Assembly: GCA_947585885.1 (NCBI GenBank) | Contig: CANPXI010000001.1 | Location: forward strand, 1-34,265 | Direction: 5' to 3' | DNA from: an uncultured Bacilli bacterium | GTDB lineage: Bacteria > Bacillota_I > Bacilli_A > RF39 > UBA660 | DNA length: 34,265 nt | In this document: piece after piece, positions 1 to 34,265 of the stretch | Position numbering within the stretch: the first letter of the stretch is position 1 | Layout: each line of letters opens with the position of its first letter | Position numbers and translations under genes: made by a program | Notes under the pieces: generated by a model | Told to the model about the DNA's origin: nothing | The model's input: the letters and a program-made list of their open reading frames with translations, nothing else | Database searches by the model: none

Positions 1-277
1 CTTCAAGTCCACTAAGCCCTATATTAGCATCTCCTGATAAAACTGCACTAGCAACCTTATCAGCACCACTTGTTAAAACAACATCAACATCAAGCCCTTC
101 TTCTTCAAAATAACCATTATGAATAGCAACATAAAAAGGAGCATAAAACACACTATGAGTAACTTCAGCAACAACTATCTTTTCACCCTCATTATTTTTA
201 CTGAATCCATAATAAATCATTCCAAAACAAGCAAGACCTAAAACTAAAACACCTACTATATAACTTAACTTTTTCAT
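1..277 (-). CDS. ABC-transporter substrate-binding protein, NMT1/THI5 (NitT/TauT-like) family; 5' fragment whose 3' end lies beyond the window
   Basis: Absent from the ORF track because it runs off the edge. The reverse complement of 277..1 reads MKKLSYIVGVLVLGLACFGMIYYGFSKNNEGEKIVVAEVTHSVFYAPFYVAIHNGYFEEEGLDVDVVLTSGADKVASAVLSGDANIGLSGLE. It has an N-terminal hydrophobic signal/anchor and an SD-like GAGAGG just upstream of the ATG at 275-277. The VAEVTHSVFYAPFYVA...GYF..EGLDV pattern is typical of this binding-protein family. Confidence 0.65.
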   Translation of the reverse strand, partial: MKKLSYIVGVLVLGLACFGMIYYGFSKNNEGEKIVVAEVTHSVFYAPFYVAIHNGYFEEEGLDVDVVLTSGADKVASAVLSGDANIGLSGLE

Positions 278-326
278 AAAACCTCTCTTTCCCTAATAGT
301 ATATGAGTAAATAAAGAATATGCCAT

Positions 327-356
327 AAAAAAAAGAACCTACATAGTGTAAGTTCT
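327..356 (-). terminator. Rho-independent terminator of the SleB-like hydrolase gene
   Basis: On the - strand: AGAACUUACA-CUA-UGUAGGUUCU (10-bp stem with one G-U pair, 3-nt loop; + strand 334-343/347-356) followed by U8 (+ strand A8 at 327-334). The stem overlaps the TAG stop at 355-357. Confidence 0.75.
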
Positions 357-1248
357 ACTTTAATGTTAAACCATAATCATCTTCAATTTCTAACATATTT
401 TGATAATAGCTTCTCTCTTCTAAAGGAATAATATCTTCTTCATCTAAAACAGAGAAATAATTATTACCTCTACTAGAAAACTTAACTCTACCTGGTTTTT
501 CACAACCATTAGCCCTAAAAGATAAGAAGTTATGATAACTTTCTTCATTATAAACATCTTCTTTAGCTTTATCTGTTTCAGTTACTGTATCATAAAAATA
601 ATTAAGTACAGCTTCATATCTATCTCCTTCAGTAATTCCTAAAAATAATTTATATCTTCCATCAGAAATAACTGAAAATTGACTAGGTGCAGTAAAAATA
701 TCATAAATTGTAACATCATCTTTATTAATACCAAATGCATTAGCTGTAGATTGAACCCAAACTTTACTTATAGATCTATTAAATACAGTACAAGCAACTG
801 CAACAGTATCTTCTATACTATCCTCTTGAGCTTCAGCAAAAATTCCACCAAATACTTTATCAAGTTCTTCATCAGTAACATCAAAAACTCCACACAAAAA
901 CTCTCTCTTTTCTTCTAAAGTTAACTCATGGGGTTCTTCTTCTATAGCTTTACTTTCGTTAATAGAAGAAAAATCATATTTTTTTAAGCCATCAAAATTA
1001 TAATCATTCATTAAATTACTACTAATAGAATGATTTTCTAAACTATAACTTACTAATTTATCATGAGCAATAACTAATTCTTGAGAACTACTATTTTTTT
1101 CTTCATTTGTAGCATTAGTTTTCTTAGGTGAACCTAACATATTAAAAGCAATCAGTACAGCTAAAGCACTAACACCAACATTCTTTAAAATAACCTTTTC
1201 ACGTAAAGTTTTTAAATTATTAATTAATTCAGAATATTTATTAGTCAT
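355..1248 (-). CDS. Membrane-anchored cell-wall hydrolase, SleB/CwlJ-like (Hydrolase_2) C-terminal domain
   Basis: The track ORF is 355..1305, but the second Met (MTNKYSELINNL...) has a strong SD (AAAGGGGG, 9 nt upstream), and the 1249-1305 extension overlaps the consensus plsC promoter. It has one N-terminal TM (VGVSALAVLIAFNMLG). The C-terminal motifs FAEAQEDSIEDTVAVACTVFNR and APSQFSV match the SleB-type hydrolase core. Confidence 0.6.
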   Translation of the reverse strand: MTNKYSELINNLKTLREKVILKNVGVSALAVLIAFNMLGSPKKTNATNEEKNSSSQELVIAHDKLVSYSLENHSISSNLMNDYNFDGLKKYDFSSINESKAIEEEPHELTLEEKREFLCGVFDVTDEELDKVFGGIFAEAQEDSIEDTVAVACTVFNRSISKVWVQSTANAFGINKDDVTIYDIFTAPSQFSVISDGRYKLFLGITEGDRYEAVLNYFYDTVTETDKAKEDVYNEESYHNFLSFRANGCEKPGRVKFSSRGNNYFSVLDEEDIIPLEERSYYQNMLEIEDDYGLTLK

Positions 1249-1307
1249 AAAAAAAGTACCCCCTTTTTCTGCATTAATTGTACCATATAAATCACTATTT
1301 GTCAACC

Positions 1308-1336
1308 TTGAAAAACCACTTAATTTTATTTATAAT
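1308..1336 (+). promoter_or_regulatory. Sigma-A-type promoter for the plsC pair
   Basis: TTGAAA (1308-1313), 17-nt spacer, TATAAT (1331-1336). The SD AAGGAG is at 1344-1349 and the ATG at 1355. Confidence 0.7.
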
Positions 1337-1354
1337 TAAACCATAAGGAGTACT

Positions 1355-1933
1355 ATGAAAAAATATATATTATATAGAATTGCTAGACCTGTTATAAAGC
1401 TATTTATGACGTTTACTTATAAAGTTCAAATCATAGATAAAGAAAACATTCCTAAAAATGGTAGATGCATACTAGCAGGTAACCATACAAATAACTTTGA
1501 CCCATTACTTATAATGTCTAGTACAAAAAGAACAATAAGATTTTTAGCAAAAAAAGAGCTACATAAAGGAGTATTAAAACCCTTATTTATGAGTGCTGGT
1601 ACAATTCCAGTAGATAGGTCTATTAAAGATGAATCAGTAAAACTAAGAAGTATAGAAGCATTAAATAATGAAGAACTTCTTTGTATATTCCCTGAAGGCA
1701 CAATTAACAGAACAAAAGACACAATCATGCCTTTTAAATATGGAACAGTTTCATATGCATTAAAAACTTCTTCTCCTATTGTCCCTTTTATAATAACAGG
1801 TAAATATAAATTATTTAAAAAAAATATAAAAATTAAATTCCTAAAACCATATAAATTAGTAACAGATAACTTAGAACTAGAAAACAAAAAACTAATGAAT
1901 ATAATAAAAGAAGAACTGGAGGCTTCTATATGA
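1355..1933 (+). CDS. plsC: 1-acyl-sn-glycerol-3-phosphate acyltransferase family protein
   Basis: HxxxxD acyltransferase motif (NHTNNFD), FPEGT motif, and an N-terminal hydrophobic segment. Good SD. Confidence 0.8.
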   Translation: MKKYILYRIARPVIKLFMTFTYKVQIIDKENIPKNGRCILAGNHTNNFDPLLIMSSTKRTIRFLAKKELHKGVLKPLFMSAGTIPVDRSIKDESVKLRSIEALNNEELLCIFPEGTINRTKDTIMPFKYGTVSYALKTSSPIVPFIITGKYKLFKKNIKIKFLKPYKLVTDNLELENKKLMNIIKEELEASI

Positions 1934-2517
1934 CAAACTTTTTCTATAAATTTTTTAAATTAATACTAAAGCCAATTTATATTTTATACTATAACCCTAA
2001 AATATATAACAAAGAGAATTTAAGTGTTGAAGGTAGTGTAGTAATCGCAGGAAACCATATACACTTAATGGATCAATGTAACACTATAATTTCAACAAAA
2101 AGAATAATACACTATATGGCTAAAAGAGAATACTTTGATAGTGCTAAAACAAGATGGTTCTTTAAAATAACTGGGTGTATCCCTGTAGATAGATCAAAAA
2201 AAGATGATAATGCAGTATCTGCTGCCCTTGACGTCCTAAATAAAGGCGGAGCTATTGGAATATTTCCAGAAGGAACAAGAAATAAAACAAAAGAGAAACT
2301 TCTCCCATTTAAATTTGGTGCTGTATCACTTGCAGAAAAAACTGAATCATATATAATCCCAGTTGCAGTAACAGGAACCTATAAATTTAGAAGTAAAAAC
2401 TTAAAAATAAAATTTGGTAAACCATTTAAAATAGAAAACATGACCCTAGAAGAAGCAAACAACAAACTGTATAACGAAATAAGTCAAATGATTGATGAAT
2501 TAAAACAAATTGCATAG
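1930..2517 (+). CDS. 1-acyl-sn-glycerol-3-phosphate acyltransferase family protein (tandem paralog)
   Basis: NHIHLMD and FPEGTRN motifs. ATGA start/stop overlap with the upstream gene, and GGAGG 8 nt upstream. Confidence 0.8.
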   Translation: MTNFFYKFFKLILKPIYILYYNPKIYNKENLSVEGSVVIAGNHIHLMDQCNTIISTKRIIHYMAKREYFDSAKTRWFFKITGCIPVDRSKKDDNAVSAALDVLNKGGAIGIFPEGTRNKTKEKLLPFKFGAVSLAEKTESYIIPVAVTGTYKFRSKNLKIKFGKPFKIENMTLEEANNKLYNEISQMIDELKQIA

Positions 2518-2534
2518 AATATTCTATGCTTTTT
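2512..2534 (+). terminator. Rho-independent terminator after the plsC pair
   Basis: Perfect palindrome GCATAGAATATTCTATGC (2512-2529) followed by T5 (2530-2534). The TAG stop lies in the stem. Confidence 0.75.
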
Positions 2535-2583
2535 AAATAAAGTGTAAAATTTATGTGAAATATAATAAAAACATATGAAAATT

Positions 2584-2592
2584 TGATATAAT
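2584..2592 (+). promoter_or_regulatory. Extended -10 element (TGaTATAAT) upstream of the autolysin gene
   Basis: TG at 2584-2585 and TATAAT at 2587-2592. I saw no good -35. The SD AAGGAGG is at 2608-2614. Confidence 0.4.
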
Positions 2593-2620
2593 ATAAACTG
2601 ATATTAAAGGAGGTACCAGT

Positions 2621-4867
2621 ATGAAAAAACTAAGCGTTATTATATTTACTTTCATATTAAGTTTAACTTGCATAAAAAGTATAAACGCATTAGCTGGTTA
2701 TACTAGAGAAGACGACATACTAGTTAGAACTGGACCAGGTACTGGATACCAATATGTTGACGAATTACCAGGAAACTATGTTTTAGATTTAGTTGATTCT
2801 ACTCTTTATAATGTAGGTGACTCTTCTTGTTCAGTAGGTTGGTATAAAATAAATTTTAAAGGAAGTGTTAGATACATTTGTGGTATCTATGTTTCAATTG
2901 GTACACCACCATCAAATACACCAAGTTATAACACAGACACATATGATGCAAGAATATATGGAACTTCTATACAAGTAAGATCAGGAGCAACAAGTAGTTC
3001 AACTCTAAAAACATATCTAATGCCAGGAGCAGACATAGTAATAACTGGTAAAAAAGTATCAGGTTCAGGATGCTCTGACGGATGGTACCCAATAACATAT
3101 TATAAAAAAGAAACAGGTTATGTTTGTTCAACTTATGTAAGAACAAAAAGTGAAATAACTGCAAGTAACCCTGAATATGAAAAAGTATTAAAAGATAAAG
3201 GTTTTCCTGACTCATACATTCCATACTTAGTAAAACTTCACGAAATGCACCCAGCATGGGAATTCACACCAATAAATACTAACCTTAGTTGGAATAACGT
3301 AGTAAGTGGAGAATCAACAAAAAACTATCTTAATAGTTTATATGTTAACAGTACAACAAAATCTATATATACAAAATATTTATCAAATGAATCTGGGTGG
3401 TATGTAGCAACTGATGCAGTAAATGCTTTCTACTTAGACCCAAGAAATTTCTTAACAGAAAAATTTGTATTTATGTTTGAAAAATTAAATTATGACTATG
3501 GAACTGACTCAAAAAAAGAATATAGTAAAGACTATACAACTGCAAAAAAATACTATAGTGACTTAAAAAAGATTTTTGCAGGTACTTACTTAGATGATGA
3601 TAAATATATAGACACATTTATAAAAGCAGGTTTTACTTATAATGTAAGCCCAGACCACCTAGCAAGCCGTGCTATACAAGAAGGAATGGGTAGAACTACT
3701 AATGAATCAATAACAGGTACATTTAATAAAAAATATAAGAGTTATAGCTTAGTTGGTTACTATAACTACTATAATATACATGCATACTATAGTGATGGAT
3801 ATGACCCAACTACTAATGGACTAGCTTATGCCTGTGGGGCAAACTGTGGAGGCTCTAACACATACTTAAGACCATGGAACACAAGAGAAAAAGCTATCGT
3901 TGGTGGAGCTTACTGGATTGCAGACGGTTACATAGATGTTGGACAACACACATTATATTTCCAAAAATTTAACACAAGTCCATTATATGATAATGGTAAA
4001 TCATCATACACTCACCAATATCAAACTAACGTCCAAGCTCCAGTTACTGAAGGTGTATCAGTATTTGAAGCCTATAGAGATAATAAACAATTAGATCAAA
4101 GAATAGAATTTGATATACCTATATATAAAAATATGCCAGACGTTGTAAGTCTACCTAAAATTGCAAACACAGTTAACACACTAAAAGATATAAAAATAAA
4201 TGGAACTTCTCTATATAACTTTGATACAGACGTTCTTGAATACACAACATATGTAAGTAAAGAAACAACAAAAGTAAAAATTGAAGTAACAAAATCTGAC
4301 TCTCTAAGCACAGTAGAAGGTGACGGAGAAGTAACACTTTCTAGCGATACAACAACAAGACAAATAATAGTAACTGCAGAAAATGGAAGTAAAAGAACAT
4401 ATAAAATAACTATTAAAAGAGTAACAGATAATATAACAATAGATGAAATAATCGCAAACTTATCAACTAAACAAACAAATGGAATAATGTATAACATAAG
4501 TCCAGATACTTCATCATCTTCTCTAATAAACACAATACTAAAATTTGCTTCAAATGCAACAGTAACAATAACAAATAAAGATGGTAAAACACTAGGCGCA
4601 AACGAAACATTAAAAACAAATCAAACCTTAACAATAACTGTACCAAGTGGAGAATCAAGAAGTTATAAACTTGCTGTAACAGGAGATACAAATGAAGATG
4701 GAAAAGTAGATATAGTAGACTTATTAAGAGTCCAAAAACATATACTAAAAACAACAACTTTAACAGATGCAACTAATAAGGCTGCAGACACTAACTTTGA
4801 TGGAAAAGTAGATATAGTAGACTTATTAAGAGTCCAAAAATATATATTAAAAGTAGTAAAATTCTAA
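2621..4867 (+). CDS. Secreted peptidoglycan hydrolase: signal peptide, 2x SH3b-like, GH73-like N-acetylglucosaminidase region, cadherin-like beta-sandwich, C-terminal duplicated dockerin
   Basis: Signal peptide MKKLSVIIFTFILSLTCIKSINALA. SH3b-like repeats (SVGWYKINFKGSVRYICGIYV; SDGWYPITYYKKETGYVCSTYV). Glucosaminidase-type region (FPDSYIPYLVKLHEMHPAWEF ... ASRAIQEGMG). Cadherin-like module (LKDIKINGTSLYNFDTDVLEYTTYV...TYKITIKR). The C-terminus carries DTNEDGKVDIVDLLRVQKHILK and DTNFDGKVDIVDLLRVQKYILK, i.e. two DxNxDGxxDxxD Ca-loop plus helix segments. Confidence 0.75.
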   Translation: MKKLSVIIFTFILSLTCIKSINALAGYTREDDILVRTGPGTGYQYVDELPGNYVLDLVDSTLYNVGDSSCSVGWYKINFKGSVRYICGIYVSIGTPPSNTPSYNTDTYDARIYGTSIQVRSGATSSSTLKTYLMPGADIVITGKKVSGSGCSDGWYPITYYKKETGYVCSTYVRTKSEITASNPEYEKVLKDKGFPDSYIPYLVKLHEMHPAWEFTPINTNLSWNNVVSGESTKNYLNSLYVNSTTKSIYTKYLSNESGWYVATDAVNAFYLDPRNFLTEKFVFMFEKLNYDYGTDSKKEYSKDYTTAKKYYSDLKKIFAGTYLDDDKYIDTFIKAGFTYNVSPDHLASRAIQEGMGRTTNESITGTFNKKYKSYSLVGYYNYYNIHAYYSDGYDPTTNGLAYACGANCGGSNTYLRPWNTREKAIVGGAYWIADGYIDVGQHTLYFQKFNTSPLYDNGKSSYTHQYQTNVQAPVTEGVSVFEAYRDNKQLDQRIEFDIPIYKNMPDVVSLPKIANTVNTLKDIKINGTSLYNFDTDVLEYTTYVSKETTKVKIEVTKSDSLSTVEGDGEVTLSSDTTTRQIIVTAENGSKRTYKITIKRVTDNITIDEIIANLSTKQTNGIMYNISPDTSSSSLINTILKFASNATVTITNKDGKTLGANETLKTNQTLTITVPSGESRSYKLAVTGDTNEDGKVDIVDLLRVQKHILKTTTLTDATNKAADTNFDGKVDIVDLLRVQKYILKVVKF
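4697..4840 (+). repeat. Pair of 42-nt perfect direct repeats (4697-4738 and 4799-4840, period 102 nt) encoding the two dockerin segments
   Basis: Both copies read gatggaaaagtagatatagtagacttattaagagtccaaaaa. The flanking codons differ. Confidence 0.9.
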
Positions 4868-4877
4868 GGAGGAAAAA

Positions 4878-6329
4878 ATGAAAAAGGGATTATTTAAAAC
4901 ATTAATATTTGTGTTCTCATTTATGTTAATAGGTTTATTTCCACTACATAAACTAGATGCTGCAAGTGGAACAATATCAGTAAGGTCTAACCGTTCACAA
5001 GCTGTTATTGGAAGCACTGTAACAGTAACAGTATCTATAAACTCTGGTAATAAATTAGGTAGCTGGGAATACACTATGAGTTATGACTCTAGTAAACTAA
5101 AATTACAAAGTGGAACAAACCCAGTAGTCGGTTATGGTAATGGTTCACAAACATCTGCTTCTTACACATACACTTTTAAAATAATCGCAAGTGGAACAAG
5201 TACTGTATCAGTAAAATCTTATAGAATAGTTGATTTTGATTCTGAATCTAACATGAGTGTATCAATAAGTGGTGCTAGTATAAAAGGTATTACTGAACAA
5301 GATTTAGAAGCAAGTTATAGTAAAAATAATAATTTATCAAGTTTAGGAGTAACAGGTTACACACTAACTCCAGCATTTAATAAAAACACAACTGAATACT
5401 CTGTTGATGTACCAAGTGATGTAGAAAAAGTAACACTAACAGCAAAAACAGAAGACAGCACTGCATCAGTAACTGGTCTAGGAGAAAAAACAGTAAGTGA
5501 AGGAGAAAACAAATTTGAAATCACAGTAACTGCAGAAAATGGAAGCACTAAAAAATACACAGTAAAAGTTAATGTAAAAGATAAAAACCCTATAGAAGTA
5601 ACAGTGGATGGAAAATCATACACAGTAGTAAAACGTGCAAGTACTCTAACTGCACCTGCTACATATGAAGAAAAAACAATAAATATAAATGGTATAGAAG
5701 TACCAGGTTTTGTAAGTTCAATAACTAAATTTACTTTAGTAGGACTAAAAAGTACTGATGGAGAAACTGCACTATATAAGTATGACGCAAAAACTAATGA
5801 ATACACTTTATATAAAGAACTAAAAACAAATGGAATAACATTATTTCCAGTAACACCAAAAGAAATTCCAGAAAACTATGAAAAAGTACAAATAAAATTT
5901 AATGGTGAAGAAATAGACGCATATAAATATAAAAATACCAAAGACTTTTACTTGATATATGGAATAGACATTGAAACAGGAGACGAAACATTCTTTGAAT
6001 ATGATAAAATAAATAATACACTAAGTAGATATAACGATCAAATATTAAAAGAATTAATGACACAAAACGAAAACTATAAACTAATTATAATAGTTTTAGG
6101 TGTTGAAACAATACTATTACTTTTAGTAGTACTTATAACACTTACAAAGAAAAACAAAAGAAAGAAAAGAAAAAATGATTTAAATCATCTATTTGAAGAA
6201 GACACACCTAAAGAAGAAAAAAAGAAAGAAGAACCAAAACAAGAAAAAGAAAAAATTAAAAAAGAAGAGAAAGAAATTAAAAATGAAGAAGAAAAAAATC
6301 AAAAATTAGAAGAAAAAGATAAAAAATAA
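4878..6329 (+). CDS. Membrane-anchored cohesin-like protein: signal peptide, short cohesin-like domain, cadherin-like beta-sandwich, unassigned beta-rich region, C-terminal TM, Lys/Glu-rich cytoplasmic tail
   Basis: SD AAGGAGG. The N-terminal domain ISVRSNRSQAVIGSTVTVTVSINSGNKLGSWEYTMSYDSSKLKL follows the cohesin pattern (G.TV.V.V......G......F/Y..SYD...L). The cadherin-like module is NNNLSSLGVTGYTLTPAFNKNTTEYSVDV...KKYTVKVNV. The TM is LIIIVLGVETILLLLVVLITL, followed by a KKNKRKKRK...EEKDKK tail. Confidence 0.55.
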   Translation: MKKGLFKTLIFVFSFMLIGLFPLHKLDAASGTISVRSNRSQAVIGSTVTVTVSINSGNKLGSWEYTMSYDSSKLKLQSGTNPVVGYGNGSQTSASYTYTFKIIASGTSTVSVKSYRIVDFDSESNMSVSISGASIKGITEQDLEASYSKNNNLSSLGVTGYTLTPAFNKNTTEYSVDVPSDVEKVTLTAKTEDSTASVTGLGEKTVSEGENKFEITVTAENGSTKKYTVKVNVKDKNPIEVTVDGKSYTVVKRASTLTAPATYEEKTININGIEVPGFVSSITKFTLVGLKSTDGETALYKYDAKTNEYTLYKELKTNGITLFPVTPKEIPENYEKVQIKFNGEEIDAYKYKNTKDFYLIYGIDIETGDETFFEYDKINNTLSRYNDQILKELMTQNENYKLIIIVLGVETILLLLVVLITLTKKNKRKKRKNDLNHLFEEDTPKEEKKKEEPKQEKEKIKKEEKEIKNEEEKNQKLEEKDKK

Positions 6330-6339
6330 AAAGTATATG

Positions 6340-6348
6340 TGATATAAT
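6340..6348 (+). promoter_or_regulatory. Extended -10 element (TGaTATAAT) upstream of the LCP gene
   Basis: TG at 6340-6341 and TATAAT at 6343-6348. The SD GAAGGAG is just before the ATG at 6368. Confidence 0.4.
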
Positions 6349-6367
6349 GTGAAAGAAGGAGAAAAAA

Positions 6368-8368
6368 ATGGGTAAATATAAATTATTAAAAATCATAGGT
6401 GGAATACTTATTATATTATCAATTCTTTCAGTAGGAACTTCTATTTATAGCATATACTTACTAAAAGGAATAGAAACTTTTTATAGAATAATGTTTTCTA
6501 TATTTATGGTATTATTACTAATATTACTATTATATACTCTCATAGATAGCATTAAATTTAACAAAAAGAAAAAATTCATAATAACAGGAATATTAACATT
6601 CTTGCTTACTATTATATCTGTAGCAATAGCCGTAGTAATATTTGTAGTATATTCTAAACTAGATAACATGACAGCAAGTACCAAAGAAAAATACAAAACA
6701 GTACTTATAAGTTTAGAAGAACAAAAAGATATAAAAGACTTAAAAGATTTAACAATAGGTATAGTAAATAATGAAGAAGATATAGAAGGATATATTCTCC
6801 CAGGAGAAGTAATAAGTAAATATAAATTAAAATCTACTAATAAAATAAAAGAATATGATGATACATTAACACTAATGCAAGCATTACTTAATAAAGAAGT
6901 AGATGCAATATTTATTGGTCATAATTATGAAGGAAGATTCTTAAATTTAGAAAATTTTGATCAAAAAACTAAATTTTATGAAATATATGATTATGAAAAA
7001 GAATACGAAAAAGAGGAAGAAGAGGAAGACACTGAAGTTACAAAAATAACTGATCCATTCACAATATTACTTCTAGGTGTCGACTCAGAAGAAGACGAAC
7101 TTAAAAGTACAGCATCTTTTAATGGTGACACAATAATGTTAGTTGCAGTTGACCCTGAAACTCTTCATGCTACTATGTTTAGTATACCAAGAGATACTTA
7201 TGTACCAATGGCTTGTGGTGGAGGAACAACAAAAATAACACATGCAGCCTGGGGTGGAACTAACTGTGTAGTAAAAACAGTAGAAAACTTAACTGGCATA
7301 AAAATAAATTACTATATGAAAATTAACTTTAGAGGTGTAGTAGATTTAGTTGATAAACTAGGTGGAATAACAGTTGATGTACCAGTTCAGTTCTGTGAAT
7401 CAAATTCACACAGATGGACAGGAAAAGAATGGCAAATATGCTTAAATCCTGGAGTACAAACTCTAAATGGAGAACAAGCCTTGGCTTTATCTAGACATAG
7501 AAAAACACTACCTCTAGGTGACTTCCAAAGAGGCCAAAATCAACAATTAGTTGTTGAAGCAATGCTAAATAAATTAAAAACTTTAAGAAGCGTAGATGAC
7601 TTCTATGCTGTTCTAAATACAATAAGTAAAAACATAGAAACTAATATGAGTGTTGATAAAATGTTATCCTTCTATAATGTTGGTAAATCAATATTAATGA
7701 AAGATGATGATGTACAACTTAATATAACAAAAACATTCTTAACAGGTTATGATTTATACGTATGGGAAGGATACATGGAACTATATACTTTCCAATATTA
7801 TAGACAAAGTCTTGCTGATATAGTTGATGCGATGAAAATTAATTTAAGACAAAAATCAGCGCCAATAATTAAGACATTCTCATTTAGTATAAATAAGAAA
7901 TATGAGAAAGAAATAGTAGGTCAAACTTATTATAGTGAAACAAGAGAAGAACTGATACCTTACTTTACTGCAAATTCTCTAGCATGGGCACAAAGCTGGG
8001 CAGCAGCAAGAGGATTCACAATAACAGTAAAAGAACAAGAAAGTAGTGATCCACAGTATTCTGATGGACAAATAATTGCTCAAAGTGTTCATGGTCATGT
8101 ATTAGTATCAAAAGCTTCAAAGAATATAACACTTACTGTAATAAAAAAGGTAGAAGCTCCTACTGATCCTAGTGAAGAAGATCCAACAGATCCAGGTGAA
8201 GTAACACCACCAGAAGAAGAAGTACCAGGTGGACCAACTACTGGAGGAAGTTCTGGTGAAGAATCAGGCGGAGAATCTAGCGGAGAAACTGGGGACACAG
8301 GAAATACAGGTGGCTCTGAAGGTTCAACTGGAGGAAGTACAGATACTCCTGACCCAGGTGGAGAATGA
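6368..8368 (+). CDS. LytR-CpsA-Psr (LCP) family glycopolymer-peptidoglycan ligase with extra N-terminal TMs, an inserted extracellular domain, a PASTA-like domain and an acidic Gly/Ser/Thr/Pro/Glu tail
   Basis: Three N-terminal TMs. LCP core motifs are ILLLGVDS, GDTIMLVAVDPE, FSIPRDTYV, INYYMKINFRGVVDLVDKLGGITVDV and ALALSRHRK. The PASTA-like segment is FTANSLAWAQSWAAARGFTITVKEQ...DGQIIAQSVHGHVLVSKASKNITLTV. The tail starts around 8155. Confidence 0.85.
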   Translation: MGKYKLLKIIGGILIILSILSVGTSIYSIYLLKGIETFYRIMFSIFMVLLLILLLYTLIDSIKFNKKKKFIITGILTFLLTIISVAIAVVIFVVYSKLDNMTASTKEKYKTVLISLEEQKDIKDLKDLTIGIVNNEEDIEGYILPGEVISKYKLKSTNKIKEYDDTLTLMQALLNKEVDAIFIGHNYEGRFLNLENFDQKTKFYEIYDYEKEYEKEEEEEDTEVTKITDPFTILLLGVDSEEDELKSTASFNGDTIMLVAVDPETLHATMFSIPRDTYVPMACGGGTTKITHAAWGGTNCVVKTVENLTGIKINYYMKINFRGVVDLVDKLGGITVDVPVQFCESNSHRWTGKEWQICLNPGVQTLNGEQALALSRHRKTLPLGDFQRGQNQQLVVEAMLNKLKTLRSVDDFYAVLNTISKNIETNMSVDKMLSFYNVGKSILMKDDDVQLNITKTFLTGYDLYVWEGYMELYTFQYYRQSLADIVDAMKINLRQKSAPIIKTFSFSINKKYEKEIVGQTYYSETREELIPYFTANSLAWAQSWAAARGFTITVKEQESSDPQYSDGQIIAQSVHGHVLVSKASKNITLTVIKKVEAPTDPSEEDPTDPGEVTPPEEEVPGGPTTGGSSGEESGGESSGETGDTGNTGGSEGSTGGSTDTPDPGGE

Positions 8369-8379
8369 AGCAATTAATA

Positions 8380-8405
8380 ATAACACCCTCGTGGTGTTAT
8401 TTTTC
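8380..8405 (+). terminator. Rho-independent terminator after the LCP gene
   Basis: ATAACACC (8380-8387), loop CTCGT, GGTGTTAT (8393-8400), then TTTT (8401-8404). Confidence 0.7.
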
Positions 8406-8427
8406 TATTCCTTAAATAAAATATACG

Positions 8428-8436
8428 TGTTATAAT
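8428..8436 (+). promoter_or_regulatory. Extended -10 element (TGtTATAAT) upstream of the acetyltransferase/wzy-like/tagO/gpsA operon
   Basis: TG at 8428-8429 and TATAAT at 8431-8436. The SD AGGTGA is at 8443-8448. Confidence 0.45.
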
Positions 8437-8452
8437 TTTAATAGGTGAACTT

Positions 8453-8995
8453 ATGAAAAGTTATGTAAAAACTCAATTAATGAGAATAAGAATATTTTTA
8501 ATACCCGATATGAAAAAAAGAACAAAATACATAGTAAAGAAAAACATATTTTATAAAGTAGGAGACAATTTTAACTTCCAACCAAGAAAAATACCAGCAG
8601 AACCTAAACTAATAAAATTTGGAAACAATGTAACAGTAGCAAGTGATGTTACATTTATAACACATGACATATTTCATGAAGTATTACAAAATTTAAATAA
8701 AGGTGAGTTTACTTATTATGCAAGAGCAATAGAAATAGGAGATAATGTTTTTATAGGTAGTAACACAACAATACTCCCAAATGTAAAAATAGGAAACAAT
8801 GTTTTTATAGGAGCAGGTTCAGTAGTAACTAAAGATATAGAAGATAATTCTGTAGTAGTTGGTAATACTGCAAAAAAAATAAAAACATTTGATGAATACT
8901 TAGAAAAAAGAAAAGAATTTGAAAAAGAACAAGTAAACACTTATGACATTGAATCAGTGTGGAGAAAATTTAACGATGAAAAATATAATAAATAA
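8453..8995 (+). CDS. Hexapeptide-repeat (left-handed beta-helix) sugar O-acetyltransferase
   Basis: Hexapeptide repeats IGDNVFIGSNTTILPNVKIGNNVFIGAGSVVTKDIEDNSVVVGNTAK. Confidence 0.75.
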   Translation: MKSYVKTQLMRIRIFLIPDMKKRTKYIVKKNIFYKVGDNFNFQPRKIPAEPKLIKFGNNVTVASDVTFITHDIFHEVLQNLNKGEFTYYARAIEIGDNVFIGSNTTILPNVKIGNNVFIGAGSVVTKDIEDNSVVVGNTAKKIKTFDEYLEKRKEFEKEQVNTYDIESVWRKFNDEKYNK

Positions 8996-10223
8996 TATAA
9001 AAAATAAACTGCCTATTATAGTTATAATATTTTTATATATTCAGCCATTTTTAGATGTAACAAATGCATTATTAAATAAAATAAATATTTTAAATAACAT
9101 AACTAGTATAATAAGATTTTTATTTGTAGCATTTATGTTAATATACTTAATAATAGAAAAATATAAAAATAAAAAAACTATTCTTATTTACATAACCATA
9201 TTGTTATTAACTATCATTACTCATTTAGGAATAATGTATTACATAAACCCTTCAACTATATTTATAAACTTAAGATATACATTATCAACATATTATTTTA
9301 TATTTATACTTTTATCCTTTTATGTTTTATACCAAAATAATAATTTTAATAAAAAACATTTACAAATAATATTTATAATATATTTATTATTTATATTAGT
9401 TCCAAATATATTTAATATTGGCTTTAAAACTTACTGGCATAGTAAATTAGGTAGTACTGGTTGGTTTAAATCAGCTAATGTCACTGGTTCTATAATATTA
9501 ATATTATTTGTTACTACAATAAATGAATTTAAAAAATCTAAACTAATATATAAAATAATAACAATAATGTTAATATTATTCACATTCTTTAATCTAGGAA
9601 CAAAAACCCCAGCACTAGGACTTATTATATTATTAATAATAAATATAATTTTTATGATATATAAAATAATAAAAAATAAAAATAAAAAAGGCTTAATAAT
9701 AACACTAGCACTAATATTATTAACAACGTTATGTAGTGTAGTACTAATACCTAAAACCACATTCTATAAAAACATAATGATACATTATAATTATTTACAA
9801 GAAAATAATAAAACGAGTAGTTATGAACTAATAGATAACATGATATTTAGTGAAAGACTAACATTCGTAAAAAACACAAATAAAATATATAAAAATAGTA
9901 GTATATTAGAAAAACTATTCGGAATAGGTTATATAGAAAATAATATCCAAAAAATAATAGAAATTGATTACTTTGATATATTTTATAGAGAAGGAATAAT
10001 TGGATTTATACTATACTTTATACCAATAATATTAATAACTATAAAATACTTAAAAAATATAAAACCGAACTTTGAAAAAATAAATGATTTATATGCATTA
10101 ATATTAATATTTATACTAGCCCTATTTCAAGGACATATGTTTATAACTCCAGCAATAAGTATTTTTATAGCATTAATATTAGTAATAAATAGTAAAGAGG
10201 TGAATTATGAATTTAACAATTAA
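8976..10223 (+). CDS. Polytopic membrane protein, O-antigen ligase/polymerase-like (Wzy_C / TuaE-like)
   Basis: About 10-12 predicted TM segments. It has a WHSKLGSTGWFKSANVTG loop and a late DYFDIFYREGIIGFILY motif like the Wzy_C core. I prefer the ATG at 8976 (GGAGA about 10 nt upstream) to the track start at 8943. Confidence 0.55.
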   Translation: MKNIINNIKNKLPIIVIIFLYIQPFLDVTNALLNKINILNNITSIIRFLFVAFMLIYLIIEKYKNKKTILIYITILLLTIITHLGIMYYINPSTIFINLRYTLSTYYFIFILLSFYVLYQNNNFNKKHLQIIFIIYLLFILVPNIFNIGFKTYWHSKLGSTGWFKSANVTGSIILILFVTTINEFKKSKLIYKIITIMLILFTFFNLGTKTPALGLIILLIINIIFMIYKIIKNKNKKGLIITLALILLTTLCSVVLIPKTTFYKNIMIHYNYLQENNKTSSYELIDNMIFSERLTFVKNTNKIYKNSSILEKLFGIGYIENNIQKIIEIDYFDIFYREGIIGFILYFIPIILITIKYLKNIKPNFEKINDLYALILIFILALFQGHMFITPAISIFIALILVINSKEVNYEFNN

Positions 10224-11247
10224 TGGTCATAATATATTATTAATAGTATTTGTAACATTTGTATCTTCCATAATATTTGTAGGACTAGCTAAAAAAATAG
10301 CTGAATATATAGGTGCAATAGACGTACCAAATAAAAGAAGTGCTCATACAAAACCAACTCCTCTTTTAGGTGGAATAGGAATATTTTTGTCATTCCTACT
10401 TGGTTATATGCTTTTCGGTAGAGAAAGCACTCTTATGCTGTCTGTTCTAATGAGTTCATTCTTAATACTACTACTAGGCGTATTTGACGATATAAAACCA
10501 ATAAAAGCAAGATACAAAATAATAGTCCATTTCTTAGTTGCAGTAATAGTGGTTTTCTATGGAGGACTAGAACTAACAAACTTTGATATATTTGGTTATG
10601 TGTTTAATTTTGGACAACTTAGCCCATTTATAACAATACTAATAATCATGGGAATAATAAATGCAATAAACTTAATAGATGGCCTTGATGGCTTATGTGC
10701 AGGTATCTCTTCAATATACTTTTTAACAATTGGAATAATTGCAGTAATACTAAATAAACTTGGAGGACTTGACATAACTCTTTCATTCATAATGCTTGGT
10801 TCTACTTTAGGTTTCTTAGTATACAATTTCCCACCAGCAAAAATATTTATGGGTGACACCGGTAGCACATTCTTAGGACTAATGATAAGTGTAATAATGC
10901 TTCTTGGTTTTAAAACAGTAACACTTACTTCTCTAGTAGTCCCACTAGTATTATTAATACTTCCAATAACAGACACATTATTTGCAATAATAAGACGCGC
11001 TATTCATAAAAAGAACATAGGTGAACCTGATAAAGAACACATTCATCATCAATTATTAAAAAAACTATCAACAAGAAAAACAATAATAACAATATATATA
11101 ATAAATATAATTTTTAGTATAATAACAATATTCTATGCAACAGGAAGAAAACAAGAAATGATAATATTCTATATTTTAATGGCATTCATACTACTTTTCT
11201 TAATTTTTAAAACTAATGTTATATTTGATAAAAAGGAGAAAAAATGA
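10207..11247 (+). CDS. tagO: Undecaprenyl-phosphate N-acetylhexosamine-1-phosphate transferase (GT4 MraY/WecA/TagO family), the initiating enzyme
   Basis: Motifs FDDIKPIKARYK, NAINLIDGLDGL and FMGDTGSTFLG in a polytopic membrane protein. Confidence 0.85.
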   Translation: MNLTINGHNILLIVFVTFVSSIIFVGLAKKIAEYIGAIDVPNKRSAHTKPTPLLGGIGIFLSFLLGYMLFGRESTLMLSVLMSSFLILLLGVFDDIKPIKARYKIIVHFLVAVIVVFYGGLELTNFDIFGYVFNFGQLSPFITILIIMGIINAINLIDGLDGLCAGISSIYFLTIGIIAVILNKLGGLDITLSFIMLGSTLGFLVYNFPPAKIFMGDTGSTFLGLMISVIMLLGFKTVTLTSLVVPLVLLILPITDTLFAIIRRAIHKKNIGEPDKEHIHHQLLKKLSTRKTIITIYIINIIFSIITIFYATGRKQEMIIFYILMAFILLFLIFKTNVIFDKKEKK

Positions 11248-12212
11248 AAGTATGTATAATAGGTTCAGGAGCTTTTGGAATTGCACTTGCAAGCATATTT
11301 AATAAAAACAAACATAACATAATACTTTACTCTAATAATAAAAGTGAAGTAAAAGAATTAAAAGAAAAAAGAATAAGCCCAAAACTTCCTAATTATGAAA
11401 TAAATAAAAATATAAAAATAACTGGAAGCCTAAGAAGAGCAATAAATAAAAGTGACTTAGTAGTAATTGCAGTACCAGCTCATGCTATTGACTCAGTATG
11501 TGAAAAAATATCTACTCATATAACAAAAACAATGCACATTTTAATCGCAACAAAAGGAATAGAAAACGATACTTGTTCATTCTTAAATGAAGTAGTAGAA
11601 AGACACATAAACACAAATAAAATAGCTGTAATATCTGGCCCATCTTTTGCAGTAGACATAGTAAAAGATATACCTGTTGGTTTTAGTCTTGCAACAACTA
11701 ATGTAAGAACACAAAACTTAATAAAATCTTTAATGGAAAACGATAAAACAAAACTAAGAGTAACACAAGACATAATTGGTGTTGAAATATGTGGCGCTAT
11801 AAAAAATGTAATGGCAATAGCTTCAGGTATGTTAGAAGGAATGAAAGTAACAGACACAACAAAAGCATTATTTCTAACAGAAAGCCTAAACGATATAAAA
11901 GAACTTATTGATGCTCTAGGTGGAAACAAAAAAACAATATTATCTTTTGCAGGTTTTGGTGACATTCTTATGACTTGTACAAGCCCAAATAGTAGAAACT
12001 TTACATATGGTAAACTAATCGGAGAAGGGAAAATAAAAGAAGCAGAAAAATATATAGAAAACACAACAGTTGAAGGCTTATACACATTAAAATCAATTAA
12101 AGAATTAATAAAAAGAGAACATGTAAAAATGCCTATAGTAAACTTAATAAGTGACATAATTACAAATAATAAAGAAAAAGAAGAATTACTAAACTTTTTA
12201 ATAAACAAATAG
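11244..12212 (+). CDS. gpsA: NAD(P)H-dependent glycerol-3-phosphate dehydrogenase
   Basis: MKVCIIGSGAFGIALA Rossmann start, ISGPSFA and GAIKNVMAIASG motifs. ATGA overlap with tagO, and an AAGGAG SD. Confidence 0.9.
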   Translation: MKVCIIGSGAFGIALASIFNKNKHNIILYSNNKSEVKELKEKRISPKLPNYEINKNIKITGSLRRAINKSDLVVIAVPAHAIDSVCEKISTHITKTMHILIATKGIENDTCSFLNEVVERHINTNKIAVISGPSFAVDIVKDIPVGFSLATTNVRTQNLIKSLMENDKTKLRVTQDIIGVEICGAIKNVMAIASGMLEGMKVTDTTKALFLTESLNDIKELIDALGGNKKTILSFAGFGDILMTCTSPNSRNFTYGKLIGEGKIKEAEKYIENTTVEGLYTLKSIKELIKREHVKMPIVNLISDIITNNKEKEELLNFLINK

Positions 12213-12241
12213 AATCTGTTTTCATAACAAATTCTTTTTTT
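12211..12241 (+). terminator. Probable rho-independent terminator after gpsA
   Basis: AGAATCTGTT (12211-12220) pairs with AACAAATTCT (12226-12235). The stem is 10 bp with one C-A mismatch and a 5-nt loop, followed by T6-7. Confidence 0.55.
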
Positions 12242-12243
12242 CT

Positions 12244-12271
12244 TTAAGAACATTATTTAATATGATATAAT
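12244..12271 (+). promoter_or_regulatory. Promoter of the pssA-like gene
   Basis: TTAAGA (12244-12249), 16-nt spacer containing TG (12263-12264), TATAAT (12266-12271). Confidence 0.5.
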
Positions 12272-12292
12272 CTTAAAAGAAAGTGGTGTTAT

Positions 12293-12910
12293 ATGAAAGT
12301 AATAGGTATTTATAGGAAATGTGATTTAGTAACTATGTTAGGAACATGTTTTGCAGTAACAGGAATAATTTTTGCATTTAATTTAAAAACAATCTGGGCT
12401 ATATTTTGCTTAATATTTGCTGCAATATGTGATGCATTTGATGGAGTAGTAGCAAGACGTTTTAAAAGTTTAAAAGATAATGAAATTTATGGAATTGAAT
12501 TAGATTCTTTAAGTGATGTAATAAGTTTTGGAGTACTACCTGCTATCATAGCATTAAACTTAATAAATAATAACATATATGGATATGCTGTATGTATATT
12601 CTTTGTATTATGTGGAGTCATAAGACTTGCTTATTTTAATATGCTTGCATCCACTAAAAAAGGAAGTAATAAAGAATTTATTGGTTTACCTATAACAGCA
12701 AGTGCAATAATATTACCTTTAGTTTATTTTGTATGTTATTTAATAAATGCTAAATACATTAACATAATAATACCTATAACTTTACTAATAACAGGTATAC
12801 TATTTATATGTCCATTAAAAATAAAAAAACCAACATTTAGAGAAAAACTAATATTATCAGTACTAGGAATATTAGCTATATTAATAGCTTTATATAAAAT
12901 ATATTTCTGA
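12293..12910 (+). CDS. pssA: CDP-alcohol phosphatidyltransferase, phosphatidylserine-synthase-like
   Basis: Carries the CDP-alcohol transferase signature D-x2-DG-x2-AR...G-x3-D-x3-D (CDAFDGVVARRF...GIELDSLSDVISFGVLPA). The protein is small and polytopic, like clostridial PssA. Confidence 0.65.
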   Translation: MKVIGIYRKCDLVTMLGTCFAVTGIIFAFNLKTIWAIFCLIFAAICDAFDGVVARRFKSLKDNEIYGIELDSLSDVISFGVLPAIIALNLINNNIYGYAVCIFFVLCGVIRLAYFNMLASTKKGSNKEFIGLPITASAIILPLVYFVCYLINAKYINIIIPITLLITGILFICPLKIKKPTFREKLILSVLGILAILIALYKIYF

Positions 12911-12914
12911 TAAA

Positions 12915-12944
12915 TTGGACAATTAAGTATTATTTTAGTAAAAT
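12915..12944 (+). promoter_or_regulatory. Candidate promoter of the first GT2 gene
   Basis: TTGGAC (12915-12920), 18-nt spacer, TAAAAT (12939-12944). The SD AGGTGA is at 12951-12956. Confidence 0.4.
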
Positions 12945-12961
12945 TAATATAGGTGAATTAA

Positions 12962-13900
12962 ATGGAAGATTTAGTAAGTATTATAGTTCCCGTTCATAAT
13001 AGTAGTAAATATCTTAGTGCTTGTTTAGAAAGTATAATAAATCAAACATACAAAAATATTGAAATAATCTGTATTGAAAATGGAAGCACTGATAATAGTC
13101 TAGAAATACTAAATAACTATAAAGATAAAATAAGATTAATTATAATGAAAAAGTCAGGCTTAAGCCTAGCAAGAAACACAGGAATAAATGCATCTAATGG
13201 TAAATATATTTCATTTGTGGATAGTGATGATTTTATAGAAAATACATATATTGAAGATTTATTAAAAACTTTAAAAAAAAATAACAGTGAATTAAGTATC
13301 TGTAATTATAATGAAATTCATGAAGAAGAAAATAAAAAAGTTAAAACAAAATCTTATCCAAATAAACTAATTTATGAAAAAGAAATAAAAGAAAATTTAG
13401 TAAACTTTAACTATGCCATATGGAACAAATTATATATAAAAGAAATAATAATTAAAAACAAAATATATTTTCCAGAAAATTTAAAATATGAAGACATCCC
13501 ATTTGTACTAAAATACCTTACTAAAATAAAATCAATTTCAAAAACTGAAAAATATTTATATAACTATTTAATTCATACAAATAGTGAACAAACAACAGTA
13601 GATGAAAGATTACTTAATATGATAGACATAATGAATTTATGTAAGAGTATTACAAAAAAAGAATACTTAGAAGACTTATATATAAAATCACTAATAACAT
13701 ATTCCCTAAAAACAAGATATTTAAAAAATAATAAATTAAGAAAAGAAATAATAAATAAATTTTATAAAGAATTAAATAAAACATATCCTAAATGGAAAAA
13801 AAGTAATTATATAAAATCAATGAATCAATTAAAACAAATAATAATAAAAAATAAAATATTAGTTATAATATATACGAAATGTTATAGTATACTAAATTGA
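12962..13900 (+). CDS. Family-2 glycosyltransferase
   Basis: VSIIVPVHNSSKYLSACLESIINQTY ... FVDSDDF. The C-terminal YPKWKKSNYIKS motif is shared with the GT2 at 16451. Confidence 0.85.
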   Translation: MEDLVSIIVPVHNSSKYLSACLESIINQTYKNIEIICIENGSTDNSLEILNNYKDKIRLIIMKKSGLSLARNTGINASNGKYISFVDSDDFIENTYIEDLLKTLKKNNSELSICNYNEIHEEENKKVKTKSYPNKLIYEKEIKENLVNFNYAIWNKLYIKEIIIKNKIYFPENLKYEDIPFVLKYLTKIKSISKTEKYLYNYLIHTNSEQTTVDERLLNMIDIMNLCKSITKKEYLEDLYIKSLITYSLKTRYLKNNKLRKEIINKFYKELNKTYPKWKKSNYIKSMNQLKQIIIKNKILVIIYTKCYSILN

Positions 13901-13924
13901 ATTATAGAAATAAAATGTTATAAT
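13897..13924 (+). promoter_or_regulatory. Promoter of tagG/tagH
   Basis: TTGAAT (13897-13902, overlapping the upstream stop), 16-nt spacer with TG (13916-13917), TATAAT (13919-13924). An AAGGAG SD follows. Confidence 0.55.
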
Positions 13925-13944
13925 AAAAATAAGGAGCACAAAAA

Positions 13945-14751
13945 ATGATCAAATCAATGTTTTTAAATTTAAAAAAATATTCATTCTTAATGTCCCAACT
14001 AATTCTAAAAGATTTTAAAGTAAAATATAAAAGAAGTGTTTTAGGTATATTATGGAGTTTACTATATCCAGTATTAATGATGAGTGTAATGGCCTTAGTA
14101 TTTACAAACATGTTTAGATTTAGAATGGAAGGAGTAAACTATCTTGTTTACCTAATCACTGGTTTAGTTATATGGAATTATTTTAACGAAGCAACCCAAT
14201 TAGGAATGGGATCAATAATATCTAGTTTTCCATTAATAAATAAAGTATATATACCAAAATATATATTGCCTTTAAGTAAATGTCTATTTGTTGGAATAAA
14301 TTTTTTACTATCTTTAATACCGCTTATGTTAATAGTTTTATTTACTGGTAATGTTGCAGAAGGAACAAAATGTTATATAAACATATATTATTTAATTATT
14401 CCATTTATAGTTCTATGTGCTTTCATGTTTACTCTAGGAGTAAGTTATATACTATCTTGCTTTGCCGTATTTTTAAGAGATACTATTTATATATATGGTA
14501 TAATGTTAACAATTTGGCAATATTTCACACCACTATTTTATTCAATAGAAATATTACCAGGATGGTTACAAAAAATATTTGTATTAAACCCACTTTATAT
14601 TTATATTAACTCAATAAGAGAAATAATATTATTTTCACGAATGCCATCTATACCTTATTTAATAATGTGTTTCCTATCTGGGGCAGTAGTATTATTACTA
14701 GGTTTAATAATATTTAAGAAAAATCAAGATAAATTTATTTACTATGCATAA
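13945..14751 (+). CDS. tagG: ABC-2-type polysaccharide/teichoic-acid export permease
   Basis: Six-TM ABC-2 architecture with an N-terminal LILKDFKVKYKRSVLGILWSLLYP motif. It sits directly upstream of the cognate ATPase. Confidence 0.8.
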   Translation: MIKSMFLNLKKYSFLMSQLILKDFKVKYKRSVLGILWSLLYPVLMMSVMALVFTNMFRFRMEGVNYLVYLITGLVIWNYFNEATQLGMGSIISSFPLINKVYIPKYILPLSKCLFVGINFLLSLIPLMLIVLFTGNVAEGTKCYINIYYLIIPFIVLCAFMFTLGVSYILSCFAVFLRDTIYIYGIMLTIWQYFTPLFYSIEILPGWLQKIFVLNPLYIYINSIREIILFSRMPSIPYLIMCFLSGAVVLLLGLIIFKKNQDKFIYYA

Positions 14752-14779
14752 TTTATAAGAAAGGATTAAATTAAATACT

Positions 14780-15526
14780 ATGATAAAAATTAATAATGTT
14801 TCTATGAGATTTAATTTAGGAGTAGAAAAAAATAATTCTTTAAAAAACGTATTTATAAGAATATTATCATTTAAAAAAAGAAAAAAAGAAGAATTTTGGG
14901 CACTAAAAGATGTAACATTTAATATAGAAAGAGGAGAAGTAATTGGCCTAATTGGCTCAAATGGAGCAGGTAAAAGTACTTTATTAAAAGTAGTAAGTGG
15001 AGTAATGAAACCAACAAAAGGATCAGTAAAAGTAAATGGTGTAATATCCCCAATGATAGAATTAGGAGCTGGTTTTGATCCAGAACTTACTGCAAGAGAA
15101 AATATATACTTAAATGGTGCAATACTAGGATATTCAAAAAAATTCTTAAATGAAAAATTTGATGAAATTGTAGAATTTTCAGAACTAAAAAATTTCTTAG
15201 ATGTTCCTGTAAAAAACTTTTCTTCTGGTATGACCGCAAAATTAGCTTTTAGTATAGCAACAGTTGTAGATCCAGAAATACTAATTGTAGACGAAATACT
15301 TTCTGTAGGTGACATAAAATTCCAAGAAAAAAGCAAAAACAAAATGCTTTCAATGATAACAGGTGGTACTACTGTATTATATGTATCACACTCACTTGAT
15401 TCAATAAAAGAACTTTGTACAAAAGTAGTATGGTTAGATCATGGCCAAGTAGTTAAAATAGGAGATCCAAAAACAATATGTGATGAATACTATGAAAAAT
15501 TAATGGGAAAGAAAAATGAAAAATAA
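14780..15526 (+). CDS. tagH: Polysaccharide/teichoic-acid export ABC ATPase (short form)
   Basis: Walker A GSNGAGKST, signature FSSGMTAKLAF, Walker B ILIVDE, H-loop SH. Confidence 0.85.
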   Translation: MIKINNVSMRFNLGVEKNNSLKNVFIRILSFKKRKKEEFWALKDVTFNIERGEVIGLIGSNGAGKSTLLKVVSGVMKPTKGSVKVNGVISPMIELGAGFDPELTARENIYLNGAILGYSKKFLNEKFDEIVEFSELKNFLDVPVKNFSSGMTAKLAFSIATVVDPEILIVDEILSVGDIKFQEKSKNKMLSMITGGTTVLYVSHSLDSIKELCTKVVWLDHGQVVKIGDPKTICDEYYEKLMGKKNEK

Positions 15527-16454
15527 ATTTAGTTTAATCGTACCAGTTTATAATGTAGAAAAATATTTGGAAAAATGCTTAAATAGCATAATAAATCAAA
15601 CATATAAAGACTTTGAAGTTATAATAGTTATTGATGGCTCCAAAGATAATAGTGAAAGCATTTGTAAAAAATATGCAGAAAACGATAACAGAATAAAAAT
15701 AATAAAACAAAAAAACAAAGGATTATCAGAAGCTAGAAACGAAGGAATAAAAAAAGCGACAGGAGACTATTTACTCTTTATAGATAGTGATGATTTTATA
15801 GAATTAAATCTTTTAGAAACTTTAAATAATGCATTAGAAAAAGATATTGATTTAATACGCTTTCAAGCAAACAACATAATAGATGAAAAAATAATTCCAT
15901 ATAATGAAACACCATTTGAAACAACAAATGGATTAGATGCATTTAATAAAATAAGAAAATATCATTATGTAGAACCAGTATGGGTTTATTTATATAATAA
16001 AAAATTTTGGGATAAACATAATTTTAAATATGTAAAAGATTGTGTCGCAGAAGATTATGGTTTAATTCCATATGTAATTGCATGTGCAAAAACAGTAAAA
16101 TCTATTAATTATATAGGATATAACTACATAACAAGAGTTGGTAGTTTAATGACAAGTAAAGATTATTCTAAAAAAATAAAAAGAATAGAAGATATGATAT
16201 TTCAAAGAAATAATTTAAAAGAAAAATTAAGCACCATAAATAATAGTGAAAACATTTTGGCATTTCTAAATGATGCTTTAATATATCACATAACAACTCT
16301 AAATAAAAAAGACTACAAAAAATATAATAAAAAACTAAAAGAATTAAATTGTTATGATTTATTAAAAACAGATACACTAAAACATAAAATAAAAAAAATG
16401 ATATTAGTTCATAATTCATGGTTCTTTTACCATTATCTTGTGAGGTTTTTATGA
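15516..16454 (+). CDS. Family-2 glycosyltransferase
   Basis: FSLIVPVYNVEKYLEKCLNSIINQTY ... FIDSDDF. Confidence 0.85.
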   Translation: MKNKFSLIVPVYNVEKYLEKCLNSIINQTYKDFEVIIVIDGSKDNSESICKKYAENDNRIKIIKQKNKGLSEARNEGIKKATGDYLLFIDSDDFIELNLLETLNNALEKDIDLIRFQANNIIDEKIIPYNETPFETTNGLDAFNKIRKYHYVEPVWVYLYNKKFWDKHNFKYVKDCVAEDYGLIPYVIACAKTVKSINYIGYNYITRVGSLMTSKDYSKKIKRIEDMIFQRNNLKEKLSTINNSENILAFLNDALIYHITTLNKKDYKKYNKKLKELNCYDLLKTDTLKHKIKKMILVHNSWFFYHYLVRFL

Positions 16455-17368
16455 TTAAAGTAAGTATAGTTGTACCAATTTATAACACAGGTAAATATTT
16501 ACCTAGATGTATTGAATCATTATTAAATCAAACTTTAAAAGAAATAGAAATAATACTAATAAATGATGGTTCTAAAGAAGACATAGATTCCATTATAAAA
16601 AAATATAAAGATGAAAGAATAAAATACATAAAAAAAGAAAACGAGGGAATAGGTAAAACAAGAAATCTTGGTATTAGCCTTGCAAAAGGTGAATACATAA
16701 TGTTTGTAGATTCAGATGACTTTGTAGAAGAATATTATTCTGAAAAACTATATAATGAAATAACAAAAACAAATAGTGATGTAGTTATAAGTAATTATTT
16801 TGAAGTTATAAATGGTAACAAAAAAGAAAAAAACTATCCATATTTTAACTCATCAAATCTTAAAGATAATCCTGAAATATTAAATAAGATAAATTTAAGC
16901 ACATGGAACAAAATATATAAAGCTTCTTTAATAAAAAATAATGACATAAAATTTGATGAAAAACTTAAATTTGAAGATGTACCTTTTATTGTTAAATCAC
17001 TTGAATGTGCACAAAAAATATCAAAAATTAATGATTTTATCTATGATTATATAATACATGAAAACAGTGAAACCACAACAATAGATAAAAGGATGTTTGA
17101 TATATTTAAAATTACTGACATAACATTTAATATTTTAAATAAAGAAGTATATAAAAAAGAAAGAACAAATCTTTTAGTACAAATAATTACATATAACATA
17201 ATGAATTTAAGAAACATAAGAGATATTAAAACAAAAATTAAATTTATAAACATAGCTTTTAAAAAATTAAAAGAATATGATAAAAATTGGAAAAAATGTG
17301 AATATATAAAAATAGTAAAAAAGAATAAACTTTTAACAACTTTATACTGCATAACTGCAAGAAGATAA
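16451..17368 (+). CDS. Family-2 glycosyltransferase (paralog of 12962..13900)
   Basis: MIKVSIVVPIYNTGKYLPRCIESLLNQT ... FVDSDDF. I prefer the ATG at 16451 (ATGA overlap with the upstream stop) to the track start at 16418. Confidence 0.85.
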   Translation: MIKVSIVVPIYNTGKYLPRCIESLLNQTLKEIEIILINDGSKEDIDSIIKKYKDERIKYIKKENEGIGKTRNLGISLAKGEYIMFVDSDDFVEEYYSEKLYNEITKTNSDVVISNYFEVINGNKKEKNYPYFNSSNLKDNPEILNKINLSTWNKIYKASLIKNNDIKFDEKLKFEDVPFIVKSLECAQKISKINDFIYDYIIHENSETTTIDKRMFDIFKITDITFNILNKEVYKKERTNLLVQIITYNIMNLRNIRDIKTKIKFINIAFKKLKEYDKNWKKCEYIKIVKKNKLLTTLYCITARR

Positions 17369-17376
17369 GTAATTGA

Positions 17377-17405
17377 TTGAAAAAAAATAACAATTAAGAT
17401 ATAAT
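17377..17405 (+). promoter_or_regulatory. Sigma-A-type promoter of the heptose operon
   Basis: TTGAAA (17377-17382), 17-nt spacer, TATAAT (17400-17405). The SD AGAGAGG is about 10 nt before the ATG at 17455. Confidence 0.65.
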
Positions 17406-17454
17406 GAAATTAGTGATAAAGTTATTAATTAAATAAAAGAGAGGTAAGAAGAAT

Positions 17455-18432
17455 ATGATAATAACAAAAACACCTTTTAGAGTAAGCCTATGTGGTGGAG
17501 GAAGTGACCTTCCAACTTTCTATGAAAAAAATGGAGGATGTGTAATTAGCACTACAATAAAAAAATACATGTATATAACATCTCATCCATCATTTAATAA
17601 ACATCAAACTGTACTTAAATATTCTAAAATAGAAACAGTAACAAACTTAGATGATATTGAACATTCAATCTTTAGAGAATGTCTTAAACAAGAAGGAGTA
17701 GAAGGACTAGAAATTACTTCTATAGCTGATGTTCCTCAAGGTACAGGCTTAGGTTCTTCAAGCTCATTTACAGTTGGACTTTTAAAAAATTTAAAATGTC
17801 ATAAAAGAGAATACATATCTGATTCAGAATTAGCAGAAATGGCATGTGATATGGAAATAAATAAACTAGGAAATCCAATTGGTAAACAAGATCAATATGC
17901 AGCTGCATTTGGTGGACTTAACTTTTATCAATTTAATAAAGATGGTTCAGTATATGTGGAACCAATAATGATGAGCAAAGAATCATATAATCAATTAGAA
18001 AAAAACTTAATAATGTTATATGTTGGTGGTGAACACAGTGCATCTTCTATTTTAAAAGAACAATCAAAGAATATGACTTCTCTTAAAGATAAAGAAGAAG
18101 GACAAAAAAGAATAGTAGAATTAACTCATGAATTAAAATATGAACTAGAACATAATAACATAGATGCAGTCGGTAGAATACTAGATGAAAACTGGAAAAT
18201 AAAGAAAACATTAGCAAACGGAATATCAAATAACGAATTTGATAGACTATATGGAAAAGCCATAAAAAATGGAGCAACTGGTGGAAAAATTTTAGGAGCT
18301 GGAGGAAGTGGTTTCTTCTTATTCTATGTTCCAGAAGAAAATCAAAAGAAATTTAGAGAAGCAATGAAAGAACTAAAAGAAATGGAATTTAAATTTGATC
18401 ATCAAGGATCAACAATAATATTTGTAAATTAA
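17455..18432 (+). CDS. hddA: GHMP-family sugar kinase, D-glycero-alpha-D-manno-heptose-7-phosphate kinase-like
   Basis: The N-terminus ITKTPFRVSLCGGGSDLP and the GHMP ATP loop PQGTGLGSSSSF match, and the gene sits with gmhA, gmhB and hddC. Confidence 0.75.
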   Translation: MIITKTPFRVSLCGGGSDLPTFYEKNGGCVISTTIKKYMYITSHPSFNKHQTVLKYSKIETVTNLDDIEHSIFRECLKQEGVEGLEITSIADVPQGTGLGSSSSFTVGLLKNLKCHKREYISDSELAEMACDMEINKLGNPIGKQDQYAAAFGGLNFYQFNKDGSVYVEPIMMSKESYNQLEKNLIMLYVGGEHSASSILKEQSKNMTSLKDKEEGQKRIVELTHELKYELEHNNIDAVGRILDENWKIKKTLANGISNNEFDRLYGKAIKNGATGGKILGAGGSGFFLFYVPEENQKKFREAMKELKEMEFKFDHQGSTIIFVN

Positions 18433-18444
18433 GGAGGAAAAAAT

Positions 18445-19380
18445 ATGAAAGCATTAGTAACAGGTGGAGCAGGATTTATTGGTTCACACTTAGTAGAAAG
18501 ATTATTAAATGAGGGTTATGAAGTTATATGTGTAGATAACTTCACACTAGGTACACAAGAAAGGGTAGATAAATTTATTAATAACTCTAATTATAAATTT
18601 TATAAAATAGATATTAATAACACTGAAGATTTTTGTAATCAATTAAAAGATGAAAAAATAGACATAATCTATCATCTAGCAGCAAATTCTGATATACAAA
18701 AAGGTGGAAAAAATCCAATGGTAGATTATAATGACACATTTATGACAACATTTAGTGTACTTGAATTAATGAGAAGAAACAACATAAAAAATCTATTCTT
18801 CTCTTCTACTTCAGCTATATATGGAGATGAAAAAGGACTATTAATGACAGAAGACTTAGGAGGATTAAAACCAATTTCGTATTATGGAGGAGCAAAATTT
18901 GCAAGTGAATCATTTATCTCTTCTTATTCTTACATGAATGATTTTAACACAATGATATTTAGATTCCCAAATGTAATAGGCCCAAGTCTAACACATGGAG
19001 TAATATTTGACTTTAAGAAAAAACTAGAAAAAAATCCTAATGAACTTGAAATATTAGGTGATGGAACTCAAACAAAACCATACATCTATGTATTAGATTT
19101 AATAGATGTAATAATGATGATGACAAAAGAAATACCAAAAGGTATTGAAATATATAATATAGGCGTTGAAACTGCTACAAGTGTAACTACAATAGCCGAC
19201 ATAGTTTGTGAAGAACTAGGATACCAAAATGTAAAATATAAATATACAGGTGGTAATGTAGGATGGAAAGGTGATGTTCCTAAATTTCAATTTGATTTAA
19301 CAAAAATTCATAATAAAGGATGGCATTCATCATATACATCAGATGAAGCTGTAAGAGAAACAGTAAGACACATAAAATAA
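18445..19380 (+). CDS. NAD-dependent epimerase/dehydratase (extended SDR), probably modifying the nucleotide-heptose
   Basis: TGGAGFIGSHL Rossmann motif and a YxxxK catalytic motif (YYGGAKFASE). Confidence 0.8.
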   Translation: MKALVTGGAGFIGSHLVERLLNEGYEVICVDNFTLGTQERVDKFINNSNYKFYKIDINNTEDFCNQLKDEKIDIIYHLAANSDIQKGGKNPMVDYNDTFMTTFSVLELMRRNNIKNLFFSSTSAIYGDEKGLLMTEDLGGLKPISYYGGAKFASESFISSYSYMNDFNTMIFRFPNVIGPSLTHGVIFDFKKKLEKNPNELEILGDGTQTKPYIYVLDLIDVIMMMTKEIPKGIEIYNIGVETATSVTTIADIVCEELGYQNVKYKYTGGNVGWKGDVPKFQFDLTKIHNKGWHSSYTSDEAVRETVRHIK

Positions 19381-19390
19381 AGAGGTAAAT

Positions 19391-20695
19391 ATGAAAGCAA
19401 TAATAATGGCCGGAGGAAAAGGCACAAGAATTTCTTCTATAACTCAAGACGAAATACCTAAACCAATGTTAACAATAGGGAATAAACCAATACTTGAGCA
19501 TCAAATAGAATGCTTAAAATCATCTAATATAGATGAAGTAATAATAATAATCGGACATTTAGGAGAAAAAATATCTGAATACTTTAAAGATGGTAAAGAT
19601 TTTGGAATAAAAATATCATATATAAAAGAAGATCCAAATAATCCACTTGGAACTGCAGGATCATTATATTACTTAAAAGATAGAATTAAAGAAGATTTTA
19701 TTCTAATTTTTGGTGATGTATTTTTAAGTGTAGATTTTAACAAAATGATAGAATTTCATAAAAAATCTAAAGGTGACGTAACATTACTTACACATCCAAA
19801 CTCACACCCATTTGATAGTGACTTAGTAATAATAGATAAAAATAATCAAGTATTAGGTTTTGATTCAAAAAATAATATTAGAAACTATAATTATCATAAT
19901 CTTGTAAATACAGGAATATACATGTTTACTCCAAAAATTTTTGAATACATTAAAGAGCCTATTAAACTAGGAATTGAACATGATGTTATTGATAAAATGT
20001 TAAAAGATAACGTTAAAATATATTCGTATAAATCGACTGAATATATGAAAGATATGGGAACTCCAGATAGATATTTACAAGTTAATGAAGATTATAAAAA
20101 TGGCATTTGTACTAAAAAAAATCTTTCTAATAAACAAAAATGTATATTTTTAGATAGAGATGGTACATTAATTAAGTATGTAAGATTTTTAAATAAAAAA
20201 GAAGATCTTGAATTATTAAGTAATGTTGCAAGTGCAATAAAACTTATTAATAATAGTGAATATTTATGTATAGTTGTAACAAATCAACCAGTAATTGCAA
20301 GAGGTGAATGTACCTTAGAAGAATTAGAAGAAATACATAAAAAACTAGAAACATTACTAGGAAATGACGGAGCTTATTTAGATGGAATATATTATTGTCC
20401 ACATCATCCTGATAAAGGTTTTCCTGGAGAAATTAAAGAACTTAAAATTAATTGTAATTGCAGAAAACCAAATACAGGTATGATAGATAAAGCAGTAGAA
20501 GATTTTAACATAGAACTAAAAGACTCTATTATGATTGGTGATAGCACTACAGATATTGCTCTTGCAAAAAATGCTGGAATAAAATCAATATTAGTTTTAA
20601 CAGGTGAAAGAGGTAAAGATAATAAATATGATGTAACACCAGATGAAACATATGATGATTTATATTGTGCTGTAAAAAAATTAGTAAAGGAATAA
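19391..20695 (+). CDS. Bifunctional heptose-1-phosphate nucleotidyltransferase (HddC-like) fused to D,D-heptose-1,7-bisphosphate phosphatase (GmhB-like HAD)
   Basis: The N-terminus is MKAIIMAGGKGTRI...GTAGSL (sugar-1-P nucleotidyltransferase). The C-terminal half carries HAD motifs FLDRDGTLI, VVTNQ, the CPHHPD...CNCRKPNTGM Zn site and IGDSTTDIALAKNAG. Confidence 0.8.
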   Translation: MKAIIMAGGKGTRISSITQDEIPKPMLTIGNKPILEHQIECLKSSNIDEVIIIIGHLGEKISEYFKDGKDFGIKISYIKEDPNNPLGTAGSLYYLKDRIKEDFILIFGDVFLSVDFNKMIEFHKKSKGDVTLLTHPNSHPFDSDLVIIDKNNQVLGFDSKNNIRNYNYHNLVNTGIYMFTPKIFEYIKEPIKLGIEHDVIDKMLKDNVKIYSYKSTEYMKDMGTPDRYLQVNEDYKNGICTKKNLSNKQKCIFLDRDGTLIKYVRFLNKKEDLELLSNVASAIKLINNSEYLCIVVTNQPVIARGECTLEELEEIHKKLETLLGNDGAYLDGIYYCPHHPDKGFPGEIKELKINCNCRKPNTGMIDKAVEDFNIELKDSIMIGDSTTDIALAKNAGIKSILVLTGERGKDNKYDVTPDETYDDLYCAVKKLVKE

Positions 20696-20696
20696 T

Positions 20697-21424
20697 ATGA
20701 AAATAATCAAAAAAATAGTAAATAAAATAATATATGAAAAACCCACAACTTTTGTTTGTAACGGGGGGGTAATATTATTTACTTTGAAGGGAAACAAATC
20801 TCTTTACAAGAAGTACCAAAATATAACATAAAAATTAATGGAAAAAATAACATATTAAAATTAAATCCAATAAAAGGAGATGGAATAATAAATTTAGAAG
20901 TTTCAGGAGATAATTGCCTTTTTGAAATAGGAAAAAATAATACAATTAATAACCCAGTAACTATAATGTTTTGTGGAACAAGTGCTAGAAAGGCAAGTCA
21001 TGCAAAAATAATAATTAAAGATAATAATATATTTAATGGTTCTAATAATTTGATAATTGGACCATTAGATAAAAAACTTGAAATAGGTAATAATAATTTA
21101 TTTGCTAACCATATAATATTTAGATGCAGAAACGACCATTTAATTTATGATAAAGAAAGTTTAGAAATATTAAATATAGATAAAGATGTAATAATAGGAG
21201 ATAACAATTGGATATGTGAATATGTGACATTTTTACCAAAAGCAAAAATCAAAAATAACACTGTTGTATCAACAGGGACAATCGTAAACAAAGAAATAAA
21301 TGAATCTAATGTTTTATTAGTAGGAAGACCAGTTACAATAAAAAGAAGAAATATTAATTGGAGTATATCTTCTAGTAAAGAAAAAATTGATTATGATAAT
21401 TCTATCAAATTAAAGGAGGAATGA
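20697..21424 (+). pseudogene. Hexapeptide-repeat acetyltransferase disrupted by three frameshifts in its first ~185 nt
   Basis: The ATG at 20697 (SD AAAGGA) opens MKIIKKIVNKIIYEKPTTFVCNGG. The frame breaks at the G7 tract (20763-20769), then at CCAAAT (~20818-20821), then at GATTGG (~20878-20883). Joining the pieces gives a continuous ...GGNIIYFEGKQISLQEVP(K)YNIKINGKNNILKLNPIKGDGIINLEVSGDNCLFEIGKNN... that runs into the track ORF 20966..21424, which has beta-helix repeats such as IIGDNNWICEYVTFLPKAKIKNNTVV. Confidence 0.6.
20763..20769 (+). repeat. Poly-G homopolymer (G7)
   Basis: acGGGGGGGtaat. One extra G (G8), or two fewer, would join the first two reading-frame segments. Confidence 0.95.
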
Positions 21425-21427
21425 TAA

Positions 21428-22039
21428 ATGATAGATTTTAAAAATGCAATTAAAGAATATTATGAAAGAGAAATGGAATGCATCAAAAGATTCGATTTAG
21501 ACAAAATTAATGAAGCAATGAATATTCTCTATGAAACATATCAAAATGAAGGGACTATATATGTATGTGGTAATGGTGGTTCAGCTTCAACTGCAAGTCA
21601 TATGCAAAACGATTTTAATAAAGGCATAAGTGAATATGTAGATAAAAAATTTAATTTCTATTGTTTAAATGATAATGTATCAACTATGATGGCTATTGCA
21701 AATGATATAGGATATGAGGAAATATTCAGATTCCAAATAAAAAATAAAATAAAACCTAATGATTTATTTATAGGAATCTCAGGAAGTGGAAACTCAAAAA
21801 ATGTTTTAAATGCAGCTGAATATGCAAAAGAACAAGGTGCTAAAGTTTTAGGAATAACTGGATACTCTGGTGGAAAATTAAAAGAAATGTCAGATTATTC
21901 AATGCATGTTGATGAAAATGATATGCAAATAGCAGAAGACTTACATATGACTTTTGATCATATGATGATGAAAATATTTTATAATTATCTAACCAAAGGT
22001 GAAATATCAGGACAAAACATAAATGATGTTCATTGTTAA
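21428..22039 (+). CDS. gmhA: Phosphoheptose (sedoheptulose-7-phosphate) isomerase, SIS domain
   Basis: VCGNGGSASTASHMQNDF, GISGSGNSKNV and a C-terminal AEDLHMTFDHMM motif. AAGGAGG SD. Confidence 0.85.
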   Translation: MIDFKNAIKEYYEREMECIKRFDLDKINEAMNILYETYQNEGTIYVCGNGGSASTASHMQNDFNKGISEYVDKKFNFYCLNDNVSTMMAIANDIGYEEIFRFQIKNKIKPNDLFIGISGSGNSKNVLNAAEYAKEQGAKVLGITGYSGGKLKEMSDYSMHVDENDMQIAEDLHMTFDHMMMKIFYNYLTKGEISGQNINDVHC

Positions 22040-22044
22040 TAATT

Positions 22045-22066
22045 AGAGGCTAAAAACCTCTTTTTT
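22045..22066 (+). terminator. Probable terminator after gmhA
   Basis: AGAGG (22045-22049), 7-nt loop, CCTCT (22057-22061), then a T run to 22066. The stem is short. Confidence 0.5.
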
Positions 22067-22107
22067 ATACATTTTAATAATCAATATGAATATTTTAAAA
22101 CAGAAAC

Positions 22108-23973
22108 CTAATCAAGTTTCTGTTTAATTTCTTTAATCTCATCTTCTATATTTTTTACTTTTTCATTATAAACATATATTTTATCATTAATTCTAATTTC
22201 TACTTTATTCATAATTTTATTATAAATAGGTCTTATAAATTTATTAATAAATTTTCTTATAATATTAGTATCAAAATTCTTTTCTCTTTTTAAAATATAT
22301 AAAAGAGCATTTTTTGAATAAAAATTACTTTTTTCATTTAGTGATATTAATTTTTTAAAAAAGTTTTTTTCTATAATTTTATATTCATTTAAATTATAAC
22401 ATCTATCGTAATTAATTTGTCTTCTACCCTGTAACATTTCAAGTTCATCATTTGATGCATCATAATTTAAATTTTCTTTTAATTGTTTTTTTATTATATT
22501 TAAATGCGAACTATGAATTTTATTTTCATATTTATAATTAGTTAATGAATCATTAGTGCCATTTCTATAAATTAATAAAATATCTTTAATATTAGCAATT
22601 TTAAAATATTTAATACATCTACTCCATAATTCATAATCTTCTGTATAATAATTGGAATCATATCTTAAATTAAATTGATTTAACATGCTTTTTCTAAACA
22701 TTACAGAAGGATGAATAACTGGCGTTTTTATTAAAGTTAAAACTTTTAATATTTCACTGTTAGTTTCAACAAGTAAATCAAAATTATTTTTTCCATACAT
22801 TCGTGCACTTGTTCCACATAATCCTACATCTTTATTTTTTTCTAAAAATTTAACTTGCATTTCGATTCTTCTAGGAAATGAAATATCATCGTCATCCATT
22901 CTAGCAATATATACACCATTTGAATTATCAATAGCGACATTTAATGACTTAGCTAATCCTAATCTAGTTTTATTTTTAATAATTTTAATTCTATCGTCAT
23001 TATAACTTTTAATAATTTTTTCTATTTTATCTTGCTTATCTGATTTATCAATGACGATAACAAATTCAAGATTGTTATAAGTTTGAGATAAAATACTTTT
23101 TATAGATTCATCTAAAAATTCTGTTCTATCATATACAGTCAATGCTATAGAAACTAAAGGCAATTTATTATTAATAAAGTTATTTTTTAATTTTTTTAAT
23201 CTAATTAAATTATTTTGATTCCATTCTGGAAATTGTTTCATGATTTCAAAATTATTCCAAAATTTCTTTTCTCCGTAAGCATGAACGATTCTAACGTCCT
23301 TATCGGGGGTAACATAAGGTGGCCAACAACAATATTTAATAATATCTATCTCTTCAACATCAATTTTAAAATTTTGAATAGCTAAATTAATAATTGCTTG
23401 ATCTAGCCATCTTAACTTTTCTGCGTAAAGATTAGTTGATTTAATACACCATTCAAACATTTCATCATAATTTTTTAACTTGTCTGAAAAAACCAGTATA
23501 CCAGTATTATAATTTCTTTTTAACATATCAAAATTTTCTATAAAAGTATTAAAATTAGCTTCAACCCTAGTATAATTATCTGAAGCAGTTGCAGCAAACC
23601 CAGTTTCATTAGCATAATCTAATAAACCTGAAATATCCCCTTGAATTAAAATATCAACATCATTCCAAATAACTTTTTTATACTTTTTTAATAATTCAAA
23701 ACACATAAATTTATATAAACAAGCGACAGAATATTTTTTTAAATTTTCTTTTGATAATCTCGTTACATCAAAAACATCATCAAATTTAATAAACTTAACT
23801 GGAGTAATATTATTTACTTCTTTTATTTCACATTCATTAATCTCATCGTAATATACAATAATATCATCCCAAAATTTTTTATTATGATTAACTAATCCAA
23901 TAAGAGTATTAATAAGTGCAAAAACATAGTCACTAGTAATACCAAAAACTAAAACAGTATCTTTCTTTTTCAT
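22108..23973 (-). CDS. Bifunctional glycosyltransferase: N-terminal GT8 (LgtC-like) plus C-terminal GT2, with a coiled-coil tail
   Basis: GT8 motifs: NDVDILIQGD (DxD), YNTGILVF, DQAIINL, HAYGEKKFW (H..G..KPW-like). GT2 motifs: LVSIALTVYDRTEFLDESIKSILSQTY and ARMDDDDISFPRRIEMQ. This is the only complete - strand gene inside the glycan locus. Confidence 0.8.
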   Translation of the reverse strand: MKKKDTVLVFGITSDYVFALINTLIGLVNHNKKFWDDIIVYYDEINECEIKEVNNITPVKFIKFDDVFDVTRLSKENLKKYSVACLYKFMCFELLKKYKKVIWNDVDILIQGDISGLLDYANETGFAATASDNYTRVEANFNTFIENFDMLKRNYNTGILVFSDKLKNYDEMFEWCIKSTNLYAEKLRWLDQAIINLAIQNFKIDVEEIDIIKYCCWPPYVTPDKDVRIVHAYGEKKFWNNFEIMKQFPEWNQNNLIRLKKLKNNFINNKLPLVSIALTVYDRTEFLDESIKSILSQTYNNLEFVIVIDKSDKQDKIEKIIKSYNDDRIKIIKNKTRLGLAKSLNVAIDNSNGVYIARMDDDDISFPRRIEMQVKFLEKNKDVGLCGTSARMYGKNNFDLLVETNSEILKVLTLIKTPVIHPSVMFRKSMLNQFNLRYDSNYYTEDYELWSRCIKYFKIANIKDILLIYRNGTNDSLTNYKYENKIHSSHLNIIKKQLKENLNYDASNDELEMLQGRRQINYDRCYNLNEYKIIEKNFFKKLISLNEKSNFYSKNALLYILKREKNFDTNIIRKFINKFIRPIYNKIMNKVEIRINDKIYVYNEKVKNIEDEIKEIKQKLD

Positions 23974-24062
23974 AAGTACCCTCTTTCAAAAAATATCATA
24001 ACATAATTATTTAAATAAAAAAAGTTATTTATTTAAATACACTAGTAATAATAAATTAAGTG

Positions 24063-24071
24063 TGATAAAAT
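24063..24071 (+). promoter_or_regulatory. Extended -10-like element (TGaTAAAAT) upstream of gtrA
   Basis: TG at 24063-24064 and TAAAAT at 24066-24071, within a 146-nt divergent intergenic region. Confidence 0.35.
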
Positions 24072-24152
24072 TCTACATAGACGATGTGTTTTAAGCGTTA
24101 GGTTTACATTGAAAGAGAGGTGCAGTTAGGTAATTATATACCTAGCAAATCA

Positions 24153-24596
24153 ATGGCAATAAAAAAGAGCATATTAAAAATGTATGACAAATATGAAGAA
24201 TTAATAAATTATTTAATAATTGGTGTTATAACAACTATTATTAGCTTATCAGTTTATTATTTATGTGTATTTACTATATTAAATCCAAATAATCCTATTC
24301 TTTTACAAATTGCTAATATCTTATCTTGGGTTTCAGGATTAATATTTGCATATATTGCAAATAGAAAAATTGTTTTTAAAAGCAAAGAAAAAAATATAGC
24401 AAAAGAATTAACAAAATTTACTATTGGTAGAATATCAACACTACTAATAGACATGTTAATAATGTTTATAAGTGTTACATTACTAAATTTAAATGATAAA
24501 ATAATGAAAATAATATCTAATATAGTTATAATAGTTTTAAATTATATATTAAGTAAATTTATAGTATTCAAAAAGGGTGATGGAGGTTTATTATGA
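24153..24596 (+). CDS. gtrA: GtrA-family small membrane protein (candidate polyprenyl-phosphate-sugar flippase)
   Basis: Four TMs with the family-typical YIANRKIVFKS and NYILSKFIVFKK motifs. The start is uncertain: the track uses GTG 24120, and in-frame ATGs lie at 24153 and 24180. Confidence 0.75.
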   Translation: MAIKKSILKMYDKYEELINYLIIGVITTIISLSVYYLCVFTILNPNNPILLQIANILSWVSGLIFAYIANRKIVFKSKEKNIAKELTKFTIGRISTLLIDMLIMFISVTLLNLNDKIMKIISNIVIIVLNYILSKFIVFKKGDGGLL

Positions 24597-25558
24597 TTAA
24601 AGAAAAAATAAGTATAATTGCGCAATGTTATAATGAAGAAGAAACAATAAAAATTTATTATGATGAAATGAAAAAAATAATGGAAAAAATGAATAATGTT
24701 GATTTTGAAATTATTTTTATAGATGATTGTAGCAAAGATAGAAGTTTAGAAATTATAAAAGAATTAGCAGAAAAAGATTCAAGAATTAAATGTTTATCGC
24801 TATCTAGAAATTTTGGCCGTGAAGCATCTTCTATGGCTGGATTTGAATATGCTACAGGAGACTATATAACAACAATGGATATAGATTTACAAGACCCACC
24901 TGAATTATTAATAGAAATGTATAATACATTAAAAACTAAAAAATTTGATATAGCTGCTGCAAAAGCAACAACAAGAAAAGGTTATGGTAAATTTCATAAA
25001 TTATGTATAAAAATATTCTATAAGATAATTAATAAAATATCTACTGTACAAATGATAGATGGTCAAAGAGAATATAGATTAATGACAAGACAAGTTGTTA
25101 ATGAACTAATAAGATATAAAGAAAAAAATTTATTTAATAAAGCATTACTTAACGATGTAGGTTTTAGAATAAAATGGATTGAATATGAGAATATTGAAAG
25201 AGTAGCTGGAAATACAAAATTTCCATATAAAAGAATGATAAAATATGCATTAACTGGTATAATAGCTTACTCTAGTTTCCCTTTAACATTTATAATTATT
25301 TTAGGAATAATATTATTAATAATATCAATTATTTTACTAATTTCTATGATTATATTATTATGTTTAAAAACTTTAACAAATTTTAGTACTTTATTTTTAA
25401 CAACAATGTTAACAACTTTTACATCAATAATATTAATATCTCTTGGAATAATGTCTCTTTATCTATACCAAATACATATAGAAGTAAAACAAAGACCTTT
25501 GTATATAATACGCGAAACAATTGATCATGAAAGGGAAAGTAAAAATGAAAGAAAATAA
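24593..25558 (+). CDS. gtrB: Polyprenyl-phosphate glycosyltransferase (GT2, GtrB/CsbB/ArnC/DPM1-like) with two C-terminal TMs
   Basis: YNEEETI, FIDDCSKD, SRNFGREASSMAGFEYATGDYITTMDIDLQDPPELL, and two C-terminal TM helices. ATGA overlap with gtrA and a GGAGG SD. Confidence 0.85.
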   Translation: MIKEKISIIAQCYNEEETIKIYYDEMKKIMEKMNNVDFEIIFIDDCSKDRSLEIIKELAEKDSRIKCLSLSRNFGREASSMAGFEYATGDYITTMDIDLQDPPELLIEMYNTLKTKKFDIAAAKATTRKGYGKFHKLCIKIFYKIINKISTVQMIDGQREYRLMTRQVVNELIRYKEKNLFNKALLNDVGFRIKWIEYENIERVAGNTKFPYKRMIKYALTGIIAYSSFPLTFIIILGIILLIISIILLISMIILLCLKTLTNFSTLFLTTMLTTFTSIILISLGIMSLYLYQIHIEVKQRPLYIIRETIDHERESKNERK

Positions 25559-28073
25559 ATTTGGGCTAATAGATATAGCAAAATTAATATTTAGTATTTT
25601 CATAATAGGAATTCATACTAGTGTATTAGGTAATACTACATTAGGTTTTTATATGCATGATTTTTTATTTCGTTTAGCTGTTCCATTTTTCTTTCTTGCA
25701 TCAGGTTATTTTTTAGCTAGGAATGCTTTAAAAGGAAATAGAAACGAAGAAATAAGAAAATATATAAAAAAAACATACAAAATATTTATTATATTAGGTT
25801 TTATATACCTCATAATAAGTTATATAAGATTTGATAATTTTAGTATGGATGCAATACTTCAAAGTTTTTGGAATCTATTAATTTTACAAAGCACATCTCC
25901 AATTTGGTTTGTAGGAACACTAGTTGCGAGTGCTATTATATTGTTACATTTAGACGATAACAAAAATTTAAAAAAAGCTTTACTAATAGCATTAGTTTTA
26001 TATATACTTGGATTTTCTTTTTCAACATATAAATATATAGCTTTAAAATTACATCTAACTTCAATCGTTAATTTTTTAAGTAATAAATTTATAACACAAC
26101 GTAATGTATTTTTTATAGGATTTTTATTTTTTGGTATAGGTTATTATATTGGAAAGAACGAAGAAAAATTTTTATCTATATCTAAAAAATGGTTAGCAGG
26201 ATTATTATTCGGGGGAGGTATATTATTACTAATTGAAAATATTTTTGTTCACAGAGTTTTAATATTTACACCACTTCATGAATATTATTTTTCACATTTA
26301 ATAGTAATTCCAGTTTTATTTTTAATATTATCAAATCCAAAACTTAATTCTAAAATTAAATTTAATACTACAAATTTAAGAAAACTTTCAACTTATATAT
26401 TTTACATTCATTTTTTAGTAATAATATTATTGACAAAAAGTAAATTTATGATTAACTCTACAATTACATCATTTATATTAACAACTTTAATAACAATAAT
26501 ATTATCATTGATACTATTATTAATAACAAAAAGAAAAGACAAAGAAATAGAAACAAAAAATATAATAAGTTTTATTTTATATAGTGCTTTTGTATTTATG
26601 GTAATTGTTACAATTACTAAATTATTTAATAAAACAGTTTGGGCTGATGAAGTATGTTCTTTATCTATGTTAAAACATTCATATTTAGATATTATAAAGT
26701 TACAAATAAATGATGTGCATCCTCCGTTATATTATTTAATGTTTAAAGCATTTTATGAAATAGTGACTATCTTTGTAAAAATAAATCCAATTATTTTAGG
26801 AAAAATATTCTCTATAATTCCTTTATTTATATTAACAATTTTTGCATTAACAAAAATAAGAAAAAATTTTGGAAATGTAACATGTTCGCTATTCTTACTA
26901 TTTATAATAGGAATGCCAAATATGATAAATTATTATCTAGAAATAAGAATGTATAGCTGGGCTATGTGTTTTGTAACTGTAGCATTTATATATTTATATG
27001 ATATATTAAAATTGAAAAATAATAAGTCATGGATACTGTTTGTAATTTTTTCAATATTAGCTGCCTACACACATCTATATGCATGTTTGGCAGTAGGATT
27101 AATGTATTTATTCTTATTTATTTACTTTATAATAAATAAAGATATGAAATCTTTAAAAAAGTGGTTTATATATGGAATTTTAACAATTATATTATATATC
27201 CCTTGGGCACTTCCTTTATTAAATCAAATAGGAATAGTAAAAGATGGTTTTTGGATTTCAGAAATAACTTTTAAAACATGTTTAGATTATATTAGATTTG
27301 TTTTCTTTACAGAATTAGGTGATAGATTTAGTAAAAACTTCTTTTCAATTTCATTAATAATTTTAGTATTATATTTATTAATAAAAAATATAAAAGAAAA
27401 AAATATTGATGAAAAAGTTTATTCATATATGGGAATAATGGTACTTACACTAACTGTTGGAATAGGTATAATAGTTTCAATAATAAAAGTCCCAGTATTT
27501 ATATCTAGATATATGTTTCCTGCATTAGGATGCTTTTGGTTAGTAGTATCAATTATGCTAGCTAAATATATAAAAGCTGATTGGAAAAAAGCGTTAATAT
27601 TATTTATTCCTTTACTAATAACAACAAATTATTTTAGAAATTTTGCTATGCATGAAGTACAATTAGAAACTGAATTAAATAAATTTAATGAATCAATAAA
27701 AATACTAAAAGAAGATAATATAATATTAACTAATTATAATCACATACAATTATTATTTGCTTATTTTGAACCAAATAAAACTTTCTACCTATATGGAGGA
27801 GATGATAATCAAATGATTCATGATCTCTTTGGAAATTTGAAAGGTAATATAAGTATAAATGATATAAAAAATTACTTAAGAAAAGGTAAAAAAGTATATT
27901 TTGCAGATAACAAATATAACACAACCAGATTCCAAAATGAAATTGTTAATAACAATTTAAATTATAATTTAGTTGATAATTTTAAAATGGATTATTATAA
28001 TATAGACTTATATGAAATTACTAGTGAGGAAAAAGAAAGTGAAGAAATTGAATACAATATTGAAATGGTTTAA
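25545..28073 (+). CDS. Fusion protein: N-terminal acyltransferase-3 (OatA/OafA-like O-acyltransferase) membrane domain plus C-terminal GT-C (PMT_2/ArnT-like) glycosyltransferase with an extracytoplasmic tail
   Basis: The first ~330 aa carry LIDIAKLIFSIFIIGIHT and RLAVPFFFLASGYF (acyltransferase_3 hallmarks) across about 10 TMs. From about aa 350, WADEVCSLSML...NDVHPPLYYLMF gives the GT-C first-loop acidic motif and HPPLYY, followed by many TMs and a ~130-aa soluble C-terminus. I prefer the ATG at 25545. Confidence 0.7.
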   Translation: MKENKFGLIDIAKLIFSIFIIGIHTSVLGNTTLGFYMHDFLFRLAVPFFFLASGYFLARNALKGNRNEEIRKYIKKTYKIFIILGFIYLIISYIRFDNFSMDAILQSFWNLLILQSTSPIWFVGTLVASAIILLHLDDNKNLKKALLIALVLYILGFSFSTYKYIALKLHLTSIVNFLSNKFITQRNVFFIGFLFFGIGYYIGKNEEKFLSISKKWLAGLLFGGGILLLIENIFVHRVLIFTPLHEYYFSHLIVIPVLFLILSNPKLNSKIKFNTTNLRKLSTYIFYIHFLVIILLTKSKFMINSTITSFILTTLITIILSLILLLITKRKDKEIETKNIISFILYSAFVFMVIVTITKLFNKTVWADEVCSLSMLKHSYLDIIKLQINDVHPPLYYLMFKAFYEIVTIFVKINPIILGKIFSIIPLFILTIFALTKIRKNFGNVTCSLFLLFIIGMPNMINYYLEIRMYSWAMCFVTVAFIYLYDILKLKNNKSWILFVIFSILAAYTHLYACLAVGLMYLFLFIYFIINKDMKSLKKWFIYGILTIILYIPWALPLLNQIGIVKDGFWISEITFKTCLDYIRFVFFTELGDRFSKNFFSISLIILVLYLLIKNIKEKNIDEKVYSYMGIMVLTLTVGIGIIVSIIKVPVFISRYMFPALGCFWLVVSIMLAKYIKADWKKALILFIPLLITTNYFRNFAMHEVQLETELNKFNESIKILKEDNIILTNYNHIQLLFAYFEPNKTFYLYGGDDNQMIHDLFGNLKGNISINDIKNYLRKGKKVYFADNKYNTTRFQNEIVNNNLNYNLVDNFKMDYYNIDLYEITSEEKESEEIEYNIEMV

Positions 28074-29604
28074 TAAAGAAAAAAGAAGGATATTTTTGAT
28101 AACACTATTTATAGGGTTTATGGCTAATATACTAGTCATAACAAACGATATATTAGGAATAGATGCAATAGCTTTTTCTGACATATATATTGCAAATAAC
28201 TGGGATTTATCATTAGGTAGATGGCTATTAAAATATATTGATTATACTAGATTTGGATTATCTAGTTCAGTAGTTAGTGGAATATTTGCTATTTCAATTT
28301 TAAGTATATCTAGCTTATTACTTATCGATTTATTTGAAATTAAAAATAAATTTTTTAAGTATTTAATATCAATATTACTAGTAGTTTCGCCATTTTTTAC
28401 AGAAACTTTATATTCGTTTTTTTGCTCTTTTGAATTTACACTTTCTTTTATGTTGGCAATCTTAAGTGTATTTTTAATATATAAATTGAAAAATAAAAAT
28501 ATTAGAATAATAATATCAAGTTTATGTATTGCTTGCTCGTTAGGTCTTTATCAATCATTTATAGGAGTTACTTGTGGGCTATGCATTTTAGTTCCACTAA
28601 TTCGTTTATTAAAAAACGAAATGACACCAAAGAAATTTTTACAAAAATTTGTGGAAAGTTTAATTATTGGGATATTAGCTATTATTGTATATGAAATAAT
28701 ATTAAATTTACTACTAATGTTTGCTGGGATAAGTTTGTCAGATTACTCTGGAGCTAATAGCATAGGACTTAATAATTTTAAGAATATAGTATTTTTAATA
28801 AAAGATAGTTTAAAAAGTTTTTATTCATATTTTTTAACAAATAAAATAATAAATAATTTAATATATAAAAGAAATATAGTAAATATCATAATAACTTTTT
28901 TAACTTTAATAATTATAATTAAAAAAATATTAGAAAATAAAAACAAAACAAATATATTATTTATTTTAGAAATAATATTATGCTTAATATTAACTCCAGT
29001 AGCACTTGGAATTATAGAAATAATTGCCCCGGCAAGAGACATAAATCAACTAATGAGTGCACCATACATATTAATTTATATATTTGTTGTTGCATTATTA
29101 GATAATGAAAAATTTAAAGGGATTTATAAATTTTCGGGGGGGGTACTGGTATTATTAACAATATTTATAATAGATTCATACTTTGTAATGGCTAATGCAT
29201 CAAGTATGGCTGTAAGAATAACAAAAGAAAGAACTTTATTTGCTACTAAGAGAATTATTAATAAAATATATGAAACAGAAGGATATAATGATAATATGAA
29301 AGTACTTTTTATAGGAAATAGTTCTGGAAAATACTTTAAAAGTAGTAATGAAGTATATAAATTATCAAGTGGTCCAGCAACAACAATGCCTTTAACATAT
29401 GAGAAGCCTGATTTATGTAATAGGGATTATCATAATTTGATTAAATATTATTTAGGAATAGAATTTGTAAGAGCTGATATAAATGATTACAGTAAGGTAA
29501 TAAAAACAGAAGAATTTAAAAATATGAATACATATCCATATAATAATTTTACAAAAGTAATAGGAGATATTTTGGTTGTTAAAATAAAAGAAATAGAAAA
29601 TTAA
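28039..29604 (+). CDS. Polytopic membrane protein with a C-terminal extracytoplasmic domain; candidate GtrII-like (Glucos_trans_II-type) serotype-specific glycosyltransferase, paralog 1
   Basis: About 10 TMs, conserved block VVSPFFTETLYSFFCSFEFT, and a ~130-aa soluble C-terminus. It follows gtrA/gtrB. The family call is from memory only. I prefer GTG 28039 (GAGGA 8 nt upstream) to the track ATG at 28012, which has no SD. Confidence 0.55.
   Translation: MKKLNTILKWFNKEKRRIFLITLFIGFMANILVITNDILGIDAIAFSDIYIANNWDLSLGRWLLKYIDYTRFGLSSSVVSGIFAISILSISSLLLIDLFEIKNKFFKYLISILLVVSPFFTETLYSFFCSFEFTLSFMLAILSVFLIYKLKNKNIRIIISSLCIACSLGLYQSFIGVTCGLCILVPLIRLLKNEMTPKKFLQKFVESLIIGILAIIVYEIILNLLLMFAGISLSDYSGANSIGLNNFKNIVFLIKDSLKSFYSYFLTNKIINNLIYKRNIVNIIITFLTLIIIIKKILENKNKTNILFILEIILCLILTPVALGIIEIIAPARDINQLMSAPYILIYIFVVALLDNEKFKGIYKFSGGVLVLLTIFIIDSYFVMANASSMAVRITKERTLFATKRIINKIYETEGYNDNMKVLFIGNSSGKYFKSSNEVYKLSSGPATTMPLTYEKPDLCNRDYHNLIKYYLGIEFVRADINDYSKVIKTEEFKNMNTYPYNNFTKVIGDILVVKIKEIEN
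29136..29143 (+). repeat. Poly-G homopolymer (G8), in frame inside paralog 1
   Basis: ttt tcG GGG GGG Gta encodes F-S-G-G-V at about residue 375 of 530. G7 would give a stop 5 codons later (tac tgg tat tat taa), and G9 a stop about 17 codons later. Confidence 0.95.
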
Positions 29605-29689
29605 AGAGAAGTAGGCGATTTTTATAAATATACATAGTAAATTTAAAAATTTAGTAAAGTGGTTTGATAAAGAAAAATTACATCTATTT

Positions 29690-31192
29690 ATGTTCACATT
29701 TATTATAGGATTTATAGCTAATATATTAGTTATAACTGGAGACATATTATTCCCAGATTCTTATTTATTAACTGAATTTTACATATCTAACATATGGGAT
29801 TTATCTTTAGGTAGATGGTTTTTAAGATTTATAGATTATACTAGATTTGGATTATCTAGCCCACTTGTAAGCACAACATTTGCATTACTTGCACTATCAT
29901 TTTCATCAATTTTGATAAGTGATTTATTCAAAATAAAAAACAAAGTAAATAAATATATAATCTCACTCTTATTAGTGGTTTCTCCATTTTTTACAGAAAC
30001 ACTATTTTCAGTATTTTGTTCATTTGAATTTACTGTATCATTTTTACTATCAATTTTATCTGTATACTTTTTATATAAAATAGATAACAAAGTATTTAGA
30101 ATTATATTATCTGCAATATGCTTAACTTTATCGCTTGGTTTATATCAAGCTTATTTAGGTGTTACATGTGGATTATGTTTATTAGTGCCAATTGTATTAC
30201 TTTTAAAAAAAGAAATAAATACGAAAGAATTAATTCAAAAAATTATTGAAAGTTTAATAATGGGAATCATAAGCATATTACTTTATGAAGGGATACTACA
30301 TATATTACTTGCATTAAGTCATGTTTCAATGGCCGATTATTCAGGTGCAAATGAAATAGGTTTAAAAACAATACTTAATATTCCTACCTTATTAAAAGAT
30401 GCTTATACAAGTTTTGCAAATTATTATCTAAATAATGAAATTATAAACAATTTAATATATAGAAGAAATTATTTAAATATAATTATTTTAGTTATAAGCA
30501 TATTATTAATAATTAAGTTAGTAAAAAATAATTTTAGAAAAAATAAATCATTAGTAATTTTTGAAATAATAATTATGTTTCTTTTATTACCACTTGCTTT
30601 AGGTATAATTGAATTAATAGCTAGTGAAAGAGATATAAATCAACTTATGGCAGCACCTTATGTTTTAATATATATATTTATTATAAGTTTATTTGATAAC
30701 TTAAATTTAAAACTAAATATAGACAAAATTTTATATGGAGTATCTACATTATTAGTGCTTGTAATAATAGATTCATATTTTGTTATGTCAGCTGCATCTA
30801 GCATGGCTGCTAAAATAACAAAAGAAAATACTTTATTTGCGGCAAGAAATATGATAAATGAAATATACCAAACTGATGGCTACAATCCAAATACAAAAGT
30901 ATTATTTGTAGGTTCTTCTAAAGGAGATTATTTTAAAAGAAGTAACCCAGTGTACAGACTCTCTAGTGGATTAACTCCTAATATATCACTAATGTGGGAT
31001 GAACCAAATCTTACAAATCGAGGATGGAATTATATAATTGAACACAATCTTGGAATTAAATTAACTGAATCAACTATGGAAGATTATAATAAAATTATTA
31101 ATACATTTGAATTTAAAGAAATGAATACTTATCCAAAAAAAGAATATACAAAAATAATAGATGATGTTTTAGTTGTTAAAGTCTCTGAATAA
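29690..31192 (+). CDS. Polytopic membrane protein, tandem paralog 2 of 28039..29604
   Basis: Collinear with paralog 1 over its whole length, with more than half the residues identical by eye (e.g. VVSPFFTETLFSVFCSFEFT, RDINQLMAAPYVLIYIF, IIDSYFVMSAASSMA). The true start may lie upstream of the first ATG (see findings). Confidence 0.55.
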   Translation: MFTFIIGFIANILVITGDILFPDSYLLTEFYISNIWDLSLGRWFLRFIDYTRFGLSSPLVSTTFALLALSFSSILISDLFKIKNKVNKYIISLLLVVSPFFTETLFSVFCSFEFTVSFLLSILSVYFLYKIDNKVFRIILSAICLTLSLGLYQAYLGVTCGLCLLVPIVLLLKKEINTKELIQKIIESLIMGIISILLYEGILHILLALSHVSMADYSGANEIGLKTILNIPTLLKDAYTSFANYYLNNEIINNLIYRRNYLNIIILVISILLIIKLVKNNFRKNKSLVIFEIIIMFLLLPLALGIIELIASERDINQLMAAPYVLIYIFIISLFDNLNLKLNIDKILYGVSTLLVLVIIDSYFVMSAASSMAAKITKENTLFAARNMINEIYQTDGYNPNTKVLFVGSSKGDYFKRSNPVYRLSSGLTPNISLMWDEPNLTNRGWNYIIEHNLGIKLTESTMEDYNKIINTFEFKEMNTYPKKEYTKIIDDVLVVKVSE

Positions 31193-31198
31193 TAATTT

Positions 31199-31227
31199 TT
31201 GAAAATGTATTCATACTATGATAAAAT
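31199..31227 (+). promoter_or_regulatory. Sigma-A-type promoter of the GT2/TagF-like gene
   Basis: TTGAAA (31199-31204), 17-nt spacer ending in TGa, TAAAAT (31222-31227). GGAGG lies 7 nt before the ATG at 31248. Confidence 0.6.
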
Positions 31228-31247
31228 TATATATGACGGAGGTTACT

Positions 31248-34148
31248 ATGAAAAAAATATCCATTGTAATGCCTGTATATAATGGTAAAGAATACATAAG
31301 AGAATCAATAGAAAGCATAATAAGTCAAACATATCCGTTTTGGGAATTAATAATTGTAAATGATTTTGGTTCTAATGATGGCGTAGTAGATATAATAAAA
31401 GAATATGCACAAAAAGATGAGAGAATCATATTAGTACAAAATAAAAAACGTGAAGGAATTTCAGAATCAATAAATATTGGACTTAGACTAGCTACAGGTG
31501 AATACATAGCAAGAATGGATTCAGATGATATATCTGGCCCTAAAAGATTAGAAACACAATTAAAATACTTAGAAGAAAACACAGACATTTATTTATGCGG
31601 AATATCACCTGAATATTTTGGCTCAAAAAAACTTATTTGGGATTTAGAAAAAGATCCAATTCAAATAAAACATAATATATTTTTTTACACTCCATGTGTG
31701 CATCCTACAATAATGTTTAGAAGAGTAGTCTTAGATACATACAAAATATTTTATAACAAAGATTTTAAAGCAACAGAAGATTATGATTTTTTTTCAAGAG
31801 TTGTTGGAATAGGAAACATAACCAATATAGTTGATAAATCACTTTTCAAATATAGATATTATTCAAATAATGCAACAAATAAAAATTATAATTTAGGAAT
31901 TGTTTTATACAGTAAAGTGATGAAAAACTCATTTAAAAAATATTTAAATTTAGATTTTACAGATGAAGAAATAAACTTACTTAATCCACATATTTCAATA
32001 AAGAACACAAAAGGAAAAGATTTAATAAAAAAATATTTAGAAATAGATTCATTAATGAAAAGAATGCTAATTGCTGCTGCAAATAACAAAGATTTTAATA
32101 TTGATAATATGTTTATAACATTAAAATCAAAATATTATGAATTATTGAATAATACTCCATTTTTATATAAAAGTAAATTTAATGTATTAAATAATAGTAT
32201 ATTAGCAAATTCAAAAATGGTATTACAAAGAGAAGAAAAAACATTTAATAATGATGTTTTAATAATCGTAGATGCTACTGATAATATAGAATACTTATTT
32301 GATACAATAGTATCCATTTTAAATCAAACATATTGTAATTTTAATCTAAATATCATAACTAGTAATGAAAACTTAGATGAAGCAAAAAAAATAATATCAA
32401 TTTTTAAAAAAGAACAAATATCATTATTCACAAAGAAAAACAATGAGAATTTAGATGAAATAATAGATAAATTAAAAAACGAAGAAATAAAGTATATTTC
32501 TATACTGAAATCAGGAGATATATTTTATAAAAACAAACTAGAAAAAGAATATCAATTATTAGAAAAAAATAAAAACTTTGATTGTATTTGTTCAAGAATA
32601 AGATATATAAATAATGAAATATCAAAACCAATAATATATTTAACCAATAAAAATAAACAATTTAATGGACAAATTCCATTTATGATTAGAAATAATTCTA
32701 ATTCTAAAAAAGTATATTGGTTAAAAGACATATTAATAACTAGTTATAATTATAATAAAGGATTAAATAAAAAATATTTAAGAAAAGAATTAAAATTTAT
32801 AGATACTAAAAATCAGAAAAAAATAGGAGGATTTCTTATGATAAGAAAAATACTAAGACCAATTTATACAAAAATTATAGATATACTAGAAAGACGAATC
32901 GAGAAAGATATAGGAGTAGATCTAAAAAAAGTTAGTGAATATAGAGAAGAAATAGAAGAATTAAAATCAATATATTATGGTGAATTAAAAAATAGAATAC
33001 CTTATTATAAAGGTGAAAAAATAAGAGTAGTTTTTATGTTTCAAATGCCATCTTTCTGGCCATCAACTGAATCAGTTTATAATAAAATAAAAGATGATAA
33101 AAGATTTGAAATACATTTTTTATTGATAAAAAATGACAAAGAACCATCACAATCAAAAGGCAATGAACAATTTTTACAAGAATTAAATATTGATTACAAA
33201 ATTGCTTCAATAGAAGAAATAGATAAAATAACTCCACATATCGTTTTCTACCAATCTCCATATGATGATTGGCATAGAGATGAAAGTTTATATAGTAGTA
33301 CCTTAATGCAAAAAGGCTATAGAATAATTTATATACCTTATGGACTTGAAATATCAGATGAAGAATATAGCTTATATCTTCAATACAATTTACCTTTCTT
33401 CTCTTATTGTTGGAAAATATTTGTTGCATCTGAAAGAATAAAAGAAAATTATATAAAATATAATTATAAATTAAAGAATAAAGTAGTAGCTACTGGATTA
33501 CCAAAATTTGATTCTTTATACAATAAATCATTTACTACTCATCACAACTTTAAAAAAGGAGATAAAAAGAATGTATTATTAAAAATTCATTTTCCATTAA
33601 CAATTAATACTGAAAGTGGATACGCTTTACTAACTCCAGAAACTAAAGTATATACAGATTTTATAAACTCTAACTATAGAAAAGAAGAATATAATTTATT
33701 CTTAATGTTACATCCAAAGTTTTATGATAACTTAACAGAAAAAGAAAAAGAAAATTTTAAAAACACAATAAAAAAGAACAATATCACTGTTATAGAAGAT
33801 GCAGATTATAGAGAAATATTATATAATATAGATGCAGTAATTTGTGATCGTTCATCTATATTAGTAGAAATCGGTGGACTTGATATACCAGTATTATTTA
33901 TGGTAAATAAATTTAGAGAAGAAATAGGTTCTAGTATATTTAAAGAATTATTTGATTCTTATATTAAAGGTACAACCACAAAAGACATGTTTAGTTTTAT
34001 AGATTCAGTATTAAAAAATGAAGACACAAATAAAGAAAAAAGAAATAAAGCATTTAAAAACTGTATACCTTATTATGATGGAAAAGCATCTGACAGAATA
34101 GTAGAAGAAATAATAAAAAGTTTAGAAGAAGAAGTAAAAGAAAAATAG
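31248..34148 (+). CDS. Multidomain enzyme: GT2, degenerate GT2-like domain, C-terminal CDP-glycerol glycerophosphotransferase-like (TagB/TagF family) domain
   Basis: KISIVMPVYNGKEYIRESIESIISQTY...ARMDSDDISGPKRLETQ (GT2). The second domain, VLIIVDATDNIEYLFDTIVSILNQTY, has SGD in place of the DxD. The C-terminal ~430 aa have TagF-like features (RVVFMFQMPSFWPS, LMLHPKF, ICDRSSILVEIGGLDIPVLF). I prefer the ATG at 31248 to the track start at 31218. Confidence 0.7.
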   Translation: MKKISIVMPVYNGKEYIRESIESIISQTYPFWELIIVNDFGSNDGVVDIIKEYAQKDERIILVQNKKREGISESINIGLRLATGEYIARMDSDDISGPKRLETQLKYLEENTDIYLCGISPEYFGSKKLIWDLEKDPIQIKHNIFFYTPCVHPTIMFRRVVLDTYKIFYNKDFKATEDYDFFSRVVGIGNITNIVDKSLFKYRYYSNNATNKNYNLGIVLYSKVMKNSFKKYLNLDFTDEEINLLNPHISIKNTKGKDLIKKYLEIDSLMKRMLIAAANNKDFNIDNMFITLKSKYYELLNNTPFLYKSKFNVLNNSILANSKMVLQREEKTFNNDVLIIVDATDNIEYLFDTIVSILNQTYCNFNLNIITSNENLDEAKKIISIFKKEQISLFTKKNNENLDEIIDKLKNEEIKYISILKSGDIFYKNKLEKEYQLLEKNKNFDCICSRIRYINNEISKPIIYLTNKNKQFNGQIPFMIRNNSNSKKVYWLKDILITSYNYNKGLNKKYLRKELKFIDTKNQKKIGGFLMIRKILRPIYTKIIDILERRIEKDIGVDLKKVSEYREEIEELKSIYYGELKNRIPYYKGEKIRVVFMFQMPSFWPSTESVYNKIKDDKRFEIHFLLIKNDKEPSQSKGNEQFLQELNIDYKIASIEEIDKITPHIVFYQSPYDDWHRDESLYSSTLMQKGYRIIYIPYGLEISDEEYSLYLQYNLPFFSYCWKIFVASERIKENYIKYNYKLKNKVVATGLPKFDSLYNKSFTTHHNFKKGDKKNVLLKIHFPLTINTESGYALLTPETKVYTDFINSNYRKEEYNLFLMLHPKFYDNLTEKEKENFKNTIKKNNITVIEDADYREILYNIDAVICDRSSILVEIGGLDIPVLFMVNKFREEIGSSIFKELFDSYIKGTTTKDMFSFIDSVLKNEDTNKEKRNKAFKNCIPYYDGKASDRIVEEIIKSLEEEVKEK
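32825..32840 (+). promoter_or_regulatory. In-frame internal Shine-Dalgarno plus ATG at the GT2 / TagF-like domain boundary
   Basis: AGGAGG (32825-32830), 7-nt spacer, ATG (32838-32840), in frame with the long ORF (32838-31248 = 1590 = 530 codons). Confidence 0.4.
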
Positions 34149-34179
34149 TTTTTACTTCTTTCTTAAAATGGTGATTATT

Positions 34180-34265
34180 ATGAAATTAATATGTATATTT
34201 TTACCTAGTGTAATAAGTCTAATAATAAAACTTATTATTGATAGAAAAAAACTAAAAAAATGGTA
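34180..34265 (+). CDS. Start of a hydrophobic (membrane) protein running off the window
   Basis: ATG at 34180 with GGTGA 6 nt upstream; reads MKLICIFLPSVISLIIKLIIDRKKLKKW... Only 28 codons are visible. Confidence 0.3.
   Translation, partial: MKLICIFLPSVISLIIKLIIDRKKLKKW

Follow-up and report, generated by a model that had tools for sequence, protein, structure and literature searches.

In the non-cellulolytic Ruminococcus bicirculans, a lone dockerin and a lone cohesin tied to GH73 have been mentioned (Wegmann et al. 2014, as related by Ze et al. 2015, PMC4611034). As that account has it, the likeness to the gene pair described here is close: a gut Firmicute without a cellulosome, in which the sole cohesin-dockerin pair is associated with a GH73 wall hydrolase. 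The account is one sentence of a genome note and the comparison is made by that description only, against which the present family stands out by belonging to low-GC uncultured Bacilli, by extending over at least 523 species and by having a defined, transmembrane-anchored partner. Ruminococcal cellulosomes, too, have been reported to contain dockerin-bearing lysozymes and wall hydrolases (Moraïs et al. 2016; Bensoussan et al. 2017), and the 'lyticome' idea has been put forward (PMC6403190). The likeness lies in peptidoglycan hydrolases with dockerins that bind cohesins. The ruminococcal enzymes sit on multi-cohesin scaffoldins beside plant-fibre enzymes, whereas here a dedicated membrane protein with one cohesin has one adjoining client, with no fibre-degrading genes. 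The cohesins of Clostridium perfringens (2vo8, 2jh2, 2w1n, 2ozn) are the closest structural matches by TM-score to the cohesin of the present pair, and they too belong to a non-cellulosomal, Ca2+-dockerin-based system. In this species, cohesin and dockerin modules join secreted host-glycan enzymes into enzyme-enzyme complexes. In the present pair, by contrast, the cohesin is carried by a non-catalytic membrane protein and the putative client would act on peptidoglycan.

The GH73 glucosaminidase SagB of Staphylococcus aureus has its own N-terminal transmembrane anchor. It is positioned by a membrane partner, SpdC, an eight-transmembrane protein resembling a CAAX protease, so as to cleave glycan strands at a defined point (Schaefer et al., bioRxiv 10.1101/2020.05.21.109470). 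The hydrolase described here has instead a cleavable signal peptide and a predicted cohesin-dockerin tether to a single-pass protein, so that the comparison is a functional analogy only, the partners not being homologous. Anchoring scaffoldins of cellulosomes (SdbA and OlpA/OlpC of C. thermocellum, ruminococcal ScaE) also use a cohesin protein to fix a dockerin partner to the surface. SLH domains or sortase link them to the wall (PMC5817068; PMC13463774), whereas the anchor here is a C-terminal transmembrane helix with a cytoplasmic tail. The cohesins of OlpA and OlpC are among the fold matches of the partner cohesin (3ul4, 4dh2; Foldseek). A preliminary description of this DNA had presented the positioning of an autolysin in this way as not known to be characterised, which holds only in part, since the GH73 pair of R. 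bicirculans, the dockerin-bearing wall hydrolases and the 'lyticome' precede it.

The window, i.e. the whole stretch of 34,265 nucleotides that was analysed from an uncultured Bacilli bacterium, carries a conserved two-gene module. We propose, with a probability of about 0.68, that it encodes a one-to-one non-cellulosomal cohesin-dockerin pair which would keep a peptidoglycan hydrolase on the producing cell.

Gene layout and domains of the hydrolase

The features of the transcription unit are the following.

2512–2529, + strand: terminator-like hairpin that ends the upstream acyltransferase gene; 5' limit of the transcription unit
2585–2620, + strand: extended -10-like element TGATATAAT and GGAGG ribosome-binding site (RBS) before the hydrolase start codon, read from the sequence
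2621–4867, + strand: gene of the secreted putative peptidoglycan hydrolase, 748 aa (signal peptide, two SH3b, GH73, cadherin-like module, Ig-like spacer, dockerin)
2699–3139, + strand: two SH3b (SH3_3) wall-binding domains, ~aa 27–95 and 117–173 (Pfam SH3_3)
3188–4135, + strand: GH73 catalytic domain, predicted N-acetylglucosaminidase, ~aa 190–505 (family-profile match to GH73 structures)
4181–4420, + strand: cadherin-like beta-sandwich module of the hydrolase, aa 521–600 (Pfam PF12733, 34.2 bits)
4682–4852, + strand: type-I dockerin, aa 688–744, two 22-residue F-hand repeats (Pfam Dockerin_1)
4868–4877, + strand: 10-nt hydrolase-cohesin gene junction GGAGGAAAAA, where the RBS of the cohesin gene adjoins the hydrolase stop
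4878–6329, + strand: single-pass (type I) membrane protein carrying the cohesin, 483 aa (ORF, hydropathy)
4962–5297, + strand: compact cohesin at the mature N-terminus of the partner, ~aa 29–140 (Pfam Cohesin, profile, AF2, Foldseek)
5334–5573, + strand: cadherin-like beta-sandwich module of the partner, aa 153–232 (Pfam PF12733, 49 bits)
5577–6071, + strand: membrane-proximal beta-rich domain of the partner, aa 234–398 (AF2 pLDDT 90.9)
6081–6143, + strand: transmembrane helix of the partner, aa 402–422, including Glu410 (hydropathy peak 3.23)
6144–6326, + strand: cytoplasmic Lys/Glu-rich tail of the partner (composition, positive cluster after the helix)
6368–8368, + strand: LCP (LytR-CpsA-Psr) glycopolymer ligase gene (Pfam PF03816, 148.7 bits)
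8379–8401, + strand: terminator-like hairpin behind the LCP gene; 3' limit of the transcription unit

Both open reading frames of the pair have the coordinates, strand and lengths given in the preliminary description. The latter had placed the second gene 11 nt downstream of the first; the adjacency stands, but the layout TAA-GGAGG-AAAAA-ATG leaves 10 nt from stop to ATG, and 11 results when counting starts at the stop codon's final base. A consensus promoter scan upstream of the hydrolase gave nothing above chance. No terminator was found in the gap between the partner and LCP genes (6329 to 6368), and the LCP gene is probably co-transcribed with the pair in this window, as judged from its sequence. 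The neighbours in the window are this gene and a teichoic-acid-type glycopolymer locus, and no cellulosome or plant-polysaccharide genes were found among them; the Pfam scan is thus in agreement with the LCP ligase, the wall-glycopolymer neighbourhood and the lack of carbohydrate-degrading genes noted before.

The SH3b-like repeats proposed for the hydrolase were recovered by Pfam as two SH3_3 stretches (44.1 bits), and the family profile matched the SH3b NMR structures 2kq8, 2krs and 2kt8. No glucosaminidase was found by Pfam PF01832, either in the full-length protein or in the catalytic region scanned alone. Despite this blank, the GH73-like region of the preliminary description is confirmed by solved GH73 structures: S. 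aureus Atl (6fxo) was matched at E 4e-9 in a single-sequence search, and the family profile retrieved 6fxo (E 2.8e-17), 6u0o and 6fxp (~2e-14; PDB titles do not name the protein, which we take to be SagB), AtlE 4pi7 (1e-12) and also 5wqw. The catalytic Glu is E354 (nt 3680–3682, motif AIQEGMG); it is conserved in 54 of 54 cases, as is N470, with Y467 kept in 53 of the 54, and the Asp of the YATD-type motif is replaced in this family by an invariant Asn. The cadherin-like module had been seen in both proteins, and PF12733 is indeed matched by each, the two copies being 33% identical (E 7e-11).

At the C-terminus, the segments that had been read as a type-I dockerin give a Dockerin_1 match over aa 688–743 (55.3 bits, E 7.6e-15), with repeats at aa 689–710 (nt 4685–4750) and aa 723–744 (nt 4787–4852), and match the PDB dockerins 2ccl_B, 4fl4_A and 1ohz_B. 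The Ca2+ ligands are kept: nearly all relatives have Asp at loop positions 1, 5 and 12, and the residue at positions 3 and 9 is, with rare exceptions, N, S, D or T. At recognition positions 10 and 11 the repeats agree with each other in 97% and 93% of the proteins, compared with 55% and 66% after shuffling; the two repeats co-vary in their recognition residues, like dual-binding type-I dockerins. The dockerin is also the least diverged module of the hydrolase, with a mean p-distance of 0.46 against 0.56 for GH73.

Cohesin domain and topology of the membrane partner

When the 483-aa partner was scanned with Pfam at full length, only the cadherin-like module and no Cohesin was returned. Scanned alone, its N-terminal domain reaches 28.6 bits against a gathering score of 24.1 (E 1.8e-6), and the same domain taken alone matches Pfam Cohesin in 29 of 29 relatives, with a weak BatD match too in 21 of them. 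The profile of the domain family, when compared with the PDB, gave 19 matches of which 17 are cohesin or scaffoldin chains, and it also retrieves true scaffoldins with 7–9 Pfam cohesins. The AlphaFold (AF2) model has a pLDDT of 94.9, its top Foldseek matches are nearly all cohesins at a probability of 1.00, and its comparison with 2vo8 gives TM-scores of 0.81 (by query length) and 0.70 (relative to the target) at an rmsd of 2.6 Å. The domain is short, ~112 aa against ~135–170 in solved cohesins, and its sequence aligns well to cohesins in the first half only. The cohesin pattern of the preliminary description is borne out by the Pfam threshold, the PDB profile matches and the predicted fold, and by sequence, profile and modelled fold the N-terminal domain of the partner is a cohesin.

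In the hydropathy profile, a signal sequence is seen at the N-terminus and a single strong transmembrane helix in the C-terminal part, followed by KKNKRKKRK. Since this positive cluster comes directly after the helix, the tail (62 aa, with 22 Lys and 16 Glu) is placed inside the cell, and hydropathy and composition agree with the signal peptide, single helix and Lys/Glu-rich cytoplasmic tail described earlier. Signal peptide, strong C-terminal helix and positive-inside cluster occur in 80 of 80 partners. The tail ranges from 10 to 134 aa among partners (median 58 aa) and is 61% charged. The membrane-proximal domain (aa 234–398) has no Pfam match and no PDB match (best Foldseek E 0.096), and is probably a stalk or interaction domain. 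The public annotation of the transmembrane-anchored partner does not name a cohesin.

Conservation of the pair among relatives

In 80 of 80 loci, each from a different species, the cohesin gene has a dockerin-coding stretch immediately upstream, on its own strand. The GH73 region is present in 79 of them, the remaining locus being cut by a contig end, the intergenic gap, measurable in 78 loci, is 8–17 nt in 73 of these, and the LCP gene follows the pair directly in 31 of the 80. The hosts are uncultured gut Bacilli known from metagenome-assembled genomes (MAGs). The same pair occurs at ~32% identity in two distant relatives of 47% GC (L081 and L082), where the SH3b region can be missing while the dockerin and the partner gene stay; these two may be of the R. 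bicirculans type. The check by gene co-conservation that the preliminary description had suggested thus came out in favour of the pair. When module distances were compared with those of the cohesin, the dockerin had the highest partial correlation of the five modules (r = 0.38, reached by 0 of 500 permutations); the dockerin-cohesin mirror-tree signal is modest and the raw correlation of SH3b is similar. Column-by-column covariation between dockerin specificity class and cohesin columns is inseparable from phylogeny.

Possible functions of the pair

In the mechanism that we propose, the hydrolase would be secreted via Sec, with SH3b at its N-terminus, two beta-sandwich spacers and the dockerin at its C-terminus. 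Cleavage of the partner signal peptide would leave the cohesin at the N-terminal tip of a stalk made of the cadherin-like module and the beta-rich domain, below which come the transmembrane helix and a disordered charged tail. The dockerin would dock in the cohesin in a Ca2+-dependent manner, with two symmetric orientations probably open to it. The cohesin lies at the distal tip, separated from the helix by ~260 residues and two folded domains, so the enzyme would be held off the membrane surface on a stalk. The cohesin-dockerin tether of the preliminary description is supported, but not the position at the outer membrane face that it had assigned to it.

The same tether could serve another purpose, namely a surface-displayed lytic weapon or scavenger of 'lyticome' type, digesting the peptidoglycan of neighbours for competition or wall sugars. 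Dockerin-bearing lysozymes are described as active in the R. champanellensis cellulosome in the source that takes up the lyticome (PMC6403190), the hosts of the present pair live in dense gut communities, and a long stalk with the cohesin at its tip would suit outward display. We nevertheless consider this use unlikely, as at least 523 species genomes carry the pair, there is no evident immunity gene, no examined locus holds a second cohesin or dockerin, and the chromosomal position by LCP and wall-glycopolymer genes is conserved, with probable co-transcription with LCP; such a broad, conserved wall-gene setting is more in keeping with housekeeping wall genes than with accessory weapons. The present data do not separate remodelling of the own wall from attack on other bacteria. 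A phage endolysin or prophage remnant, lying next to a cohesin gene by accident, is hardly credible: eight 'Bacteriophage sp.' GenBank records do match the hydrolase, but they are 8 out of 50,697 phage records, all unverified, unannotated faecal contigs with at most 39% identity, and the one examined in depth has, besides the same cohesin partner, a chromosomal gene that is ClpC-like. The Sec signal peptide and the conserved chromosomal context of the hydrolase also speak against this origin.

It is likewise conceivable that both proteins act in one pathway and do not bind each other, the dockerin binding another cohesin of the genome, a wall polymer or Ca2+ only, and the cohesin fold another ligand. 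The uninformative dockerin-cohesin covariation would allow it, as would the resemblance of cohesin-like beta-sandwiches to Ig-like or BatD-like domains (hence the weak BatD matches) and the scope of the cohesin/dockerin search, which covered the loci of the pair. In ~1 Mb of those loci, however, no second cohesin or dockerin was found near the pair, and the strict adjacency with its conserved 8–17-nt junction, the retention of dockerin and partner where SH3b is lost, and the low divergence of a dockerin whose repeats change their recognition positions together make the absence of mutual binding distinctly unlikely. We regard as slightly less probable again that the partner acts chiefly as a regulator and not as a passive anchor, keeping the hydrolase inactive or freeing it on a signal, for instance from the division machinery, which might be sensed via the membrane-proximal domain, the Glu of the helix or the charged tail. 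Membrane partners that control wall hydrolases are known, e.g. SagB-SpdC, the membrane-proximal domain is conserved and confidently folded in the model without a PDB match, the charged tail is always present, and Glu410 is kept in the closer half of the family (39 of 81 partners). On the other hand, this Glu is missing in about half of the partners, the tail is of low complexity, variable in length and lineage-dependent in charge (Lys/Glu-rich here, Asp-rich in L081), and no signalling domain was detected in the partner.

We therefore favor a tether that would keep the hydrolase on its producer. Held by its C-terminus to a membrane-rooted stalk, the enzyme would engage the cell's own wall with its SH3b end and catalytic domain; the tether would stop it from diffusing off in the gut and limit the depth of wall cutting. 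It would also put the enzyme beside wall assembly, as suggested by the neighbouring LCP ligase and teichoic-acid-type locus, with glycan-strand trimming or daughter-cell separation as a likely role. If this is true, the cellulosome-type cohesin-dockerin glue serves in these bacteria to attach a cell-wall-cutting enzyme to its own producer.

The dockerin-bearing hydrolase

Both open reading frames of the preliminary description were recovered at exactly the same coordinates, and the features on which the analysis relies are the following.

Features of the hydrolase-cohesin region (nucleotides in the window, or residues where aa is given)
2512-2529 and 8379-8401: terminator-like hairpins that bracket the hydrolase, cohesin and LCP (LytR-CpsA-Psr glycopolymer ligase) genes, with none between
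2621-4867, + strand: hydrolase, secreted protein of 748 aa
hydrolase, two stretches: SH3_3 (Pfam)
hydrolase aa 521-600: cadherin-like module (Pfam)
hydrolase aa 689-710 and 723-744: two 22-residue F-hand dockerin repeats, DTNEDGKVDIVD and DTNFDGKVDIVD
4878-6329, + strand: partner, membrane protein of 483 aa
5577-6071 (partner aa 234-398): membrane-proximal domain of 165 aa, between the cadherin-like module and the transmembrane helix
partner aa 402-422: strong transmembrane helix, followed by KKNKRKKRK
6368-8368: LCP gene

The SH3b-like repeats, the dockerin and the cadherin-like module proposed for the hydrolase from its sequence were all three found by Pfam, while the proposed GH73-like region was recovered by comparison with solved GH73 structures and not by the Pfam Glucosaminidase model (PF01832), which gave no match to the hydrolase at E <= 0.01, the isolated catalytic region included. 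A search of both proteins against NCBIfam also returned nothing useful. GH73 membership rests on sequence and profile matches to the PDB: the single sequence of the region matches S. aureus Atl (6fxo, E 4e-9), and a family profile built from 38 members matches 6fxo at 2.8e-17, 6u0o/6fxp and 5wqw at about 2e-14 and AtlE (4pi7) at 1e-12. E354 of the hydrolase aligns with the catalytic general-acid Glu of Atl (in LLETG) and is kept in 54/54 relatives. The Tyr of the YATD-type motif (Y467) is present in 53 of these 54, and its Asp position is occupied by an Asn (N470) in all of them, so that the motif reads YQTN in the hydrolase. GH73 N-acetylglucosaminidases cleave the GlcNAc-MurNAc bond of peptidoglycan, and the sequence comparisons support the 748-aa protein being a predicted peptidoglycan hydrolase of this family.

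The dockerin is matched by Dockerin_1 (PF00404) over aa 688-743 with 55.3 bits for a cut-off of 22.9 (E 7.6e-15, HMM positions 2-57 of 57), and by the PDB dockerins 2ccl_B (8.5e-7) and 4fl4_A; no X-module was detected ahead of it in the hydrolase. The Ca2+ ligands of the F-hand loop are expected at positions 1, 3, 5, 9 and 12: positions 1, 5 and 12 are Asp in 50-54 among 54 relatives, and positions 3 and 9 nearly always carry oxygen donors (N/S/D/T). The recognition positions 10 and 11 are equal in both repeats in 97% and 93% of 70 proteins respectively, against 55% and 66% after shuffling, and repeat identity is 78% within one protein versus 64-66% across proteins. The duplicated residue pairs at these positions are IL/IL, AL/AL, IR/IR, IV/IV, PL/PL, SL/SL and NV/NV. 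In these sequences the two repeats vary jointly, as would be expected if a type-I dockerin with symmetric, dual binding tracked one partner surface. The dockerin is also the least diverged module of the hydrolase, with a mean p-distance of 0.46 versus 0.56 for the catalytic domain.

The membrane-anchored partner

When the full-length partner was scanned with Pfam, only a cadherin-like module (aa 153-232) was reported and Cohesin was not. The N-terminal domain that had been described as cohesin-patterned nevertheless passes the threshold when taken alone, aa 27-140 matching Cohesin (PF00963) with 28.6 bits for a cut-off of 24.1 (E 1.8e-6, HMM positions 10-78 of 139), and its family profile and its fold both retrieve cohesins. 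PF00963 is matched by 29/29 family members tested (best E 5.7e-11), and a precomputed match exists in 8/120 partner homologues, among the matches listed. Against the PDB, 17 of the 19 matches of the cohesin-domain family profile are cohesin or scaffoldin chains, the best being ScaB (3l8q, E 6.9e-5). Against 1.84 billion representative proteins, the same profile retrieved 1,978 clusters at E <= 1e-3, including very long proteins with 5-10 repeated matching stretches; the two that were checked (P0261 and P0340) contain 7 and 9 strong Pfam cohesins, for a total of about 300 bits. The compact cohesin domain of the partner (about 112 aa) has a confident all-beta AlphaFold2 model (pLDDT 94.9, pTM 0.84). 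Foldseek returned 68 PDB matches at E <= 1e-3 for this model, the top 21 all being cohesins with a probability of 1.00 and query TM-scores of 0.60-0.81, and the best superposition was obtained with the non-cellulosomal C. perfringens cohesin 2vo8 (TM 0.81 for the query and 0.70 for the target, rmsd 2.6 Å). Four independent lines of sequence and model evidence settle the identity of this predicted domain as a cohesin. In public annotation the partner proteins are named 'hypothetical' or 'cadherin-like beta sandwich domain-containing protein', so that their cohesin goes unseen; these names may arise because hmmscan of the full-length protein misses Cohesin, whereas the isolated domain passes the gathering threshold.

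The signal peptide, the single C-terminal transmembrane helix and the Lys/Glu-rich tail described earlier are all present in the partner. The tail comprises 62 aa, with 22 Lys and 16 Glu, and is placed in the cytoplasm by the positive-inside rule, so that the cohesin forms the distal end of the ectodomain and is separated from the membrane by about 260 residues. A C-terminal transmembrane helix followed by a charged tail occurs in 80/80 full-length partners. The model of the membrane-proximal domain has a pLDDT of 90.9, with 13 beta strands and one helix; Foldseek against the PDB gave nothing significant for it (best E 0.096, TM below 0.22) and no Pfam model matched it, and its predicted structure may represent either an elongated stalk or a fold not described before. 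Within the predicted transmembrane helix lies a Glu (Glu410, window 6105-6107), which is found in 39 of 81 partners, those of closer relatives, and is otherwise replaced by I, L or V; it may hint at an intramembrane contact.

As a separate observation on the partner ectodomain over 53 loci, the divergence of the cohesin (4962-5297) tracks that of the hydrolase modules with Spearman coefficients of 0.56-0.60, and that of the two remaining ectodomain modules of the partner (5334-6062) with coefficients of only 0.25-0.27.

Conservation and genomic setting of the pair

Both proteins belong to large families, with 942 and 1,832 matches among the candidates scored, and partner relatives were found in at least 523 genomes when each GTDB species was represented by one genome. 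The adjacency of the two genes in relatives, proposed in the preliminary description as a check, was borne out: in 80/80 related loci from different species, gathered via the partner gene, a stretch that encodes a dockerin ends shortly before the cohesin gene, in the same orientation, and 79 of these loci also contain the GH73 region, the other being cut by a contig end. Nearly all of these loci come from uncultured gut metagenome-assembled genomes labelled Bacilli or 'Tenericutes', with Clostridium sp. CAG:524, Clostridium sp. CAG:628 and Candidatus Onthocola also among the hosts. The intergenic gap was measurable in 78 loci and spans 8-17 nt in 73 of them, and in the window the junction reads TAA-GGAGG-AAAAA-ATG. 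The close spacing of the genes, with the ribosome-binding site of the partner right after the stop codon of the hydrolase, suggests that the two proteins are made together. Neither a second dockerin nor a second cohesin was found in the window or in any of the 80 loci.

The pair also occurs in two distant records of 47% G+C, L081 (MT836697.1, 5935-9355) and L082 (MT839502.1, 638-4231), both labelled 'UNVERIFIED Bacteriophage sp.' in GenBank, as a GH73-dockerin protein (about 32% identity to the hydrolase) and a cohesin-TM protein; the N-terminal domain of one of the two partners reaches 96.9% hhalign probability with the cohesin profile. The module therefore extends beyond the low-GC lineage. 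The L081 hydrolase is without the SH3b region and retains the dockerin, and the tail of its partner is Asp-rich, not Lys/Glu-rich. L081 at least looks like a bacterial fragment, because a ClpC-like chromosomal gene adjoins the pair. A phage-endolysin origin of the hydrolase was considered and rejected, this record holding the chromosomal gene together with the same pair.

The window is AT-rich (20-30% G+C). As no hairpin lies between the two flanking ones, the hydrolase, cohesin and LCP genes may form one transcription unit there. An LCP gene is directly downstream of the pair in 31/80 loci and anywhere within the locus in 53/80. A scan for consensus promoters gave fewer sites (26) than shuffled sequence did (35) and is thus uninformative. 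An extended -10-like element (TGATATAAT) is seen just upstream of the LCP gene. The last ~65 aa of the LCP protein (PTDPSEEDPTDPGEV...GGSTDTPDPGGE; window ~8170-8365) are rich in Gly, Ser, Glu, Pro and Thr and probably form a disordered extension into the wall.

The neighbours were found as first described, namely an LCP ligase and a wall-glycopolymer locus, and no cellulosome or plant-fibre gene is present in the window. The remainder of the window carries a glycopolymer locus of the teichoic-acid type, with a TagO-like GT4, a GpsA-type glycerol-3-phosphate dehydrogenase, a CDP-alcohol phosphatidyltransferase, several GT2 glycosyltransferases, an ABC-2 exporter pair, a TagF-like glycerophosphotransferase, GtrII, an acyltransferase and an O-antigen-ligase-like protein, and the gene order is the same in a 73%-identical relative. 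The only large minus-strand gene of this locus (22108-23973) encodes GT8 and GT2 domains and coincides with a local GC-skew reversal. Upstream of the pair, the 316-aa protein encoded at 355-1305 (- strand) carries a hydrophobic segment at its N-terminus and matches SleB-like cell-wall hydrolases weakly (Hydrolase_2, E 0.02, below the Pfam threshold), and the tandem overlapping genes at 1355-1933 and 1930-2517 (+ strand) encode proteins of about 190 aa with an HxxxxD motif in each, whose orthologues in the 73%-identical relative are annotated PF01553 Acyltransferase (PlsC-type).

A proposed cohesin-dockerin tether for a putative autolysin

Our best reading of the sequences and models is that the hydrolase and its partner would form a one-to-one cohesin-dockerin tether, the physical binding itself being inferred. 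The hydrolase would be exported and its SH3b domains would bind peptidoglycan, while the C-terminal dockerin would hold it on the cohesin of a membrane-rooted stalk. Such a tether would prevent the enzyme from leaving the cell that makes it, restrict how far it reaches radially and set it beside wall assembly. The idea of the preliminary description, in which the cohesin protein holds the glucosaminidase through a cohesin-dockerin contact, is supported within the reach of sequence, fold and comparative genomics, although the enzyme would sit on a stalk and not at the membrane face.

Three other readings were weighed. In one of them the hydrolase and its partner would act without direct binding to each other, and the patterns of co-divergence bear on this point. 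Among five modules tested by mirror-tree, it was the dockerin whose partial correlation with the divergence of the cohesin was highest (0.38, reached by 0/500 permutations), the SH3b region being not far behind (0.29), which we take as weak additional support for a dockerin under selection to bind. Column covariation between the dockerin class (Ile10 / Ala10) and the cohesin columns was inseparable from phylogeny, high mutual information being spread equally across signal peptide, stalk and TM columns; as the Ala10 class is simply a clade, this test is uninformative. In another reading the role of the membrane protein would be regulatory and not anchoring, and in the last one the tether would serve as a weapon against neighbouring bacteria, as in the 'lyticome' idea (PMC6403190). 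A cohesin-dockerin tether that would keep the hydrolase on its own cell is the reading that we prefer.

Every part of the hydrolase-partner system is of a known kind. Non-cellulosomal cohesins and dockerins are widespread according to Peer 2009, as cited in PMC4300822, lysozymes that bear dockerins are described from a cellulosome (PMC6403190), and PMC4611034 gives a GH73 note for R. bicirculans with one dockerin and one cohesin. The arrangement differs from a cellulosome, in which a scaffoldin bears several cohesins for several enzymes, whereas here there is one cohesin per protein in the window and in the 80 loci. Dockerin enzymes of cellulosomes act on plant polysaccharides, whereas the sole dockerin protein of the window is a predicted peptidoglycan hydrolase with wall-biosynthesis genes as neighbours. 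Functionally, the nearest precedent is SagB-SpdC, where a membrane protein serves as scaffold for a GH73 enzyme so that it cuts nascent glycan strands (bioRxiv 10.1101/2020.05.21.109470). The partner proteins are unrelated and the likeness, drawn by analogy, is functional only: the SagB-SpdC partner is polytopic and CAAX-protease-like and its hydrolase is TM-anchored, whereas the partner described here is single-pass and its hydrolase bears only an N-terminal signal sequence. In the literature we found no description of a dedicated partner with one cohesin and a TM anchor whose gene directly follows that of its GH73 client (R. bicirculans being known from description only), of the strict conservation of such a pair across hundreds of species of an uncultured gut lineage, of its link with LCP and wall-polymer genes, or of the cohesin itself, which escapes public annotation.

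A more elaborate version of the tether, which we regard as rather unlikely, would make it a membrane-rooted 'ruler' for wall assembly that sets GH73 at a fixed distance from the membrane, where it would trim or release new glycan strands in step with glycopolymer attachment by LCP, the membrane-proximal domain and the TM helix coupling it to the synthesis or division machinery. If true, this would be a functional analogue of SagB-SpdC made from cellulosome parts.

The placement of autolysins is a central problem in Gram-positive wall biology, known to be solved by wall-binding repeats, by teichoic-acid gating and by membrane partners, FtsEX and SpdC among them. If our reading is true, a dedicated cohesin-dockerin plug carried by a membrane stalk would add another solution, in a pair kept by at least 523 species genomes from a gut lineage that has hardly been studied, with relatives in higher-GC bacteria. 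It would also provide protein-display engineering with a natural minimal one-to-one pair, and non-cellulosomal cohesin-dockerin pairs would gain a clear, testable physiological role.

Follow-up and report, generated by a model that had tools for sequence, protein, structure and literature searches.

The locus studied here raises the question of whether a run of eight guanines (GGGGGGGG, 29136..29143, plus strand) inside a membrane glycosyltransferase gene acts as a genetic switch of surface-glycan decoration. Phase variation of surface glycans through homopolymers is textbook knowledge in Campylobacter, Neisseria and Haemophilus, and the first-pass annotation of this DNA had proposed the same mechanism for the run. 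The run lies on a contig of 34,265 nt (the window, i.e. the whole stretch of DNA that was analyzed), which has a G+C content of 24.5% and is a wall-glycopolymer gene cluster of an uncultured and very AT-rich gut Firmicute, with MAGs labelled Bacilli as its nearest relatives.

All genes described for the window are located on the plus strand. The core wall-glycopolymer assembly genes (6368..17368) encode a LytR-CpsA-Psr ligase, an O-antigen-ligase-like protein, a GT4 (WecA/TagO-type) initiating transferase, GpsA, a CDP-alcohol phosphatidyltransferase, GT2 enzymes and an ABC-2 exporter pair. They are followed by a nucleotide-heptose-type sugar pathway (17455..22039) with a GHMP kinase (17455-18432), an epimerase/dehydratase (18445-19380), a nucleotidyltransferase-HAD phosphatase fusion (19391-20695) and a SIS-domain isomerase (21428-22039). 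About 3.5 kb upstream of the gene carrying the G8 tract, and on the same strand, are genes for a GtrA-like small membrane protein (PF04138; 24120..24596), a putative flippase of a lipid-linked sugar, and for a GtrB-like family-2 glycosyltransferase with a hydrophobic C-terminus (24593..25558), a putative undecaprenyl-phosphate sugar synthase. Between these and the G8 gene an 850-aa fusion of an acyltransferase-3 and a polytopic membrane domain with a weak EpsG-like match is encoded (25521..28073), putatively a further extracytoplasmic modifier of the same polymer.

The G8 gene itself (28012..29604) encodes GtrC1, a polytopic membrane glycosyltransferase of 530 aa (Pfam Glucos_trans_II / GtrII), and is followed by the gene for GtrC2 (29690..31192), a 500-aa paralog with 57% identity. 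The earlier description of the two as tandem membrane-glycosyltransferase paralogs was borne out, as both matched PF14264: GtrC1 with 146 bits (cut-off 30, E 1.6e-42), over residues 58-360 and positions 16-315 of the 317-position profile, and GtrC2 with 142 bits. GtrC1 has about 11-12 predicted TM helices, a C-terminal alpha/beta domain (422-530) and an invariant loop W64-D-L-S-L-G-R-W71. Since a Foldseek search of the GtrC1 model against the PDB returned no match with E <0.001, a GT-C fold is unproven; the matches of highest probability were GT-C enzymes (DPY19 0.92, AftB 0.85, AglB 0.77), with TM-scores of only 0.3-0.35. The domain matches point to a glycosyltransferase function of GtrC1. 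From family membership and published systems (PMC8035078), GtrC1 may move a sugar from undecaprenyl-phosphate-sugar to a surface polymer.

The G8 tract was located in frame in open reading frame 28012..29604, where TCG GGG GGG GTA encodes S375-G376-G377-V378, as had been reported, and the full 530-aa frame is open across it, so that the gene is currently in the ON state. Simulated frameshifts showed that a G7 variant would reach a stop after 4 foreign codons and yield a protein of 381 aa, and that a G9 variant would yield one of 394 aa with 16 foreign codons. The predicted truncation in both directions therefore held, while the stop distances of 5 and about 17 codons given previously were slightly too long. 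In the AlphaFold model (pLDDT 85, pTM 0.86) G376/G377 mark the start of the last helix (371-421), directly before the C-terminal domain. Simulation and model together support the earlier claim of a C-terminal truncation: gain or loss of one G would cost GtrC1 its final long helix and the domain that follows.

The tract site is in a non-conserved stretch, where GtrC homologs carry unrelated residues. GtrC2 has L-Y-G-V at the equivalent place, and its DNA (aaaattttatatggagtatct, 30725-30745) is free of a G run, in agreement with the first-pass annotation; expression of GtrC2 is presumably constitutive. Because the residues of the homologs are unrelated and because the rarest serine and glycine codons of the window are used (TCG, 1.6% of Ser codons; GGG, 23 of 547 Gly codons or 4.2%), the tract is not explained by a need of the protein.

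To quantify how unusual the tract is, homopolymers and codons were counted over the window. Only two G/C runs of at least 6 nt were present in the 34 kb, the G8 tract and a G7 tract at 20763-20769, which had been overlooked before; both are inside glycan-decoration genes. Overlapping GGGGGGG matches were found three times (0.22 expected from dinucleotide-preserving shuffles of the window), and as 2 of 100 shuffles also reached three matches, this control is only moderately strong. Among the 43 Gly-Gly pairs of the window (a number underestimated as about two dozen before) one is written GGG-GGG, compared to 0.076 expected. The earlier statement that all other pairs avoid GGG was nearly correct: no second GGG-GGG pair exists, but two others contain a single GGG. 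Given the peptide S-G-G-V, window codon usage assigns a G8 tract a probability of 2.8e-5. Within the 34-kb window, poly-G is thus over-represented relative to composition, and the G8 tract relative to codon usage as well. A tandem-repeat scan of the window detected AT-rich repeats of low score and no further convincing repeat switch.

This codon statistic bears on the possibility that G8 is an unusual but stable spelling of Ser-Gly-Gly-Val, with slippage too rare to matter and GtrC1 expressed constitutively. Such static coding fits a tract near the lower limit of those accepted as phase-variable and the lack of a second copy of the G8 region in the collections, for which reason no variation was seen there; the codon choice speaks against it. 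No further copies of GtrC1 were found, as its protein cluster has a single member and an exact look-up in the contig index was empty, no partial copies of GtrC1 or of the G8 region are on record, and a scan of metagenome_contigs for the flanks of G8 with a variable gap gave 0 matches. A contig from a third sample that carries the GmhA of the window (L082) ends short of both tracts, and a cluster look-up of seven window proteins returned singletons throughout, with no sister sequences.

The G7 tract (20763..20769) was analyzed in its gene context. It is positioned inside the heptose-nucleotide gene set, in a frameshifted hexapeptide-repeat acetyltransferase gene (20697..21424), 66 nt past a start codon (20697-20699) that is coupled to the stop codon of the preceding gene. 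The frame from this ATG runs into a stop about 20 codons beyond G7, leaving the tract out of frame. One added G at 20763, i.e. a G8 tract, restores an acetyltransferase of 242 aa, and this reconstructed protein aligned without gaps to the 243-aa homolog P0032 across the junction (residues 7-238, 49% identity, E 2e-64). The homolog reads aat-ggt-aaa at the position of the tract, indicating that the tract is derived. The frame of 218 codons 3' of G7 is still intact. From its sequence, the acetyltransferase gene is a candidate second switch in the OFF configuration.

As the window is a MAG contig and homopolymers are error-prone on some sequencing platforms, a consensus error in tract length, or in the tract as such, was considered. 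An ENA assembly made independently for this strain from another sample has the G7 tract identical base for base, which shows that it is not a one-off consensus error, and G8 keeps open a GtrC1 frame of 530 aa whose product is homologous to full-length relatives over its entire length. Tracts of the same kind moreover occur in dozens of independent assemblies built with different pipelines. An artefact is accordingly very improbable.

The comparison of tract length across related genomes that the first-pass annotation had called for was extended to homologous loci of other gut Firmicutes. In-frame tracts of G7-G10 were found in GtrC-like genes of the Lachnospiraceae loci L035, L041, L068 and L020/L053, at residues ~114, 326, 376 and 493. 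In loci with at most 50% G+C, 6 tracts were counted in 83 kb of GtrC matches and 5 in 749 kb of flanks, an 11-fold enrichment (binomial p 3e-4) in a test that counts some species twice (L020/L053, L042/L076, L039/L074) and whose baseline consists of glycan-gene-rich flanks rather than whole genomes. In loci with at most 30% G+C no in-gene GtrC tract was detected, and the closest orthologs (51-54% identity, from low-GC Bacilli MAGs) carry none. Loci L043, L044, L059 and, in part, L068 are uninformative, since G/C runs are expected at their high G+C content. The tracts are mostly followed by TA and encode G-G-V; this 3' context was rejected as a sign of a special tract origin, being largely an effect of codon constraint.

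Neighboring genes were affected as well. A low-GC Bacilli relative (L045) has G8 tracts in two AlgX/DHHW-like O-acetylation genes, and in another (L004) a TagF-like gene is preceded by a putative TTGACA-18-TATTAT promoter with a G8 tract in its spacer. The G7 tract of L039/L074 is within an open frame that encodes a GT4-type glycosyltransferase of 393 aa (Glycos_transf_1) and, as an ATG follows directly 3' (gaaggaGGGGGGGatg), may belong to a Shine-Dalgarno-like sequence; it was entered as a flank tract without interpretation. Judged from these positions, poly-G tracts appear to have arisen independently at several places in the GtrC family, in neighboring decoration genes and in one promoter spacer.

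Direct evidence for length variation came from a GtrC-like gene of a Hungatella-like species, in which G7 gives a protein of 506 aa and G8 splits it into a 228-aa and C-terminal pieces. Out of 34 contigs fetched, 20 carried G7 (intact) and 14 carried G8 (split). Both states were found on each of three haplotypes that are identical over 1350 nt of flanks, neighboring run accessions differ in tract state, among them SRR24675120/123 versus 124/128, SRR19599921 versus 22 and ERZ14425214 versus 12, and the ON/OFF polymorphism is spread over many mouse-gut-type metagenomes. G7 and G8 on identical haplotypes are explained more readily by repeated or back-and-forth switching than by decay in one direction.

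These observations also weigh on two of the alternatives. Under programmed recoding, the ribosome would shift frame, or the RNA polymerase slip, on the G run, giving both full-length and truncated GtrC1 or rescuing the acetyltransferase without a change of the DNA. Homopolymer runs can indeed support transcriptional slippage, and the G7 gene is otherwise intact. The tract is missing from homologs, however, and DNA-level length differences in relatives fully account for both states, so that recoding is highly unlikely. Static coding gains some ground from L020 and L053, two samples of one species that both have G9, but it is at odds with a second tract of the same cluster that has already slipped and with the demonstrable polymorphism of the G7/G8 tract in the homologous gene of another gut Firmicute, and we regard it as quite improbable.

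A further explanation is that the tracts are mutational hotspots without switch function, mutable but not selected for reversibility, with the acetyltransferase recently dead and GtrC1 to follow. The G7 length is the same, and the gene OFF, in both available assemblies; the closest GtrC orthologs have no in-gene tract, and accessory decoration genes are often dispensable and lost in MAG lineages, all of which would fit such decay. It does not account well for the use of strongly disfavored codons at tolerant positions, for the independent origins within the GtrC family, in neighboring decoration genes and in a promoter spacer, for 218 intact codons past G7 in a genome of such low G+C content, or for both states on three identical Hungatella-like haplotypes. 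We therefore consider it unlikely, if somewhat less so than static coding.

Taken together, these results favor the interpretation that the G8 tract in GtrC1 is a slipped-strand simple-sequence contingency locus, to which we assign a probability of about 0.7. The phase variation proposed by the first-pass annotation is supported by the anatomy of the gene and its codons, and the slippage reading is strengthened by the OFF second tract, the recurrence in the family and the G7/G8 polymorphism in a relative. Both tracts have a length known to slip (about 7 or more G/C) and are inside reading frames, and a change of one unit toggles between full-length and truncated products, 530 versus 381 or 394 aa for GtrC1, with the acetyltransferase restored by G8.

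Based on the Pfam domains and the three-component systems of Gram-positive bacteria, the following mechanism can be proposed. The GtrB-like enzyme would load a sugar onto undecaprenyl phosphate, the GtrA-like protein would flip it across the membrane and the GtrC-type polytopic transferases would add it to the polymer outside. By slipped-strand mispairing during replication, G8 would now and then gain or lose a G, shifting the GtrC1 frame at codons 376-378, so that the product ends after 381 or 394 aa. GtrC1 shortened in this way, with neither the last long helix nor the domain behind it, is proposed to be inactive in decoration, which a second slip would bring back. With G8 and G7 as two loci, four surface-glycan states could coexist in a clonal population, and phages and host antibodies recognizing the decorations are, by analogy, the likely selective agents. 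Switching at G8, like the chemistry of the enzymes and the agent of selection, is inferred here; among the tracts with fast switching in bacteria proficient in mismatch repair, G8 would be one of the shortest.

Whether the poly-G tracts form a multi-locus wall-glycopolymer 'phasome' in uncultured gut Firmicutes, convergent in the GtrC genes of Bacilli-like and Lachnospiraceae lineages and covering extracytoplasmic glycosylation, O-acetylation and glycerophosphate addition, appears to us evenly poised. A recent review names as an open question why genomes rich in such loci seem confined to pathogens, or whether this reflects database bias (PMC11868660). The window bears on this question with two candidate loci in one wall-polymer cluster of a gut commensal; in the comparison set the same device recurs in GtrC-family genes from other gut Firmicutes, with a real ON/OFF polymorphism across metagenomes in one of them. 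Gram-positive gut commensals are an under-documented setting for slipped-strand contingency loci. If the 'phasome' exists, bet-hedging against phages and IgA by simple sequence repeats would be general among Gram-positive commensals, beyond a few mucosal pathogens. Phage receptors and IgA epitopes on these bacteria would then vary stochastically, MAG 'pseudogenes' split at G runs (e.g. the 'hypothetical proteins' MCI9147030/MCI9147031) would be switch states and not dead genes, and a single consensus assembly could not reveal the glycan phenotype of a strain. The Hungatella-like case offers a directly testable system.

A prior description of poly-G phase variation in GtrC-type or wall-polymer decoration genes of Firmicutes was not found, in a literature coverage that was incomplete and yields absence of evidence only. 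A close parallel is Campylobacter jejuni, whose loci for capsule, LOS and flagellin glycosylation include poly-G contingency genes such as Cj1295 (PMC3068675, PMC8355987, PMC3025981). Both have G tracts of about 8-10 within genes of an AT-rich genome. The genes concerned are accessory and modify sugars, among others in loci with heptose pathways and acetyl or other decorations; there are several tracts per glycan locus, and ON and OFF states stand side by side. The host of the window differs in being a Gram-positive-type Firmicute, in its target, a wall glycopolymer instead of capsule, LOS or flagellin, and in the switched enzyme, an extracytoplasmic GtrC-type transferase with a lipid-linked donor. 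Switching rates and the absence of mismatch repair are established in Campylobacter.

The gtrABC O-antigen glucosylation operons of Salmonella and phage P22 share the division of labor between a GtrA flippase, a GtrB lipid-sugar synthase and a serotype-specific GtrC transferase (PMC2909390, PMC3688519), as well as a phase-variable glycan decoration that affects recognition by phages and antibodies, which is proposed for the window. There, all genes of the operon are switched together by an epigenetic mechanism (Dam/OxyR at the promoter), whereas in the window a DNA repeat would act on one gtrC paralog, and the acceptor would be a Gram-positive wall polymer.

In its gene set and proposed chemistry, the window resembles the three-component systems by which Listeria, Bacillus, Lactococcus and Streptococcus glycosylate teichoic acids and rhamnose-rich wall polysaccharides across the membrane (PMC8035078, PMC7389260, PMC9574508, PMC10821137). 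In these systems a GT2 enzyme that has TM helices at its C-terminus, a flippase of the GtrA family and a polytopic transferase of GT-C type are encoded in or near the wall-polymer cluster, which would match the chemistry proposed here, and the decorations are phage receptors. A term search of the review PMC8035078 found no mention of phase variation, homopolymers or frameshifts, and a study on lactococcal phages presented a frameshift as a one-off resistance mutation (PMC9733650).

Homopolymer switches in Gram-positive bacteria are known from Bifidobacterium breve, in which poly-G replication slippage switches sortase-dependent pilus genes (PMC9187656), and from group A Streptococcus, with a poly-C tract in mga (cited in PMC11868660). 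These have in common with the window ON/OFF switching at a G/C homopolymer, in one case in a gut commensal, but their targets are pili or a regulator and not glycan decoration. As Bifidobacterium is GC-rich, G runs are far less exceptional there than at 24.5% G+C. Promoter-spacer homopolymer switches are known from porA and opc of Neisseria. The G8 tract of the relative L004, exactly in the 18-nt spacer of the putative TTGACA/TATTAT promoter 5' of its TagF-like gene, resembles these switches, whereas the window has its tracts inside genes and no tract in a promoter spacer.

The tract GGGGGGGG (29136-29143, + strand) lies inside the 530-aa ORF 28012..29604 (GtrC1), where it is read as TCG GGG GGG GTA and encodes S375-G376-G377-V378. 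The first-pass annotation had described an in-frame S-G-G-V run at which a shift by one G truncates the protein, and this was right in all essentials: loss of one G leaves a product of 381 aa and gain of one G a product of 394 aa. The next ORF, the 57% identical paralog GtrC2 (29690..31192, 500 aa), indeed has no G run at the equivalent place, as is visible in the string at 30725-30745. The window has a G+C content of 24.5%, and apart from this G8 its only run of at least six G or C is a G7 (20763-20769); three G heptamer matches were observed compared with a mean of 0.22 in dinucleotide-preserving shuffles (2 of 100 shuffles reached three). Codon usage was taken from the 28 long ORFs of the window, in which GGG makes up 23 of 547 Gly codons (4.2%), TCG 1.6% of Ser codons and GGG-GGG one of 43 Gly-Gly pairs, the G8 site alone (0.076 expected). 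Under this usage the probability of G8 given the peptide S-G-G-V is 2.8e-5. Since the residues at the tract were variable in an alignment of 18 homologs (ILYGV, TLCII, IISWT etc.), Gly-Gly is not a requirement of the protein. That G8 is a static coding oddity fits the combined evidence less well than a switch and is unlikely.

GtrC1 matches the Pfam family Glucos_trans_II (GtrII/GtrC type; 146 bits, E 1.6e-42), as does GtrC2. In an AlphaFold model built on the 18 homologs (pLDDT 85, pTM 0.86), G376/G377 lie where the last long helix (371-421) begins, which is followed by a C-terminal alpha/beta domain (422-530); either frameshift is therefore predicted to remove both. Foldseek searches of the model against the PDB gave no significant match and the matches of highest probability, GT-C enzymes, had low TM-scores, so that the assignment to the GT-C fold is tentative.

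Upstream of GtrC1 on the same strand are genes for a GtrA-family protein (24120-24596), a GtrB-like GT2 (24593-25558) and an 850-aa acyltransferase-3 fusion (25521-28073), and downstream of the paralogs lies a GT2/TagF-like protein (31218-34148). The remaining genes belong to a wall-glycopolymer cluster and encode a LytR-CpsA-Psr ligase, an O-antigen-ligase-like protein, a WecA/TagO-type GT4, GpsA, a CDP-alcohol phosphatidyltransferase, several GT2 enzymes, an ABC-2 exporter pair and a nucleotide-heptose-type pathway (GHMP kinase, epimerase, nucleotidyltransferase-HAD fusion, SIS isomerase). Judged by gene content, this is a predicted three-component transmembrane glycosylation system, of the kind described for Gram-positive wall polymers (PMC8035078, PMC7389260, PMC9574508). 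The 850-aa fusion overlaps the genes on both sides by 38 nt and 62 nt, carries a second polytopic domain with a weak EpsG-like match and may couple O-acylation to an extracytoplasmic transferase. Two large secreted-type proteins (2621-4867 and 4878-6329) are encoded immediately before the LCP ligase gene, one with SH3_3, cadherin-like and type I dockerin domains and the other with a cadherin-like domain. If the host organism is a Bacilli-class MAG, the presence of a dockerin is surprising; no cohesin partner is encoded in the window.

The G7 tract (20763-20769) is located 66 nt after the ATG at 20697 of a hexapeptide acetyltransferase gene (20697-21424); this start codon is coupled to the upstream gene's stop codon. 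The frame from this ATG ends in a stop about 20 codons past G7, whereas addition of one G keeps it open to 21424 and includes the hexapeptide-repeat domain. Because of this frameshift, the ORF finder reports no more than a 152-aa remnant, starting at 20966; the split gene lies within the heptose-sugar gene set, and the tract was absent from the first-pass list. The 242-aa product rebuilt in this way covers 96% of a 243-aa homolog (P0032) and aligns ungapped across the junction (residues 7-238, 49% identity, E 2e-64). As the gene of P0032 reads aat-ggt-aaa at this place, the G7 tract is derived. The cluster thus holds one tract in frame (ON) and one out of frame (OFF), both in accessory decoration genes. 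One tract ON beside one OFF is the usual look of a contingency-locus set.

The window spans an entire NCBI contig of 34,265 bp. All window proteins that were looked up were singletons in protein clusters, and the nearest GtrC homologs, 51-54% identical, came from gut MAGs of water deer, rabbit and chicken labelled Bacilli. The strain itself is also present in two ENA assemblies at low coverage. One independent assembly, ERZ27249426, is identical to the window at the G7 tract and likewise has G7. In its contig the acetyltransferase gene is shorter by exactly 54 bp (18 codons, in frame; window ~21147-21200). This equals the length of one left-handed beta-helix turn, and the difference may be either a true allele or an effect of assembly at low coverage.

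Both G7 and G8 states were found in a GtrC-like gene of a Hungatella-like species. In a Hungatella sp. MAG (L042, the same record as L094; JAAWLV010000014.1) the tract is G8 and the gene is split there, its halves being annotated by NCBI as separate hypothetical proteins (MCI9147030.1 and MCI9147031.1). A locus from another sample (L076), about 99.4% identical, has G7 and an uninterrupted frame that runs past the tract as far as the end of the contig. The ON protein rebuilt from L042 exactly matches the 506-aa protein P0049, and the intact form is present in many other samples. The 90% cluster of P0049 contains full-length 506-aa forms as well as split forms, namely 228-aa N-terminal pieces ending ...KLAGGGVADQL and C-terminal pieces of 273-288 aa; two full-length forms were found on 11 and 20 contigs and two 228-aa forms on 24 and 3. 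Among 34 fetched contigs 20 had G7 and 14 had G8 (13 unique G8 records, L042 and L094 being one), these being the only recoverable lengths as look-ups went by exact protein. Both lengths occurred on each of three haplotypes identical over 1350 nt flanks (8/5, 1/1 and 10/5), and tract state differs between neighbouring run accessions. The tract in this species changes far more often than the sequence around it. One contig (ERR3357644) in the G8 OFF state has in addition lost 9 bp, in frame, from the part of the gene that encodes the C-terminal half (285-aa piece P0154). An assembly artefact at G8 and programmed recoding at the G run both fit the combined evidence less well than a switch and are very improbable.

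A scan for G/C runs of at least seven covered loci that encode GtrC1 relatives, 45 from genomes and 35 from metagenomes. In-frame tracts in GtrC-like genes were G7 at residue ~114 of 529 (L035), G10 at residue ~326 of 543 (L041), G7 at residue 376 of 579 (L068) and G9 at residue ~493 of 543 (L020 and L053), and thus differ in position. In loci of at most 50% G+C, the GtrC matches (83 kb) contained six tracts and the flanks (749 kb) five, an 11-fold enrichment (binomial p 3e-4), with three species counted twice and flanks themselves rich in glycan genes. Low-GC Bacilli relatives carry tracts in other decoration genes. One (L045) has two in-frame G8 tracts in tandem AlgX/DHHW-like genes next to an MBOAT gene, between two GtrC-like genes; these duplicates (1681-2982 and 4459-5760; Bacilli MAG, 22.8% G+C) have identical G8 flanks. 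In the closest relative (L004, GtrC 54% identical), a near-consensus promoter (TTGACA/TATTAT, 12275-12304; 11 of 12 positions agree with the consensus) precedes a TagF-like gene by about 40 nt, and a G8 falls within its 18-nt spacer. This G8 is a candidate for a poly-G switch that acts on transcription; shortening to G7 would bring the spacer to the optimal 17 nt. In the window, L004, L020, L035, L041, L042, L045 and L068, every tract reads as G when viewed on the coding strand, and none as C. The following base is T in eight of nine distinct tracts and TA follows in six, usually encoding Gly-Gly-Val, probably an effect of codon constraint.

A mutational hotspot without adaptive reversibility would likewise produce variable tracts, but accounts less well for the combined evidence and is improbable, though the least so of the alternatives. 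With a probability of roughly 70%, we favor that G8 acts as a contingency switch by strand slippage in one of the two GtrC paralogs and that the acetyltransferase gene carries a second such switch. The G7/G8 states of the Hungatella-like gene are direct evidence that a tract of this kind does switch in a family member. Together, the two switches would generate combinatorial variation of wall-polymer decoration. Switching at the G8 of the window and the chemistry of the enzyme are inferred, and phage or antibody pressure may be the selective agent.

Full-text literature searches, incomplete in coverage, gave no mention of homopolymer switching of GtrC-type or wall-decoration genes, nor did the reviews consulted on multi-component glycosylation in Gram-positives and on the surface polysaccharides of gut commensals. 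Whether SSR phase variation at multiple loci occurs only in pathogens is an open question in the field (PMC11868660), to which these findings are relevant and for which they provide a testable system. In Gram-positives, G/C-tract switches are described for Bifidobacterium pili (PMC9187656) and, as cited in PMC11868660, for GAS mga. The mechanism is shared with glycan contingency genes of Campylobacter, Neisseria and Haemophilus (PMC3068675, PMC8355987, PMC5953494), and the functional module with gtrABC, although phase variation of Salmonella gtrABC is epigenetic (PMC2909390).
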